Shown here: piece after piece, positions 1 through 64,000 of the stretch
How positions within the stretch are numbered: the first letter of the stretch is position 1
How the letters are laid out: each line of letters begins with the position of its first letter
NCBI GenBank assembly: GCA_965215275.1
Contig: OZ244044.1
Coordinates: forward strand, 560,855-624,854
Origin: Thermodesulfobacteriota bacterium
GTDB taxonomy: Bacteria; Desulfobacterota_D; UBA1144; Nemesobacterales; JAJCZQ01
Length of the DNA: 64,000 nt
Direction: 5' to 3'
Program-made: the position numbers and the translations under genes
The notes under the pieces: model-generated
What the model was told of the DNA's origin: nothing
What the model saw: the letters and a program-made list of their open reading frames with translations, nothing else
Database searches by the model: none

Positions 1-2680
1 CCAGAACGGATAATCCGGCTTCTCCGGGGTGCGTGCCCTGAATGGGTTGCCCCAGCTGCATCTGATCCCCCACCAGAATGACGTTCTTGGTAGCACTGGA
101 CATGGCTACGACGTTGGCAGTGGAGACTTGCCCGGCTTCATCAATGAACAGGTAATCCAGCTTCCCATCGAAATGCAGTTTAGCAAATGTCCAGGCCGTT
201 CCGGCAAACAGGTCTGCGTTAAGGTCCATATCCCCGGTACTGGTCTCTGAGCAGATGAACTTCCCTTCAAAGACCGTCTCGTTATTGTTGATGGTGGCTT
301 TTTTGATACCACGGAAGCGTACGCTTTTTTCTGTAGCGACATCTTCGACTTTCCTCAGAATATTATGAATGGCCTTATGCGAGTTGGAGGCAATACCGAT
401 CTTTTTGCCGCGCTTTATCAAGTCCACGATAATGTGGCTGCTGGTATAGGTCTTACCTGCACCCGGAGGACCTTGTATAAAAATATAGCTGTTCTCCAGT
501 GCAGCAATGGCTTTCAGTGCATCACCCTGCAGATCATTTGAGGTAATAATGGCCTTGTCCGACTGTTTACCTTTAATACGTGGAACTTCGCGGTTCAGCA
601 GTTCCGTAGCGAGGTGAACCTTGCCAGGTGATTTCAACACATGATCCGCGTAGCGGTAAATGGCTGATCGGAGGTCATTAGCGTCGATAGGAGCATGTGG
701 ACCGATGGACAGGCTTTCCGGCAGCGGATCTCGACCGTTTCCGCGCTTGATCTTGACGATACAGTCAGAATCATCGATCTCGACGATGACGCCAGCTGGG
801 GCCATAACTGCGACATTATCTACATTCGAGTTGACCTTCAGCTTGTATTCCTGTGGCGGAAAGCTGTAGGTGTAGACCAGTGAGCGTTTTTCATGCTCGG
901 GACCACCAACTTGCTTCAGGCCGGCAAGGCATTCGATGTCATCGATCAACTCATCTTCAGGCTTGTTCTGCCGATCAAATCTACTCCACCATTGCGGCTT
1001 GGCTTCCCGTCTGTGAAACTCCAGCAAATGGGCCAGTTTCTCATTGATGGGTGGCGGGTTTTCTCCGGTCATGCCCAAATGGTTCTGGTAATCCTCATAT
1101 TGTATTTCCCAAGGCTTGCGCTCCACCGGTTTTTCTTCCCCGGCATCCTCCGTCAAGTCTTTTTTGGACCGCTGCGTACCCACGGTTTTGAGAGTTAAAA
1201 GCCAGTTTCGCAGTAAATGCGTGGAAACACAGTCCTTCTCGTTATACTCAACAATCTCCTGCAGTAACTCATCGTTACCAGTTTCACGCCATTTATTATA
1301 AACGACTATACTTTCTGCAGCCGTCTTCACCGCGTCGTCCCGCTCGTTCATGTAAAAGGTCTCAAGGTTCTTAAGGGAATAGCCCGGCTCTGAGGTGCGA
1401 ATGCTCTCGCGCACGACCGCATACAGATCGATGAACTTATGATAGCGCAGCAGATTGTCCATCTGCTCTTCACGCACTGCATAACGACAGGCCAGACGTT
1501 TAAGTGCCGTTGTTTCATAATGGTTGTAGTGATAGATATGAGCATTGGGATGTTTGGTCAGATGATTTTCCAGAAAGGCCATAAAGCGTTCAAAGGTCTT
1601 TTTCTCTTCCTTGTGATCATGTGCCCAGAACGGCTTGAATACCCCTGTACCGTTCTTTAAATAGTAAACCCCGAACAGGTATTCCAGGCCATTTGGATAA
1701 AGCGGGTCTCCCTCCATATCGAAGAACAGGTCTCCATTGTCCTGCACGGGTATGCGGTCAAAACCTTTTCCCGGCAGAACGACCTTAATAACCTCGTACT
1801 TATTTTCGCCCGTGGTCTTCTTGTGATGCTGCAAGACGGCTTGAGAGCGCAGGCGCGAGAACCCGTCACGGTTCAGGTCAGGGATCTTTGTATCCTCTGC
1901 CGTGGAAGCCAGATCAGCGACCGTCCGAACATCTGCCTTTCGTAGTTTGTCCATCTGCGACCGCCGAATATTGGCCACAAGGCTGAGATGATCGTCTTCC
2001 TCCCACTGTGCTTTACAGCGGTCCTGCCACTGGCAGAATTTACAGTGGCTGCAGGGCTCAGGATAGGAATCTGCAGGCAAGTTCTTTATGTAGTTCTCAA
2101 AGCGGTCCTTGGCACGGGCGTAATAGTAGCGGAAGTCATCCACCCGGAAACTGTGCTTCTCATTATTCCCCAGAAACAGGTGCATGTTCACCGGATGAAG
2201 CTCCTGCAAGGTGGTCAGCAGTTCGGAATAGACGCACAGTTGCATTATGTGCTTAGGTTCGGCATTCCGCTTCAGTTTAGTGTCCAGGACCTCATAGCTG
2301 AAATTACCCAAGCCGGACGGCGTATCGCACTTGATCAGAAAGTCTGCATCACCCCGCCACGGTGCAGCAAATAACACGGCCTGATATATCACGTCCGTGC
2401 CGGATTTCATGGCATTAAGCGTCAGTTCTGCCCGGTCCTTCAGTTCCCCGTCTTTGGGAATTTCAGCAACGGTCTTGCCTTCATCCTTCAGGAGCTGGAG
2501 GTAGGAATCCTCATGCTCCAAGCCTTTCTTCTGTATCAACTGGTTCGTTGGACTGTCCTCGGTGGTTGCTATATCCTCGTTCAGTGCCTTCACATGAAGA
2601 AAACTCGCATGGTGGCACCCTAAAAAGGTGACCAAGTCCGAAGGTGAATAGAGTATCTGTCCGTTACTGTCTTGCCGCAT
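1..2680 (-). CDS. Partial (5' part in window, continues past position 1) RecB/Cas4-like (TM0106-family) nuclease + RNase H-like exonuclease + SF1 DNA2/Upf1-like helicase fusion protein
   Basis: Not in the ORF track because the stop lies outside the window. Reverse-strand translation from ATG at 2680 is open to position 1 (>890 aa). It begins MRQDSNGQILYSPSDLVTFLGCHH. It has a Cas4/AddB-like Cys cluster CSHCKFCQWQDRC, a DEDD-like motif DLFFDMEGDP, Walker A IFIQGPPGAGKTYTSSHII, a DExx box YLFIDEAGQ and motif III VILVGDQMQLGQP. Confidence 0.75.
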   Translation of the reverse strand, partial: MRQDSNGQILYSPSDLVTFLGCHHASFLHVKALNEDIATTEDSPTNQLIQKKGLEHEDSYLQLLKDEGKTVAEIPKDGELKDRAELTLNAMKSGTDVIYQAVLFAAPWRGDADFLIKCDTPSGLGNFSYEVLDTKLKRNAEPKHIMQLCVYSELLTTLQELHPVNMHLFLGNNEKHSFRVDDFRYYYARAKDRFENYIKNLPADSYPEPCSHCKFCQWQDRCKAQWEEDDHLSLVANIRRSQMDKLRKADVRTVADLASTAEDTKIPDLNRDGFSRLRSQAVLQHHKKTTGENKYEVIKVVLPGKGFDRIPVQDNGDLFFDMEGDPLYPNGLEYLFGVYYLKNGTGVFKPFWAHDHKEEKKTFERFMAFLENHLTKHPNAHIYHYNHYETTALKRLACRYAVREEQMDNLLRYHKFIDLYAVVRESIRTSEPGYSLKNLETFYMNERDDAVKTAAESIVVYNKWRETGNDELLQEIVEYNEKDCVSTHLLRNWLLTLKTVGTQRSKKDLTEDAGEEKPVERKPWEIQYEDYQNHLGMTGENPPPINEKLAHLLEFHRREAKPQWWSRFDRQNKPEDELIDDIECLAGLKQVGGPEHEKRSLVYTYSFPPQEYKLKVNSNVDNVAVMAPAGVIVEIDDSDCIVKIKRGNGRDPLPESLSIGPHAPIDANDLRSAIYRYADHVLKSPGKVHLATELLNREVPRIKGKQSDKAIITSNDLQGDALKAIAALENSYIFIQGPPGAGKTYTSSHIIVDLIKRGKKIGIASNSHKAIHNILRKVEDVATEKSVRFRGIKKATINNNETVFEGKFICSETSTGDMDLNADLFAGTAWTFAKLHFDGKLDYLFIDEAGQVSTANVVAMSSATKNVILVGDQMQLGQPIQGTHPGEAGLSVL

Positions 2681-2814
2681 ATTTTTTTACAAAAACGCCA
2701 TTGCTGTATTTTTTATGGTTGAAGCACAAAGCATTCCATAATACTTTAATTTTAACAGCAATCAAATTACAGACGTTTTGTCAAGATGGCTAATATTCTG
2801 AAAAAGATGGCGGC

Positions 2815-3142
2815 ATGAGCAAAAAAATCGCAAAGCCTGACTATACAAGACGAAACCACCGAATTTCTTCTCTACACGGCTCCGGAGGGAGGAATAAAAG
2901 TTGAGGTTATTCTGAACAGCGAGACTATCTGGTTAACCCAGCAGCGTATGTCCGATTTGTTTGGAGTAAGTCGCACAAGTATTGGAAGGCATCTAAAAAA
3001 TATCTTTGCAGCAGGAAAATTAGACGAAGACGTGGTATGTGCAGAAATTGCACATACCACTAAGCACGGTGCAATTCCGGGCAAAACTCAAAAAAGATTG
3101 GGTGCGATTTATACCTTGCAATTTGCTCTGACTTGGTGCAAA
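2815..3142 (+). pseudogene. RhuM-family (virulence protein RhuM-like) N-terminal remnant, frameshifted near its start and truncated after ~100 residues
   Basis: An in-frame open stretch 2819..3142 reads DETTEFLLYTAPEGGIKVEVILNSETIWLTQQRMSDLFGVSRTSIGRHLKNIFAAGKLDEDVVCAEIAHTTKHGAIPGKTQ. This matches the conserved RhuM N-terminus (TxDG..K.EV..EnETvWLtQ.QmaELF......I.eHlKNIF.eGEL...s.C.eF..t...G...GKTQ). An ATG at 2815 (MSKKIAKPDY...) is in another frame, suggesting a frameshift. The homology ends where the ATPase begins. Confidence 0.45.
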
Positions 3143-4327
3143 ATGCAAGGTATGTTAAAAAGATGGATTACAAACAGGCTTCAGAGAAATATCGCACGGA
3201 ATCCGGCCGTGGTACTTCTTGGTGCACGTCAAGTAGGTAAAACGACGCTTGCTCAACATATATCTGAAAGCATGAACTCAATATACCTCGATCTGGAAGC
3301 TCAGGAAGATCTATTAAAGCTCAGTGACCCCACCAGTTTTTTAAAAAGTCATAGTGACAAACTTATAATACTTGACGAAATACAGCGTGCACCTGATCTG
3401 TTCATGGTTCTACGCGGACTGATCGATAAGAACCGTCAGCAGGGCCGCAATGCTGCACAGTTTCTTCTGCTAGGTTCAGCATCAATGGATTTGCTACGGC
3501 AATCCTCGGAAAGCCTTGCAGGTCGAATCAGTTACATCGAAATGACCGGTCTTAATGTACTTGAGATTGGTAAGGAAAAACAAAACATCCAGAGCGTATG
3601 GCTGCGCGGAGGATTTCCTATAAGCTATCTCGCACAAGACGATGATATGGCCATGGAATGGCTCGAAAACCTTATACGAACTTATCTGGAACGGGATGTT
3701 CCACAAATGGGTTTTAACGTCTCAGCCAGCAAGTTACGTCGTCTCTGGACAATGCTAGCGCACCTGCAAGGTGAAACGGTTAATGTGAGTAAGCTGGCTG
3801 CAAACCTTGAAGTGGGACGTTCAGCCATAAACCATTACATAGATATCCTTACCAACCTGTTACTGGTCCGGCGCATTGAACCGTGGCACGCCAACATCAA
3901 AAAGAGACTGGTGAGATCACCGCGATATTATGTACGTGATAGCGGCATCCTGCACCGCTTGCTGGGTATTGGAAATTACGATGCGTTGCTGTCCAATCCC
4001 ATACTTGGCAAAAGCTGGGAAGGGTTTGTCGTCGAGAACATCCATTCTGTACTGCCACCACTTGCCGAAACATATTTCTACCGTACATCAGCTGGAGCAG
4101 AAATCGATCTGGTCATCAAAATGCCAAATGCGGAAGTATGGGCTGTGGAAATTAAGCACGGCGTTGCTCCCAAGCTAGGCAAACATTACAGCCAGACGTG
4201 CAACGACGTCGGTGCCACGCATAAATACATCGTCTATGGTGGTGATGATGTATTTACTGTCGGAGATAGCATTACAGTTATTTCCCTGCCAAAGATCATG
4301 GAAAAGCTTATTTTCTGCCAGTCATGA
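3143..4327 (+). CDS. AAA+ ATPase of the COG1373 family (AAA_14 + DUF4143). The ORF is open in frame from 2948 (or 2819) through the RhuM remnant, so it may be a chimeric fusion
   Basis: Walker A AVVLLGARQVGKTTLAQ and Walker B KLIILDEIQRAPDLF are present. The C-terminal half (WHANIKKRLVRSPRYYVRDSGILHRLLGI...EGFVVENI) is typical of DUF4143 and carries a PD-(D/E)xK-like D...EIK core (EIDLV...AVEIKHG). Start ATG at 3143 (MQGMLKRW) was chosen by homology onset. The ORF track gives 2948..4327. Confidence 0.7.
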   Translation: MQGMLKRWITNRLQRNIARNPAVVLLGARQVGKTTLAQHISESMNSIYLDLEAQEDLLKLSDPTSFLKSHSDKLIILDEIQRAPDLFMVLRGLIDKNRQQGRNAAQFLLLGSASMDLLRQSSESLAGRISYIEMTGLNVLEIGKEKQNIQSVWLRGGFPISYLAQDDDMAMEWLENLIRTYLERDVPQMGFNVSASKLRRLWTMLAHLQGETVNVSKLAANLEVGRSAINHYIDILTNLLLVRRIEPWHANIKKRLVRSPRYYVRDSGILHRLLGIGNYDALLSNPILGKSWEGFVVENIHSVLPPLAETYFYRTSAGAEIDLVIKMPNAEVWAVEIKHGVAPKLGKHYSQTCNDVGATHKYIVYGGDDVFTVGDSITVISLPKIMEKLIFCQS

Positions 4328-4486
4328 TGCATTTGAAACATTCAGCGAGGAACAATTTTTGCCAATGCTATATTCCATATGGACTAGTTGTTTTTAGTTT
4401 GTCGGGAATCTCCACCTAACTGGAATAGTTTTTTCACTCTTGTAAATTTATAATATCTATGCTAAAAAACTATTTGGAGACTAACT

Positions 4487-6511
4487 ATGGATGAGTCGGC
4501 TAAAACAGGGGAACAACTGTTTCGAGAAGTTATAAAAGTCAACAACGAATCTGATATTCAAACCCGATTATATACTATTTTGTCTCATATTACGGGACAA
4601 GAGTGGTTAACAGAACATAATTATGGTACTGGACCCATTGATTTGCTCTGTCCTGCTTGGGGGATCGTTATTGAATGCAAGAAACGCGGTTCCGTTGATC
4701 CTAATCTTCCAGGACACAAAGGGAATGAGACTCAAAAAGGTCAACTTGAAAGATATTTATCAGATGTGGAAAAACCTTTATATAAATATCAGTTGGTGGG
4801 TTTTTTAACAGATGGTATCTCTTGGTGGGGATATAATTGGAGCGATTATGAAAGAAAAGCTATCCCACTTATCAATTATCCATCTCGAAAAGATATAAAT
4901 AGCTATGATGAACTCAAGGATTTTATGGAAAATATCCCTGAGTTAAAACAAAATAAATCGTCTGGTTACAAGGTTAAACCCCCTGAAAATCTTGGTGAGT
5001 TACTGTTCGACCCATTGACTAAAAAAATAACAGACATTCAAAGAAAAATGGAACAAAAAAAGGAATTCAAGACAAAGTTGATTCTCTGGGAAAATGTCTT
5101 AAAGGGTTCAGGAATTACTCCACCAGGCACACTGAAAAAATACGAAGTATTCGGATTGCACAGTCTTTTAGTTATTACTTCACGCTTACTGATTGGAATA
5201 TTGAACAATGAAAATGATGTAGAAAACTTGCTTACAACCAGTGGCGATGGTTTTCAGGGATGGCTGTTGGAAACGCATGAAGGCGAAAAATTAATAAAAG
5301 AAAAACTGTATAAGGAATTATTAAAATATGATTGGCAGGGTGTTACAAAAGATATATTAAAAGCAGTTTATCATTCACTTATAGATAAAGAACATCGTAA
5401 AGAGTTTGGAGAATACTATACACCTGATAACTTGGCAGAAATAGTAGTGGAGGAAGTATTAGATGATGACTGGTGCGATAATGCTATAAAACGAGTAGCA
5501 GATATACTTGATAATCCAAAAGAGGCAGATTCATCCCATCTGGGCATGCTTGATCCTTCTTGTGGTTCAGGAACATTTCTCTTTCATGCAGCACAACGTA
5601 TCTATAATAGAATTAGGGAAAAACATAGACACGAATTCCATAGAGCAGCTGAAATTACAGCAAGGCTTGTACACGGAATTGACATACATCCAGTAGCCGT
5701 GGAAATGGCTAAAGCTACTTTGTCTATGGCACTTCCAAATTCAAGGGATTTACATTTACGGGTAATACTGGCTGATGCTATGCAATCAGAAGAAGTTGGA
5801 GCATTGCCACTCGACATTACCATAGACCCATTTGGTAAAAAGGGGTTTATTTTCCCCCGTGCAATCATTACACATAAGAAGGCAAATCAAATTATAGAAT
5901 GTGTTGTATCTGCAGCAGTAAGAGAAGACGAAAAAAAACTAGAACAAGTCAGCTCTTTTGTTGAAGAATCATTAATTAAAAAGTTATATGGTAATCTGGT
6001 TGATTTAATCAGAAATGAGGGTAATCACGTATGGAACTGGTATTTATTGAATATAATAGCAAGTGCCAATTTGAATCGGTATGGAGTGGACCGTATAGTG
6101 GGTAATCCCCCTTGGCTGGTAGCAAATGATACTCCAGAGGGACAAAGAAAAGCTAAAATAGACCGCCTACGTAAAGAAGAAAGTGTTAAACCAAAATTCA
6201 ACAGTTCTGCAAAAGGAGACCTCGCAAGTGTGTTCACGGCACGAGTAACAGGACTGTATGCTTCAAAGGAAGGAACTCGTTATGGATGGATATTACCTGG
6301 GTCAGCTATTATTGGTCAAACTTGGAATAAGTGGCAAGAAGGGATATGGGGACATGCTAAAGTAAAACACGAGTTTGCATGGAGCTTAGATAAAATTGAA
6401 CCTCCTGTTTTTCCGCATTCTCCAAATGGAACCTGTGTTTTTATTGGACAAACCACTTCTCCCCCCCCCCCCCACAAAAAACTATTGTGCAGATATGGGA
6501 AGGTACTCTAG
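4487..6511 (+). CDS. Type IIG (MmeI-like) single-chain restriction-modification enzyme, N-terminal PD-ExK nuclease + gamma-class N6-adenine MTase part; reading frame ends just after a C13 tract
   Basis: Nuclease-like motif GPIDLLCPAWGIVIECKKRG (D...E.K). MTase motif X EYYTPDNLAEIVV, motif I MLDPSCGSGTFLFHA and motif IV IVGNPPWL are present in gamma-class order. GC (~35%) is far lower than the flanks. A stop follows 13 codons after the C13 tract at 6461..6473. Confidence 0.7.
   Translation: MDESAKTGEQLFREVIKVNNESDIQTRLYTILSHITGQEWLTEHNYGTGPIDLLCPAWGIVIECKKRGSVDPNLPGHKGNETQKGQLERYLSDVEKPLYKYQLVGFLTDGISWWGYNWSDYERKAIPLINYPSRKDINSYDELKDFMENIPELKQNKSSGYKVKPPENLGELLFDPLTKKITDIQRKMEQKKEFKTKLILWENVLKGSGITPPGTLKKYEVFGLHSLLVITSRLLIGILNNENDVENLLTTSGDGFQGWLLETHEGEKLIKEKLYKELLKYDWQGVTKDILKAVYHSLIDKEHRKEFGEYYTPDNLAEIVVEEVLDDDWCDNAIKRVADILDNPKEADSSHLGMLDPSCGSGTFLFHAAQRIYNRIREKHRHEFHRAAEITARLVHGIDIHPVAVEMAKATLSMALPNSRDLHLRVILADAMQSEEVGALPLDITIDPFGKKGFIFPRAIITHKKANQIIECVVSAAVREDEKKLEQVSSFVEESLIKKLYGNLVDLIRNEGNHVWNWYLLNIIASANLNRYGVDRIVGNPPWLVANDTPEGQRKAKIDRLRKEESVKPKFNSSAKGDLASVFTARVTGLYASKEGTRYGWILPGSAIIGQTWNKWQEGIWGHAKVKHEFAWSLDKIEPPVFPHSPNGTCVFIGQTTSPPPPHKKLLCRYGKVL
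6461..6473 (+). repeat. Homopolymeric C13 tract followed by A-rich run, at the junction of the two RM reading frames (putative slipped-strand phase-variation switch)
   Basis: Direct count gives cccccccccc ccc at 6461..6473, then acaaaaaa. The ORF1 frame terminates 39 nt downstream. A +1 (C14) or -2 (C11) change restores the full-length ORF. Confidence 0.9.
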
Positions 6512-7371
6512 ATGCTCCAACCATCTCTGAAAAATTCGTCAGAGAATCAAAAAAGTCTTATTATCTTGATAAATTTCGAAGAGGGGCAATGTCATCTCCT
6601 TATGCCCTTTTAATAATAATAAATTCGGAAGAAAAAAAGAACGGTCTTGTAAATGTTCAGTTCAACATAGGAACCAAGACCCCTTGGAAAGGTTTAAATA
6701 TGACAGCAACCGTAGAGAAAGATGCTTTATTATCTATTGTACGCAGTCAAGAACTCAAGGCTTTTAAGACAGAAACTAATAAGACTTTCTTTTTAGCACC
6801 TTTAGAAAAAGGTAAATTACTTTCTCCAGACAGGCAAAAATATAAAGATAACTATCCAAAAACATTAGATTATTGGAAACGGGCAGATAAGATATATAGA
6901 TGTCATCGCTCCAGTAAAGCAGGAGAAACCCTGTTTGATAATCTGGATTGGAAAGGGACTTTATCAACACAACTTGAACCTGCGAAAAAGGAACGTAAGT
7001 TCAAAGTTATATATAACAAATCAGGAAATATCCTACAAGGGGCAATTGTTTCAGGGAAACAAGTTGTCCATGAATCAGCTTATTATCTTGTAACTGATTA
7101 TATGGAGGAAGCTCTATATCTTTGTGGAATTATAAACGCACCTGTTATGCAGGATGTCTGGCAAGAGAGTAAAACATCAAAGATAGCTTTTGATAAAAGT
7201 CCTTGGAGGCATGTTCCTGTTCCCAGATATAAGCCAAATAATAAAGAACATAAGGCAATCGTCAGTGCGGCAAAAGAAGTAGAGCAAGCACAAAATCCAT
7301 CCGACAAACTGGATATATTGAACGAACCGGTTCAAACACTGTTACAAGATTTTCTTTTCAACAGCCCATAA
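6487..7371 (+). CDS. C-terminal (probable target-recognition domain) part of the same Type IIG enzyme, in the +1 frame relative to 4487..6511
   Basis: This frame is open from 6400 and also reads through the poly-C as ...NHFSPPPPQKTIVQIWEG. Adding one C makes a single ~965-aa ORF (...TTSPPPPPQKTIVQIWEGTLDAP...), the size of MmeI-family enzymes. It has the same low GC as the upstream part. The track start at 6487 is GTG; the true product is probably the fused protein. Confidence 0.55.
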   Translation: MQIWEGTLDAPTISEKFVRESKKSYYLDKFRRGAMSSPYALLIIINSEEKKNGLVNVQFNIGTKTPWKGLNMTATVEKDALLSIVRSQELKAFKTETNKTFFLAPLEKGKLLSPDRQKYKDNYPKTLDYWKRADKIYRCHRSSKAGETLFDNLDWKGTLSTQLEPAKKERKFKVIYNKSGNILQGAIVSGKQVVHESAYYLVTDYMEEALYLCGIINAPVMQDVWQESKTSKIAFDKSPWRHVPVPRYKPNNKEHKAIVSAAKEVEQAQNPSDKLDILNEPVQTLLQDFLFNSP

Positions 7372-7692
7372 TTAGCGTTTTATATAGCAGGGTTTTATTG
7401 CTCATATACAACACCATATTATGCATCTGGACAATATTGAAAATATAATAATGGGCAGAAAGAGATAACAACAGCAATAAACCTAATCCGTGTTGTAAGA
7501 TAAACCATTTATTAGAAAGTTAAGAATTAAAGGAAATTATAATATTTTGTCAATTTTCCTTAATAATTTCCCCAAAATTACTTGCAGGAAATGTTTTAGC
7601 TTAACAGATGATATCATATCTTCTTCCGTGAAGCAGAAAAATGCTATAAGAATCACTTCATTATAAGAGTTGCAGATAATGTTTTAAGGCAA

Positions 7693-7720
7693 TTGTCGGG
7701 AGACCATAAAAACAGCCTCC
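7693..7720 (-). terminator. Candidate hairpin downstream of the merT-like gene (tcgggag-N14-ctcccga)
   Basis: There is a perfect 7-bp inverted repeat at 7693..7720 just 3' of the minus-strand operon end (7729). The loop is long and there is no clear U-tract, so this is weak. Confidence 0.25.
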
Positions 7721-7728
7721 CGAACTGA

Positions 7729-8142
7729 TCAATAAAAAATATGGACCGCAATAAAGGCAAAAAAGAATCCCGCTATATATAAAAATCCAGCAACGCCTAA
7801 AATAATCCAGTTGACCTTACGCAGTCGACTGCACATTTTGGCTTTTGAGGGATTAACTGGACAAGGTGCATGACGTGCTCGCCACTGCATAAACGCTGCC
7901 AGCACTATAAGCACGCCTGACACTGCAAAAACCACACCTTTATAATCAGATATAGCAGTGATCCATGGTGCAGCACCGACCAGTCCAGCCAGAACCGACC
8001 CCATGCTGAGCGTCACCAGCAAAGCAGGCAACGCACAGCAGAGCAGCGTTCCAACGGAAGTGAAAAGGCTCAGTGACGGCAGAACCGTCTGCTGCCACAG
8101 GTAAGACCCATTATTATTCCCCATACCTGATCTCCCGTACAT
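7729..8142 (-). CDS. merT: MerT-like inner-membrane metal (mercuric-ion type) transporter
   Basis: TM1 carries a Cys pair, LLCCALPALL (MerT has ...SACCLGPL...). A second cytoplasmic-loop Cys pair is present, HAPCPVNPSKAKMCS. Size (137 aa) and 3-TM hydropathy pattern match MerT. Confidence 0.6.
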   Translation of the reverse strand: MYGRSGMGNNNGSYLWQQTVLPSLSLFTSVGTLLCCALPALLVTLSMGSVLAGLVGAAPWITAISDYKGVVFAVSGVLIVLAAFMQWRARHAPCPVNPSKAKMCSRLRKVNWIILGVAGFLYIAGFFFAFIAVHIFY

Positions 8143-8410
8143 TGTAGCCAGAATCAGTGATCAGCCGTGTGATAGTCCCATCGTCCAGTTTCTGACCTTC
8201 ATTAAAGTGAATTGTGATGACCTTTTCATTCAGATCAACCTCGATGGATTCCACAGCTTCCTGCTTTCCAAAGACTTTTTCTAAAGCACGAGCACAGAAA
8301 TCGCATACCATACCGTTCACATCGGCATAAACTGTACCACCGGGGTGAGCAGCAAAAGCTGGAACAGATAAAGAGATCAAAAGAACAGTTGTTAAGAATA
8401 TTTTTTTCAT
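8114..8410 (-). CDS. merP: Periplasmic heavy-metal-associated (HMA) domain protein, MerP/CopZ-like
   Basis: Signal peptide MKKIFLTTVLLISLSVPAFAA. Metal-binding motif GMVCDFCARALE (M-x-C-x-x-C). Length 98 aa. It overlaps the merT-like start. Confidence 0.6.
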   Translation of the reverse strand: MKKIFLTTVLLISLSVPAFAAHPGGTVYADVNGMVCDFCARALEKVFGKQEAVESIEVDLNEKVITIHFNEGQKLDDGTITRLITDSGYNVREIRYGE

Positions 8411-8424
8411 GATCGGTTGCCTCC

Positions 8425-9069
8425 TTAATATCTAAAAACGTAATTGAATAAAACTTCGCCACGATTGTTCACGCCAGCCTCTATCAGGTGAACATACTTG
8501 AAAAAGCGAACAAGCGGCGTAACGGTAAAGTCGTCGTCCGCCTCGGGCACATGCTTGACCTGCAGCATAAACCACGTATGAAGGTCGTCATAATCCCCTT
8601 TATAAGGAGCCCAGCCGACACGAGCGGATTGCTGAAAAAAATCATCGATCTTGCCAGCCTCGGTGTAGCGATTTTCATACGATACGAAATAACGACGGTT
8701 TTCCCAGTCAGCGGCAATTCCCGCAAAGCCCGCGGCACTGGTCTCTCCGTCAAATTCACCAGCATAACTGTAAGCCACACCAACGCCAGACTTGAGGTAA
8801 AGACTGGCCTGCGAATCCGGGTTGTTCCATCGCTTGAGGAGGTTATTCATCTGAACGGCATTTAAAGTAAACTCCTTGTCCCTCCAGTATTCAAACCTAT
8901 AACCCAGTGATGTCCTTACAGTGGGTGAGTAATGAACGTGGGCACTGTTTCTGTACCCGTCATTCATTAACATCAACGTCCAGCCGCCCGGATATGACAC
9001 CGGTCGTGCCTGAACAATACTTGGGATAATCAGCCCCATCCCAAGAAGGGCATATAATAGAAATCGCAT
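8425..9069 (-). CDS. Small outer-membrane beta-barrel protein (signal peptide, C-terminal aromatic residue), first large gene of the mer-like operon
   Basis: Signal peptide MRFLLYALLGMGLIIPSIVQA. It has an alternating amphipathic beta-strand pattern and a terminal ...LFNYVFRY. No specific family recognised. Confidence 0.4.
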   Translation of the reverse strand: MRFLLYALLGMGLIIPSIVQARPVSYPGGWTLMLMNDGYRNSAHVHYSPTVRTSLGYRFEYWRDKEFTLNAVQMNNLLKRWNNPDSQASLYLKSGVGVAYSYAGEFDGETSAAGFAGIAADWENRRYFVSYENRYTEAGKIDDFFQQSARVGWAPYKGDYDDLHTWFMLQVKHVPEADDDFTVTPLVRFFKYVHLIEAGVNNRGEVLFNYVFRY

Positions 9070-9132
9070 ATTGTTCTCCTGCTTTGCGATTAAAGTTAGC
9101 GCCGAAAAAATCGCAGCTTATGTAAGCAAAAA

Positions 9133-9492
9133 TCAGGAGATGTGTTTTGGAGGGGGTTTTGGTGGTATATGGATCAGAGATGCCAGTACGTCACTATCAA
9201 TTGAAAAGGACCGTTTGATCACCAAGGGAAGACTTATGCCTTCGCTTGGTTTCATAAAAAGAGAAGGGCTGGAGGAAATATGGGCACAGAAACATATTCC
9301 TTCGCAGTGCATGTTATCAGATTGCTGCTTCTCTTCAGTTTGGTGGCATGGGAAATTATCATCCATTGAAACTTCTTTGCTCACCGAGGATGAACTGTTC
9401 ATATCGTGCATGCATGGCTTATACCACGCAGACACGATGCTTGTGTTTGCAAGGAATAAGACTAACGATACAAAAACAAATACTTTCCTCAT
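9133..9492 (-). CDS. Small secreted Cys/His-rich protein (possible metal-binding accessory protein)
   Basis: Signal peptide MRKVFVFVSLVLFLANTSIVSA. Cys/His cluster HQTEEKQQSDNMHCEGICFCAH. It is co-oriented directly upstream of the OM barrel gene. Preferred over the overlapping + ORF 9071..9505, which lacks any feature. Confidence 0.3.
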   Translation of the reverse strand: MRKVFVFVSLVLFLANTSIVSAWYKPCMHDMNSSSSVSKEVSMDDNFPCHQTEEKQQSDNMHCEGICFCAHISSSPSLFMKPSEGISLPLVIKRSFSIDSDVLASLIHIPPKPPPKHIS

Positions 9493-9526
9493 AACATTAT
9501 TATAAACATATTAGTTTGAAAAATCA

Positions 9527-9781
9527 CTAACCATCGGAATCTTTATTGTGATCTGGGTTTCTGCCTTGATTCTTGCGGTAGGTAGCAAGCCGTTCAGCCT
9601 CTTTTTTCTTGGCTCCGTCTTTAGTCATCCGTCTTGATGTAACTTTCATGTGACCGAAATTCTTACCCTCTTTCCGATGCTGTCGCTCGCGTCTGTCTGG
9701 GTCATTGGTTGTGCCAACATAAAGAACCTTATTCCCTTGCTTTAATTCATAAGTAAACGTATCTCGTTTTTTCGCCATCAC
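9527..9781 (-). CDS. Mini GIY-YIG nuclease-domain protein (84 aa)
   Basis: TFTYELKQGNKVLYVGTTNDPDRRERQH fits the GIY-(x10)-YIG...R..xH core. The tail is lysine/arginine-rich. Confidence 0.45.
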   Translation of the reverse strand: MMAKKRDTFTYELKQGNKVLYVGTTNDPDRRERQHRKEGKNFGHMKVTSRRMTKDGAKKKEAERLATYRKNQGRNPDHNKDSDG

Positions 9782-10056
9782 AAAATTCTCCCAAATACGG
9801 TAATCATAACCTTGCAGGAGATAGGGACATCAAAGCCAAATCTCAATCTCCACTTGTCAGTGAAAAAAACGAATAAAATGGCATAATCTTGATCTTCCTG
9901 ATATTTGATTACAAAATTTTTATCATATCAACATATAATTATGGAACCTATAGGAATTATATATAATGTTACTCAAAATTTGATTTCTATAATAAGATAA
10001 AATATTATACAATGACAAGAGGTTAAAATATAAGAAATTAAAAAGATGAACAACCC

Positions 10057-10086
10057 TTCCACCCCCCCCCATCAACCCGGTATAAT
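10057..10086 (+). promoter_or_regulatory. Candidate promoter with a C9 homopolymer in or next to the spacer: poly-C 10062..10070, perfect TATAAT at 10081..10086, ~300 nt upstream of the defence operon
   Basis: Sequence ttccaccccccccc atcaacccgg TATAAT was read directly. The -35 is poor (TTCCAC). The surrounding 9.8..10.1 kb is very AT-rich. Confidence 0.3.
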
Positions 10087-10384
10087 ATAACAAAACACAG
10101 CTGGGGCACTGACTCATGCCCTTTAATAAGTAGCCGCCAGACGACCCCAGAAGTCGCTCCATTTTTCTTGGTAGATAATGACTTTCGCTGGCGTGTATGT
10201 GAGTACGACTGCAATCTTTCCTATTTTACTGACTTTGTTATCAACCGGGTATCCGAAGACCATAGTTTCAATGACCCGGAATACCATCTCTGGTTTAAGG
10301 TCCTCCAAGATCTCCGCAGCATAGAAAACCTGGTTATTGCTCCGGGCAGCAGCACGGACGAACAGGAACGACCAAAGGAGACCT

Positions 10385-13300
10385 ATGCTCAAATTTGAAG
10401 ACATTAAAAAAGACGCTCAAATCCGGGGTCTGGAAGGCGACAAGATCGTCCGGGTCGTCAGTTGTGAACTCGTTGGAACGGATGCCGTCAACATTTTCTA
10501 CGTAGACCCTGATGGTAAACCTGGAACCCAGATGCTGTTCCGTTCGGACGAGTCGCGGTTAGAACAGGCCAAAGCTGGTCGTCCCTGGTCATTTGATGCA
10601 CCGGGCGCTGAATTTAAACTCGGACTGGAAGCCTACCGCATCAGCCTGGCTCATCTGTTTGATCCGATGATGGCGGTACATACGTCCAGCATAGAACCGC
10701 TTCCTCATCAGATATCTGCAGTGTACGAGTCTATGCTGCCACGCCAGCCGCTGCGCTTTGTACTGGCCGATGATCCCGGCTCAGGTAAAACCATCATGAC
10801 CGGGCTTTACATTCGTGAACTGCTGATGCGCTCGGATGCAAAACGCATTCTTATAGTCTCGCCTGGTTTCCTGTCAGAGCAGTGGCAGGATGAACTGCTG
10901 GAAAAATTCGGCCTTCACTTCGAAATATTCAGCCGCGAGAAACAGGAACAATGTGCATCAGGTAACTTCTTCGAAGAGCAGAATCAGCTCATTGCCCGAC
11001 TGGATCAGTTATCCCGCAACAATGACTATCAGGAAAAACTCAAAGTCACCGACTGGGACCTGATCGTGGTGGATGAGGCACACAAGATGTCCGCCCATTA
11101 CTTCGGCAGCACGGTCAAAGAAACCCGCAGGTTCAAACTGGGCAAATTGCTGGGTTCCATAACACGGCATTACCTGCTGGTAACAGCCACCCCGCACAAC
11201 GGCAAGGAAGAAGACTTTCAGTTGTTCATGTCTCTGCTGGATGGCGACCGTTTTTACGGTAAATTCCGTGAAGGTGCACACAAGGTCGACATCGACGACA
11301 TGATGCGCCGCATGGTCAAAGAAAACCTGCGCAAATTCGATGGCACCCCGCTATTTCCTGAGCGCAGAGCCTATACGGCCAATTACGAACTCTCCGATCA
11401 GGAAGCAGCACTTTATGACGATGTGACAGAATACGTGCGCGAAGAAATGAACCGGGCAGACAAACTCGACGATAAGAAGAAAAACACCGTCGGTTTTGCA
11501 CTGACCCAGTTGCAACGCCGCCTGGCATCCAGCCCAGAGTCCATATATCAATCCCTCAAGCGCCGCCACAGAAAGCTGGAAGACCAACTCAAAGAGATGA
11601 AACTGGTCGCCAGGGGTCGATCGATCAATAAAAAGGGGGTTGCTGAAACCCTGGATGAATATGTCGTCAGAAAGCAGATAGATGTTCCCGACAATCTCGA
11701 CGAAGCCTACGATGAACTTACCGGCGAAGAATACGAAACTTTTGCTGAAGAAGTAGTGGACCAGTCCACCGCTGCTGCCACCATTCCAGAACTCGAAGCC
11801 GAGATCAGTATTTTGAAGAAACTGGAGCCCAAGGCGCACGAGGTCGTGCAATCTGGCAGCGACAAAAAATGGGAGGAGCTTTCCAGCCTGTTACAGGACT
11901 CTCCGGAAATGGGTATCAGCGTCCCACGGAACAAATCAGGTAATCGACTTAAACTAATCATCTTCACGGAATACAGAGATACTCTGACCTATCTGGTAGA
12001 CCGCATAAGAGGTTTGATCGGCCGCCCCGAGTCCGTGGTATCCATACAGGGCGGAACCAACCGTGATGACCGGCGCAAAATACAGGAAGAGTTCCGCAAC
12101 AATCCCGATGTACTGATCATGGTTGCCACCGATGCTGCTGGTGAAGGTGTGAACCTGCAAAATGCCCATCTGATGGTCAACTACGACCTGCCGTGGAATC
12201 CCAATCGCCTGGAGCAGCGTTTTGGTCGCATCCACCGTATCGGTCAAACTGAGGTCTGTCACCTCTGGAACATTGTCGCAGCCAAGACCCGCGAAGGTGC
12301 GGTATTTCAAAAACTGCTGGACAAACTGGACGTGGAGCGCGAAGCACTGGGTGGCAAAGTTTTCGATATTCTGGGTGAAGCCTTTGAAAATATCTCACTC
12401 AAGGATTTGTTGCTGGAAGCTATCCGCTATGGAGAGCAGCCAGAGGTCAAAGCCAAACTCTATAAGGTTATTGATAACGCACTGGACACCGCCCATCTGA
12501 AAGAGATTATTAAACGTAACGCACTGGTAGAGCAAAGCATCGGACTTGATCAGTTCTACGCAGTTAAAGAAGAGATGGAAAAGGCAGAGGCACGCAAGCT
12601 GCAGCCCTATTTCATCCGAGCCTTTTTTACCGAGGCCTTCGGTACCCTCGGTGGCAAGATGCACAACAGGGAAACCGGCCGCTTTGAAATCCGCCATGTG
12701 CCCGCATCCATTCGCGAGCGTGATCGGGTAATCGGTGAAACCCTCACCCCTGTACTGAAAAAATACGAACGCGTCTGTTTCGAGAAACAACACCTGAGCA
12801 TTCAAGGTAAGCCCATGGCCGACTTACTGCACCCGGGTCATCCGCTCATGCAATCAGTAACCGATATAGTACTTGAAGCACACAGAAAAAAACTGAAACA
12901 AGGTTCGGTGCTAGTTGACCCCAATGATAACGGCATTGAGCCAAAAGTACTCTTCATGATCGACCACAGCCTGCGTCAAAGTGTCAATGGAACAAGGAGC
13001 GGAAAAGATGTTGTCGTTTCCCGTCGATTGCAGTTTGTCGAAATTAATCAGCACGAAGAGGTCGTTAATGCAGGCTGGGCACCTCACCTTGATCTGCAGC
13101 CTATCGATGACAACGACCATGGTCTGGTTAAGGATGTTTTAGACGCACCATGGATCACCGACAACCTTGAAACACTGGCACTCAAGCATGCGTCAACCCA
13201 CCTAGTGCCAGAACACTATCAAGAGGTAAAAACACGACGCGAGGAACAAGTCGATAAGATCCATGCCGCTGTACGTGAACGCCTGGTTAAAGAGATCGGC

Positions 13301-13963
13301 TACTGGTCCGGGCGTTATATAAAACTCTCTGATGACGTTAAGGCTGGAAAGCAGCCACGTGTGCAGCCCGAGATGGCCAAGCGGCGATATGAAGAACTCA
13401 CCGCCAGGCTAGAACAACGGGAGAAAGAACTCATCGCCATGCGCAGCGTGGTTTCCGGCAGTCCAGTCGTAATAGGTGGCAGCCTGATCATCCCGCAGGG
13501 CATGCTGGCACAGCACAAAGGTGAGACCAATTTCACTGCTGATGCAGCCTCTCGTTCCCGTATTGAGCAAATCGCCATGGATGCCGTCATTAAAACGGAA
13601 AAAGCCTTTGGACATGAAGTCAAGAACATTGCAGCGGACAAATGCGGCTGGGACGTCACCGCAAGACCACCTGCTGTTAACGGCAAGCTGCTGGAGGACC
13701 GACATATTGAGGTCAAAGGCAGAGCTAAAGGCCAGAGCACAATAACGGTAAGCCGTAATGAGATCATATATGGGCTAAATCAAGCCGAAAAATTCATCCT
13801 GGCCATTGTGATCGTAGACGGCGATAGCTATGAAGAACCTTACTACATCAAATATCCGTTTTCTCAGGAACCGGGTTTTGGGGTGGCGAGTATCACTTTC
13901 GACCTAAAGGACTTGATATCCAAGGCAGTGGCACCAGAACAAACATTACAGGTGGTGGAATAA
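10385..13963 (+). CDS. SNF2/SWI2-family helicase with C-terminal DUF3883 (restriction-endonuclease-like) domain; first gene of the candidate defence operon
   Basis: Motif [15 protein letters not shown], motif [19 protein letters not shown], and the helicase-C block [16 protein letters not shown]...[22 protein letters not shown]. The C-terminus CGWDVTAR...[10 protein letters not shown]...ITVSRNEI...ILAIVIVDG is typical of DUF3883. GGAG RBS aaaggagacctATG at 10385. The track start 10337 adds 16 aa with no RBS. Confidence 0.8.
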
Positions 13964-16819
13964 ATGAGCACAAAAATTAAAACTCCAAAGAAACTCATTG
14001 AGGTGGCACTGCCATTAGATGATATTAGTTCAGCAAGTATTAAGGAAAAAAACGGATCCATAAAAGGGCATCCACGTGCACTTCATTTATGGTGGGCAAG
14101 ACGACCTTTGGCAGCAGCCAGGTCCATTCTGTTTGCACAACTGGTAAACGACCCTGGTGGATCATGTGGACATTATCCAGGTATGACGAAGGAAAAAGCC
14201 AGGATAGAGCGCGAAAGACTGTTTGATATCATGAGGCAATTAGCCAAATGGGAAAACATTAATAACGATGATCTTCTAAAAACCGCTCGACAGGAAATAC
14301 TGAAAAGTTGGGCCTCAACATGCAAAATAACAGGTGACGATCCAAATGTTATGCCTCCGGTCCTTGATCCTTTTGCCGGTGGTCATTCCATACCGATCGA
14401 AGCACAGAGATTAGGATTAAAGACCCTAGGTACTGACCTAAACCCGGTAGCAGTTACCATTGGCAAAGCATTAATTGAAGTTCCTGCCCGTTTCCATGAC
14501 AAGGAACCCATTGGTCCTCTTCCTGAAGGTTTAAAACAAAATGATCTACTCGACCAATGGAGTGGCACACAGGGTTTGTCCGAGGATATAAAAAGGTACG
14601 GCACGATGCTTTATGATCTGGCAAAGCAGAAGATCGGTCATCTTTATCCAGCCATAAAACTGCCTAAAGAACTTGGTTCAACTGAATCTAGCGTTATAGC
14701 ATGGATCTGGGCCAAGACAACTAAGTGTCCTAATCCAGCTTGTGGTGCAGAAGTGCCATTAATCAGGTCATTCGAACTTTCTGAAAAGAAAGGAAAAAAG
14801 GCAAGAATAGAGGCCGTGATAAACAGAGACACCGATCCTCCATCAATTTCTTTTAAGGTCCATATGGACGATCAGCCCGCCGAAGCAAGAAACATAAGCA
14901 GAGCAGGTGCGAAATGCCTGTGTTGTGGTTCTCTTGTACCACTGAAGAGTATTAAAAAACATGGTAAAGAAGGGGGCATCGGTACTCGACTTATCGCTAC
15001 TGTGTGTAATACAGAAAGTGGCCGAGTTTATGTGACACCAGACGCAACACAGGAAGAAACAGCTAAATCCGTTTCACCTCATAATTATCCTTATGATTAT
15101 CCTTCATCACAATTACCTGATAAAGCTATAAGTTTCAATGTCCAAATTTATGGCATTACCAGACACTCACAACTGTTTACAGATAGACAATTACTGCTAT
15201 TGGGGACTTTGTTCGAACTCCTTACTGATATTAGAGAACAGGTCTTAAAAGATGCAATAAGCAGTGGTTTTGAGCATGGGAATAGACTTTCAGAAGGTGG
15301 AACCGGTGCTGAAGCTTACGCTGATGCTATTATACTTTATCTTTCACTTTCTATTTCCCAATGCACGAGTTATCACTGTATAAATGCTCGTTGGGTAAAA
15401 CATAGCCAGCGTATTGCTCATGCCTTCGGACGCCAAGCAATCGTCATGAGTTGGGATTTTGCCGAGAGCAACCCTTTTTATGGACCTTTAACCATTACCA
15501 CTGCAGTCAAGCGGGTAGCTTCATCTTTGGCGAACGTGGACCCATATACATGTGGTTCGGTTTCACAACGAAATGCTAATAGTAATAACGACAAATTAAA
15601 GGACGTGATAATTTCTACCGACCCACCATACTATAACAACATTGGGTATGCAAACCTGTCTGACTTTTTTTACGTGTGGCTTCGCCTTGGGTTAAGAGAT
15701 GTTTTTCCAAGACTTTACTCAACCATTACAGTCCCAAAATCAGATGAATTAGTTGCTGAACCATATAGACATGGAGGCAAAAAGAATGCTGAATCCTTTT
15801 TTTTGGAAGGAATGACCGGAGCCATGTCAAATATGGCAGAGATATCCCATCCCGCATTCCCAGTAACAATTTACTACGGCTTTAAACAGTCCGAATCAAG
15901 TTCGGCAGGAACTGCTTCAACCGGATGGGATACCTTCTTGCAAGCCGTCATTTCTGCAGGTTTTACCATTACCGGAACATGGCCACTTAAGACGGAGAGT
16001 CCCACAAGGCTTCTGAGCCAAGGAACTAATACATTAACCTCATCTATCGTATTGGTATGTCGAAAAAGATCTACACACACCGAAGCAATTTCCAGACGTC
16101 AATTCCAGAGGGAATTACGTGAGGAGATGTCTGAAGCATTAGAAGAAATGATCGGTGGAAGCGAAGGCTCATCGCCAGTAGCTCCCGTAGATCTGGCACA
16201 AGCCGCAATTGGTCCTGGCATGGCAATCTTCTCCAGATACTCAGCGATCTTGAACCAAGATGGCTCACCTATGACCGTTCATGAAGCCTTAATTTTAATT
16301 AATCGAGAGATCACTGAATATCTAAACCCTGAAAGCGGCAGGTTTGATGAAGATACCTTGTTTTGCTCTTCATGGTTTGATCAGTACGGCTGGTCAGAGG
16401 GTAAATTCGGAGAAGCCGACACCTTGGCTCGAGCAAAGGGTACGTCCGTAGATGGCGTAAGGGATGCTGGTGTAATAGAATCAGGAGCTGGAAAAGTTCG
16501 ATTATACCGCTGGGAAGAGTATCCAGCAGAGTGGAACCCTTATCAAGACAATCGCACTCCCGTTTGGGAGGCACTCCATCATATAATCCGTGTCCTTAAC
16601 CAAAAAAGTGAATCAGATGCAGGTTTTTTACTTGCTCGTATGCCAGAGCGTGGTGAATCCATTCGCCAGCTTGCTTATCACCTCTACACACTATGTGAGC
16701 GTAAGAACTGGGCTGAGGAAGCCAGGGCTTATAACGAGTTAATTTCTGCCTGGCATGACATTGTCGCTGCATCACACAACGTTGGACATATCGGATCGCA
16801 AACCGAACTTGAGATTTAA
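13964..16819 (+). CDS. DUF1156 (COG1743) Zn-ribbon-containing DNA methyltransferase (N6-adenine/N4-cytosine type)
   Basis: N-terminus PKKLIEVALPLDDISSASIKEKNGSIKGHPRALHLWWARRPLAAARSILFAQL is the DUF1156 signature. SAM motif VLDPFAGGHSIPIEAQRLGL. Catalytic motif IV VIISTDPPYYNNIGYANLSDFFYVW. Zn-ribbon CPNPACGAEVP...CLCCGSLV. Its ATG abuts the stop of the helicase (gaaTAAATGagc). Confidence 0.8.
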   Translation: MSTKIKTPKKLIEVALPLDDISSASIKEKNGSIKGHPRALHLWWARRPLAAARSILFAQLVNDPGGSCGHYPGMTKEKARIERERLFDIMRQLAKWENINNDDLLKTARQEILKSWASTCKITGDDPNVMPPVLDPFAGGHSIPIEAQRLGLKTLGTDLNPVAVTIGKALIEVPARFHDKEPIGPLPEGLKQNDLLDQWSGTQGLSEDIKRYGTMLYDLAKQKIGHLYPAIKLPKELGSTESSVIAWIWAKTTKCPNPACGAEVPLIRSFELSEKKGKKARIEAVINRDTDPPSISFKVHMDDQPAEARNISRAGAKCLCCGSLVPLKSIKKHGKEGGIGTRLIATVCNTESGRVYVTPDATQEETAKSVSPHNYPYDYPSSQLPDKAISFNVQIYGITRHSQLFTDRQLLLLGTLFELLTDIREQVLKDAISSGFEHGNRLSEGGTGAEAYADAIILYLSLSISQCTSYHCINARWVKHSQRIAHAFGRQAIVMSWDFAESNPFYGPLTITTAVKRVASSLANVDPYTCGSVSQRNANSNNDKLKDVIISTDPPYYNNIGYANLSDFFYVWLRLGLRDVFPRLYSTITVPKSDELVAEPYRHGGKKNAESFFLEGMTGAMSNMAEISHPAFPVTIYYGFKQSESSSAGTASTGWDTFLQAVISAGFTITGTWPLKTESPTRLLSQGTNTLTSSIVLVCRKRSTHTEAISRRQFQRELREEMSEALEEMIGGSEGSSPVAPVDLAQAAIGPGMAIFSRYSAILNQDGSPMTVHEALILINREITEYLNPESGRFDEDTLFCSSWFDQYGWSEGKFGEADTLARAKGTSVDGVRDAGVIESGAGKVRLYRWEEYPAEWNPYQDNRTPVWEALHHIIRVLNQKSESDAGFLLARMPERGESIRQLAYHLYTLCERKNWAEEARAYNELISAWHDIVAASHNVGHIGSQTELEI

Positions 16820-16834
16820 AGGAGGATAAGAACA

Positions 16835-19669
16835 ATGACGATCAAACCCTGGCGTGAAATTATAAAACCTCACAAAGATGTGCTCGAGGGTACGTTCAAG
16901 CAATCTGAATTTGCAGCCGATATCTCTCAGGTGGCCTCCTGTACAGCAACCGATGAATACCAAGACCCAGAGAAGTTCTTTGCCCGCACATTCATTACGG
17001 AGGGCATGCGCCTGTTATTAATTTCCGTTGCTCAGCGACTGGCTGGTCAGGGTGGCGACCCTGTTATACAACTGCAAACCGCTTTTGGTGGTGGCAAGAC
17101 CCATACCATGCTGGCCGTGTTCCATATGGCTGATCGAAAAGTCAGCACCGATAAACTGGCAGGTATCCCTACTGTCCTTGATGAAGCAGGTATTTCTCAA
17201 TTGCCTCGTGCCAAGGTCGCCGTACTGGATGGTATTAAACTCTCCCCAAGCCAACCGCTTGATCACGATGGCCTGACCGTTAATACCCTGTGGGGTGAAC
17301 TGGCCTGCCAACTTCTAGGCAAAGCTGGATATAACAAAGTAGCACAAGCGGATCAGGATGGAACATCACCAGGTAAAGACGTTCTGGTGGATCTGCTGAA
17401 CGAAGCATCTCCATGTGTGGTACTGATCGATGAACTCGTTGCTTTCATCCGTCAGTTCGATATTGGTAAGCAGTTCAATGCCGGAACTTTCGACAGCAAT
17501 ATCTCGTTCATCCAGGCACTCACTGAAGCTATGAAATCGGTTCCTGATGCCATTCTTTTAGCCTCCCTACCCGCGTCTGATCTTGAGGTCGGTGGTAACA
17601 TGGGTCAAAGAGCATTGAACTCTCTTGAGCAATATTTTGCACGTGTGGAATCCGTCTGGAAACCGGTTGCCACCGAAGAAGCTTTTGAGATCGTCAGACG
17701 CCGTCTGTTCGATACCGTTGACGACAGCACTGAACTTGAAAACGTATGTAAGCGTTTCGCTGATCTCTACCGGGACAACAGCGACAAGTTCCCATCGGAT
17801 ACCCAGTCCAGTCACTATCAGGACCGACTACGTCAGTCCTATCCTATTCATCCGGAAATCTTTGACCGGCTGTATGAAGACTGGTCCACACTGGATAAAT
17901 TCCAGCGTACCCGTGGCGTATTGCAATACATGGCAATAGTTATCCATCACCTGTGGAATTCTGACAACCGTGACGCACTCATCATGCCTGGTTCTATTCC
18001 AATGTATGACGACAATGTAAGAACCAAGAGCATTCATTATCTGCCGCAGGGATGGGAACCTGTTATTGAGAAAGAAATTGATGGACCAAGATCAGAACCC
18101 TTTAATATTGACGGTCATGACACCCGGTTTGGCAGCGTACAGGCTGCTCGTCGTGCCGCACGTACTATTTTCCTTGGCAGTGCGCCATCGACTGGTGACC
18201 AGATGATCCGCGGGATCAAGGCAGATCAAATCCTGCTGGGAACTTTGCAGCCGGGACAGACGGCTGGTGTATTTGAAGACGTCCTGCGCCGCTTACGTGA
18301 CCGATTGCACCACCTCTACTCGAAAGAGGAGCGTTTATGGTTCGATACCAAACCGAACCTTCGGCGCGAAATGGAAAGCCGTAAGCAAAATATCAATGAT
18401 CAGAAGGAGGTACAACCACAACTCAAGGCTCGGGTCACCGGAGTCTTTGGGCGTAATAATTCCTTTGCCGGTATCCATGTATTCACACCATCCGCTGATG
18501 TGCCGGACGAATGGGGAACTGGTCCAAGGCTGGTCGTACTGTCACCAAGATCATCATACAGCCGTGGTGATGATGACAATATGGCCTGTGCTACCGAAGA
18601 GATACTACACAAACGTGGTGAACATCCCCGTCAGAAACAGAACCGTTTGATCTTCCTTGCTCCAGACTACGACGTTGTTAGCCGGTTAAGTGATCAGGCA
18701 AGAACCTATCTGGCATGGAAATCCATCCTTGATGATTTCCAGTCGGATAAACTGGTCTATCAAAGTAATCAGCTTGCCGAGGTTAAACGTGCCGTAGAAG
18801 GTGCCGAGCAAACGCTTCAGCGATTAGTCCGTGAAACCTACAAATGGCTGATCTGCCCCGTTGTGGAAGAACCCGTCCGTGGCAAACAACCACTTAAGTG
18901 GGAGACCATCTTGGTATCCCCCACCGCACAGAACCTTGTGCAGGAGATCGAAAACAAACTCCGCGAAGAAGATTGGCTGATATCAGAATGGTCACCCATA
19001 CACCTACGCAACATACTAAACAAGTGGTATTTCAAGGATGGCGTCACAGAGGTCAGTGCACTTAAGGTTTACCAAGACTGCTGCAATTACCTCTATTTGC
19101 CCCGACTACAAAATGACCAAGTGTTAAAGCGTTCCATTGAGCAAGGGCTGAAAACGGAAGACTTCTTTGGTTTCGCAAGAGGCAAGGAAGAAGGCAAATA
19201 CCTCGGATTTGTCTTTGGTAACAACACCATGGTTACTCTGGATGATTCAGAATTACTAATAGAACGTGATGCTGCCGCTGCGTACAAAGAAAGTATTAAG
19301 CCGCCACAGTCAGAACCAGATACCACGGGAGGTAGTGATCAGCCTGATAATACTATTCCACCAAGCGGAGGAACTGCCTCACAACCTGGAGATAAAGTAT
19401 CAGCAAAACCTACTCCGGGAGCAATGGTTAAAAAAGAGTTTTATGGCACGACCACGCTGGAACCTGTCGGTGCAACCATGGAGTTTCAGAAAATCGTGGA
19501 TGAAGTGGTCCAGCAATTTACTTCGAAACTGGGTGTTGAGGTCACAATTACAGTATATATCACAGCTAAATCCCGTGATGGTTTTGATGAATCCATGCAA
19601 CGTTCGATCAAGGAAAACTGTAACGTGCTCCAGTTCAGTAGTGCGGAATTTGAGGAAGGTGAGCAATAA
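16835..19669 (+). CDS. DUF499 (COG1483) AAA+ ATPase
   Basis: N-terminus [33 protein letters not shown]...[15 protein letters not shown] is the DUF499 signature. Walker [15 protein letters not shown] and Walker [15 protein letters not shown] aaggaggataagaacaATG. Confidence 0.8.
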
Positions 19670-19926
19670 TTGACTTTGCCTCGCTCTTAAATACTACAGA
19701 CAAGATCAATAAGGTGGATAAAATCACAAAAAAGCCGTTTAGCAGACAGGAGCAAAGGAACCAAAGTTTATTTGTTTTACAAATACACATAAATTAGAAT
19801 CAAAGAGAACATCTCCTCCACCATTACTGGAACTGTTAATATTCTATACAAGTGCACATCATGTTCTGGGATTGAGCATGGTAAAAACAATGAAAGACAC
19901 AGATAATCAGCAGTAAAGAGAATAGT

Positions 19927-20682
19927 GTGAACAAAAAAAACGTGACAAATAACAAGGTTTTAATGCCTGCTATTGAAAAGGTGGAACAATCTGATTCTGT
20001 CTATCCCAGTCGCTTGCTCACCGTATTGAAAAACAAAGCACCAACAACACTTTATTTACAAGGGAATATCAGCCTTCTGGAAATGGATGGAATCGGATTT
20101 TCCGGGTCCAGAAATTCCAGTCAAAATGGAATAGATACAGTCAGAGACTGTGCTGAGCAAGCTGCCAATGCCGGGCTCGCCGTAATCTCCGGCAATGCCG
20201 CAGGCATAGACCTTGAAGCACATTATCACGCGCTCTCCGCGAATGGCTCGACCATTCTCGTTATTCCAGAAGGAATTAACCATTTCCGAATAAAGCGTGC
20301 ACTGGTACCCGTCTGGGATTGGGAGCGTACACTCGTAATCAGTCAATTCAACCCTGACGATGCATGGAAAAATTATCGTGCTATGAAACGTAATCAGGTG
20401 ATCATTGGTTTAAGCAAAGCAATGATCGTCATCGAGGCTGGAGAAAAAGGCGGGACCATGAATGCCGGGATGGAGACACTTAAACGTGATACCCCTCTCT
20501 ACGTGGCTGAATACCAGGATATGTCAGTTGATGCTCGGGGCAACAAAAAACTACTTGAGCTTGGTGGAAAGCGGCTGGCTCGCAGCCGTTCAACAGTCCG
20601 TGCGAATATGAAAAATGTCTTTGATGATGTTACTAGAGACCCTGCAAACCAATCCCATCAAGATCAGACAGGACTTATTTAG
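19927..20682 (+). CDS. DprA/Smf-like (SLOG-superfamily Rossmann) protein, short form without obvious C-terminal wHTH
   Basis: DprA core GIGFSGSRNSSQNGIDTVRDCAEQAANAGLAVISGNAAGIDLEAHYHALSANGSTILVIPEGINHF...NQVIIGLSKAMIVIEAGEKGGTMNAGMETLKRDTPLYV. Track start is GTG at 19927; ATG at 19963 (MPAIEK) is an alternative. It is separated from the DUF499 gene by a 257-nt AT-rich spacer. Confidence 0.65.
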   Translation: MNKKNVTNNKVLMPAIEKVEQSDSVYPSRLLTVLKNKAPTTLYLQGNISLLEMDGIGFSGSRNSSQNGIDTVRDCAEQAANAGLAVISGNAAGIDLEAHYHALSANGSTILVIPEGINHFRIKRALVPVWDWERTLVISQFNPDDAWKNYRAMKRNQVIIGLSKAMIVIEAGEKGGTMNAGMETLKRDTPLYVAEYQDMSVDARGNKKLLELGGKRLARSRSTVRANMKNVFDDVTRDPANQSHQDQTGLI

Positions 20683-20752
20683 TTGTGAATTACTGATGTC
20701 TGAAGATAAACCGTCACAAGGTTATTAAAAGTATACAGTCCACTTTTTATTT

Positions 20753-20845
<93 letters not shown>

Positions 20846-20918
20846 TTTAAGCTAATTGAAATAATGGCACGTTAAAGTCTGCAGTTAAAGTTAAAACCCC
20901 GTGCTATATTTCCTGAGT

Positions 20919-21299
20919 TTACTTAGGACGGCACTTGCAGATATCAACCCTGATGTACTCAACTACGTTGGTTATATCTTCAGATGTAAGCGTGCCTTCC
21001 CATGGAGGCATCAGGAAAGACTTTCCAACTGAAGGACCTCCCTTGCTTATAACCTTTATAAGATGTGCGTCACTTAAACCAGACACGTAATCAGCACTGC
21101 TCAGGTCCCTCGGTTTTGGATTAAGGGCAGCTGCCGCCACACCATCACCTTTACCACCCATGCCATGACAGGAAGCACAGATGTTGTTATATATTACCTT
21201 GCCCTTTGAAGCATCGGCGGCGTGGCTATTTGAGGCAGTGGTAAAACTCAATCCTGAAAATATCAAAAACAATAAGATAGCACTTAATCCTTTATTCAA
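20919..21299 (-). CDS. Class I c-type monohaem cytochrome (c6/c552-like), secreted
   Basis: Signal peptide followed by haem motif ICASCHGMGGKGDG (CxxCH). Distal Met candidate ...FLMPPW. 126 aa. Confidence 0.75.
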   Translation of the reverse strand: MNKGLSAILLFLIFSGLSFTTASNSHAADASKGKVIYNNICASCHGMGGKGDGVAAAALNPKPRDLSSADYVSGLSDAHLIKVISKGGPSVGKSFLMPPWEGTLTSEDITNVVEYIRVDICKCRPK

Positions 21300-21390
21300 A
21301 ATCCTGCCTCCCGACTTTTTTCTAAATCCTAAACTTTACCACAAATTTATATTGGTAAAAAATTTTTATATGGGAATAATTATTTTAAAC

Positions 21391-21472
21391 GGGCGGGTGG
21401 CGGAATGGTAGACGCGACGGTCTCAAAAACCGTTGGGCTTTGCCCGTGAGGGTTCGACTCCCTCTCCGCCTA
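21391..21472 (+). tRNA. tRNA-Leu (anticodon CAA)
   Basis: GGGCGGGTGGCGGAATGGTAGACGCGACGGTCTCAAAAACCGTTGGGCTTTGCCCGTGAGGGTTCGACTCCCTCTCCGCCTA. Anticodon stem ACGGT/ACCGT with loop CUCAAAA (U33, CAA, A37). It has a variable arm, T-loop TTCGACT, and acceptor G-U wobbles at 1:72 and 7:66. No encoded CCA. Exact ends are +/- 2 nt. Confidence 0.75.
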
Positions 21473-21529
21473 TAAATTTATCTGGTAAGTTCTAAACGCA
21501 ATATATAATAAACCCCACTCATAATCACT

Positions 21530-22288
21530 ATGAAAATACTTGTTTCTAACGATGACGGTATAAGTTCCGAGGGATTAAATTCTCTTGTAGAAGTGGCAGA
21601 AGACCTTGCCGATGAAGTATTTGTCGTTGCTCCTGACAGAGACCAAAGTGCCGCAAGCCATTCCCTCAGCCTGCACACACCGCTCAGGGCGGTCAAGGTC
21701 GCAGAAAATGTTTACAGCGTAGAAGGAACACCAACTGACTGCATTAATCTTGCAGTCAACGGCTTATTTAAAGACAATAAACCTGATCTGATCATATCCG
21801 GCATTAACAAAGCGGCGAACATGGGAGACGATATAACTTATTCAGGAACCGTAAGTGCGGCAATAGAAGGCACCTTGCTGAAAGTTCCCTCAATTGCCTT
21901 CTCGCTCGCTTCACGAAACAACTTCAATTTCAAAACGGGTTCATATTATTCAAAAGTAGTTACAAAACACGTTATTGAAAATGGACTTCCTGAAGGGGTT
22001 CTTCTTAACGTGAACATCCCGAACCTTGATGTAGATGAAGTCAAGGGGATAAAGGTAACCAGACAGGGTAAAAGAGTGTACAACGAATCGATCGTAAGCA
22101 ATATAGACCCTCGGGGAAAAGAGTACTTCTGGATCGGAGGCAACGAGATCGCCTACGTAAATATAGAGGAATCGGACATTGTTTCTGTAAATGAAGGATA
22201 TGTGTCCGTAACGCCTATAAGACTGGATATGACCGACTATGACTACTTAAAGGAGCTGAGCGGCGTAAAGTTCAATGAACTGAAATAA
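21530..22288 (+). CDS. surE: 5'/3'-nucleotidase SurE
   Basis: MKILVSNDDGISSEGL...FVVAPDRDQSAASHSLSLHTPLR is the SurE signature N-terminus. Confidence 0.85.
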   Translation: MKILVSNDDGISSEGLNSLVEVAEDLADEVFVVAPDRDQSAASHSLSLHTPLRAVKVAENVYSVEGTPTDCINLAVNGLFKDNKPDLIISGINKAANMGDDITYSGTVSAAIEGTLLKVPSIAFSLASRNNFNFKTGSYYSKVVTKHVIENGLPEGVLLNVNIPNLDVDEVKGIKVTRQGKRVYNESIVSNIDPRGKEYFWIGGNEIAYVNIEESDIVSVNEGYVSVTPIRLDMTDYDYLKELSGVKFNELK

Positions 22289-22872
22289 TGTTGAAATCCC
22301 TTTATGATAAGATCCTTAAGTGGTGCGAAAATAAATACAGCGTGTACGTACTGGCTGGCGTCTCTTTTTTTGAAGCATCCATATTCCCGATCCCGCCCGA
22401 CCCTATCCTTATAACCATCTGCCTGAGCAAGCCAAAGAGGTCCCTTTACATCGCACTTGTATGCTCGGTTTTTTCAGTCCTTGGTGCGATCCTGGGTTAT
22501 TTTATCGGTTCAGCCCTATGGTCGGCAGTTGACGGTTTTTTCTTTGACTACATTTTCAGTGAGCAGGTTTTTCTGAACGTACGGGAGCTTTATCATGAAA
22601 ACTCCTTTACAGCTTTACTGGCAGCGGCGTTCACACCGATCCCGTACAAAGTCTTTACGGTCGCCGCGGGGGTCTTTCAAATAAGCCTGACAGACCTTAT
22701 CGCAGCATCGGCGATCGGCAGGTCCGCAAGGTTCTTTCTTGAAGGAGGACTGATATATTTCTTCGGAGCGGGAATAAAAACGTTCATAGACAGGTACTTT
22801 AATCTCTTAACGATAGCAGCTACCCTGCTTATAATAGCCTTGATAATAGTTTACAGATTACTGGACTGGTAA
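22288..22872 (+). CDS. YqaA/DedA-family membrane protein
   Basis: 194 aa with multiple TM segments. FEASIFPIPPDPILI and FTPIPYKVFTVAAG match the DedA/YqaA re-entrant loop motifs. Its start overlaps the surE stop (TAATG). Confidence 0.55.
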   Translation: MLKSLYDKILKWCENKYSVYVLAGVSFFEASIFPIPPDPILITICLSKPKRSLYIALVCSVFSVLGAILGYFIGSALWSAVDGFFFDYIFSEQVFLNVRELYHENSFTALLAAAFTPIPYKVFTVAAGVFQISLTDLIAASAIGRSARFFLEGGLIYFFGAGIKTFIDRYFNLLTIAATLLIIALIIVYRLLDW

Positions 22873-22951
22873 CTTGTACCATCTACTTTGCAGATTAAGC
22901 TGGTGTATATATTGATAGAAAATCCATATACCTTGGTCTATACTATAGGTT

Positions 22952-23869
22952 ATGAACAGGCATTACTATAAAGGTAAAACATCAATAAGAGATATATGCA
23001 TCTTCTGGTCAGTCTCCGTCCTGCTCCATATCCTGCTCCTGTTTGCTCTATCCTTTGATCCCATGTCTCAAGACCTTCACGTAGAAAAGCCTGCAAAGAC
23101 GGACTATTATGAAATAACCGAGTTCCCCGTTCCGGAAGATAAGGAAACAGAACCGCCCGAAGACTCAAAGCTCCTGGCGGAAAAAAACCGTAAAGTTGAA
23201 AAAGAATCAGCACCCGACACCAACACTAAACTGTCAAGACAGATAAGACAGACGGCACAGAAGCCCGCGTCTCCAAAAAAACCCGCGGTCGCAAAGACGG
23301 ACAGAGCAGAAAGGTCCAAAGCCAAACAGGAAAACGCCCTTGAAAAGACACAGGACAAAGTATCACTGCTTCCCCCAAAACAGAAATGGATAAAGAAAAA
23401 GACCGAAAAAGAGGCAGACAGACCAGCCAGGGATGAAAGGAAACTGGCTCGTGAAATGCCGGAGGTTCCTGCACCTTACAGATCGAAACTCCTGCCGGAA
23501 ATAGGGGCAGACCACCTTAAGAAGAAAGAAGACACCATTGATCTGAACACGAATCATTTTAAATACTATTCATATTTTATCGGCTTGAAAAAACAGATCG
23601 AAAACGTGTGGCACTATCCAAAAGACGCTGCAGTCAAAGGAAAACACGGAAAACTGAACCTGATATTCACGGTATCGAGCGACGGCGATCTGGAGAAATT
23701 AAAGGTCTTACGGTCTTCAGGCTACGCTTCTCTTGACGATGAAGCAGTAAGGGCCATAAAGGTCGCAGCTCCTTATCACCCTTTTCCGAAAAGCTGGGAA
23801 GGAATGGAAAGACTGAACATAAAAGCTTCCTTTGAATACCGCTCTTCAAGGTCCCTGTACGTCAGATAG
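22952..23869 (+). CDS. TonB-family energy-transducer-like protein (N-terminal TM anchor, Pro/Lys/Glu-rich linker, TonB C-terminal domain)
   Basis: TM anchor IFWSVSVLLHILLLFALSF. Charged proline-rich spacer. C-terminal LNLIFTVSSDGDLEKLKVLRSSGYASLDDEAVRAIKVAAPYHPFP resembles the TonB_C fold. Confidence 0.55.
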   Translation: MNRHYYKGKTSIRDICIFWSVSVLLHILLLFALSFDPMSQDLHVEKPAKTDYYEITEFPVPEDKETEPPEDSKLLAEKNRKVEKESAPDTNTKLSRQIRQTAQKPASPKKPAVAKTDRAERSKAKQENALEKTQDKVSLLPPKQKWIKKKTEKEADRPARDERKLAREMPEVPAPYRSKLLPEIGADHLKKKEDTIDLNTNHFKYYSYFIGLKKQIENVWHYPKDAAVKGKHGKLNLIFTVSSDGDLEKLKVLRSSGYASLDDEAVRAIKVAAPYHPFPKSWEGMERLNIKASFEYRSSRSLYVR

Positions 23870-23888
23870 GTCCTGAACTCGTGCAGAG

Positions 23889-24929
23889 CTACCCGTTCAG
23901 AAACTCTACCTTCGCGGGTCCCCGGGCTTTTACTACCTCCCCTATTATGCATGCCTTCTGATCCAGTTTACCCAGCCTGTTCAGCACTTTGTTCTTCTCG
24001 GAAGCAGGGACCACAAGTACCATGCCAATACCGCAGTTGAACGTTCTGAGCATTTCATCCTGGTCAACGTTTCCCAGTTCCTTTATAAGCTTCATGATCC
24101 TGGGCATCTTCCATAAAGACAGATCGATAATCGCCTTTGTGTGCTTTGGCATCACCCTCGGGATATTGTCGGTCAGTCCACCTCCGGTAACGTGAGCAAT
24201 GGCCTTAACCTCGTATTTACCTACGATATCCAGCACGGTCTTTACATAGATCCTTGTCGGCTTAAGCAGTTCTCTGTAAAGAGGGACCCTGAAACCCTTT
24301 GGTTTATGGTCTAATTTCAGTCTGGACCTTTTAAACAGGACCTTCCTTGCAAGCGAATACCCGTTAGAGTGCAGTCCGGAGGAACAAAGTCCTATCAGGA
24401 CGTCCCCATGACCTGCTTTACTGCCGTTAATGAACCTGCTTTTTTCAACGACCCCAACAGCAAATCCCGCAAGGTCAAATTCGTTCCTTTTATAAAAACC
24501 CGGCATCTCCGCCGTTTCTCCACCCAGAAGCACACACCCTGACTCTTTACATCCCCTGACGATACCTTTTATGACCTCAGCGTGCTGGCTCGGAACCAGT
24601 TTTGAGGTCGCCAGATAATCAAGGAAGAACAGCGGCTCCGCTCCGCAGGTCACAACGTCGTTAACGGACATTGCAACAAGGTCTATCCCGACCGTGTCAA
24701 GTATCCCGGAATCGAACGCGAGTTTCAGTTTTGTGCCAACGCCGTCAGTGGAAGACACGAGCAGAGGCTGCCTGTATTTGCGGGATAGTGAAAAAGCTCC
24801 GGAAAAACCCCCTATCTCCGTACCGGAATATACGTTGTGCGTGGATCTGACCAGAGGTCTTATAAGCCGTACAAATTCGCTGCCTGCATCAATATCAACA
24901 CCTGAACTCTTGTACGTGGATTTACTCAC
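23889..24929 (-). CDS. purM: Phosphoribosylformylglycinamidine cyclo-ligase (AIR synthetase)
   Basis: YKSSGVDIDAGSEFV...GGFSGAF...DGVGTKLKLA...GIDLVAMSVNDVVTCGAEPLFFLDY are conserved PurM blocks. Confidence 0.9.
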   Translation of the reverse strand: MSKSTYKSSGVDIDAGSEFVRLIRPLVRSTHNVYSGTEIGGFSGAFSLSRKYRQPLLVSSTDGVGTKLKLAFDSGILDTVGIDLVAMSVNDVVTCGAEPLFFLDYLATSKLVPSQHAEVIKGIVRGCKESGCVLLGGETAEMPGFYKRNEFDLAGFAVGVVEKSRFINGSKAGHGDVLIGLCSSGLHSNGYSLARKVLFKRSRLKLDHKPKGFRVPLYRELLKPTRIYVKTVLDIVGKYEVKAIAHVTGGGLTDNIPRVMPKHTKAIIDLSLWKMPRIMKLIKELGNVDQDEMLRTFNCGIGMVLVVPASEKNKVLNRLGKLDQKACIIGEVVKARGPAKVEFLNG

Positions 24930-24958
24930 TTAAGATCATCGCCCTGACCTGCGATCAG

Positions 24959-25603
24959 TTACTCATCTTCCAAGATCTTAACAGACCTTATAACCACGGA
25001 CGTTGTTGGAACATCACTGAAATGCTCCACGACCCCCGTTTCCACCGCACCTATTTTATCAACCACGTCCATACCTTCCACCACCTCACCAAAGACGGCG
25101 TATCCATAATCCCTCTGTCCATGATCTAAAAAACCGTTGTCTGCCAGATTGATAAAGAACTGCGAGGTGGCACTGTTAATGTCCGAGGTCCTTGCCATGG
25201 CGAGGGAACCTCTCTTATTTAAAAGGCCGTTCTTAGCTTCATTGTCGATCGGCTGCCTGGTCGGCTTCTGGACCATACCTTCGGTAAAGCCGCCCGTCTG
25301 TATCATAAAACCGGGTATCACCCTGTGAAATATAACGCCGTCGTAAAAACCCTCCCTTGCATAAGCAAGGAAGTTATCCACCGTAACCGGTGCTTTTTTC
25401 CCGTTCAGTTCTACTTTTATATCGCCGAGATTCGTCGAGATCAGTACCATTGAAATTACTCCTTTACCGCTGGTTTTTTGCATTTCCTTTTCTTTCTTTT
25501 TCACAAAAGTATCACAGGCAGATAGTGCAGCAGTAAATACCACTGCCATCAGCACCAAAATGATCTTATAACACATGCTTGAACGAACATTCATATTAGT
25601 CAT
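24959..25603 (-). CDS. Cyclophilin-type peptidyl-prolyl cis-trans isomerase, lipoprotein/periplasmic
   Basis: Lipobox ...AALSAC. Cyclophilin core [21 protein letters not shown]. Confidence 0.85.
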
Positions 25604-25684
25604 TTCCCTTTATCTGTTAGTTAAACCGAAAATATAGTGTATCATATAGGGTCTGGTTTCAAAACAGCTTTTTGAGGAAAAAGT

Positions 25685-26620
25685 ATGAGCAAGATCGAAT
25701 TCGGAGTTATGCTGCGGCAGCAAAAGATAGACTTCTCGGATATACGCGAGGCGGCGCAGCTTTGCGATAAACTGGGATATGATTCCATATGGTTTTACGA
25801 CCACGTTCTCGGGCAAGGCATTATCGGCATTGACATTTTGGAACCCTGGACACTTATGTCGGCACTTGCACCTGTAACCGAACGGATTAGGATCGGGACC
25901 ATGGTGCTGTGCAACGGGTTCAGACATCCTCCGCTGCTGGCAAAAATGGCCTCAACCCTTGATCATATATCCACAGGCAGACTTGAACTTGCCATCGGCG
26001 CAGGCTGGTTCGAAGAAGAGTTCAAAGCGTATGGGTACGACTTCCCGGATGCAAAGACCAGAATAGAGATGCTCAGGGAATCAGTTGAGATATTAAAACT
26101 TTTATGGATAGAGGAAAAAGCAAATTACAACGGAAAATACTATAAAGTAGAAGAGGCCTTATGTAATCCCAAACCCGTTCAGAAACCTCACATTCCCGTT
26201 ATAATCGGAGGAGCCGGGGAAAATCATCTGTTAAAAGTCGTTGCTGCGGTGGCCGATGAATGGAACTGTCCCGCAACCCACTCGGTTGAATTCGACAGGA
26301 AATACCTGGCACTGAAACGGCACTGTAATGACCTGCAAAGAGATATTGAGACAATACGCATATCCGAGCAAACCGTGTGCGTGCTGGTCGGCAGGGAAAA
26401 CGAACTTGCGGAAAAGCTCGAGAAAGCTCAACGCAGATACTCGTTCTTTGGAGACGTGGAAAAGCTGGGAATAGTTGGAACGCCGGATCAATGTATCAAA
26501 AAAATAAACGCCAATAAGGAAAAAGGCATAACAAAATACACGATCTTTTTTTCAGACGTAATGAATAAAGAAACCCTTGAACTGTTTGCAAAAGAAGTTA
26601 TACCGGAGTTTGATCGTTAG
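25685..26620 (+). CDS. LLM-class (luciferase-like) flavin-dependent oxidoreductase
   Basis: GYDSIWFYDHV...RIRIGTMVLCNGFRHPPLLAKMASTLDHISTGRLELAIGAGW is a typical LLM TIM-barrel signature. Confidence 0.7.
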   Translation: MSKIEFGVMLRQQKIDFSDIREAAQLCDKLGYDSIWFYDHVLGQGIIGIDILEPWTLMSALAPVTERIRIGTMVLCNGFRHPPLLAKMASTLDHISTGRLELAIGAGWFEEEFKAYGYDFPDAKTRIEMLRESVEILKLLWIEEKANYNGKYYKVEEALCNPKPVQKPHIPVIIGGAGENHLLKVVAAVADEWNCPATHSVEFDRKYLALKRHCNDLQRDIETIRISEQTVCVLVGRENELAEKLEKAQRRYSFFGDVEKLGIVGTPDQCIKKINANKEKGITKYTIFFSDVMNKETLELFAKEVIPEFDR

Positions 26621-26668
26621 CAGGATCATGCTGATGTTATATGGAACTCTCAAAATGATCTTGAAAAT

Positions 26669-27298
26669 ATGACCGATAAAAGACCTTATACTCGCGAGAA
26701 ACTTATTTATAAAAGATTTGTCTCACGTTTTAGTCCTACTAGTGTAGAGAGATATGTCCCTAACAGGCGAGGTTTAGAAGGTTTATTTGTAATCAGAGAG
26801 GTCGACCTGTGGAACAAGGGTATTGAAGAAATATATATAGTCGTTGATGCTTCTTCATCGTTTGATGAAAAGAAATTATCATCTGTTATTCACCACATTT
26901 ACAAACTTTTAGTCAGAGACAGAGTTGACGTTAAATGGAATATACTGATCTTTGCCACCAAGGCTGAACTGATCAAAAAAGTTAAAATAAAAAACGCTGA
27001 TACCGTCTGTGAGATCATTAATGAAAACCGGGATAAAGTTGGCAGTACTGCTGAATTTGCACCAGTCGAAAGCATTTTAAGGAAGAATTTTGGAAATATA
27101 ACAGGGATAATTTTTGTTAGTGACTACGATTTTACAGAAGAGGACAGAAAGAATTTTTATCAGTTCGTTATTAAAAAATCACTTGCTGGATTTAAAGTTC
27201 CAATGCTGGTAATTGAGGTCGGTGGTGCCGTTCAGGAAGAAGTTATACAGACTTTCAGTAAAAAATCACACATAGACCTTTGCATTTTTAACTATTGA
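26669..27298 (+). CDS. Hypothetical protein, low GC; weak vWA-like MIDAS motif
   Basis: IYIVVDASSSF fits DxSxS. No other recognisable motif. AT-rich codon usage differs from its neighbours. Confidence 0.3.
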   Translation: MTDKRPYTREKLIYKRFVSRFSPTSVERYVPNRRGLEGLFVIREVDLWNKGIEEIYIVVDASSSFDEKKLSSVIHHIYKLLVRDRVDVKWNILIFATKAELIKKVKIKNADTVCEIINENRDKVGSTAEFAPVESILRKNFGNITGIIFVSDYDFTEEDRKNFYQFVIKKSLAGFKVPMLVIEVGGAVQEEVIQTFSKKSHIDLCIFNY

Positions 27299-27311
27299 TC
27301 AACGGTCCTGC

Positions 27312-28097
27312 TTACTTGATCTCTATTTCCCGCTCGGTAGCGTTCCAGTCCGCCTGAATTAACTTACCGTCCTTGTCCAGCACCTCTAACCTGATATGGT
27401 AGGTGCCAGTACTGAGACCAGATACAAAAGCTGGTGTCCATTCGTCAGTTTCAAAAATATATTCACGGGTGTCACCTTTTTTACGGACCCTGTACCTTGC
27501 CGTATTCCCGTCGGCACTCAGTTCCACGTTGTTTAAATAAAAATCCAGCATGATCTTTTTTGCAGCATCACCAGCATAAACCCCTTTAGGACGGCTATAA
27601 ACAACAAAAGGACTTCCTGTTCTTACAGGCTGAAATTCCAATCTGTTACCAGTCAGCTTAAAACTGACCACGCTGCCTGCACCCGGCGTCTTGACGCTTT
27701 CATGATAGGAACGGCCTGGAAATGCAAACAGCGTGTGCTGTCCTTCCGTTACTTCCTTTATATGTACCAGGTTATCCTTACCGTGCCTGTAAATCGCCAG
27801 ATATGGCTTATTATCTATGATCAGATGAACGTGCTGCCCTCTTGGGGAATTTGCTATCTCCGCCGCTCTCGGCGTCTTTGTCTGAATACCTAACACAAAA
27901 TCATCCACGTCCAGTTCCACGTCAATCCCGTTACCCTTCCTGGTGATATTTACGATCCTTACATTAGGTTTTCCCGAAACTGCAGGTGACCTTTCTGCCT
28001 TGCTGATAACCACACCCGTTTTATTCCAGCAACCGGCCGCAAACGTTAATGCAGTTATAACAGAAATAAAAAGAACTTTAACTCGTTTAATCTTCAT
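27312..28097 (-). CDS. Hypothetical lipoprotein
   Basis: Signal plus lipobox LTFAAGC. 261 aa, beta-rich. No family recognised. Confidence 0.4.
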   Translation of the reverse strand: MKIKRVKVLFISVITALTFAAGCWNKTGVVISKAERSPAVSGKPNVRIVNITRKGNGIDVELDVDDFVLGIQTKTPRAAEIANSPRGQHVHLIIDNKPYLAIYRHGKDNLVHIKEVTEGQHTLFAFPGRSYHESVKTPGAGSVVSFKLTGNRLEFQPVRTGSPFVVYSRPKGVYAGDAAKKIMLDFYLNNVELSADGNTARYRVRKKGDTREYIFETDEWTPAFVSGLSTGTYHIRLEVLDKDGKLIQADWNATEREIEIK

Positions 28098-28163
28098 TTT
28101 TTCAACCCGCTTAAAAATTTCAGTTATGATTTATATCAAGTAGTATTATAACACCAGAGAAAA

Positions 28164-29192
28164 ATGAAAAGAAGACCGTCTCAAACCGTTCCCCATGAGG
28201 ACATAGCAGGTCTGGACGTTCCCAGCAGACCAAGAAGGAACAGAAAGTCCGAGAGTATCAGAAAGCTGATACGAGAATCCCATCTTACACCGGGTGACCT
28301 CATTTATCCCCTGTTTATACACGATAAGGATACCGATGAAGATATAAGTTCAATGCCCGGATGTAAAAGGTTTGGCATAAAAGGACTGCTGAACGAAGTA
28401 AGAACGTCCCTTAAGCTCGGAATTTCGGCATTCGTGCTGTTCCCTGCAATCAAGGAAGATCTGAAGTCCTCTTTATGCGAGGAGTCGTATAACAAGGATG
28501 GACTGGTTCAAAGGGCCGTCAGATCGATCAAGGAAAATATCCCCGAGGCCACGGTCATAACCGACGTCGCCCTTGATCCCTATAACAGCGATGGACACGA
28601 CGGAGTTGTATCTCCCAAGGGTGAAATACTGAACGACTACACGGTTGAGGTGCTGTGCAAGCAGGCACTCTCACACGCACGGTCCGGGGCAGACGTCGTT
28701 TCACCAAGCGATATGATGGACGGAAGGATAGGTGCTATCAGAGAGACGCTTGACGAAGAGGAGTTTACAGGCGTTTCAATTATGTCCTACACGGCAAAAT
28801 ACGCATCGTCGTTTTACGGGCCATTTCGTGGTGCACTGGATTCCGCTCCCAAATCAGGTGATAAGAAAACCTATCAGATGGACCCTGCCAATTCCCGTGA
28901 GGCGTTAAGGGAACTTATGCTCGATGAAGAGGAAGGTGCCGATATAGTGATGGTCAAGCCCGCCGGATACTATCTTGACCTTGTACATCTCTTTAAAGAA
29001 AACACGGAACTCCCGGTTGCCTCATATCAGGTAAGTGGTGAGTATCTGATGATCAAGGCAGCTTCGGCTTCAGGATGGTTAGATGAAGATAAGGCCGTTT
29101 TAGAAAGCCTGATGAGCATAAAACGAGCAGGTGCTGATATGATACTGACGTATTTTGCACCAAAAGCGGCTTTACTTCTGAGAGATACTTAA
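28164..29192 (+). CDS. hemB: Porphobilinogen synthase (delta-aminolevulinic acid dehydratase)
   Basis: PRRNR...IYPLF...GADIVMVKPAGYYLDLV...MILTYFA are conserved HemB blocks. Confidence 0.9.
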   Translation: MKRRPSQTVPHEDIAGLDVPSRPRRNRKSESIRKLIRESHLTPGDLIYPLFIHDKDTDEDISSMPGCKRFGIKGLLNEVRTSLKLGISAFVLFPAIKEDLKSSLCEESYNKDGLVQRAVRSIKENIPEATVITDVALDPYNSDGHDGVVSPKGEILNDYTVEVLCKQALSHARSGADVVSPSDMMDGRIGAIRETLDEEEFTGVSIMSYTAKYASSFYGPFRGALDSAPKSGDKKTYQMDPANSREALRELMLDEEEGADIVMVKPAGYYLDLVHLFKENTELPVASYQVSGEYLMIKAASASGWLDEDKAVLESLMSIKRAGADMILTYFAPKAALLLRDT

Positions 29193-29360
29193 CGATCAGA
29201 GGTATATTTAACAGAACTGCAGAGCGTTAAGGTCCGTATGCTCAGATCCGACAGGAAAGAACACGGACAAAGATATCAGCTAAATGTATTATCGTTCTCT
29301 TTACAATTCCACAGACTTTTGATACAATGTTTTGTTTACGATTTATGAGGTGAAAAAAGT

Positions 29361-29639
29361 ATGAAAAAAGGCATACACCCTGAATACAATTACGTGGTCT
29401 TTAAAGACGCCTCCTCTGATTTTGCAGTGCTGACAAGATCGACCAGGACCTCCGAAGAGAAGATCAAATGGACAGATGGTAATGAATATCCGCTCATTAC
29501 GGTCGAGATATCAAGTGGTTCCCATCCCTTTTACACCGGAAAGGAAAAGTCCTACGAGAAAGAAGGCCGCGTGGAACGATTCATGAAGAAATACGGCAAA
29601 GCGACTAAAAAATCAGAAACGCAGGAAAAAAACACCTGA
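29361..29639 (+). CDS. rpmE: 50S ribosomal protein L31 (type B, no Zn-ribbon)
   Basis: MKKGIHPEY...HPFYTGK. Confidence 0.85.
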
Positions 29640-30389
29640 TCAGAATACCATTTCCTCACCGTCCCGGGGAATTAACAGTCTGTCGGGGCTGATATTTTCC
29701 CTGTCGGCAAGTTTTCTCAGATCCGCTCTTGTTATCTTGTAGTGATCAAGGCTTTCCATGTGGACCGCCACGACCTTTGCCTCAGGTGCGAACTTACACG
29801 TGCTCACGGTCTGAAAACCGTCCATGACTATCGGTTCGGAATTACCCAGCCTTGCACCACTTGAATGAGTAATGATAACGTCGGGCTTATGCTCAAGAAT
29901 TACGCTTTCTACCCCGTCGTACCATATAGTATCACCAGCCCAGTAAACCGTTGGCTCATTTTCAGCTTTAAAGACAAAGCCCGATACCTTTCCCATTGAC
30001 TGTGCCCATACCCCTACCCCGTGCTGACCTGCGACCCTGGTTATTTCGATACCTTCCCATACGGATGAGCTCTCGACCGGACGCACGTTCGTAAAACCGG
30101 TGCTCCCGATCATCGGTTCATCGCCCGGCTGACAGAATATGGTCAGGTCCCTGGGCATGACCTCCTGGGCTTTTGGATCAAAATGATCTATATGAAGATG
30201 TGAAACGATGCAGAGTTCAACACCTGACAGTACCTCTTCGATCGGTACCGGCATATCCTCGAGTGGATTAGGGGACCGGCCGATAAAAGTTTCGTAAGCA
30301 TACTTTCCTGCAAGCATAGGGTCCGTTAAAACCGTCCTTCCAGCATACTCAATCTTCATCGTGGCATTTCTTATAAGTCGTAATTTCAT
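29640..30389 (-). CDS. MBL-fold metallo-hydrolase
   Basis: HLHIDHFD is the HxHxDH motif. The N-terminus MKLRLIRNATMKIEYAGRTVLTDP resembles the MBL start. The track ORF extends to 30425 (MQGPETEPGATE...) and would overlap the Fic gene. Confidence 0.7.
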   Translation of the reverse strand: MKLRLIRNATMKIEYAGRTVLTDPMLAGKYAYETFIGRSPNPLEDMPVPIEEVLSGVELCIVSHLHIDHFDPKAQEVMPRDLTIFCQPGDEPMIGSTGFTNVRPVESSSVWEGIEITRVAGQHGVGVWAQSMGKVSGFVFKAENEPTVYWAGDTIWYDGVESVILEHKPDVIITHSSGARLGNSEPIVMDGFQTVSTCKFAPEAKVVAVHMESLDHYKITRADLRKLADRENISPDRLLIPRDGEEMVF

Positions 30390-30411
30390 TTCGGTCGCTC
30401 CCGGTTCAGTT

Positions 30412-31002
30412 TCAGGACCTTGCAAATTTTATAAGCGGTTCAAAGTTAAATTTATCAGCTTCCTTCAATGCCTTGATATATACTTTCCTTATCTTGCCTT
30501 TCTGGATCAAACTGACTCCCCCACCCCAGGTGAACCTTTTCCGCTTAAGTACGTTCTCAAGAAGAATATCCGCCATCAGCCTTGAAGTCCTGCCGTTACC
30601 ATTACTGAAAGGATGGATAAAGACCAGGCGATGATGAAGTCTCGCGGCTATTTCATCCGGGGGATAGGTGTTACTTTCTATCCATATCTCCACGTCTCTG
30701 CACATATTCCTTACGGAAGAAGATATCTCCCACCATGATACCCCGATGTTCGTATCCTGTTTTCTGAAATAACCGGCGTTTTTCCATACCTGACCGAACA
30801 TCCTGCGATGCAGGTCCCTTATAAACTTTCCGCTCAGGATATTATCAGGTTTTACCTTTTTCAGCCAGATCAATGCCTCTTTAATGTTCTGATATTCCCA
30901 TCTGTTCAAATCTTCACGGTTAGTAACATGGATCAATAAAAGCTCTCTTGCCTCGTCCGGGTCGATCGGGGTTGATCCCATTGGGGCTTTATTTTTGCTC
31001 AT
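30412..31002 (-). CDS. Fic-family protein ('mobile mystery protein B')
   Basis: Fic motif HPFSNGNGRTSRL (HPFx[DE]GNGR). ~196 aa. Paired with the upstream HTH gene. Confidence 0.8.
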   Translation of the reverse strand: MSKNKAPMGSTPIDPDEARELLLIHVTNREDLNRWEYQNIKEALIWLKKVKPDNILSGKFIRDLHRRMFGQVWKNAGYFRKQDTNIGVSWWEISSSVRNMCRDVEIWIESNTYPPDEIAARLHHRLVFIHPFSNGNGRTSRLMADILLENVLKRKRFTWGGGVSLIQKGKIRKVYIKALKEADKFNFEPLIKFARS

Positions 31003-31005
31003 TGA

Positions 31006-31464
31006 CTAATCCCACAGGTCTCTGGGCATATCGTTCATTATGCCTTCCACGTCTTCTGAAAATAAATTTTTCAAATTCTTATCCTTTATTTTCTGCTTTT
31101 CAAGGACCATTGTCTGATCAACTATTTTCAGTCTTTCTCTTGCGACCTCTTCAGCTCTCTTTCTTACGGTGTCCTCCAGACTGGTCCGAGGAATAAGGCT
31201 ATAGACAAGAACACAGTCCAGACTTTCAGCAACCTTTCTGAGGGTTTTTATCGTTATGGAACCCACGACCTCATCCTGCTCAAGCCTGGCAACGCTCTGC
31301 TTGGACGTATTCAGCCTCCTGGCAAGCTGCCTTCCGCTCATTCCCAGCCCTTCCCTTATTGAACGTATCCAGCCAAGTGGAGGAGTTCTGAGCTTTTTCA
31401 GCAAAGCGAACCCGGACAAAGCCCCGTCTATCTGTTCTCTTACGATCTTTTTTTTCGTCTTCAT
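31006..31464 (-). CDS. XRE-type HTH regulator ('mobile mystery protein A'), probable antitoxin/regulator of the Fic protein
   Basis: HTH LGMSGRQLARRLNTSKQSVARLE. It sits 4 nt upstream of Fic in the same orientation. The ATG at 31464 is preferred; the track starts at TTG 31473. Confidence 0.65.
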   Translation of the reverse strand: MKTKKKIVREQIDGALSGFALLKKLRTPPLGWIRSIREGLGMSGRQLARRLNTSKQSVARLEQDEVVGSITIKTLRKVAESLDCVLVYSLIPRTSLEDTVRKRAEEVARERLKIVDQTMVLEKQKIKDKNLKNLFSEDVEGIMNDMPRDLWD

Positions 31465-31466
31465 AA

Positions 31467-31522
31467 TTGACAATATATATTATGACTTTTATTTTTATAT
31501 GACAATATATATATTGTCATAT
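31467..31522. promoter_or_regulatory. Operator/promoter with a perfect 20-bp palindrome TGACAATATATATATTGTCA (31500..31519) and a second TGACAATATATAT half-site overlapping the start codon
   Basis: Read directly. On the minus strand, TTGTCA then 17 nt then TAATAT gives a sigma70-like promoter embedded in the palindrome. Confidence 0.5.
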
Positions 31523-31692
31523 CTCCACGACCCTGTCAAGTTCCAATGTAAGTTATTTTACTACTTCTGGATCGTTAAAGTCAATTATCAGGAGTTCACA
31601 GGTGTTTCGAACGAACGTGGACGACCGAGCAGCAGCTCAGGCAAAACGGACCGAGAACTTCCAGGGTTACAGTATTTACGGACCTGTAGGGT

Positions 31693-32595
31693 TCAATCAG
31701 CTGCCTTTGACAGCAGGGATTCTGCCAGACGCTTACCCATATCTTCGGCTTCCTGCCTGCTGCCATCTGACCTTTCAGTTACAAGATCCCTGCCAAGTTC
31801 ATCAGATACAAACCCTACTGCGCTCATGCCTTCCCCTGACGCTCTGGCATAGCAACCGGCGGGAACGTTGCAGTCACCTTCCAGGTGCTTCAGGAAAGAC
31901 CTTTCAAGTAAGGTCTCGTACAGCGTCTCCGGATGGTTTATATCATCCAGTATATCGCTGATATACTTATCGTCTTCTCTGGATTCCATGGCGATAGTTC
32001 CCTGACCCGGTGCAGGGATGAAAACGTTTGGGTCCAGGACCTGAGAGATCTTATGCTGAAGGTCCATCCTGTTCAGTCCGGCTCTGGCAAGGATCACGGC
32101 GTCAAGGTCCTCAAGGTACAGCTTTTTAACCCTTGTATCCACGTTCCCTCTGATAGGAACGACTTCAAGGTGTGGATAATAGTGCAGTATTTGTGCCTTT
32201 CTTCTAACGCTTCCGGTCCCGACCCTGGAACCGGGGATCAGATCATCAAGGTGACGGTTTTTTTTTGAAACGACCGCGTCCTCGGGATGATCCCTTTCAG
32301 AGACCGCTCCGATCTTAAGCCCGTCAGGAAGTTCCGATGGAAGGTCCTTTAAACTGTGCACGGCAACATCGACCTCTTCGTTCAGGAGCGATACTTCGAT
32401 CTCCCTGACAAAAGCACCCTTACCTCCTATATCAGAAAGAGAAGACGCGGACATCCTGTCTCCGCGGGTTTTTATAATGGATATCTGAACATCGGTATCA
32501 GGGAGACGCTCCAGCAGTGCGGACCTTACAGAACCGGCCTGCCAAAGTGCCAGTTTACTTCCCCTGGTTCCAACTATTAACGTTCTCCTCGTCAC
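31693..32595 (-). CDS. hemC: Hydroxymethylbilane synthase (porphobilinogen deaminase)
   Basis: LIVGTRGSKLALWQA... conserved HemC blocks. The N-terminal 58 aa of the track ORF (start 32769) lie inside hemA and are not HemC-like. GTG at 32595 (VTRRTLIVGTRGS) with GGAG 10 nt upstream gives a 300-aa product and a 41-nt overlap with the hemA 3' end. Confidence 0.8.
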   Translation of the reverse strand: MTRRTLIVGTRGSKLALWQAGSVRSALLERLPDTDVQISIIKTRGDRMSASSLSDIGGKGAFVREIEVSLLNEEVDVAVHSLKDLPSELPDGLKIGAVSERDHPEDAVVSKKNRHLDDLIPGSRVGTGSVRRKAQILHYYPHLEVVPIRGNVDTRVKKLYLEDLDAVILARAGLNRMDLQHKISQVLDPNVFIPAPGQGTIAMESREDDKYISDILDDINHPETLYETLLERSFLKHLEGDCNVPAGCYARASGEGMSAVGFVSDELGRDLVTERSDGSRQEAEDMGKRLAESLLSKAAD

Positions 32596-33886
32596 TTTGC
32601 GGGATCTCCAGCTTTTCACCCAGACCGTAAAGCCTCTGGATAGTTTCAGAATAAAGCATTCCGACCGAGGTCGAGGATTCTCTTTTAAGTCCTGAAATCG
32701 GTCCGTGAAGCACCTTGGCAATGATCCTGTCAGCCAAATTATCAATAACCTTCTTCTGTTCCTGCTCAAGATGACCGAGCTTGCCGTACGCCCGTTCGAG
32801 TTCCCCGGTCTTTATATCTTCCATCTTGTCCTTCAGTTTTATTATCGTTGGAACTCCCTTTAAACCGTTGATCCAGTTTATAAACCTTGAAGTGTGTTCC
32901 TCCACGATCCTCTCGGCCTCTGCCGCACTTTCTTCTCTCTTGTTGATATTCTGGTCCAGTACGCTCTGAAGGTCGTCAATATCATAGAGATATACACCTG
33001 AAATATCGTTCACCCTTGGGTCAATGTTCCTCGGTACCGCAAGGTCAACAAAGAACATCAGTTCGTTCCTTCTGAGCCTGAGCGCCTGCAGGACGTGCTC
33101 GGACTTAAAGATAAAATCACTGGAACCGGTCGCGGTAACCACTATATCGACGTCAGTGAGCTTATAATATATATCTTCAAATCTGACCGGCGTGCCGTGA
33201 AGCCGGCGTGCGAGAATTTCCGCGTTCTCATGGTTCCTGCTGGCTATGTACAGGTCCTTTATTCCAGATCTTATCAGATTTCTTGCAGTCAGTTCAGCTA
33301 TCTCTCCGGTACCTATGAGCAGCACGCTCCTGTTGTCAAGGTCGTCAAATATCCTCTTTGACAGCTTAACCGCAAGATAACCAACTGATACCGACAGGGA
33401 ACCTATGTTCGTGTCGGAACGAACTCGCTTGGCCACGGAAAAGGCGTATTGAAAAAGTCTGTGAAGTATTATCCCCGCTGCTCCGCTCTGAAGGGAACCG
33501 TTGTACGATTCTTTGACCTGACCGAGTATCTGTGGCTCACCTATCAGCATGGAATCAAGGCTGCAGGATACTCTGAGCAGATGCCTTACGGCCTGAGCGT
33601 TGGAGTAGCTGTAAAAATTATCGTCTATGATCTTTCTGTTCAGGCCATTTTCAGAAATAAAATATTCCTGTACGTCGTCTATAAACGAGTCGTGATCATC
33701 AGTAACGGCGTATATCTCAGTACGGTTGCACGTCGATATTATGACACACTCGTTTATGCTTTTCCTTTCCCTGAACTTTGTAACGGGATCAGCCGAACTG
33801 ACGCCCAGTGCGATCTGTTCCCTTATGTGCACCGGAGCGGTTTTGTGGCTAATTCCATATACTATTAATTGATACATAGCTGTCAA
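32555..33886 (-). CDS. hemA: Glutamyl-tRNA reductase
   Basis: GISHKTAPV..REQ..., Cys active-site region IISTCNRTEIY and NADPH motif LLIGTGEIAELTARNL. Confidence 0.9.
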   Translation of the reverse strand: MTAMYQLIVYGISHKTAPVHIREQIALGVSSADPVTKFRERKSINECVIISTCNRTEIYAVTDDHDSFIDDVQEYFISENGLNRKIIDDNFYSYSNAQAVRHLLRVSCSLDSMLIGEPQILGQVKESYNGSLQSGAAGIILHRLFQYAFSVAKRVRSDTNIGSLSVSVGYLAVKLSKRIFDDLDNRSVLLIGTGEIAELTARNLIRSGIKDLYIASRNHENAEILARRLHGTPVRFEDIYYKLTDVDIVVTATGSSDFIFKSEHVLQALRLRRNELMFFVDLAVPRNIDPRVNDISGVYLYDIDDLQSVLDQNINKREESAAEAERIVEEHTSRFINWINGLKGVPTIIKLKDKMEDIKTGELERAYGKLGHLEQEQKKVIDNLADRIIAKVLHGPISGLKRESSTSVGMLYSETIQRLYGLGEKLEIPQSDEENVNSWNQGK

Positions 33887-33905
33887 ACCTGCATAAGAAC
33901 GGTCA

Positions 33906-34475
33906 TTACTTGAACCTGTGTTCGCTCTTGTGACTGATCAGGCTCAGAAGTTCCATCCTTGTTCTCTCGTCCTTTCTGAACGAACCGAGCATGGAGCTTG
34001 TGAGCATGTTGGCATCTGATTTCATTATTCCTCTCATCGCCATACACAGATGAAAACCGTTAACAACTACAGCAACGCCCTTTGGATCTAACGCATCGTT
34101 CAGAAAATTCGCTATCTGCACCGTCATGTTCTCCTGCACCTGAAGCCTTTTGGCGTAAATATCCACAATTCTTGGTATTTTGCTGAGCCCTATTACCTTT
34201 CCATTCGGAACATACGCAACGTGACACTTGCCGAAAAAAGGAAGTATATGATGCTCGCAAAGACTGTAAAACTCAATATCCTTTACAATGATCATCTCGT
34301 CATAATCAATATCATATATAGCTTCGTTTATGGTATCTTTCGGACATTCCTTATAGCCACGGGTAAGTTCTCCGTACAGTCTTGCAACCCTTTCAGGAGT
34401 GCCTTTCAGTCCTTCCCTGTCAGGATCTTCCCCTATTGATCCCAGGATCTCCCTAACGGCATTTTCCACGCTCAT
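33906..34475 (-). CDS. folE: GTP cyclohydrolase I
   Basis: [13 protein letters not shown]...[20 protein letters not shown]... Confidence 0.9.
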
Positions 34476-34891
34476 CTGATCTCCTCCTTGTAATACTCAA
34501 AACAGCTTCTGTCATTTTCCCATACTTTCACGTACTTAAGTGCACCATTGAACCTGCCGGACAGACAATTCCAGATATAAACCGCGATATTCTCCACCGT
34601 GGACTGGTTCTTCCGAAAGTACTCGACCTCCTGGTCTATCCTTCTGTGATCAAGGCTGTTCTTTATCTCGTTAACGCCGTCCTCGATCGCCGGTCTTTCC
34701 ATTATCATACCCGTGCTTTCCGATATGTCCGATGAAACCCTGAACTCGACCTTATAATCATGTCCATGACCCTGCGGATTTGCACATTTATCAAAGATCT
34801 TAAGATTTTCCTCCTCGCCCATACCTTCCACAAAGAGCCTGTGTCCCGCGGAAAAATCAAAGACCCTGGTAAGAAAGACCTTTTCCATCAC
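34472..34891 (-). CDS. queD: 6-carboxytetrahydropterin synthase QueD / PTPS
   Basis: [15 protein letters not shown] (Cys + HGH). 139 aa. Confidence 0.7.
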
Positions 34892-35316
34892 TCCTTCCAG
34901 TAATCAACGTAGAGATCATCCGTCTCATAAAGTCTGACCTTAAAAAGCCTGCAGTCGGCACCCCTTTGGCTCAGCTCATCCTCAATATCGCTCCACAACG
35001 TCCTGGCAATGTTCTCAGGCGTTGGTATAAGGGTCCTGAACGCTTCAACGTCCTCGTTTAAAAATTTATGGTCGTACTTTTCCAGAACGGTATTCAATAT
35101 GGATTTCAGGTCAAAGATGTTTATAACCATTCCCGTCTGTTCATCGATCTCTCCGGTAACCGTTGCCTCGACCTTGAAATTATGACCATGTCCCAAGGGA
35201 AAGGTGCTCTTGCCAAATATCTTTTTATTGGTGTCCTCGTCCCAGCTGGTGTTCCAGTACCTGTGAGAAGCTGAGAACTCAGCTTTTTGCGTTATCAGAT
35301 TTTTATGCACCGTCAT
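34888..35316 (-). CDS. PTPS/QueD-family paralog lacking the catalytic Cys
   Basis: FGKSTFPLGHGHNFKVEATV (Ser in place of Cys). Its start overlaps the queD stop. Confidence 0.65.
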   Translation of the reverse strand: MTVHKNLITQKAEFSASHRYWNTSWDEDTNKKIFGKSTFPLGHGHNFKVEATVTGEIDEQTGMVINIFDLKSILNTVLEKYDHKFLNEDVEAFRTLIPTPENIARTLWSDIEDELSQRGADCRLFKVRLYETDDLYVDYWKE

Positions 35317-36902
35317 TTAAGTTTAACCGATCTCAATATATTTTCTTCCAGGTCGGTCGCTTCCCGTGCTGCACTGGCCCTGTCCGCCAAAAGCTTATTG
35401 AAGGCAGGTCCTATCCTGTCAAGCGTAGGCTCTATCTTATCAAGAAAAGGTTTTGGATAAACGCCCATTATTATGATCATCACGGCTATCGGGAGCATGG
35501 ACACGGATTCCCTTACGTTCATATCCGAGAGTCCCCTGTTCTGTCCTTTATCCAGTGGACCGAACATGACCCTCTGATAAGCCCAGAGCATATACACTGC
35601 CCCCAGCACGAGCCCGGTCGCTCCAAAGGCCGCAAGGACGTAACTTTCCTTGAATACTCCAAGCAGGATCAGAAACTCTCCAATAAAACCATTAAGGAGA
35701 GGCAGTCCTATGGAGGCAAGCATCGCGAGCATAAAAAACGCCGCAAACACCGGCATTACCTTCGCAATACCGCCAAAATCCACGATCTTTTTAGTATGGC
35801 GACGATCGTATAACATCCCGACCAGCAAGAACAACGCACCGGTCGAAAGTCCGTGAGACACCATATGATAGACAGCTCCTTCCACTCCCTGTAAGTTCAA
35901 GACGAATATACCGAGCATGATCAATCCGAGATGACTCACGCTTGAATAGGCAACCAGTTTTTTCAAGTCTTTCTGTGCAAAAGCGACCATAGCAGCATAG
36001 ATCACACCTATGATGGCAATTATGGATAAAATGGGGACGTAAGCGATCGTTGCCTCAGGAAAGAAAGGTATCAGAAACCTTAAAAAACCATACACTCCCA
36101 TTTTAAGCAGAACACTTGCAAGGATCACGCTCCCGGCCGTTGGAGCTTCAACGTGTGCATCGGGAAGCCACGTGTGGAACGGGAACATCGGCACTTTGAT
36201 CGCAAACGCGAGAAAAAAGGCAAAAAAGCAAAGGCCTTGAGGACTTAAGAACCCTGAGAACGGCAGCGTTACGTTGTACAGGTCGTATATGTTCATTGAA
36301 GCAAAACCCATCTGCCCTTTATGTGCGAAGTAAAGATAGAGGATCGCAACAAGCATCAGACCGCTTCCCAGTGCCGTGTAAATAAAAAACTTTATCGCCG
36401 CGTAAATCCTTCTCTCTGTACCCCATATACCTATAATGAAGTACATCGGTATAAGCACCGCTTCCCAGAATACAAAGAAAAGTATCAGATCGAGTGCCGC
36501 AAAGGTTCCGATCAAAGCAGTTTCCAGAAGGAGGATAAGGCTCAGCATTTCCCCCAGTCCTTTCTGAATGGAGTTCCATGTACACAAAAGCGTAACAGGG
36601 ACTATGAAGGTCGTAAGGAGTACCAGAAGAAGACTTATGCCATCCAGACCCACGTGATAACTGATCCCCAGATCGGTCAGCCACTCCACTTTCTGTTCAA
36701 ACTGGATACCACCAAATGAACTTTTAAAATTGATGAATAAAGGAATTGAGATCAAAAACTCGATCGCGGAAACGGCAAACGCTCCAATTTTTATGTATTG
36801 CTCCGACTTTTTGAACAACAGAGAGCAAAACAGAATAAAAACGATCCCGATCAAAGGGAAAAAGATCAGCAGGCTAAGATTTACCGGAAAAAATGCGTCC
36901 AA
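35313..36902 (-). CDS. nuoM: Complex I NuoM/ND4-family proton-pumping antiporter-like subunit (529 aa, ~14 TM)
   Basis: Polytopic membrane protein with the conserved NuoM/MnhD-type core (...WLPDAHVEAPTAGSVILASVLLKMGVYGFLRF...). No other nuo genes are adjacent in the window. Confidence 0.65.
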   Translation of the reverse strand: MDAFFPVNLSLLIFFPLIGIVFILFCSLLFKKSEQYIKIGAFAVSAIEFLISIPLFINFKSSFGGIQFEQKVEWLTDLGISYHVGLDGISLLLVLLTTFIVPVTLLCTWNSIQKGLGEMLSLILLLETALIGTFAALDLILFFVFWEAVLIPMYFIIGIWGTERRIYAAIKFFIYTALGSGLMLVAILYLYFAHKGQMGFASMNIYDLYNVTLPFSGFLSPQGLCFFAFFLAFAIKVPMFPFHTWLPDAHVEAPTAGSVILASVLLKMGVYGFLRFLIPFFPEATIAYVPILSIIAIIGVIYAAMVAFAQKDLKKLVAYSSVSHLGLIMLGIFVLNLQGVEGAVYHMVSHGLSTGALFLLVGMLYDRRHTKKIVDFGGIAKVMPVFAAFFMLAMLASIGLPLLNGFIGEFLILLGVFKESYVLAAFGATGLVLGAVYMLWAYQRVMFGPLDKGQNRGLSDMNVRESVSMLPIAVMIIIMGVYPKPFLDKIEPTLDRIGPAFNKLLADRASAAREATDLEENILRSVKLK

Positions 36903-36950
36903 ATTTTGGTCCTCTTGGGTTAATGTGCGAAAAAACAGTTCAATTATACT

Positions 36951-37565
36951 TTATAGGCTGGTTTTCTCAAAACCCAAAATTACAGGTTCATATATTTCTT
37001 CTGTGAACTCAAATAGCAGGTTGGCAAGTTCATTAGCAAACTCACTCCTGTTGTGAGGTAATATCCGTTTAAGGGTTTCCATCTGTTCAAGGGTTCCCCT
37101 TGTTTGAAAATCATAGCCTGTATTTTCACAGACGGCGAGATACCACTTGTTATCAGTTATTTCTCTGTCGTCTTCAAGGTTTTTTCTAATATTTTTAATT
37201 TCTTCAGTATACTGCCTTATTTTCTCTTCAAACCTTTCCTTCTTTCTTTCATTAATCCACAGCCCATAGCAAAGATTATACCCTTCGCTGCCAGATAGCC
37301 TCTCAAAAATTACTCTAATATCACCATCTGCAAAGCAAAATCCCAACTTAGACCATTTGTTCTTAGTATAGTCTTTTTCTATCTTCCATCCTTTTTTCCC
37401 TTCTTCCACTTTTCTTTTTAATTCTCCCTTTACCTCTTCCCAGAATTCCTCTACCAACCGATCTTTAATTTTTGGAAAATTCTCTGAAATCTCACAAGCC
37501 GCAGAAAAGTTCTCCTCTGTTTCGGTTAAAAATTCAAAAACCTTTTCGTCATACTTGCTCGTCAT
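36951..37565 (-). CDS. Hypothetical protein, copy 1 of a tandemly duplicated gene (low GC)
   Basis: 204 aa MTSKYDEKVFEFLTETEENFSAACEISENFPKIK... It is about 60% identical to 38211..38789. Acidic, no recognisable catalytic motif. Confidence 0.5.
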   Translation of the reverse strand: MTSKYDEKVFEFLTETEENFSAACEISENFPKIKDRLVEEFWEEVKGELKRKVEEGKKGWKIEKDYTKNKWSKLGFCFADGDIRVIFERLSGSEGYNLCYGLWINERKKERFEEKIRQYTEEIKNIRKNLEDDREITDNKWYLAVCENTGYDFQTRGTLEQMETLKRILPHNRSEFANELANLLFEFTEEIYEPVILGFEKTSL

Positions 37566-38215
37566 TTCATTCTCCTTACTTTCATAAAAACTATAAACTA
37601 ATTATCACTTCTATATATGTTTTCAGTAAATATTTAACCTTGGATGCCCCAATCTTTCTTACATTCTCTCAGCCAATCTTTAATATATTTTTACAGCTAA
37701 TACTACATAAAACATTGTTGTCCTTTAGATACTCTCTTTTTCCTTACACATTGAAGTATTTGAAGCATCCTTGCTTCCAACCGTCAGGAAATTTATAGTT
37801 TAGCTCTAATTGATCTGATTGATCATAAGCATGTATTTTATTCTCTATCACGATAACAAATCTCTTTTGGGATTAATCAAGTGCTGCGAAGGTACTTATA
37901 AAGGCAATCTCCAGAAGAATAATCTTTAACACTTCCCCAAGCCTTTCTGAATGGAATTCCAGGTACACAAAAGCGTAACAGGAACTATAAAAGTCGTAAG
38001 GAGTACCAAAAAATTTATCCCTTATAAAACCAAATAATAACTGATTCCCAAATTAGTCAATCAATCTACTTTTTTTCAAACAACAGAGAGTAAAACAGAA
38101 TGAAAACGACCCCGATCAAGGGAAAAATCAGCAGACTAAGGTTTCCCGAAAAAATGCGTCCAAATTTTGGTCCTCTTTGGGTTGATATGAAAAAACGGTG
38201 CAATTATATTTCACG
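37566..38215. repeat. Decayed duplicate segment: 37566..37880 is a partial copy of 38790..39150 (3' end of the nuclease-family gene), and 37920..38215 is a degenerate copy of the nuoM 5' end/leader (36560..36950)
   Basis: Direct alignment by eye, for example cctttctgaatgga(a/g)ttcca(g/t)gtacacaaaagcgtaacagg and ttcattctccttactttcataaaaactataaactaat, shared between the two loci. Confidence 0.6.
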
Positions 38216-38789
38216 AGTTAGTTTTATCAGGACCTGTAATCCCCCGAATTATAGGTTCTTCTATCTCTTCTGTGAACTCAAATAGCAGGTTAGCAAGTTC
38301 ACTAGCAAATTCACTCCTGTTGTGAGGTAAGATCCGTCTAAGGGTTTCCCTTGTTTTAAAATCATAGCCTGTATCTTTATAGGCAAGCCGCCAATCGTTA
38401 CTAATCATTTCTTTGTCGTCTTTAAGTTTTTTAATCTCTGAATCGTACAGTTCTATTTTTTCTTTAAACTCTTCCTTGTTGTCGTAATTTCTCCACAGCC
38501 CATAATAGTTGCTTTTTTCACTTGATAGCCCCCCGAAAATTACTCTAATGTCACCACCTGCAAACCAAAATCCCAGATTAGCATTTTTGTTCATAGTATC
38601 GCCTTCTTTTTTTATATCCCATCCTTTTTCATTTTTTCTTTCTAATTCTCCCTTTACCTCTTCCCAGAACTCTTTTATAAATCGTTCTTTAATTTTTGGA
38701 AAGTTCTCTGAAATCTCACAAGCCGCAGAAAAGTTCTCCTCTGTTTCGGTTAAAAATTCAAAAATTTTTTCGTCATATTTGCTCGTCAT
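38211..38789 (-). CDS. Hypothetical protein, copy 2 of the duplicated gene
   Basis: 192 aa paralog of 36951..37565, with the same N-terminus MTSKYDEKIFEFLTETEENFSAACEISENFPKIKE and C-terminus RILPHNRSEFA(S/N)ELANLLFEFTEEI. Confidence 0.5.
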   Translation of the reverse strand: MTSKYDEKIFEFLTETEENFSAACEISENFPKIKERFIKEFWEEVKGELERKNEKGWDIKKEGDTMNKNANLGFWFAGGDIRVIFGGLSSEKSNYYGLWRNYDNKEEFKEKIELYDSEIKKLKDDKEMISNDWRLAYKDTGYDFKTRETLRRILPHNRSEFASELANLLFEFTEEIEEPIIRGITGPDKTNS

Positions 38790-38814
38790 TTCATTCTCCT
38801 TACTTTCATAAAAA

Positions 38815-39558
38815 CTATAAACTAATGATTACTTCTATATATGCTTTCAGTAAATATTTAACCTTGGATGCCTCAACATCTTTCATACATTCTTCCAGCC
38901 AAGTTTTAATATCGTTTTTATAACTAATATCACGTAATACATCTTTACCCTTTAGTTCATTTTCTAATTCCTGCTTGATTGTATAATCTGAAGCATCTTT
39001 TCCTTGAACCGTCAGATAAAATAATGCCATTTGTTCATCTTTATACCTTTTGCTTAGAAATTCATGGTATCGCTTTAATTGATCTTCTTGATCAGAGGCA
39101 TATATTTTATTCTCTATCACGATACCAAATCTCTTTTGGGGATCATTGGAATGAACGTACAGGTCTAATCTGCCCCATCCCGTGTGATACTCTTTACCGA
39201 CTATATAGCCGCTTTCCTTTTCAAGTTTAAAATGTTCCCTTTTTTCTTCCGAAATAAACCTGTCAATGAAGGACCGTAAGAATAAACCACCTTGTCCATG
39301 CGTGCCGTCCGGCTGTAACAGGTCTTTCAAAAATAGGGTATGTGTTTTTTCAGAAGTACTGACATCTATGATCTTAAAAATATTGTAATCAAATGCCTCT
39401 TTTTTATTGCACTCCGCAAACTTAGACCTAAAAGTATTATAATGTCCCAGCAGTGCCTGGAAATTCTGCTTAAACTCATCCACCCTTTCATCTGCAGTTT
39501 CTTCGGAAAACCGTCTGTAACGGTCTAAAAAGGATGATATTCGTTCTGTTTCATTCAT
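38815..39558 (-). CDS. PD-(D/E)xK nuclease-family protein
   Basis: GWGRLDLYVHSNDPQKRFGIVIENKIYASDQEDQLKRY gives a D...E-x-K catalytic triad arrangement. Low GC. It is adjacent to tRNA-fMet. Confidence 0.45.
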   Translation of the reverse strand: MNETERISSFLDRYRRFSEETADERVDEFKQNFQALLGHYNTFRSKFAECNKKEAFDYNIFKIIDVSTSEKTHTLFLKDLLQPDGTHGQGGLFLRSFIDRFISEEKREHFKLEKESGYIVGKEYHTGWGRLDLYVHSNDPQKRFGIVIENKIYASDQEDQLKRYHEFLSKRYKDEQMALFYLTVQGKDASDYTIKQELENELKGKDVLRDISYKNDIKTWLEECMKDVEASKVKYLLKAYIEVIISL

Positions 39559-39633
39559 AGATAAACTAACCTAAACTTACCCGTAACTTGACATACTTTA
39601 TCTATCAAATACACTCTAAAAAGTATTTTCAGG

Positions 39634-39710
<77 letters not shown>

Positions 39711-39728
39711 TTACCAGTTTCGTAAATT

Positions 39729-40793
39729 TCATTTCTGAACTGCAAAAGTCTCTATCTCTTTAACGAGTTCATCCACGATCTGGCTTTCCTTAAAAGAGCG
39801 GACAAGTTTTCCATCCTTGTAAAGCATGCCTTTTCCCCTGCCCCCGGCTATTCCTATATCAGCCTCCGAAGCCTCACCCGGACCATTTACCACGCAACCG
39901 AGTATCGCCACTTTTACCGGTTTGGGCAGTTCAATACCGTGAACTCTCTTTTCAACGTCGTTGACGAGTTTCACAAGATCGATCTCCAGCCTTCCACAGC
40001 CGGGACATGATATAAGTTCAATACCGTTGTTTCTTATCCCCAGGGATTTAAGGATGTTTATACCCGCTATGACCTCATTGACCGGATCACCCGTTAGTGA
40101 CACTCTGATAGTATCCCCTATGCCATCCACCAAAAGAGTTCCTATACCAATTGAGGATTTTACCACCCCCATTTTGGGGGTTCCTGCCTCGGTTACGCCA
40201 AGATGGAGCGGATATTCTGTCTTTTCCGCAAGAAGTCTGTACGCTTTTACCATCTTTCTTACGTCGGTGGATTTAACCGAGATCTTAATGTCATAAAAGT
40301 CAAAATCCTCCAGAATACTTACGTGTCTGAGAGCACTTTCAACTAAGGCCTCGGCCGTGGGACTTCCATGCTTTTTCAGTATGTCTTTTTCAAGCGAACC
40401 GGAATTAACGCCGATCCTGATCGGGATGCCTCTCTCCTTCACGGCATCCACAACGGTTTTTATCCTGTATCTTGCACCTATGTTACCGGGATTGATCCTC
40501 ATACCGTCAACGCCCTGGTTAACTGCTTCAAGAGCAAGTTTGTAGTCAAAGTGAATATCTGATATCAGCGGGATATTTATCTGCTTTTTTATTTCTCCTA
40601 TTGCTTTGGCCGCGTAAATATCCGGAACTGCCACGCGTACTATATCGCAGCCAGCGTCCTCCAGCTCGCGTATCTCGGCAACCGTAGCATCTACGTCCCT
40701 CGTATCCGTTATCGTCATTGACTGAACGGACACGGGAGCACCGCCTCCTATTTTTATGTTTCCAACCGAGATCTGCCTGGACTCTCTGATCAT
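39729..40793 (-). CDS. ispG: 4-hydroxy-3-methylbut-2-en-1-yl diphosphate synthase (flavodoxin)
   Basis: ISVGNIKIGGGAPVSVQSMT... and the C-terminal Cys motifs ISCPGCGR... Confidence 0.9.
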   Translation of the reverse strand: MIRESRQISVGNIKIGGGAPVSVQSMTITDTRDVDATVAEIRELEDAGCDIVRVAVPDIYAAKAIGEIKKQINIPLISDIHFDYKLALEAVNQGVDGMRINPGNIGARYRIKTVVDAVKERGIPIRIGVNSGSLEKDILKKHGSPTAEALVESALRHVSILEDFDFYDIKISVKSTDVRKMVKAYRLLAEKTEYPLHLGVTEAGTPKMGVVKSSIGIGTLLVDGIGDTIRVSLTGDPVNEVIAGINILKSLGIRNNGIELISCPGCGRLEIDLVKLVNDVEKRVHGIELPKPVKVAILGCVVNGPGEASEADIGIAGGRGKGMLYKDGKLVRSFKESQIVDELVKEIETFAVQK

Positions 40794-40986
40794 ATCAGGG
40801 GACTATCCTATACAAAACCGTCTCTGGTTTCAACTATATTAACCACTTTCTGGCAATACACGAACTATCTTTACACTGAAAAGGACCAATGAACGTAATA
40901 CTTTGAAAAAAGTTTTAAAGCTGTATATTTTAGTTTATTTTAAATCGTTCATACGTTAAGGCAATCAACGGAGGTTTCAGCTAAAC

Positions 40987-42537
40987 ATGGAAATTGACGG
41001 GTCAAAATTGTTAGAAGATCATAAGATTAAAAACACAGGAAAGGTATATTACAACCTTTCCATTCCTGAACTTTACGAAGAGGCAATAAGACGAGGCGAG
41101 GCACAAATTGGACAAGAAGGTACATTGATCGGGGATACAAGACCGCACACGGGAAGATCGCCCAAGGACAGATTTATAGTTAAAGAACCTTCGACAGAAG
41201 ATAAAATCGACTGGGGTCAGGTAAATCAACCGATCTCACCCGAGGCATTCGATTCTCTTTACAACAAGGTCGTAAATTACTTTGAAAGTAAGGACGTTTT
41301 TGTAAGGGACCTCTGTGTTTGTGCTCATGAGAACTATAAAACGAACGTCAGGGTGATAAACGAGTTTGCATGGCATAACGTTTTTGTAAATAATCTTTTT
41401 ATAAGACCTAACGCAGATGATCTGCCCCATAAAAATGTTGACTTTACAGTTATTTCCGCTCCCGGATTCAAAGCTGACCCTGAAACGGATTCCACAAGAA
41501 CAGAAACCTTTATAATCCTGAACCTGCAAAAAAGAATAGCCCTGATAGGTGGGACCAAATACGCAGGTGAGATGAAAAAATCCGTGTTCGCCGCTATGAA
41601 TTTCCTGTTACCTGAAAAGAACGTGTTTCCCATGCACTGCTCCGCCAACGTCGGCAAAAAAGGTGATGTTGCCTTGTTCTTCGGACTGTCAGGAACTGGA
41701 AAGACAACATTATCAGCGGACCCGGAGAGAAAGCTTATAGGCGACGACGAACACGGGTGGTATGATCAGGGGGTATTTAACTTTGAAGGTGGATGCTATG
41801 CCAAGGCAATCAAGTTAAGTCCGAAGACGGAACCTGAAATTTATAACGCAACTCTGCGTTTCGGGTCGGTTGTAGAAAACGTGGAACTTGATCCGAAAAC
41901 AAGAAAAATAGATTTCAACAGCGATAAATTTACCGAAAATACAAGAAGTGCATATCCGCTTACTTCATTAAATGGAACTGTTGAAAATGGATTAGGAAAT
42001 ATCCCTTCAACAATTTTTATGCTTACCTATGATGCGTTCGGTGTTCTGCCTCCCATATCTAAACTAACTCCTCAGCAGGCAATGTATTTCTTTCTACTTG
42101 GCTATACTGCAAAAGTGGCAGGAACGGAGAGAGGCGTGAGCGAACCTCAGGCAACGTTCAGTTCTTGCTTTGGAGCTCCTTTTCTTCCACGACCGCCAAA
42201 GTTTTACGGTGAGATGTTAAAAAATAAAATGGAGAAGCACAAGGTTGAGATATGGCTGCTTAACACTGGTATATGTGGAGGACCTTATGGTATCGGACAA
42301 AGAATGCCACTTCCATCAACCAGAGACCTGGTCACCGCGGCAATGAATGGAACTTTGAACAAATCCGAATTTGTGGAAATTCCCATTCTTGGACTCAAGG
42401 TTCCAGCAAAGTGCCAGAGCGTCGCTTCAAACCTTTTACAACCCAGGCTTTCGTGGAGCAATCCTGAAGAATATGACGCAAAGGCAAATGAATTAAAAAA
42501 ACTGTTTGAAGAAGAATATAACAAATATCGGAAATAA
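40987..42537 (+). CDS. pckA: Phosphoenolpyruvate carboxykinase (ATP)
   Basis: FFGLSGTGKTTLSADP...IGDDEHGW... kinase-1a motif. Confidence 0.9.
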   Translation: MEIDGSKLLEDHKIKNTGKVYYNLSIPELYEEAIRRGEAQIGQEGTLIGDTRPHTGRSPKDRFIVKEPSTEDKIDWGQVNQPISPEAFDSLYNKVVNYFESKDVFVRDLCVCAHENYKTNVRVINEFAWHNVFVNNLFIRPNADDLPHKNVDFTVISAPGFKADPETDSTRTETFIILNLQKRIALIGGTKYAGEMKKSVFAAMNFLLPEKNVFPMHCSANVGKKGDVALFFGLSGTGKTTLSADPERKLIGDDEHGWYDQGVFNFEGGCYAKAIKLSPKTEPEIYNATLRFGSVVENVELDPKTRKIDFNSDKFTENTRSAYPLTSLNGTVENGLGNIPSTIFMLTYDAFGVLPPISKLTPQQAMYFFLLGYTAKVAGTERGVSEPQATFSSCFGAPFLPRPPKFYGEMLKNKMEKHKVEIWLLNTGICGGPYGIGQRMPLPSTRDLVTAAMNGTLNKSEFVEIPILGLKVPAKCQSVASNLLQPRLSWSNPEEYDAKANELKKLFEEEYNKYRK

Positions 42538-42740
42538 TATACTTTAGTAAACAAGATATTCAGAAAATTATATATACTAGTGCCTTCTATCGCATCTCTT
42601 ATTGTCTCAATTATTTTTCCGTAGTAATGAACTTCTCACTTCATAGACCGTTTGTCCTGTTTTTCAACTCGTTCAGAATATCAAGGGCAGTTCAATACAC
42701 AGTAATACACCCGTTCAATGCTTCTGAAAGGACCGCATTG

Positions 42741-45700
42741 CTACGTCTTTATCTGATATCTTCTCTTCCTTCTGATAGCTACTGACACGGGTATAAGTAT
42801 CAGACATGCCATTACTCCAAGCAGATCAGGAACAACGTTGCTCTGATCTGAGACAGCACATCCTCCTCCACCTCCACCTGCTTCAGTATCTGGTGCTGGT
42901 CTTGGTCTTGGATTTGGTGGTGGCGGCGGAGCAGGAGGAGCCTCTACAATAAGTATGAAACTCACCTCATCCGTATCTCCATTCCTGTCCGTTACTATAT
43001 ACCTGTAAGTATCAGTCGATGCTCTCGTCGGTGTGCCACTTATTTCTCGGGTAACTTCGTTAAAACTCAATCCAGCTGGCAGATCAGGAGTTATACTGTA
43101 AGTAACTGGTGGATTCCCTCCCGTTGCCTCTGGCAGCGTTATTGGTCTCCCTGCTGTGTACTCCATTTGAGTAGAAATTGTCGTACCGTCAAGGTCTGGA
43201 GTGCTGTCTTCTTCTATTGTTATTCTGAACATCAACTCAGCTGTATCTCCATCTACATCTGTAACACTCCATGTATAAGGAGTTTCATGCATCGCAGTAG
43301 TGGGTGTACCGCTTATTTCTTGAGTAGCTGAGTTAAAACTCAATCCAGTTGGCAATGCAGGCGTTATACTGTACCTTAATCCTCCATTCCCTGATGTTGC
43401 TGCAGGCAGCGTTACCGGTGTTATTGAACTCCCTGCTATATATTCCTTATCATCTATCGTCTCACCACTAAAAGTTGGCATTGCGTCTGCTAATATTGTG
43501 ATCCCGAACATCAACTCAGCTGTATCTCCATCTACGTCAGTTACAGTATATGTATAAACTGTTCTGCTCGCTGCAGTAGTCGGTGTCCCGCTTATCTCGC
43601 GGGTAGCAGGGGTAAAAATCAATCCAGCAGGTAATCCAGGTGTTATACTGTAAGTTAATGTTCCGTTCCCTCCCGCTGCTGCAGGCAGCGTTACCGGAAG
43701 GTTTATTGTTTTCCCTGCTATGTACTCCTGATCATCTATCATATCACTGAAGGTTGGTTCTTCATTTGCAGTTACAGTGATACCGAACGTCAACTTTGCA
43801 GTATCTCCATCTATGTCTTCTACCGTATATGTATAAGTATCCTTACTCATTGCAGTAGCCGGTGTCCCACTTATCTCGCGGGTATTTTCGTTAAAATCCA
43901 ATCCAGTTGGTAACTTAGGTGTTAAACTGTAAGTTAATGTTCCATTCCCTCCTGCTGCCTCAGGCAGCGTTACTGGAATGTTTATTGTTTTCCCTGCTAT
44001 GTACTCCTGATTAGCTATCGTATCACTGAAACTTGGTTCTTCGTTTGCAGCTACTGTGATACCGAAACTCAAATCAGCCGTATCTCCATCTATGTCTTCT
44101 ACCGTATATGTATAAGTATCCTTACTCATTGCAGTAGCCGGTGTCCCACTTATCTCGCGGGTAGCAGAGGTAAAGATTAATCCAGTCGGTAATGCAGGCG
44201 TTAAACTGTAAGTTAATGGAGCATTTCCTCCCGCTGCTGCAGGCAGTGTCACCGGAAGGTTTGTCGTTTTCCCTGCTATATACTCCTGATTAGCTATCGT
44301 ATCACTGAAACTTGGTTCTTCGTTTGCAGCTACTGTGATACCGAAACTCAAATCAGCCGTATCTCCATCTTTGTCTCTTACCGTATACGTGTAAGTACCA
44401 GATGATGCACTCGCAGGTGTGCCGCTTATCACTCGGGTAGATGCGTTAAAATACAATCCAGTTGGTAACTTAGGTGTTAAACTGTAAGTTAATGGAGCAT
44501 TCCCTCCCGCTGCTGCAGGTAATGTTACAGGAAGGTTTGTTGTTTTCCCTGCTATGTACTCCTGATCGGTTATCGCATCACTGAAGGCTGGTTCTTCGTT
44601 TGCAGCCACTGTGATACCGAAACTCAATTCATCCGTATCCCCGTCTTCGTCCGTTACTGTATATGTATAAACTGTTCTGCTCGCTGCAGTAGTCGGTGTC
44701 CCGCTTATCTCGCGGTGGGGGGGGGTAGATGCGTTAAAATTCAATCCAGTTGGTAATGTTGGGGTTATACTGTATCTTAATGCTCCATTCCCTCCCGTTG
44801 CCTCAGGTAGTATTTCCGTTACTGCGATACCCGTCAGATACTCCTTATCAGCTATCATCTCACCGCCAAAAGTCGGTTCTGTGTCTGCTTCTACCGTGAT
44901 CCCAAACCTTAACTCAAACCTATCTCCGTCTTTGTCTCTTACCGTATACGTGTAAGTACCAGATGATGCACTCACAGGTGTGCCGCTTATCACTCGGGTA
45001 GATGCGCTAAAATTTAATCCAGCAGGTAATATAGGTGTTATACTGTAAGTTAATGGAGCATTCCCTCCCGCTGCTGCGGGCAGTGTTACCGGAAGGTTCG
45101 TTGCCGTCCCTGCTACGTACTCCTGATCATCTATCGTCTCACTGAAAGTTGGTCTGTCGTCTGCAGCTACTGTGATCCCGAACATCAGATCATCCGTATC
45201 TCCGTCTTTATCTGTTACCGTATACGTGTAAGTATCCTCAGGCATTGCAGTAGTGGGTGTGCCACTTAGCACTCGGGTAATTTCGTTCAAATCCAATCCA
45301 GCAGGTAAAGCAGGCGTTATAGTATATCTTAATGTTCCATTCCCTCCCGTTGCCTCAGGCAGCGTTACAGGAAGGTTTGTTGTTTTCCCTGCTATGTACT
45401 CCTGATCACCTATCATCTTACCGCCAAAGTCCGGCAGGCTGTCTGCTTCTACCGTGATCCCGAATGTCAAATCATCCGTATCTCCGTCTTTGTCTCTTAC
45501 CGTATACGTGTAAGTATCCTTAGGCATTGCAGCAGTGGGTGCGCCACTTATCTCTCGGGTAGCAGGGGTAAAGATCAATCCAGCAGGTAAAGAAGGATTT
45601 AAACTGTATATTAAATCTCCATTCCCTCCCGTTGCCTCAGGCAGCGTTACAGGAAGATTTGCTGTTTTCCCTGCTACGTACTCCTTATCAGCTATCATAT

Positions 45701-48700
45701 TACCGCCAAAGTCCGGCATGCTGTCTGCTTCTACCGTGATCCCGAACGTCAGATCATCACTATCTCCGTCTTTGTCTGTTACAGTATATGTATACATTCT
45801 CTTATTCGTTGCAGTAGTGGGTGTGCCACTTATCTCTCGGGTGGTTTCGTCAAAATCCAATCCAGCAGGTAAATCAGGTGTTATAGTGTATCTTAATGTT
45901 CCATTCCCTCCCGTTGCTTCAGGCAGCGTTACTGGAAGATTTGTTGTTTTCCCTGCTACGTACTCCTTATCAGCTATCATATTACCGCCAAATTCCGGCA
46001 TGCTGTCAGTTTCTACTGTGATCCCGAACGTCAGATCAGCTGTATCTCCTTCTTCGTCTCTTACCGTATACGTGTAAGTACCAGATGATGCACTCTCAGG
46101 TGTGCCACTTAGCACTCGGGTAGCAGGGGTAAAGATCAATCCAGCTGGTAAAGCAGGTGTTATACTATAGGTTAATGCTCCATCCCCTCCCACTGCAACA
46201 GGTAGAGTTTCCGTTATTGCTGTATCCGTAACATACTCCTTATCAGATATAGTCTCGCCGCTAAAGGTCGGCACATCAGATCCTACAGTGATCCCGAACT
46301 TTATTTGATCTGTATCTCCATCACCATCGATAACAGTATATGTATACATGGTCTTACTCGTTACAGTAGTGGGTGTTCCACTTATCTCTCGGGTGGTTTC
46401 GTCAAAATCCAATCCATCTGGTAAAAAAGAGAATATGACGGGTATATCAGAAGGAGCTAAACTGTACGTTAAGGTTCCATTCCCTCCCGTTGCAGCAGGT
46501 AGTATTTCCGTTACTGCGACACCCGTCAGATACTCCTTATCAGCTATCATATTACTGCCAAAGTCCGGCATTCTGTCAGCTTCTACCGTGATCCCGAACG
46601 TCAACTCATCCGTATCTCCTTCTTCGTCTTCTGCTGTATACGTGTAAACAGTCTTACTCATTGCAGTAGTGGGTGTTCCGCTTATCTCTCGGGTAGCAGG
46701 GGTAAAGATCAATCCAGTTGGTAAAGCAGGTGTTATACTATAGGTTAATGCTCCATCCCCTCCCACTGCAACAGGTAGAGTTTCCGTTATTGCTGTATCC
46801 GTAACATACTCCTTATCAGATATAGTCTCGCCGCTAAAGGTCGGCACATCAGATCCTACAGTGATCCCGAACTTTATTTGAGATGTATCTCCTTCATCAT
46901 CAGTAGCAGCATATGTATACATGGTCTTGCTCGTTACAGTAGTGGGTGTCCCGCTTATCTCTCGGGTGGCTTCGTCAAAATCCAATCCATCCGGCAAAGC
47001 AGGTGTTAAACTATAAATTAATGTTCCATTCCCTCCCGCTGCCTCAGGCAGTGTTTCCGTTACTGCAATACCCGTCAGATACTCCTTATCAGTTATCATA
47101 TTACTGCTAAAGCTTGGTACTGTATCGTCACTCCTATGACCATAGACTTTGATACTCCACGAGTGCAAGGTCCCGACATCTCTAGAAGCAGTATCAGAGA
47201 TATTAAGGGTCCATTCTCCAGCAGGATCTTCTCCTAGGTGTTTAGCTGAACCAAAACGATGAGTGTAATTGGTATAAGAGGTACGTGTTCCAAAAAGAAA
47301 AGCAAAGACCATAGCTCCCTGTACATGCTCCTTTGAAAGTTTCGACACGGTACCGTCAGGGGAGGTTATCTGTATCTCCAGATCTGCAAAGAAAGTGTGA
47401 GTGAACCTGAGATTGATCTCTACAAATTCCGTAAAAAGGTCAGTATCGGATATGTTCAGGCTGGAAATAATTTCTCCGTCTGCTCCACCTGTGTGATCGG
47501 GGATCGCTGTATTAATATTACCCGAGGAAGCAGTCAGGGTTTTCATCTGTGCAACCCGGTTCCAATTTTCGGCAAGTTCCACTGCCGCTTCAGCATCTAC
47601 TACGCCAAAACCGTACTTTGGATTGTAATTATAACTGTCTGTATCAGAACCGTATTTAAGTGCTCCCGTTTCCCAGCCCGGGTCGGTCGGGTCGTTCCTG
47701 CGAGCTGAAGCTGCCAGTATCAACTTCAGGTCCCTCCAGCTCAGATCACCGTTTACCTCTCTCATCAGTGCTGCTACACCTGAAACGGCCGGAGCGGAAA
47801 ATGATGTTCCTTCCTCTCTAAAACCATAGCGGTCGTTATTAGCGGTCGTTGTAATAAACGAACCTGGAGCACATATCCATAGACTTACTCCCTCTTCTGA
47901 AAAGGAACTTTTCCTGCCGAAACCGTCTACTGAACAGACAGAAGTTACGGCGTAGTAATTAGAATACTCTTCAAAATTAGCTTGGTCGTATAAAGTATGT
48001 CCATTTCCAGCCGACCAGACATAAAAAACTCCTTTACCACCAAACCCTTCCCTGATACCCGTTTCCACTGCCAGTTCCCAGGCTCTCCCGGAATTATGAA
48101 GACTGGGACGATCTGTTGCTCCCCAGCTGTTGCTGGATACCGCTGTTATAACGTGATTACGGGTCATAGCGTCTGCTATATTAGCTGAAGTACCATTACT
48201 CCCATCTAACAAGTTATAACTGTAGATACTTGCCTGAGGTGCTACCCCTCTCACGCCCAGTTCATTATCACCCACTGCCGCTATAACGCCCCCTGTTCGT
48301 GTACCATGACCTAAAGGACTGAATACATTATCGTTTCCGGAGTAATCATGATTGAGGTCGGAATTCACATTGTCAGCAAGGTCCTCATGATCGGAGTCTA
48401 TACCATCATCGACCACCGCAACGTTAATGCCACTCGCCAATATTTCATCATTCCAGACCCCCTCCACGTTTATATCCTCTCCGGCGGTTATTCTCTGCCC
48501 GTTAAATCTCCACTGCCCCGTATTGTTCAGATGCCACTGACAACCGTATAAAGGGTCGTCGGGAAAACCGGTGATAAGGTCCTCACAATCAGAGGAAGAA
48601 GTATTATCTCTGGTATCCGTTATAACCTGAAGCTGGTACTGGTCGGCACCACTGCTTCCCACGACGATATAGTACGTTCCCGGAACGAGAGGAGCTGAAA

Positions 48701-49019
48701 TATTCCGATTATCGTTGCTGTCACTTGCTATCAGGTCATCACTGCTGTCACACAACTGTAAACTGTAATCGAGATTATTACTGGTAAAGACTGTCCTTAT
48801 AATGACGTCAATATCGGACGCCGGGTCCATCTGAAAGTAATGCAGCCCGCCGGCACTTTCAAAACTCCCATCGTGTGCCGCTCCGTCCACTGTCAACGTG
48901 GCTTCGGTCACTGCACCGGAGTCACAGTTATTATCACTGGTCTGACCATAGGCAGCTATGGACGTTAAAAAGCACAGCATAAAAAAGATAAAGGGAATTA
49001 TATGCATAACTTCATACAC
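42741..49019 (-). CDS. Giant (2092 aa) secreted subtilisin-like (S8) serine protease with P-domain, ~14 tandem ~97-aa He_PIG/dystroglycan-cadherin-like repeats and a GlyGly-CTERM-like C-terminal sorting tail
   Basis: Signal peptide. S8 triad regions VAVVDDGID, GHGTRTGGVIAA and GTSFSAPAVSGVAALM. Repeats of the form LPEATGGNGTLTYSLTPALPAGLDFDETTREISGTPTT. C-terminus PPAPPPPPNPRPRPAP..GGGGGGCAVS + TM helix + RRKRRYQIKT. Confidence 0.8.
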   Translation of the reverse strand: MYEVMHIIPFIFFMLCFLTSIAAYGQTSDNNCDSGAVTEATLTVDGAAHDGSFESAGGLHYFQMDPASDIDVIIRTVFTSNNLDYSLQLCDSSDDLIASDSNDNRNISAPLVPGTYYIVVGSSGADQYQLQVITDTRDNTSSSDCEDLITGFPDDPLYGCQWHLNNTGQWRFNGQRITAGEDINVEGVWNDEILASGINVAVVDDGIDSDHEDLADNVNSDLNHDYSGNDNVFSPLGHGTRTGGVIAAVGDNELGVRGVAPQASIYSYNLLDGSNGTSANIADAMTRNHVITAVSSNSWGATDRPSLHNSGRAWELAVETGIREGFGGKGVFYVWSAGNGHTLYDQANFEEYSNYYAVTSVCSVDGFGRKSSFSEEGVSLWICAPGSFITTTANNDRYGFREEGTSFSAPAVSGVAALMREVNGDLSWRDLKLILAASARRNDPTDPGWETGALKYGSDTDSYNYNPKYGFGVVDAEAAVELAENWNRVAQMKTLTASSGNINTAIPDHTGGADGEIISSLNISDTDLFTEFVEINLRFTHTFFADLEIQITSPDGTVSKLSKEHVQGAMVFAFLFGTRTSYTNYTHRFGSAKHLGEDPAGEWTLNISDTASRDVGTLHSWSIKVYGHRSDDTVPSFSSNMITDKEYLTGIAVTETLPEAAGGNGTLIYSLTPALPDGLDFDEATREISGTPTTVTSKTMYTYAATDDEGDTSQIKFGITVGSDVPTFSGETISDKEYVTDTAITETLPVAVGGDGALTYSITPALPTGLIFTPATREISGTPTTAMSKTVYTYTAEDEEGDTDELTFGITVEADRMPDFGSNMIADKEYLTGVAVTEILPAATGGNGTLTYSLAPSDIPVIFSFLPDGLDFDETTREISGTPTTVTSKTMYTYTVIDGDGDTDQIKFGITVGSDVPTFSGETISDKEYVTDTAITETLPVAVGGDGALTYSITPALPAGLIFTPATRVLSGTPESASSGTYTYTVRDEEGDTADLTFGITVETDSMPEFGGNMIADKEYVAGKTTNLPVTLPEATGGNGTLRYTITPDLPAGLDFDETTREISGTPTTATNKRMYTYTVTDKDGDSDDLTFGITVEADSMPDFGGNMIADKEYVAGKTANLPVTLPEATGGNGDLIYSLNPSLPAGLIFTPATREISGAPTAAMPKDTYTYTVRDKDGDTDDLTFGITVEADSLPDFGGKMIGDQEYIAGKTTNLPVTLPEATGGNGTLRYTITPALPAGLDLNEITRVLSGTPTTAMPEDTYTYTVTDKDGDTDDLMFGITVAADDRPTFSETIDDQEYVAGTATNLPVTLPAAAGGNAPLTYSITPILPAGLNFSASTRVISGTPVSASSGTYTYTVRDKDGDRFELRFGITVEADTEPTFGGEMIADKEYLTGIAVTEILPEATGGNGALRYSITPTLPTGLNFNASTPPHREISGTPTTAASRTVYTYTVTDEDGDTDELSFGITVAANEEPAFSDAITDQEYIAGKTTNLPVTLPAAAGGNAPLTYSLTPKLPTGLYFNASTRVISGTPASASSGTYTYTVRDKDGDTADLSFGITVAANEEPSFSDTIANQEYIAGKTTNLPVTLPAAAGGNAPLTYSLTPALPTGLIFTSATREISGTPATAMSKDTYTYTVEDIDGDTADLSFGITVAANEEPSFSDTIANQEYIAGKTINIPVTLPEAAGGNGTLTYSLTPKLPTGLDFNENTREISGTPATAMSKDTYTYTVEDIDGDTAKLTFGITVTANEEPTFSDMIDDQEYIAGKTINLPVTLPAAAGGNGTLTYSITPGLPAGLIFTPATREISGTPTTAASRTVYTYTVTDVDGDTAELMFGITILADAMPTFSGETIDDKEYIAGSSITPVTLPAATSGNGGLRYSITPALPTGLSFNSATQEISGTPTTAMHETPYTWSVTDVDGDTAELMFRITIEEDSTPDLDGTTISTQMEYTAGRPITLPEATGGNPPVTYSITPDLPAGLSFNEVTREISGTPTRASTDTYRYIVTDRNGDTDEVSFILIVEAPPAPPPPPNPRPRPAPDTEAGGGGGGCAVSDQSNVVPDLLGVMACLILIPVSVAIRRKRRYQIKT
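44717..44725. repeat. G9 homopolymer (C9 in sense orientation) inside one protease repeat, in frame
   Basis: cgcggtgggggggggtagatg. It encodes the unique ASTPPHREISG insertion; other repeats have ASTR(E/V)ISG. Confidence 0.8.
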
Positions 49020-49233
49020 GAATAAGTCGTCAGCATCCCGCTTTGCATGAAAAGCGGTCTCAACGACGTATCAGGATATCCGTTATAACGGTACAGTCGC
49101 TGACTGCTTTGTTTTATATTCATCAGATCCGGACTTACCCGTTTTACTGATAAGGTTACCGGTTTTTCATAAAGTAAACCTCTGATCCCTGACGTAACGT
49201 CCATGAGTTGATTTCAGCTCACCTGATCTTCCA

Positions 49234-50034
49234 TTACCGGCTGTCCAGTAACTTTATTTCAAAAACCTTCGGCCAAAGTTTACCGGTTACAAATATCCTG
49301 CCCTTCTGCTTATCAAAGGCAATACCATTGAGAACCCCGACCTTACCGCCTGCCTTGACCATGTAATGAAGATTTGACAGGTCGTACCGGTCAATGACCT
49401 TTCCCGTACCGGGGTCTACAGAGATTATTTTATTAGATTTCCATATATTTGCATAAATTTTTCCGTTTATGTATTCAAGTTCGTTAAGCAGGTTCACCGC
49501 CCTGCCATTGTAAGAGACCGTAATTACCCTGGCTTGCTCCAGGGATACAGGATCGTAAAAGAAAAGTCTGTCCGTGCCATTACTTATTATAAGGCTTTCT
49601 CCATCGTTGGTTATTCCCCACCCCTCAAAAGGATAATCAAAATAGCCAACTATATTGAAGTCCTCAATATCATATATTATCCCGGTCATCGCCTTCCAGG
49701 TCAGCTGGTAGATCATGTCGTTCAACACGGTTATTCCTTCACCAAAAAGGTCACGCGGGAGATCGTGGATCTTTTCGACCCTGCCAGTTCGCAGATCGAT
49801 CTTACGCAGTGACGACCTGCCGTACAGACCAGTGCCTTCATACAGATTACCGTTGTAAAATACAAGCCCCTGTGTAAACGCATCCTCACTATGAGGATAT
49901 GATCTGATCACCGATACGCTTTTTATGGTGGATAAAGCAGATGCACTCCCTGCATATGACGCACACGGAACTGTCAGGACAAACGCCAGTACGGTAAAGA
50001 CAGCGTGATCGGCCCCTGAGCTAAACAACCTCAT
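49234..50034 (-). CDS. Glutaminyl-peptide cyclotransferase (bacterial/plant-type beta-propeller QC), secreted
   Basis: YPHSEDAFTQGLVFYNGNLYEGTGLYGRSSLRKIDLRTG...GEGITV...GWGITNDG. Start chosen at MRLFSSG... (signal peptide). The track ORF starts at 50100. Confidence 0.75.
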   Translation of the reverse strand: MRLFSSGADHAVFTVLAFVLTVPCASYAGSASALSTIKSVSVIRSYPHSEDAFTQGLVFYNGNLYEGTGLYGRSSLRKIDLRTGRVEKIHDLPRDLFGEGITVLNDMIYQLTWKAMTGIIYDIEDFNIVGYFDYPFEGWGITNDGESLIISNGTDRLFFYDPVSLEQARVITVSYNGRAVNLLNELEYINGKIYANIWKSNKIISVDPGTGKVIDRYDLSNLHYMVKAGGKVGVLNGIAFDKQKGRIFVTGKLWPKVFEIKLLDSR

Positions 50035-50285
50035 TTGAAGGTAAATTAAATACTTCCTGAAAAAACTGCAAATCATACGGTTAAGCACCAATGCTCTCAA
50101 TAATTTTTTAATTTTCTTGTCTTATCCTGAAAATTTAGGTATAGTTAAAAATATTATTAGTATACATAAATAAATTTTTATGCTTTACAAAAATATTATT
50201 CAGTCAGTTTTAGTTTTACAAGAAGTCATTTATTAAACGGCGGGTTCTCATAATAACAGTTGCCGATGATCCGGAGATAATAAAG

Positions 50286-50951
50286 ATGCTTACTCGATCA
50301 ATAGAAGATTATTTAAAGGTCATTTATGAAGTTCAGCAGGAGAACGAAAAAGTTACAACTAACTCCCTGTCCAGGAAGTTAAACGTGGCACCTGCTTCGG
50401 TTACCGGCATGATCAAGAGACTGTCGTCAAGAAAGCTGATCACTTATAAGAAATACCAGGGGGTAAATCTAACTCCCTCAGGGGAAAAGATAGCTCTGGA
50501 AATAATAAGACATCACAGGCTCATTGAGCTTTATCTTAAGGAGGCACTTGGTGTGACCTGGGACAAGGTTCACGAGGAAGCAGAAAAACTGGAGCACGTA
50601 ATATCAGAGGATATAGAGAACAGAATGGATGAATTCCTTGGTCATCCGACCTCAGACCCGCACGGGTCCCTGATCCCGGGAAGGAACGGGGAACTCATTG
50701 AAAGAGAATGTACAAGACTGATAGAGGTAAAACCCAGATGCACGGCCGTGGTAGCGGAGGTCAGTGACCATGACCCCGATCTGCTCAGATATCTGGGAAA
50801 GCTCGGTTTTTATCCGGGGACGGTCATCAGGATCGATTCCATTGAACCTTTTGACGGACCAATGAAGATAGAGATCAACGACAGGACCGAGTTCATAGGC
50901 GTGGAAGTAGCCAGGTATATATCAGTAACGGAAGTTCAAATAGCACAGTAA
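50286..50951 (+). CDS. DtxR/MntR-family metal-dependent transcriptional repressor with FeoA-like C-terminal domain
   Basis: SIEDYLKVIYEV...LSRKLNVAPASVTGMIKRL...HHRLIELYL. C-terminal SH3-like domain GTVIRIDSIEP. Confidence 0.8.
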   Translation: MLTRSIEDYLKVIYEVQQENEKVTTNSLSRKLNVAPASVTGMIKRLSSRKLITYKKYQGVNLTPSGEKIALEIIRHHRLIELYLKEALGVTWDKVHEEAEKLEHVISEDIENRMDEFLGHPTSDPHGSLIPGRNGELIERECTRLIEVKPRCTAVVAEVSDHDPDLLRYLGKLGFYPGTVIRIDSIEPFDGPMKIEINDRTEFIGVEVARYISVTEVQIAQ

Positions 50952-50963
50952 ACAAGAAAGCCG

Positions 50964-51905
50964 ATGAGACCAGTCGTACCGATCCTGATAATTTTTTCAC
51001 TGCTGTCCTGTTTTCAGAGCAGCGGTCCGGGCACTGAAGAAGATATATCACAGAAGATCAACGTTGTAACGACGACCGGGATGATAAATGACGTCGTTCT
51101 CAATCTGGGCGGAGACAAGGTCAGCACGCGATCCCTTATGGGACCAGGCGTTGACCCTCATCTTTACAAGGCGAGTGCATGGGACGTTCAGACATTGCTG
51201 AAAGCCGACGTTATCCTGTACAACGGACTGAACCTTGAAGGCAAAATGACCGAAGTGTTCAGGAACATGTCCAGGCGTGGTATTTCCACTACAGCCGTTG
51301 CCGAGGAACTGGAAAGATCCAGACTCCAGAGGCCCGAATCCCTTCAAGGCTATTATTACGACCCGCACATATGGTTTGACGTGGAACTCTGGACGGACGT
51401 GGTAAAGGTCATAAAGGACGTGTTGATCAGACAGGACCGTCAGAACAGCAAGATCTACACGGCCAACGCGGAAATCTATAAAAACAAACTAAAAGACCTG
51501 CAGGGATACGTACATGAAAGGACACATGCACTGCCCGGAGAAAAAAAAGTGCTCGTCACCGCACATGACGCGTTCGGATACTTCGGGACCGCCTACGGTT
51601 TCGAGGTTATAGGACTTCAGGGTATCAGCACTGATTCAGAGGCAGGCGTGGCAGACGTGCAGGGATTATCAAAGTTAATAGCTGAAAGAAAGATCCCCGC
51701 CATATTCGTTGAGTCATCCGTTTCACCAAAGTACATCGAGGCCGTAAAAAAGGCCGTAAAGGCAAGAGGATTTGACGTCAGGATCGGAGGGACGCTGTAT
51801 TCTGACGCCCTGGGAGATCCGGGAACGCCTGAGGCGGAATATATAGGTATGTTCAAGCACAACGTAGACACGATCGTGGACGCTCTAGGTCATGAAGGAA
51901 GATAG
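50964..51905 (+). CDS. Metal (Mn/Zn/Fe) ABC transporter substrate-binding lipoprotein, TroA/ZnuA/MntC family
   Basis: Lipobox LLSCF. Conserved DPHIWFD and HDAFGYF motifs. Confidence 0.8.
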   Translation: MRPVVPILIIFSLLSCFQSSGPGTEEDISQKINVVTTTGMINDVVLNLGGDKVSTRSLMGPGVDPHLYKASAWDVQTLLKADVILYNGLNLEGKMTEVFRNMSRRGISTTAVAEELERSRLQRPESLQGYYYDPHIWFDVELWTDVVKVIKDVLIRQDRQNSKIYTANAEIYKNKLKDLQGYVHERTHALPGEKKVLVTAHDAFGYFGTAYGFEVIGLQGISTDSEAGVADVQGLSKLIAERKIPAIFVESSVSPKYIEAVKKAVKARGFDVRIGGTLYSDALGDPGTPEAEYIGMFKHNVDTIVDALGHEGR

Positions 51906-52656
51906 ATCAGCATTAAACGTTACGGACCTGACGGTTGCTTATGATAACAAACCCGCCTTGTGGGATATTGACCTTAACGTTCCCAGAGGCGTCCTAATGG
52001 CGATCATAGGTCCGAACGGTGCAGGTAAGACAACGCTGATAAAAGCGATCCAGGGTCTGGTGCCAATTACGGCAGGAAGGGTGCTGATCTTTGGAAAACC
52101 GTATCATGAAAACAGAAAACTGGTCTCATACGTCCCGCAGCGCGGAAGCGTTGACTGGGACTTTCCGACAAGCGTGCTTGACGTTGTCAAGATGGGTACG
52201 TACGGCTCCCTGGGATGGTTCAGACGTCCCGGTAAAAAGGAGCACTTACTCGCACTTGAAGCTCTTGAAAAGGTCGGAATGACCGAGTTTCAGAACAGAC
52301 AGATAAGCAAACTCTCGGGCGGACAGCAGCAGAGGGTCTTTCTTGCAAGAGCACTGGTGCAGAACGCTGAAATATATATAATGGACGAACCCTTTCAGGG
52401 AGTTGACGCCACTACGGAAAAAGCGATCATCTCCATTCTGAAGGAGATCAGATCGCTGGGAAAGACCCTTCTGATCGTTCATCACGACCTGCAGACCGTC
52501 AGGGAATATTTCGACAGCGTCGCACTTCTGAACGTCAGATTGATCGAGAGCGGGAACGTGCAGGACGTCTTTAACCCGGAAAAACTGGCCAACACCTACG
52601 GAGGCAGTATCAAGTACATTGAGAAAAAATTCAATCAGATAAGTTCGGTTTTTTAA
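51892..52656 (+). CDS. Metal ABC transporter ATP-binding protein
   Basis: Walker A GPNGAGKTTL, signature LSGGQQQRV, Walker B IYIMDEP. Confidence 0.85.
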   Translation: MKEDRSALNVTDLTVAYDNKPALWDIDLNVPRGVLMAIIGPNGAGKTTLIKAIQGLVPITAGRVLIFGKPYHENRKLVSYVPQRGSVDWDFPTSVLDVVKMGTYGSLGWFRRPGKKEHLLALEALEKVGMTEFQNRQISKLSGGQQQRVFLARALVQNAEIYIMDEPFQGVDATTEKAIISILKEIRSLGKTLLIVHHDLQTVREYFDSVALLNVRLIESGNVQDVFNPEKLANTYGGSIKYIEKKFNQISSVF

Positions 52657-52658
52657 TT

Positions 52659-53777
52659 ATGGTCCTTGAAGAGCTCATATTTGATTACACGTTAAGGAAC
52701 ATAGCTTTCGGGTCAGGCGTACTGGGTATCGTAAGCGGCTTTCTGGGTACCATAGTCGTGCTCCGAGAACAAAGTCTGCTGGGAGATACGATGTCCCACG
52801 CCGCTCTTCCCGGTATTGCGGCAGCGTTCCTGATATTCAGCACCAAGCACACCTTCGTTCTTATTCTCGGGGCAGGGACGGCAGCTTTGCTGGCAACTCT
52901 CTGTATCCACGTGACCGTTAATTATTCCAAGATAAAGTTCGATTCCGCACTTGCGATCTGGCTTTCGACTTATTTCGGTCTGGGGCTCGTTCTGCTGACG
53001 ATGATACAGCATCTTCCAAACGCCAATCAGGCGGGTCTGGACAAATTCATTTTCGGACAAGCCGCTGCCCTGACCCACGACGACCTGAGAACGATGATAA
53101 TATTAGGGGTGATCTCCATTCTTGTTACACTTCTGCTCTGGAAAGAGATCAAGATACTGATCTTCGACCCAACGTACGCAAAAAGCCTGGGAATAAACGT
53201 CACTCTTATCAGTTCAGTTCTGATAGTCCTGATCGTCATAGCAATAATGATCGGACTTCAGACGGTCGGGGTCATTCTGATGAGCTCAATGCTCATTGCC
53301 CCGGCATTAGCTGCAAGGCAGTGGACCGACCGTTTCAGTCTGATGGTCGTACTTGCAGCCGTTTTCGGATCGACCGCCGGAATGCTCGGTTCCGTTCTGA
53401 GCAGTAAGGTCACGCAACTGCCGACCGGACCGGCAATAATAGTATGTGCGTCAGCAATAGTGCTCCTTTCCATAGCCTTTTCTCCCAAATACGGTCTGAT
53501 CTCCAGAAAAGTGAAGGACTACCAAGGAAAAAGAAAGATCAGATTAGACACCATACTGGTTAACCTGCTTAAACTTTCCGAAAATCACAACGACCCGTTC
53601 CATCCCCATTCGATCGGCGTTCTGAGAACGATGGACGAAGATCGGACGCACGTGGACGCAGGGCTGAAAAAACTGCAGAAACAAAGACTCGTTACAAGTA
53701 TCGGAGAGGACGAGTGGGCTCTCACGAGGCTGGGGTACGACAGGGCAAGGAACGACCTAAGGATCCTGGAAAGATGA
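52659..53777 (+). CDS. Metal ABC transporter permease (ABC-3 family) with ~90-aa C-terminal winged-helix-like extension
   Basis: ABC-3 permease TM core. The C-terminal HSIGVLRTMDEDRTHVDAGLKKLQKQRLVTSIGEDEWALTRLG resembles a DtxR/MarR-type wHTH. Confidence 0.75.
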   Translation: MVLEELIFDYTLRNIAFGSGVLGIVSGFLGTIVVLREQSLLGDTMSHAALPGIAAAFLIFSTKHTFVLILGAGTAALLATLCIHVTVNYSKIKFDSALAIWLSTYFGLGLVLLTMIQHLPNANQAGLDKFIFGQAAALTHDDLRTMIILGVISILVTLLLWKEIKILIFDPTYAKSLGINVTLISSVLIVLIVIAIMIGLQTVGVILMSSMLIAPALAARQWTDRFSLMVVLAAVFGSTAGMLGSVLSSKVTQLPTGPAIIVCASAIVLLSIAFSPKYGLISRKVKDYQGKRKIRLDTILVNLLKLSENHNDPFHPHSIGVLRTMDEDRTHVDAGLKKLQKQRLVTSIGEDEWALTRLGYDRARNDLRILER

Positions 53778-54886
53778 ACGCCGCTCAGATAGAAATACTT
53801 ATAATCGCCGTTCTTGTATCTTCCTCATGCGCGGTAATAGGTAATTTTTTAATACTGAGGTCCATGGCAATGATGTCAGATGCAATAAGTCATTCGGTCC
53901 TGCTTGGGATCGTTCTTGTATTTTTTATCGTACAAAGCCTGAACTCGCCATTTCTGATCATAGGAGCCACGCTCAGCGGCCTGGCGACCGTCCTGCTGGT
54001 AGATATTTTCAATCGGAAAAAGTACATAAAGAAAGATGCCGCGATCGGACTCGTGTTCCCCCTTCTGTTCAGTATAGCGATCATAATCATCTCCAGGTAC
54101 GCAAGGAACGTACACATTGATATAGACACCGTTCTGCTTGGTGAACTCGCGTTTGCCCCTTTTAACAGATTTGTGGTATATGGGATTGATATAGGACCAA
54201 AATCCCTCCTCGTTATGGCGACCTTGTTCGTTGTTAACGTTATGTTCGTCACCGCTTTTTACAAGGAACTTAAAATAACCACCTTTGACCGGGCCTTATC
54301 AAAGTCGTTCGGATTCCTGCCCTCCCCTATCAATCTCGGATTGATGACAATGGTATCGGTTACGTGCGTGGCCGCTTTTGACGCCGTAGGTTCCGTGCTC
54401 GTTATCGCCTATATGATAATCCCTCCGGCAACCGCGTTCTTGATAACTGAAAGATTATCCCTTATGATCCTTATCAGCGTAGTGGTTGGAGTACTTGCGT
54501 CTTTTACCGGCTTTCTTCTGGCAAATTTAATAAACGCCAATATTGCGGGAACCATATCGGTCGTCTGTGGAGCGCTTTTTATCCTGACGATGCTTTTTTC
54601 ACCCAGGAACGGAATAATATTCAATATGAGAGAAAAGGTCAGAAAAAGATGGATCTTTGCACAAAACCTGCTTCTTTTTCACCTCTCAAACCATGAAGGA
54701 GAGCCGGATTATGATCGTGAATCAAGGATTTCACATCTATATGACCATATGCTCTGGAGCGAAAAATTCGGGAAAAAGGTCATAAGTATGGCCCAGAAGA
54801 ACGGATTTATCTTGATATCGGACGAGAACCTGGTCCTGACGGCAAAAGGGAAAAACCACGTTAAGGACATAGACCTGTCTTATTGA
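53774..54886 (+). CDS. Second metal ABC transporter permease (ABC-3 family), also with C-terminal extension
   Basis: Start ATG overlaps the upstream stop (ATGA at 53774). The track start 53714 adds 20 aa inside the upstream gene. The C-terminal ~85 aa (...HLYDHMLWSEKFGKKVISMAQKNGFILISDENLVLTAKG) is wHTH-like. Confidence 0.75.
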   Translation: MNAAQIEILIIAVLVSSSCAVIGNFLILRSMAMMSDAISHSVLLGIVLVFFIVQSLNSPFLIIGATLSGLATVLLVDIFNRKKYIKKDAAIGLVFPLLFSIAIIIISRYARNVHIDIDTVLLGELAFAPFNRFVVYGIDIGPKSLLVMATLFVVNVMFVTAFYKELKITTFDRALSKSFGFLPSPINLGLMTMVSVTCVAAFDAVGSVLVIAYMIIPPATAFLITERLSLMILISVVVGVLASFTGFLLANLINANIAGTISVVCGALFILTMLFSPRNGIIFNMREKVRKRWIFAQNLLLFHLSNHEGEPDYDRESRISHLYDHMLWSEKFGKKVISMAQKNGFILISDENLVLTAKGKNHVKDIDLSY

Positions 54887-54956
54887 AACCCCCTACCGCA
54901 ATGAAACCAACGAAACGGATCTCATAACTCCGTTTATCCTGGGTCGCTGAAGGGAC

Positions 54957-55859
54957 CTAGGTAGAAAAACCTTCCCTGGACAGCCAGGATAAGATCACAT
55001 CGACCGTACTTTCAGGGTTTTCCATACAGTCATGTCTGGCATTGGGAATGTACCTGAGTATAACGTTCTCGTTTCCGGCTTTATTGAGTATCTCCTTCAG
55101 GTCCTTTGGTTCCCAGAGGTCGACTATATCGTCGCTTTCACCATGGATAAACAGAATGGGGACCTTAACCTTTGATATATGCCTGTAGGTCTTGGCAAGG
55201 TCAGCCTCGGGACTTCTCATAAACCACCACGTTCTGTAAGAGAACATCTCTATATCGCCCGGACCGTAAGAATTTCCCCATGCCTTGTAAACTATAAACA
55301 GCTGGTCGTTCTTACTGCTGTCAGGGTCCTGGCCGAGGATCTGCTTCGCCCGTTTGTATATATCATCGTACTGGGGAACGCTGTTGAATTTCTTCAGTCT
55401 CCTTTTCTGTGAATCAGGTAACGAATAGGAACATCCTTCAAGTATCAGTCCTTTTATATCCTCACCACCGCTTTGGGTCACGTAATACACCGCCAGATTG
55501 GCACCAAGACTGTAGCCCAGAACGTATATGTTCTCAAACCCGTTCCTTATGAGAAGCTTCACGGACTCTTCTATATCCTGTCCGGCTTCATGATAGATGC
55601 CTTCACCAAATATCTGTCCTAAAAACCCCATTCTCGTGTTAATGGAAAGCGTGCTTATACCCCTTTCAAGTAACATGGGTGGAAGTATCTGAGGAGTACC
55701 CCGTGCGAGAAAATTGCCCAGTACCCCGTGTACATTGATAATTATCGGCTTCCTGAACATCTCCTTACTGTTTTTAAATTCAGGAGTGGTTAAAAGAGCG
55801 TTAATTTCAAATCCGTCCGGGGCGTTATAAGTTAATAATCTACGCTGTTTAGCTATCAT
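54957..55859 (-). CDS. Alpha/beta-hydrolase fold protein (esterase/lipase-type)
   Basis: Nucleophile elbow VLGYSLGANLA (GxSxG). His near the C-terminus (NARHD). Confidence 0.7.
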   Translation of the reverse strand: MIAKQRRLLTYNAPDGFEINALLTTPEFKNSKEMFRKPIIINVHGVLGNFLARGTPQILPPMLLERGISTLSINTRMGFLGQIFGEGIYHEAGQDIEESVKLLIRNGFENIYVLGYSLGANLAVYYVTQSGGEDIKGLILEGCSYSLPDSQKRRLKKFNSVPQYDDIYKRAKQILGQDPDSSKNDQLFIVYKAWGNSYGPGDIEMFSYRTWWFMRSPEADLAKTYRHISKVKVPILFIHGESDDIVDLWEPKDLKEILNKAGNENVILRYIPNARHDCMENPESTVDVILSWLSREGFST

Positions 55860-56786
55860 CTAATTTCTGAATCTTCTATCCAGCCACCTGACTATAATAT
55901 CTCCCAGTTCCTCTTCCTTACCCGAAAGCTGATGACCCGTGTTCAGATAAAAGGCGGACACGTCGTCATTACCGGCTTCAATAGCGACCTGGGCCAGATC
56001 GTGCATCTCGTGAGAGCGTACGAACTCGTCGCTCCAGCCCTGTATAAGCAAGATCGGTTTGGTTATGTTCCTTATCTGAACGTACCCCTTTGCATCCTCG
56101 GCTTCCGGACCTGCCAGATACCACCAGGTCCTGTAGGTGTAAACCTCGGTATGATGCGGTCTGAAAGTATCTCCCCTTGCCTTATATATCAGTATCGTTC
56201 TGTCATGGTCCGGCGCCTTTGGTCTTGACTTCAGTATCTGTTTCGCTTCCTCATAAACCTCATCGTACGAAGGTTTGCTGCCGTAATGATCCCAGCGCCT
56301 TTTGATGGAGTCGGGCATTGAATAAGGCGTTGCCAGAGCTATAACGCCTTTTAATGCTTTCAGATCATTTCTGGCCGAGGAATATTTAATAACTATACTT
56401 CCGCCAAGACTGTAGCCGGAAACGATTATTTTAGTATAGCCACTTTTTTCAAGATAGCGGATAACCCCGTCTATTTGAGGAATGGTATCCTCCAGAATGC
56501 CGTAGCCGAAGAACAGGCCAAAATTGGCCATCCTGGTATTTATAGCAATCGAAGAATAACCAGCTTTTGCAAGTATAGGTGGCAGAAACCGCTGACTTCC
56601 GTCAAGGAAGTTTCCCAAAAAACCATGAACGTGAACCACGATCGGTTCCTTGTCTTCAGTATCACTGTGTTTGAGAGCTTTGTAAAAAAGAGCGTTTACC
56701 TTACTTTTGCCAACTGGAATAGAGATCAGCTCCTGTTCCATATACTTCATGTTAACTGCCTCATCGGTCATAGAAAGATCTGCCAC
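55860..56786 (-). CDS. Alpha/beta-hydrolase fold protein, tandem paralog of 54957..55859
   Basis: VSGYSLGGSIV (GxSxG). Same architecture and about 35-40% identical by eye. Confidence 0.7.
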   Translation of the reverse strand: MADLSMTDEAVNMKYMEQELISIPVGKSKVNALFYKALKHSDTEDKEPIVVHVHGFLGNFLDGSQRFLPPILAKAGYSSIAINTRMANFGLFFGYGILEDTIPQIDGVIRYLEKSGYTKIIVSGYSLGGSIVIKYSSARNDLKALKGVIALATPYSMPDSIKRRWDHYGSKPSYDEVYEEAKQILKSRPKAPDHDRTILIYKARGDTFRPHHTEVYTYRTWWYLAGPEAEDAKGYVQIRNITKPILLIQGWSDEFVRSHEMHDLAQVAIEAGNDDVSAFYLNTGHQLSGKEEELGDIIVRWLDRRFRN

Positions 56787-56820
56787 GATACAAGTTCTAA
56801 TATGGAACAGATTACAACAA

Positions 56821-57241
56821 TTATATGATATTTTCCAACACGGCGTGGTCGCTTCTTATATCGTCAGCATGTGATTTTGCCTCTTCCCATGTCTTACATT
56901 TGCAGTACTCGGCAACCCTTTCAGAACGAGAGGACTTCAATAACAACGTGTCAGATTTTGAATCCCAGATGATCTGCCAGTTATCCTCCTTGAAGTTCCT
57001 CACCCATCCAAACGGAAATGACGCTGCAAGTCCAATTCCACGCTCGTTTTTCATTGACGTTCCTGACAACCTCACCGGCACCAAAGTACCCTTTAAATCT
57101 GGCTCCAACAAGACTGCATTCTATCTTTGCAGTACATGTTCCAGGGTACCTCACGGCATCCGTCCCTGATGACCGGTTTCTGTCCTGCATTTCACTTTTA
57201 TACCCTCTGTGAAAGACAAACAGATACCATGCTGCTGCCAA
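56821..57241 (-). pseudogene. Possible frameshifted small hypothetical gene (two overlapping minus-strand ORFs in different frames)
   Basis: ORFs 56981..57241 and 56821..57111 overlap by 130 nt on the same strand. No family recognised. Confidence 0.2.
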
Positions 57242-57523
57242 GCGGATAAAACAAAAATATAAACTGGAACACGGGTTTAAATGGGCTTTTCACAGCACAA
57301 ACACCAGCCGGTCATCAGCTTAGGGGTTCATATACTCTATCAGACAAATCCTTGTAACTGCTTGCTTTTCTTATTTTTCTTTGGGAATTACACCGAATAG
57401 CTGACAACCCACGGATCATTCCTCTTTTTCCTCTCCATAATACCCTGTTCAAGATCCGTTTTACCCATAAGGAACTTAATAACGCTGTCAGACGCTGTCT
57501 CGTTCATTATCTGATCCCTTATG

Positions 57524-58015
57524 TTATTGTACGTATTTACCTTCTTTTTTAGTACTGTCTCTAGCGTCTTTTAAAACCTTTAATTCTCCTTTCATAAACT
57601 TTTTACCACTTTCATCCAAAAGATCCTTATTACTTAACATGTCTTCCGCTATTTCTATTAACTCATTTACTATCTTTAAAGAAAAATCCCTGTTATCCTG
57701 AGCTACTTCTGATTCCGGATCAATTTCTAACGCCTTATTAAAATCCATAAGCGCCTCTTCATGATGTCCGAGCTTTACTTTACCAAACCCCCTGTTGGTA
57801 TAGATCTCTGCCAGATAAGAACATCTTAATGATTCATCTTCTTTGTTAATTAAGTGACTGAGCTCTATAGCCTTGGTAAGGTCCTCAACTGCCTCTTCAT
57901 ACTGCTCCGTTTCAAGTTTAATACAACCTCTATAACTGTATGCTTCTTGACATTGAGGATTCTGCTCTATAGCTTTATCAAGTTTTTTAATAGCTTCTTT
58001 CTGCTTTTTAGTCAT
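57524..58015 (-). CDS. Tetratricopeptide-repeat protein
   Basis: Repeated A/Y/L pattern (AYSYRGCIKL..., AEIYTNRGFGKVKLGHHEEALMDFNKALEIDP). Confidence 0.6.
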   Translation of the reverse strand: MTKKQKEAIKKLDKAIEQNPQCQEAYSYRGCIKLETEQYEEAVEDLTKAIELSHLINKEDESLRCSYLAEIYTNRGFGKVKLGHHEEALMDFNKALEIDPESEVAQDNRDFSLKIVNELIEIAEDMLSNKDLLDESGKKFMKGELKVLKDARDSTKKEGKYVQ

Positions 58016-58098
58016 TACTTACCCCTTTATCTTTTACCAACCTGTTCATTATAATTCCCTTTCAGTTCATTACAGGAACGGACCGATCAGAGGTTTGT

Positions 58099-58536
58099 TC
58101 AGCCCTGTTTATTAACCGTTATTTTCCCTGTGGTTACTAACTCATTGAGCAGTGAAGTCAGTTCCGCCTTCTGCTGAGCAAATTTTTGATCAAACCTTGC
58201 ATCTTGCTCAGCGAACTTTGCATCTTGCTGATCAAATCTTGCATCTTGCTTTTTAGCAAAACTATCTACTATGCTTTCAACGTCCTGTCTGAATTCTTTA
58301 CCCATTTCCTTCTCCTTAATACTTAACTGGTTATCTATATATACTCTGACAAAGAAAAACGCAGTTGCAACTATTGACGTTGCTAATAATACGAACGCAA
58401 CTAAATTCGTTCTTAATTTGTCATAATAATTATCATAAGTAGATATACCAAAAACACATATACCAAGCACAAGGTATATAAATATTAAAGCAGTTAACCA
58501 ACCATCTATTTTACGTTTAATATCTTCTCTTTCCAT
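58099..58536 (-). CDS. Membrane protein with two N-terminal TM helices and a C-terminal QDARFDQ/QDAKFAE repeat region
   Basis: TM helices WLTALIFIYLVLGICVFGI and LVAFVLLATSIVATAFFFV. Repeats DARFDQQDAKFAEQDARFDQKFAQQKAEL. Confidence 0.4.
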   Translation of the reverse strand: MEREDIKRKIDGWLTALIFIYLVLGICVFGISTYDNYYDKLRTNLVAFVLLATSIVATAFFFVRVYIDNQLSIKEKEMGKEFRQDVESIVDSFAKKQDARFDQQDAKFAEQDARFDQKFAQQKAELTSLLNELVTTGKITVNKQG

Positions 58537-58733
58537 AGTAAATTTATATCAGACCGAGAATGTTTAGTCAACATTTTTAGCTAATTAATTCCTCGTATTT
58601 TAGCCTCTTACCTTCTAATCCTTTAACAATGTTCTCCATCTGATCCATAAGCAGGTAAAGGTCCGTTGTTATGCCGTCCAGCATAATCATCAACATGGCG
58701 TTACAGGTGTTTCTTGCTCATCTTGAAGTTTAT

Positions 58734-59384
58734 TTATGCCACTTTATGGTATGAAGGACAGATATTTCCTATTTTACACCGGTCGCAAAGGGGCTTTCTT
58801 GATCTGCATATTGATCTTCCATGATCGCCAAGTGCGTTTGAAAAGAACGTACAACTGCTTTCAGGAACGATCTTTCTGAGATCAGACTCTATCCTGACCG
58901 CGTCGGTACTTCTGGTAAGACCCAATCTTCTGCTAAGTCTTCCCACGTGGGTATCTACGATAATTCCAGGCTTGCCATAATAGTTCCCTATGATCACGTT
59001 GGCGGTCTTTCTGCCAACCCCTTTTAACTTTACCAGTTCCTCAATAGTGTCTGGTGGTTCTCCATTGTGATCCTTAACAAGCGATCTGGTACATTCTATA
59101 ATGGACCTTGCCTTGGCGTTATAAAACCCTGCTGACCTTATATCGTTCTTCAGTACCTCTATATCGGCTACAGAAAGCTCATGAGCATTTGGATACTTCT
59201 TAAAAAGGTCCTTCGTTATCTTGTTGACCCTTGCGTCCGTGCACCGTGCAGATAATATAGAACCGATCAGCAACTCGAAGGCGTTTTTAAAGTTCAGGTG
59301 GCACCTGGCGTTCGGGTACTCTTTTTTAAGGAAGGCAAGAACCTTCGTTAATCTCTCTTTTCTTTGTGACAAATCGACCTTCAA
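58734..59384 (-). CDS. nth: Endonuclease III
   Basis: HhH-GPD motif LVKLKGVGRKTANVI. [4Fe-4S] cluster CRSRKPLCDRCKIGNIC (C-x6-C-x2-C-x5-C). Confidence 0.85.
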   Translation of the reverse strand: MKVDLSQRKERLTKVLAFLKKEYPNARCHLNFKNAFELLIGSILSARCTDARVNKITKDLFKKYPNAHELSVADIEVLKNDIRSAGFYNAKARSIIECTRSLVKDHNGEPPDTIEELVKLKGVGRKTANVIIGNYYGKPGIIVDTHVGRLSRRLGLTRSTDAVRIESDLRKIVPESSCTFFSNALGDHGRSICRSRKPLCDRCKIGNICPSYHKVA

Positions 59385-59511
59385 CGCTGCACGGAAAGTA
59401 ACAGAGGAACCTGATCAGCGTCAACCTCGTACTGAACGGAAAACGGCAGATACGTTTGAAACAAACCACCTTTATAAGGTCACACCTTATATGAACAGGT
59501 ATTAACAGTAA

Positions 59512-59781
59512 CTAATCGTCTTTACGTGCGGGTTCCAGACCTTCTTTTCCGTCAAAGAAATCTTTGTTCATATCAATGAATTTCTGCCACTTTTCAGGAA
59601 GTTCATCTTCATGGTAGATAGCATCAACAGGACAGGGGTCCACGCATGCCCCACAGTCTATACATTCCTCAGGATGAATAAAAAGCTGATCATCACCTTC
59701 ATAAATGCAATCAACGGGACATGCCTCAACGCAGGCTTTATCTTTAACGTTGATACACGGTTCAGCAATTATGTATGCCAT
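59512..59781 (-). CDS. fdxA: 7Fe ferredoxin (FdxA type: [3Fe-4S] + [4Fe-4S])
   Basis: [14 protein letters not shown] (Cx7Cx3CP) and [12 protein letters not shown] (CxxCxxCxxxCP). Confidence 0.8.
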
Positions 59782-59867
59782 CTAACAGTACCTCTCCAAT
59801 GCAGTAATTAAGTGATCTAACCGTAGAAATAATACTTTATTTGTCAAGAATAAAAAGATTCTGTGTA

Positions 59868-60329
59868 TTATTTACTTTCAGGAACTTTACTTTTCATCTG
59901 ACCGTCAGGCTTTCTATTCCTGTTCAGTCCGGCCTCCGGCGTGCCAGGTCCATCCGGAGCAACGGGAGATTCCATTAAAAAGTCCACGTCCGTACCTTCA
60001 TCCACGTCAGTATCCGAAACGGGGGCTTCCCGATCGTCAGAAATGATCTCCTGGATCTCCGACGTTCCTTCAATTACGGAAGACTGTGTCTTCTGAATGG
60101 AAAAATACCCTAAGGATAAAGAAGTAATAAAGAAAACCACGGCAAGCAGTCTGGTCAGTTTTGCCAGGAAAGGGACCGCACCACTCGCGCCAAAAACCGA
60201 TTCCGAGGTCCCTCCTCCAAAGACCGAGCCCAGATCACCAGACTTCCCGGGCTGCAGAAGTACCACGAGTACCAATATCAAACTCACTAATATATGAACT
60301 ATTTCCACTACCGGTATTATAAACTGCAC
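59868..60329 (-). CDS. secG: Preprotein translocase subunit SecG with extended acidic C-terminal tail
   Basis: LVLVVLLQPGKSGDLGSVFGGG...FLAKLTRLLAVVFFITSL. Confidence 0.75.
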   Translation of the reverse strand: MQFIIPVVEIVHILVSLILVLVVLLQPGKSGDLGSVFGGGTSESVFGASGAVPFLAKLTRLLAVVFFITSLSLGYFSIQKTQSSVIEGTSEIQEIISDDREAPVSDTDVDEGTDVDFLMESPVAPDGPGTPEAGLNRNRKPDGQMKSKVPESK

Positions 60330-60335
60330 TGTAAA

Positions 60336-61094
60336 CTAACTCCCTATGATCTCGATCAGATTTATAAACGACTCGGCATTAAGACTGGCCCCGCCGATCA
60401 ACGCCCCTTTGGCGTCCTGTGCCTTAAGTATTAAGTTAATATTATCCTGATTAACGCTCCCACCGTAAATTATCCTTATATTATCCGCATCCTTGCCGAA
60501 TAGTTCAATTAATTTATCCCTTATCTCTTTATGTGACCGCTCGATCTCCTCAGGAGTGGCATTATTACCCGTTCCGACCGCCCATATCGGTTCATAGGCA
60601 ACAACTATATTTTCTGCATTATCACCCTTGACGTCCTGAAGTGCACTTTCTATCTGACGTCTTAAAACGATCGGCGTCATCCCTTTTTCTCTCTGTACCA
60701 GGGTTTCACCTATACAGATGATCGTCTTTAATCCCGCACTCAGGGACGCAAGGACCTTCTTTCTTACGTCGTAGTCTGTTTCACCAAGGATCTGTCTCCT
60801 TTCCGAATGCCCAACGATCACCCAGGAGCAGCCTATATCCACCAGCATCGCGGGAGATATCTCTCCAGTATAAGCTCCGGAGTCTTCCCAAAAAACGTTC
60901 TGTGCTCCCAGTGACACGTCCGTATGGTTTATGACCCTGTGAACGATCTCCATGTTCGTAAACGGAGGGGCCAGGACGATCTCAAATTTCAGATGTGCAG
61001 GACTTACCATGTTTAAAATAGATTTCGTCAAGAACTCAGCTTCTTCTCTAAGAAGGTTCATCTTCCAATTAGCCACTATTAACTTTTTCTTCAT
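60336..61094 (-). CDS. tpiA: Triosephosphate isomerase
   Basis: VANWKMN...IVGHSERR...AYEPIWAVGTG... Confidence 0.9.
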   Translation of the reverse strand: MKKKLIVANWKMNLLREEAEFLTKSILNMVSPAHLKFEIVLAPPFTNMEIVHRVINHTDVSLGAQNVFWEDSGAYTGEISPAMLVDIGCSWVIVGHSERRQILGETDYDVRKKVLASLSAGLKTIICIGETLVQREKGMTPIVLRRQIESALQDVKGDNAENIVVAYEPIWAVGTGNNATPEEIERSHKEIRDKLIELFGKDADNIRIIYGGSVNQDNINLILKAQDAKGALIGGASLNAESFINLIEIIGS

Positions 61095-61305
61095 TTAAAA
61101 CTCGGATCGGGTGGATTTTAATAATGTAACGCTCTTTTACAGGTACCGTGTCGATAATAATAACAGAGAAAAAAAGTAATTAAAGAACTCTCACTATACA
61201 CACCTTCTCAAAAAGGTAAAAAACTTTTTTCATAACTGCAGACACTTAACGATCAGAACGTTTAAGTTCAGGCCGAAGCGGCACAGGCCGCCAAGGTCGT
61301 CCGGT

Positions 61306-62451
61306 CTACCGTCCAGGCTGATCAAAATACTCTTTCAGTCGTCCCATTCCTTTCTGTATCATTTCCACGGAAGTTGCATACGAGAACCTTATATAGCCTT
61401 CACCTCCGCCGCCAAAATCGATCCCGGGAGCAACGCCGACCCCGGCCCTGTTTAAAATATCAAACGCAATTGCCTTGGAGTCCATGCCTATTTCTGAAAC
61501 GTTTAAAAATATATAAAAGGCCCCGTCCGGCTTATAACTGAGAGCAAAGCCCAGTTCCTCTATACCTTTGAGCATCTCTATCCTTCTCCTGTTAAAGACC
61601 TCCACCATGTTCATGTCTTCCAGACCGACCCCCTGCAGTGCCTCTACTCCAGCTCTTTGAACAAAAGGATTTGCCGAGATAAAGAGATTTTGCTGGAGTT
61701 TCTGAACAAAACGAACAAAGCCGGCAGGTGCGATAATATAGCCAAGCCTCCAGCCCGTCATTGCATATAACTTGGAAAATCCGTTTATCACAAAGGCATT
61801 ATCGGTAAATTCCAGGATCGATCTTGCTTTTTTACCGTATTCCAGCCCGTGATAGATCTCGTCTGAAATCACCATAATCCCCATATCCGCGATCTTGCTG
61901 ATCAGGAACGGGTCCATCGTAACGCCCGTCGGGTTCGCAGGGGAATTTATAATAACGGCTTTCGTTCTTTTCGTTATCGCCTTTTTCACGTCAGATATTT
62001 CCACCTGAAATCCATTTTCCTCATATATCCTTACTTTTTTAGGCACTCCTCCCGCGACCTTGATTATCTGGGGATAGCACGAGTAATGAGGGTCGGTGAT
62101 AATTATTTCATCACCGGGATCTATGACCGCCGTTACAGCAAGGAACAGTGCCGGGGAACTTCCAAGCGTGACAATAACGTTCTCAGGACCTATACTCCGT
62201 CCATAAGCACCTTTATAGCTGCTGACGATGGCATCTCTGAGCTCCGATATCCCGACGCTCTCCGTATATTTGGTCTCGCCCCTTTTGATCGATTCTATTG
62301 CGGCGCTGCATATATCATCGTGAGTTGCAAAATCAGGTTCCCCAACCTCAAAATGTATGATGTCTTTCCCTTCTCTTTCAAGCCTTTTTGCACGTTCAAG
62401 GACCTCCATGACGTAAAAGGGGGAAAGATGCTTTGCCAGTTTGGAAGGCAT
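61306..62451 (-). CDS. Class I/II PLP-dependent aminotransferase (aspartate aminotransferase-like)
   Basis: FSKLYAMTGWRLGY (PLP lysine region), NPTG. Confidence 0.85.
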   Translation of the reverse strand: MPSKLAKHLSPFYVMEVLERAKRLEREGKDIIHFEVGEPDFATHDDICSAAIESIKRGETKYTESVGISELRDAIVSSYKGAYGRSIGPENVIVTLGSSPALFLAVTAVIDPGDEIIITDPHYSCYPQIIKVAGGVPKKVRIYEENGFQVEISDVKKAITKRTKAVIINSPANPTGVTMDPFLISKIADMGIMVISDEIYHGLEYGKKARSILEFTDNAFVINGFSKLYAMTGWRLGYIIAPAGFVRFVQKLQQNLFISANPFVQRAGVEALQGVGLEDMNMVEVFNRRRIEMLKGIEELGFALSYKPDGAFYIFLNVSEIGMDSKAIAFDILNRAGVGVAPGIDFGGGGEGYIRFSYATSVEMIQKGMGRLKEYFDQPGR

Positions 62452-62462
62452 AAGATAACCGG

Positions 62463-62972
62463 TTATTTAAGGATCAGAGCTTTTTTGATCTTTCTTTTAA
62501 ACAGCTGCTTTTTAAGTCCTGACATCCTGTCAAAGAACATTATTCCGTCCAGATGATCTATTTCATGCTGTAAAACCCTGGAAAGAAAATCAGAAGCTTC
62601 AACCACCACTGTATTACCATTTCTGTTAAAAGCCTCCACGACGATGCTTGCTTTCCTTTTAATGGTGCTTTTAAAACCCGGCAGGCTCAGACACCCTTCT
62701 TCGCTCATCTGAGAACCATCTGACCGGATAATCTCAGGGTTGATGAACTCCTGGGTATTTTTCCTGCCATCTCCCACAAAATCAACGTCAACGACCACTG
62801 CCCTGATGTTCTCACCTACCTGCGGTCCCGCCAGTCCGACGCCTTGTGCCTTGTACATTGTCTCTGCCATATCATCGAGCAGTCTGTGAAGAACGCCGTC
62901 GAAACTATTGACCGAGGCAGACCTTTTTGTCAGTCTGCGGTCAGGATAAACCAGTATTTCACGTAAAGACAT
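62463..62972 (-). CDS. def: Peptide deformylase
   Basis: GVGLAGPQVG, EGCLS, HEIDHLDG. Confidence 0.9.
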   Translation of the reverse strand: MSLREILVYPDRRLTKRSASVNSFDGVLHRLLDDMAETMYKAQGVGLAGPQVGENIRAVVVDVDFVGDGRKNTQEFINPEIIRSDGSQMSEEGCLSLPGFKSTIKRKASIVVEAFNRNGNTVVVEASDFLSRVLQHEIDHLDGIMFFDRMSGLKKQLFKRKIKKALILK

Positions 62973-63068
62973 TATAACTTTGAAAGATAATATATAAATA
63001 ACCGTCTCAAGGCTGAAACCGGGACCCGTCCGGGACAGTCAAGACCTGGCTTTACCCGAAGTGAACGA

Positions 63069-63344
63069 TCAGCCGTTTATTCGCTTAACGAGTTCTCTGC
63101 TCACTTTGAAACGAGGGAGTTTCTTGTCAGGTACGTGAACGTGCTCGCCGGTCCTTGGGTTCCTGCCTTCGTACGAGCGGTATCCTTTAGTGAAGAAACT
63201 GCCGAATTCCCTGATCTCAATGCGCCCATCTTTTTTAAGAACGTCCAACATGCTCTCTATAAGAACGTTCAATATGCTCTCAGACTGCTCCGGCTGTAAT
63301 TCAAACTTTTCAGCGATTTCCTTTTCTATATCAGACTTTCTCAT
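63069..63344 (-). CDS. HU/IHF-family DNA-binding protein
   Basis: ...GRNPRTGEHVHVP... arm motif. 91 aa. Confidence 0.85.
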   Translation of the reverse strand: MRKSDIEKEIAEKFELQPEQSESILNVLIESMLDVLKKDGRIEIREFGSFFTKGYRSYEGRNPRTGEHVHVPDKKLPRFKVSRELVKRING

Positions 63345-63490
63345 CCGATCTCACGCTACCAGTAAACGGTTTTGTAAACTATTTGCTTTAAATCCGTTTG
63401 TCAAGTATATGTTTTCAGGTCCATTGGATCTTTTCAGATAAATTACAGGTCCTAAAACGCGAGGTAAGTCGGCCAGAAGACAGATAACTG

Positions 63491-63967
63491 ATGAGCAAGG
63501 TTGAAAAATTCCTGAACGAAGCTGAACGACTTAAAGAAGATGGTAAATTTGCCGAGGCACTGTCCACGCTGAACAAGGCCAATAAGATCTCTCCCAACAA
63601 CCCCTGCGTGTTCCTGTCATACGCGGTCACCTATGATATGATGAACCAGCTTGAAAGTTCAGCGGGATATTTTTCCAAGGCACTGAAACTGGAACCGGAC
63701 AACCCCACGATATTAACCCATTACGGTATAACGCTCTGTAAGACACACAAGTACGAAGAGGCGATCGTTACCTTTAAAAAAGCACTTCACACGGACCCTG
63801 ACCACTCCTTTGCAAAATGGCATTTAGGGATCACCTACAGAACGATCGGACTTTATGAAGACGCCACCAGGCTGATGAAGGAGTGTCTGGCCTCCGATCA
63901 TGAGGACTTTGCAGACGAGATACACTACCAGCTGGGTTCAGGTTATTACGACATGGGATGGACCTAG
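63491..63967 (+). CDS. Tetratricopeptide-repeat protein
   Basis: TPR pattern (AEALSTLNKANKISPNN...SAGYFSKALKLEPDNP...AIVTFKKALHTDPDH). Confidence 0.6.
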   Translation: MSKVEKFLNEAERLKEDGKFAEALSTLNKANKISPNNPCVFLSYAVTYDMMNQLESSAGYFSKALKLEPDNPTILTHYGITLCKTHKYEEAIVTFKKALHTDPDHSFAKWHLGITYRTIGLYEDATRLMKECLASDHEDFADEIHYQLGSGYYDMGWT

Positions 63968-64000
63968 GAGGCGATCAGGGAGTTCAAGGCCCATCTTGAG

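What the first reader, a model, noticed from the sequence alone, without database searches (positions are those of the whole stretch)
42741..49019. 2092-aa secreted S8 protease with ~14 He_PIG/cadherin-like repeats and a GlyGly-CTERM-like tail
It has a subtilisin catalytic domain plus a P-domain. About 14 near-identical ~97-aa repeats follow, giving a 290-nt DNA periodicity across 42.9..47.1 kb. The C-terminus combines a proline-rich linker, a Gly6-Cys stretch, a TM helix and a basic tail, which resembles rhombosortase/exosortase-type sorting signals. This is a probable cell-surface protease. The repeat array is prone to recombination, and no cognate sortase is visible in the window.
Basis: partly seen in the sequence, partly recalled or inferred. 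Interest (0 to 1): 0.5.

Follow-up and report, generated by a model that had tools for sequence, protein, structure and literature searches.

The report
Giant subtilase with Cys-type sorting tail
This is a real 2092-residue, probably active kexin-like protease on a stalk of 15 Ig-like repeats; its conserved C-terminal tail is not the GlyGly-CTERM signal first proposed but an uncatalogued relative of the cysteine-containing sorting tags that some Gram-negative bacteria use to attach proteins to their surface.

Summary
The ORF (42741..49019, minus strand, 2092 aa) is real. It encodes a signal peptide, a weak PPC-like N-domain, a kexin/furin-type S8 domain with an intact D-H-N-S catalytic set, a P-domain, 15 He_PIG repeats, a Pro-rich linker and a 45-aa tail. 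There are 15 units, not about 14. They are 90-100 aa (mode 93), so the DNA period is 279 nt, not 290. They are divergent (63% aa, 74% nt identity), not near-identical. No GlyGly-CTERM, PEP-CTERM or MYXO-CTERM model hits the tail. Its Gly run ends in a 100% invariant Cys, which the GlyGly-CTERM definition excludes. The tail is conserved in 53 distinct copies: GGGC-xxS[DE]Q-x5-D-TM(LxLIPVS)-RRKxR. It also aligns without gaps to the tail of an unrelated beta-helix protein. Sub-threshold matches go to Synerg-CTERM and JDVT-CTERM, which are Cys-containing tags paired with CPBP/Rce1-type intramembrane proteases and type II secretion. The tail is very rare: 16 cluster representatives among 1.84 billion proteins. 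Best reading: a surface-tethered protease carrying a new variant of the Cys-type tripartite sorting signal. Processing is inferred, not shown.

The parts
42741..49019 (-). Whole gene: 2092-aa pre-protein. The start is GTG at 49019 or ATG at 49007; the stop codon is 42741-42743.
   Evidence: the ORF listing; translation; Pfam
48945..49019 (-). Sec-type signal peptide, residues 1-25 (..MHIIPFIFFMLCFLTSIAAYG|Q). The predicted signal peptidase I site A-Y-G|Q would leave an N-terminal Gln.
   Evidence: Read from the sequence. The A-[YK]-G-Q motif is conserved in family members that retain this region. Cleavage is inferred.
48615..48932 (-). N-terminal PPC-like (pre-peptidase C-terminal type) beta-sandwich domain, about residues 30-135. 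It sits where kexins carry a prodomain.
   Evidence: Weak Pfam PPC hit, E 0.0069, below cut-off. The homologous domain in P0125 scores above cut-off at 27.4 bits.
47694..48434 (-). Peptidase S8 catalytic domain, residues 196-442, with intact D204, H238, N297 and S406.
   Evidence: Pfam E 8.7e-40; kexin and furin are the best PDB matches, E 2e-42, over residues 154-633; catalytic columns checked against 120 homologues
47148..47426 (-). Proprotein-convertase P-domain, residues 532-624.
   Evidence: Pfam PF01483, E 4.2e-18; the alignment to kexin runs through the P-domain
42945..47111 (-). Array of 15 He_PIG (putative Ig / cadherin-like) repeats, residues 637-2025. Units are 90-100 aa and the DNA period is 279 nt. 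Units r1-r2 and r3-r4 look like a two-unit duplication.
   Evidence: Pfam He_PIG, 15 stretches; TRF; unit boundaries and identity matrices
42879..42944 (-). Proline-rich, presumably unstructured linker, residues 2026-2047 (EAPPAPPPPPNPRPRPAPDTEA).
   Evidence: Sequence. Relatives carry analogous Pro/Thr/Gly-rich linkers.
42858..42878 (-). Signature motif of the tail: a Gly6 run ending in the invariant Cys2054 (residues 2048-2054).
   Evidence: Cys is present in 53 of 53 distinct tails; the back-translated skeleton pattern matches only this site in the window, with 0 expected by chance
42825..42857 (-). Conserved polar spacer, residues 2055-2065 (AVSDQSNVVPD). S at +3 (98%), D/E at +4 (89%), Q at +5 (98%) and D at +11 (90%), counted from the Cys.
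   Evidence: Column profile of 53 tails; gapless alignment with the beta-helix protein P0134
42774..42824 (-). Transmembrane helix, residues 2066-2082 (LLGVMACLILIPVSVAI), containing the near-invariant L-x-L-I-P-V-S core.
   Evidence: Hydrophobicity and conservation. This stretch produces the sub-threshold Synerg-CTERM match.
42744..42773 (-). Cytoplasmic basic cluster and C-terminus, residues 2083-2092 (RRKRRYQIKT).
   Evidence: R29, R30, K31 and R33 are 90-96% conserved

Best explanation
The gene encodes an active kexin/furin-type (S8B) subtilase that is exported by Sec. It is held away from the cell on a roughly 15-domain He_PIG stalk and tethered through a lineage-specific C-terminal module.

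That module has four parts: a Gly run ending in an invariant Cys, an 11-residue polar spacer (xxS[DE]Q...D), a TM helix with an invariant LxLIPVS core, and an RRKxR cluster. [quoted passage not shown]

By analogy with that class, the TM helix first acts as a stop-transfer anchor in the inner membrane. The Cys is then modified, probably with lipid. A polytopic intramembrane protease, most likely CPBP/Rce1-type, removes the TM helix and basic tail. A type II secretion system then moves the lipid-anchored protein to the cell surface.

Shown here: the domain architecture, the intact catalytic residues, the conservation, rarity and modularity of the tail, and the diderm context. Inferred: cleavage, lipidation, the identity of the enzyme and the surface location.
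For: Architecture and active site.

Tail conservation: 53 distinct tails show C0 100%, S3 98%, Q5 98%, D11 90%, L19/L21/I22 100%, P23 96%, R29-R30 96%.

Modularity: the same skeleton, with identical spacing, closes P0134. P0134 is a signal-peptide-bearing right-handed beta-helix protein on a 37% GC contig and is unrelated to subtilases.

Class resemblance: 26 of 27 tails give sub-threshold Synerg-CTERM matches and 14 of 27 give JDVT-CTERM matches. None gives GlyGly-, PEP- or MYXO-CTERM. The literature describes Synerg-CTERM as a Ser/Gly cluster ending abruptly in one invariant Cys, with an invariant Pro in a Leu-rich TM, and JDVT-CTERM as having a conserved Asp-Pro just before the Leu-rich TM. 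Both are paired with CPBP proteases, and Synerg-CTERM also with a T2SS. MrtX has been shown experimentally to cleave MYXO-CTERM in a Cys-dependent way (PMC11980579).

Many clients per genome: at least 31 tail-bearing paralogues lie on one 1.99-Mb contig. They are dispersed and not next to any protease, as the Haft preprint describes for MYXO-CTERM, whose many-client housekeeping enzyme is not encoded near its targets.

Diderm envelope with LPS: TonB in the window, TonB-dependent receptors, HldE and a heptosyltransferase in relatives. By general knowledge, 15 Ig-like domains would exceed the width of a periplasm, which argues for surface display.
Against: No curated sorting-signal HMM reaches its cut-off. 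The best is Synerg-CTERM at 14-20 bits against a cut-off of 22.5, and the matched part is only the generic TM plus basic segment.

The 11-residue spacer has no counterpart in Synerg-CTERM, which has 'no spacer'.

No CPBP, rhomboid, exosortase or T2SS gene was seen in the 64-kb window or in about 140 kb of related contigs, and the genome could not be retrieved.

Nearly all tail carriers belong to one paralogous family. The tail is no more conserved than the S8 domain (64.6% against 69.4% over 819 pairs), so common descent alone could explain much of the conservation. The only independent passenger, P0134, is a single protein at E 4.7e-4.
Confidence: 0.5

Rival explanations
1. Plain type I membrane anchor. 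The C-terminal helix is never cleaved and simply holds the protease in the inner membrane, facing the periplasm. Tail conservation then reflects recent paralogy plus packing constraints.
For: No curated sorting model reaches threshold. No processing enzyme was found in about 200 kb sampled. The tail evolves at the same rate as the catalytic domain. Almost all carriers belong to one family.
Against: Generic anchors do not normally keep an invariant juxtamembrane Gly-run-Cys, an S-[DE]-Q motif and an L-x-L-I-P-V-S core across lineages of 37-45% GC and across unrelated passengers. A 15-domain stalk is hard to fit in a periplasm (inference). The architecture copies experimentally processed tags.
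Confidence: 0.27
2. GlyGly-CTERM substrate of a rhombosortase. A rhomboid-family protease would cleave at the Gly-rich motif and the protein would be lipid-anchored and exported by the T2SS, like VesB of Vibrio cholerae.
For: The tail has a Gly/Ser-rich motif, a TM helix and a basic cluster at the extreme C-terminus, preceded by an unstructured linker, and the passenger is a serine protease. These all parallel VesB (PMC6219818 abstract; PMC13393428).
Against: TIGR03501 gives no hit at E<=10 for the window tail or for 27 family tails. An invariant Cys in the signature motif is an explicit exclusion criterion (PMC3237569). The tail is 45 aa against about 22 aa, and an 11-aa spacer separates the motif from the TM. 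No rhomboid gene is in the window.
Confidence: 0.1
3. PEP-CTERM/exosortase-type or archaeosortase-type signal. The VPD in 'VVPDLL' would act as a degenerate PEP-like motif cleaved by an exosortase.
For: The window tail has V-P-D directly before the TM helix, and the tail has the tripartite architecture.
Against: The Pro at +10 is present in only 28% of tails; Ser is commoner there. There is no TIGR02595 or other exosortase-type CTERM hit. No EpsH-like protein is in the window or the related loci.
Confidence: 0.03

Closest known systems
Synerg-CTERM sorting domain (TIGR04564) with MrtS CPBP protease and a divergent T2SS (Synergistota)
   Same: The signature is a small Gly/Ser cluster ending abruptly in a single invariant Cys. 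The TM is Leu/Ile-rich with an invariant Pro and is followed by an Arg-rich cluster. It is the most frequent sub-threshold HMM match, in 26 of 27 tails (description).
   Different: Synerg-CTERM is 27 positions long and has no spacer. Here 11 conserved polar residues (xxS[DE]Q....D) lie between the Cys and the TM. Scores stay below the 22.5-bit cut-off. Envelope genes seen here and in relatives (TonB, HldE, TonB-dependent receptors) indicate an LPS diderm, but the taxon could not be determined, so membership of Synergistota was not tested. The cognate enzyme is unknown.
JDVT-CTERM (NF033191) with MrtJ (Pseudomonadota)
   Same: It has a single invariant Cys, a longer distance from the Cys to the Leu-rich TM, and a conserved acidic residue just before or inside the TM (DP nine residues after the Cys; here D at +11, often preceded by P or S). 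Sub-threshold hits occur in 14 of 27 tails.
   Different: JDVT-CTERM typically occurs once per genome, next to its protease. Here there are dozens of copies per genome and none is next to a protease. Scores are far below the 27-bit cut-off.
MYXO-CTERM (TIGR03901) with myxosortase MrtX; TraA of Myxococcus xanthus
   Same: It is a Gly/Cys signature tag with many clients per genome, a housekeeping enzyme that is not linked to its clients, and a diderm host. Cys-dependent cleavage and T2SS-dependent surface display have been shown experimentally.
   Different: No TIGR03901 hit at all. The MYXO-CTERM TM lacks Pro and charged residues and the motif often has a second Cys (GCGC). Here the TM has an invariant Pro and the motif has a single Cys.
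GlyGly-CTERM (TIGR03501) with rhombosortase; VesB, VesA and VesC serine proteases of Vibrio cholerae
   Same: The functional analogy holds: a secreted serine protease, an unstructured linker, a Gly-rich tripartite tail, and surface retention after T2SS export.
   Different: The definition excludes a Cys in the motif. GlyGly-CTERM is about 22 aa with no spacer, no HMM hit was obtained, and the passenger there is a trypsin-like protease rather than a subtilase.
Kexin/furin proprotein convertases (S8B) and Aeromonas sobria serine protease ASP
   Same: The catalytic domain plus P-domain aligns to kexin over residues 154-633 (E 2e-42), with D-H-N-S in place. ASP (3hjr) is the next best match (E 7.4e-35), over the catalytic domain only (residues 155-387).
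   Different: There is no recognisable S8 prodomain; a PPC-like N-domain takes its place. It also carries 15 He_PIG repeats and a membrane-sorting tail, and it is bacterial.

Membership tests
GlyGly-CTERM / rhombosortase system | C-terminal tripartite architecture: Gly-rich motif, TM helix, basic cluster | tested here: met
   Sequence GGGGGGC...LLGVMACLILIPVSVAI-RRKRR at the extreme C-terminus
GlyGly-CTERM / rhombosortase system | [quoted passage not shown] | tested here: not met
   Cys immediately after the Gly run in 53 of 53 tails; criterion quoted
GlyGly-CTERM / rhombosortase system | Recognised by HMM TIGR03501 (about 22 residues, motif next to the TM) | tested here: not met
   No TIGR03501 hit at E<=10 for the protein, its tail, or 27 family tails. 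The tail is 45 aa with an 11-aa spacer.
GlyGly-CTERM / rhombosortase system | Co-occurrence with a rhombosortase-subfamily rhomboid protease in the genome | not testable with these tools
   None in the window or in loci L006-L012. The genome is not in the searchable collections.
Cys-containing tripartite sorting signals (MYXO-/JDVT-/Synerg-/CGP-CTERM; CPBP 'Mrt' proteases) | Invariant Cys in a short signature motif upstream of the TM helix | tested here: met
   C0 at 100% in 53 tails and in P0134
Cys-containing tripartite sorting signals (MYXO-/JDVT-/Synerg-/CGP-CTERM; CPBP 'Mrt' proteases) | TM helix followed by an Arg-rich cluster at the extreme C-terminus, with conserved residues inside the TM | tested here: met
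   L19, L21 and I22 at 100%, P23 96%, R29-R30 96%
Cys-containing tripartite sorting signals (MYXO-/JDVT-/Synerg-/CGP-CTERM; CPBP 'Mrt' proteases) | Scores above the curated cut-off of one of the class HMMs (TIGR03901, NF033191, TIGR04564; CGP-CTERM model) | tested here: not met
   Synerg-CTERM scores 14-20 bits against a cut-off of 22.5. JDVT-CTERM scores at most about 11 bits against 27. MYXO-CTERM and CGP-CTERM give no hit.
Cys-containing tripartite sorting signals (MYXO-/JDVT-/Synerg-/CGP-CTERM; CPBP 'Mrt' proteases) | The tag is shared by proteins that are otherwise unrelated (modular sorting domain) | tested here: inconclusive
   Dozens of carriers exist, but all belong to one S8/P/He_PIG/PPC family or are fragments of it. 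The one unrelated carrier is P0134, a beta-helix protein, at E 4.7e-4 with a gapless alignment.
Cys-containing tripartite sorting signals (MYXO-/JDVT-/Synerg-/CGP-CTERM; CPBP 'Mrt' proteases) | Cognate CPBP-family (PF02517) intramembrane protease, and a T2SS, co-distributed with the tag | not testable with these tools
   No PF02517 or T2SS gene in the window or in about 140 kb of related loci.
Peptidase S8, kexin/furin subfamily (S8B) | Asp-His-Ser triad in subtilase order, plus the oxyanion Asn | tested here: met
   D204, H238, N297 and S406 align with the catalytic columns of 86 intact homologues among the 120 aligned and with kexin
Peptidase S8, kexin/furin subfamily (S8B) | P-domain directly after the catalytic domain | tested here: met
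   PF01483 at 532-624, E 4.2e-18; kexin alignment through residue 633
Peptidase S8, kexin/furin subfamily (S8B) | N-terminal inhibitor or chaperone prodomain (I9 / S8 prodomain) | tested here: not met
   No prodomain family in Pfam; only a weak PPC-like domain at residues 30-135
He_PIG (PF05345) repeat proteins | Tandem units of about 90-96 aa matching PF05345 | tested here: met
   15 stretches, E 3.9e-149; 15 units anchored on [IL]SG[TA]P
PEP-CTERM / exosortase | Pro-Glu-Pro signature and a TIGR02595 match | tested here: not met
   No PEP motif and no TIGR02595 hit. The Pro at +10 is present in only 28% of tails.

The most novel reading that the evidence does not exclude
The tail defines a fifth, so far uncurated class of cysteine-containing C-terminal sorting signals. 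Its distinguishing feature is a conserved polar spacer (C-x-x-S-[D/E]-Q-x5-D) between the Cys and a Pro-containing TM helix. It would serve a small-genome, uncultured diderm lineage in which one kexin-like subtilase family has expanded to dozens of surface-tagged copies, about 4% of a 2-Mb genome. Most of those copies are catalytically dead, so they would form a variable protein coat rather than a set of enzymes. The window protein would be one of the few active members and the one with by far the longest stalk. The cognate enzyme would be a new Mrt-type CPBP protease subfamily, or an entirely different intramembrane protease.
Probability: 0.35. Interest if true: 0.65.

Novelty: new variant of a known kind. 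Interest (0 to 1): 0.45.

Why it matters
C-terminal tripartite sorting tags (LPXTG, PEP-CTERM, GlyGly-CTERM, MYXO-CTERM and others) are how prokaryotes fix proteins covalently to their surfaces. Each newly recognised tag has led to a new sorting enzyme.

This tail is sharply conserved and extremely rare: 16 cluster representatives among 1.84 billion, none in 241 million JGI metagenome records, and no confirmed copy in 185,579 species genomes. No NCBIfam model recognises it. A lineage-specific HMM built from it would give the phylogenetic profile needed to find its enzyme. It would also correct automated annotation, which at present would call these proteins plain 'S8 family peptidases'.

The associated expansion of mostly inactive, surface-tagged subtilases in a roughly 2-Mb genome suggests a surface-variation or adhesion role, which would be worth testing in whatever habitat or host this lineage occupies.

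If the tail turns out to be only a stable membrane anchor, the finding reduces to an ordinary large repeat-containing envelope protease.

Tried and rejected
1. Exact look-ups of the window protease (both possible starts) and of the neighbouring PEPCK found nothing, so the window's genome is not indexed. P0002 and P0003, from the 1.99-Mb contig, were also not on record.

2. The tail-profile scan of species genomes matched 31 pattern sites but none was confirmed. The protease-profile scan found only distant Dehalococcoidia and sponge-MAG homologues at 45-49% identity and 58-71% GC. The lineage was therefore not detected among the species-representative genomes.

3. The metagenome scans with the protease profile and with a back-translated tail skeleton found nothing. 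One search showed beforehand that the skeleton pattern is specific in the window.

4. The word-indexed protein searches with tail profiles were uninformative. One was swamped by poly-Gly words and the other scored only 83 candidates. The exhaustive HMMER search replaced them.

5. The listing of cluster members gave no names or accessions. Literature searches for the assembly accessions, or for a He_PIG/subtilisin expansion, gave nothing relevant.

6. I looked for a sorting enzyme next to family members in seven related loci and among all polytopic ORFs there. Only transporters and respiratory subunits turned up.

7. The He_PIG-only and PPC-only tail carriers (P0124, P0125, P0127-P0129, P0132, P0133) are rejected as independent passengers. 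They lack signal peptides and start inside family domains, so they are fragments.

8. The P0044 'tail' was a false regex hit (GGC near a truncated end) and was ignored.

Full report
**1. What is there**

The window carries one uninterrupted ORF at 42741..49019 on the minus strand, 2092 codons long. It starts at GTG 49019, and the first ATG is at codon 5. The overlapping plus-strand ORFs of 99-180 aa inside it are by-products of the repeat array.

Pfam finds Peptidase_S8 (residues 196-442, E 8.7e-40), the proprotein-convertase P-domain (532-624, E 4.2e-18) and He_PIG (E 3.9e-149, 15 matched stretches). Against the PDB the best matches are yeast kexin and human furin (E about 1e-42). The alignment runs from residue 154 to 633, so it covers the catalytic domain and the P-domain. 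Next comes the Aeromonas sobria ASP protease. The catalytic Asp204, His238 and Ser406 and the oxyanion Asn297 are all present.

The N-terminus is a hydrophobic signal peptide ending A-Y-G|Q. A weak PPC-like domain follows, in place of the usual subtilase prodomain.

**2. The repeats**

Anchoring on the [IL]SG[TA]P and F-G-I-T-V motifs gives 15 units covering residues 637-2025, which is window 42945..47111. Unit lengths are 85-100 aa, mostly 90-95 with a mode of 93. TRF reports periods of 279 and 273 nt. Autocorrelation peaks at 279 nt, and lag 288 is at background.

Mean pairwise identity is 63% in protein (49-88%) and 74% in DNA (63-90%). Units 1-2 and 3-4 look like a two-unit duplication: r1/r3 are 81% identical, r2/r4 are 88% identical, and they share a 138-nt exact match. 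The next longest exact matches are 84 and 57 nt.

The '~14 near-identical ~97-aa repeats, 290-nt periodicity' is not. Only a few unit pairs offer long enough identity for easy homologous recombination. Among 56 relatives the He_PIG count is 0-6, so 15 is an outlier.

**3. The tail**

After a Pro-rich linker (EAPPAPPPPPNPRPRPAPDTEA) the protein ends GGGGGG-C-AVSDQSNVVPD-LLGVMACLILIPVSVAI-RRKRR-YQIKT. No other ORF in the window has such an end.

NCBIfam gives no GlyGly-CTERM, PEP-CTERM or MYXO-CTERM hit, even at E<=10. The only match is a sub-threshold Synerg-CTERM hit of 14-15 bits against a cut-off of 22.5, and it covers only the TM plus basic part. Across 27 family tails, 26 give that same weak Synerg-CTERM match and 14 give a weak JDVT-CTERM match. 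None gives GlyGly-CTERM.

**4. Relatives**

A search with the head (residues 1-660) found a tight group of 46 proteins at 53-76% identity. At least 31 of them sit on a single 1,990,023-bp contig. Thirty-nine of the 46 carry the same tail.

Over 53 distinct tails, numbered from the Cys, conservation is:
- C0 100%
- S3 98%
- D/E4 89%
- Q5 98%
- D11 90%
- L19, L21 and I22 100%
- P23 and V24 96%
- S25 98%
- R29 and R30 96%
- K31 90%
- R33 92%

More distant S8-P homologues (40-50% identity) lack the tail, and many end instead in a dockerin-like segment. Those recovered from the genome collection come from high-GC Dehalococcoidia and sponge-associated MAGs.

An exhaustive HMMER search of the tail profile against 1.84 billion cluster representatives found only 16 proteins. 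Fifteen are members or fragments of the same family. The sixteenth, P0134, has a signal peptide, a right-handed beta-helix (Beta_helix/NosD) and the tail GGGC-ALVDASKNSVD-LFSAFALLMLIPFVVVF-RRRK. It aligns to the protease tails without a gap and keeps C0, D11, L19, L21, I22, P23, R29 and R30. Its contig has 37% GC, against 42-45% for the protease lineage.

The tail is therefore a discrete module found on two unrelated passengers in at least two lineages, and it is otherwise absent from public data. It had no match in 241 million metagenome records and no confirmed match in 185,579 species genomes.

**5. Which class of signal**

Haft & Varghese (2011) define GlyGly-CTERM as a 22-residue domain whose signature 'never contains a Cys residue', whereas the Myxococcus-type 'always does' (PMC3237569). 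The invariant Cys here fails that definition.

Haft (2023, bioRxiv 10.1101/2023.06.07.544157) unites four Cys-containing tripartite tags and links each by comparative genomics to a CPBP/Rce1-type glutamic intramembrane protease. Synerg-CTERM is additionally linked to a T2SS. [quoted passage not shown] JDVT-CTERM has a near-invariant Asp-Pro nine residues after the Cys, preceding a Leu-rich TM.

The present tail combines the Synerg-type signature and Pro-containing TM with a JDVT-like Cys-to-TM distance and a conserved Asp. It adds its own S-[D/E]-Q motif. It meets no curated cut-off, so I do not file it as a member of any named family. It works like, and is probably a new variant of, the Cys-type class.

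MrtX has been shown experimentally to cleave MYXO-CTERM in a Cys-dependent manner and to be needed for surface display (PMC11980579). The GlyGly-CTERM/VesB system is a functional parallel: a serine protease with an unstructured linker and a tripartite tag, dependent on the T2SS (PMC13393428).

**6. Context**

The window is ordinary bacterial chromosome. IspG and PEPCK lie downstream. Glutaminyl cyclase, MntR and a ZnuABC-type transporter lie upstream. TonB, SecG, haem-biosynthesis genes and a defence island are elsewhere in the window.

No CPBP, rhomboid, exosortase, sortase or T2SS gene is present. The only polytopic proteins are a NuoN-like subunit, two ABC-3 permeases and a VTT/DedA protein.

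Seven related loci show family members scattered singly or in small clusters among housekeeping genes, again with no candidate enzyme. This matches the unlinked arrangement the Haft preprint reports for MYXO-CTERM and its many-client housekeeping enzyme, but it is not positive evidence. TonB-dependent receptors, HldE and a heptosyltransferase in relatives indicate a diderm with LPS.

**7. Mechanism proposed**

The steps are:
- Sec export and signal-peptidase cleavage at AYG|Q (inferred).
- Retention in the inner membrane by the C-terminal helix, with RRKRR on the cytoplasmic side (inferred from topology rules).
- Modification of Cys2054 and intramembrane cleavage distal to it, most likely by a CPBP-type protease (inferred by analogy).
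- T2SS-dependent transfer to the cell surface (inferred by analogy and from stalk length).

On the surface, the active kexin-like head would be held tens of nanometres out on 15 He_PIG domains. The recurrent D-x-D-G-D motifs suggest Ca-stiffened linkers, which is also an inference.

The main rival is an uncleaved inner-membrane anchor. The tail is no more conserved than the S8 domain (64.6% against 69.4%), so paralogy could explain much of the conservation. I put the sorting-signal reading at about 0.5, the plain anchor at about 0.27, GlyGly-CTERM/rhombosortase at about 0.1 and an exosortase type at about 0.03.

**8. Side finding**

In the related lineage most tail-bearing paralogues are pseudo-subtilases. 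The replacements are His to Arg (DRNS, DRNA), or Asp to Ser with His to Ser/Thr and Ser to Phe/Val/Ala. Only the subgroup closest to the window protein (P0001-P0009) and the window protein itself keep D-H-N-S. All 74 more distant homologues (P0047-P0120) are intact, as are P0044 and P0045.

On the 1.99-Mb contig, 31 paralogues total 26,588 aa, about 4% of the sequence, and only 3 have an intact catalytic set. This points to a surface-coat or adhesion role for the family at large.

**9. Verdict**

Novelty: a new variant of a known kind. Interest is moderate at 0.45. It would rise if a cognate enzyme or further passengers are found.

Noticed in passing
Related proteins P0010-P0046 (mostly one 1,990,023-bp contig); window protein for comparison, residues 204/238/297/406: Most tail-bearing paralogues in the related lineage have degenerate catalytic residues (DRNS x12, DRNA x4, -RNA x4, STNF x5, SSNF x4 and others). 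The window protein, P0001-P0009 and all 74 more distant homologues (P0047-P0120) keep D-H-N-S. Thirty-one paralogues make up about 4% of a 1.99-Mb contig. This looks like a large expansion of surface-tagged pseudo-subtilases.
   Followed up: partly
window 49234..50100 (-) and 48945..49019 (-): A glutaminyl cyclase gene (Glu_cyclase_2, E 2e-89) lies 215 nt upstream of the protease on the same strand. The predicted signal-peptidase site of the protease, and of every relative with an intact N-terminus, is A-[YK]-G|Q. The mature proteins would therefore start with Gln, a substrate for pyroglutamate formation. The adjacency is not conserved in the related loci.
   Followed up: partly
window 2948..7371 and 10337..19669 (+): A likely defence island. 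It holds an AAA_14/DUF4143 ATPase, an N6_Mtase/Eco57I-type methylase of 674 aa, an SNF2/helicase protein with a NOV_C domain (1208 aa), a DUF1156 protein (951 aa) and a DUF499 protein (944 aa). GC drops to 37-38% at 4-8 kb.
   Followed up: no
window 36951..37565 (-) and 38211..38789 (-), next to 38815..39558 (-): Two tandem paralogous ORFs (204 and 192 aa) with nearly identical N-termini (MTSKYDEK[VI]FEFLTETEENFSAACEISENF) and no Pfam family. They lie beside a PD-(D/E)XK nuclease (PDDEXK_4) in a low-GC stretch (38-39%).
   Followed up: no
window 30412..31473 (-): A Fic/DOC-domain protein (196 aa) directly downstream of a small HTH_3 (Xre-type) protein (155 aa), resembling a toxin-antitoxin pair.
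   Followed up: no
Proteins P0057-P0117 (distant homologues); loci L001-L005: The same S8 + P-domain head in high-GC Dehalococcoidia and sponge-associated MAGs is combined with FN3, cadherin, LRR or PPC domains. Many of these proteins end in a conserved dockerin/EF-hand-like segment (e.g. ...DYDADRNERIDREEAISAVIDYFDGLLTKEEALEIIQLYFSS) instead of the Cys-type tail. This would be an alternative attachment module on the same enzyme.
   Followed up: no
L011 1..12655: Three family members lie within 12 kb in GCA_964348445.1, with a Cas12f1-like_TNB (TnpB-type) fragment between two of them. This hints at how copies may spread. Two TonB-dependent receptors are nearby.
   Followed up: no
Relatives P0003, P0005, P0011-P0013, P0023, P0028 and others (N-termini); window 49007..49019: Many database gene calls for relatives start at an internal Met inside the signal peptide (MSIGAYGQ..., MVIAAKGQ...). 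This suggests that the true starts are non-ATG codons upstream, as with the GTG start in the window gene. Automated annotation probably misses the signal peptides of this family.
   Followed up: partly
window 46023..47111 (-), repeat units r1-r4: Units r1-r2 and r3-r4 form a two-unit duplication (81% and 88% aa identity) with a 138-nt exact DNA match between r2 and r4. This is the place where assembly collapse or expansion, or recombination, is most likely.
   Followed up: partly
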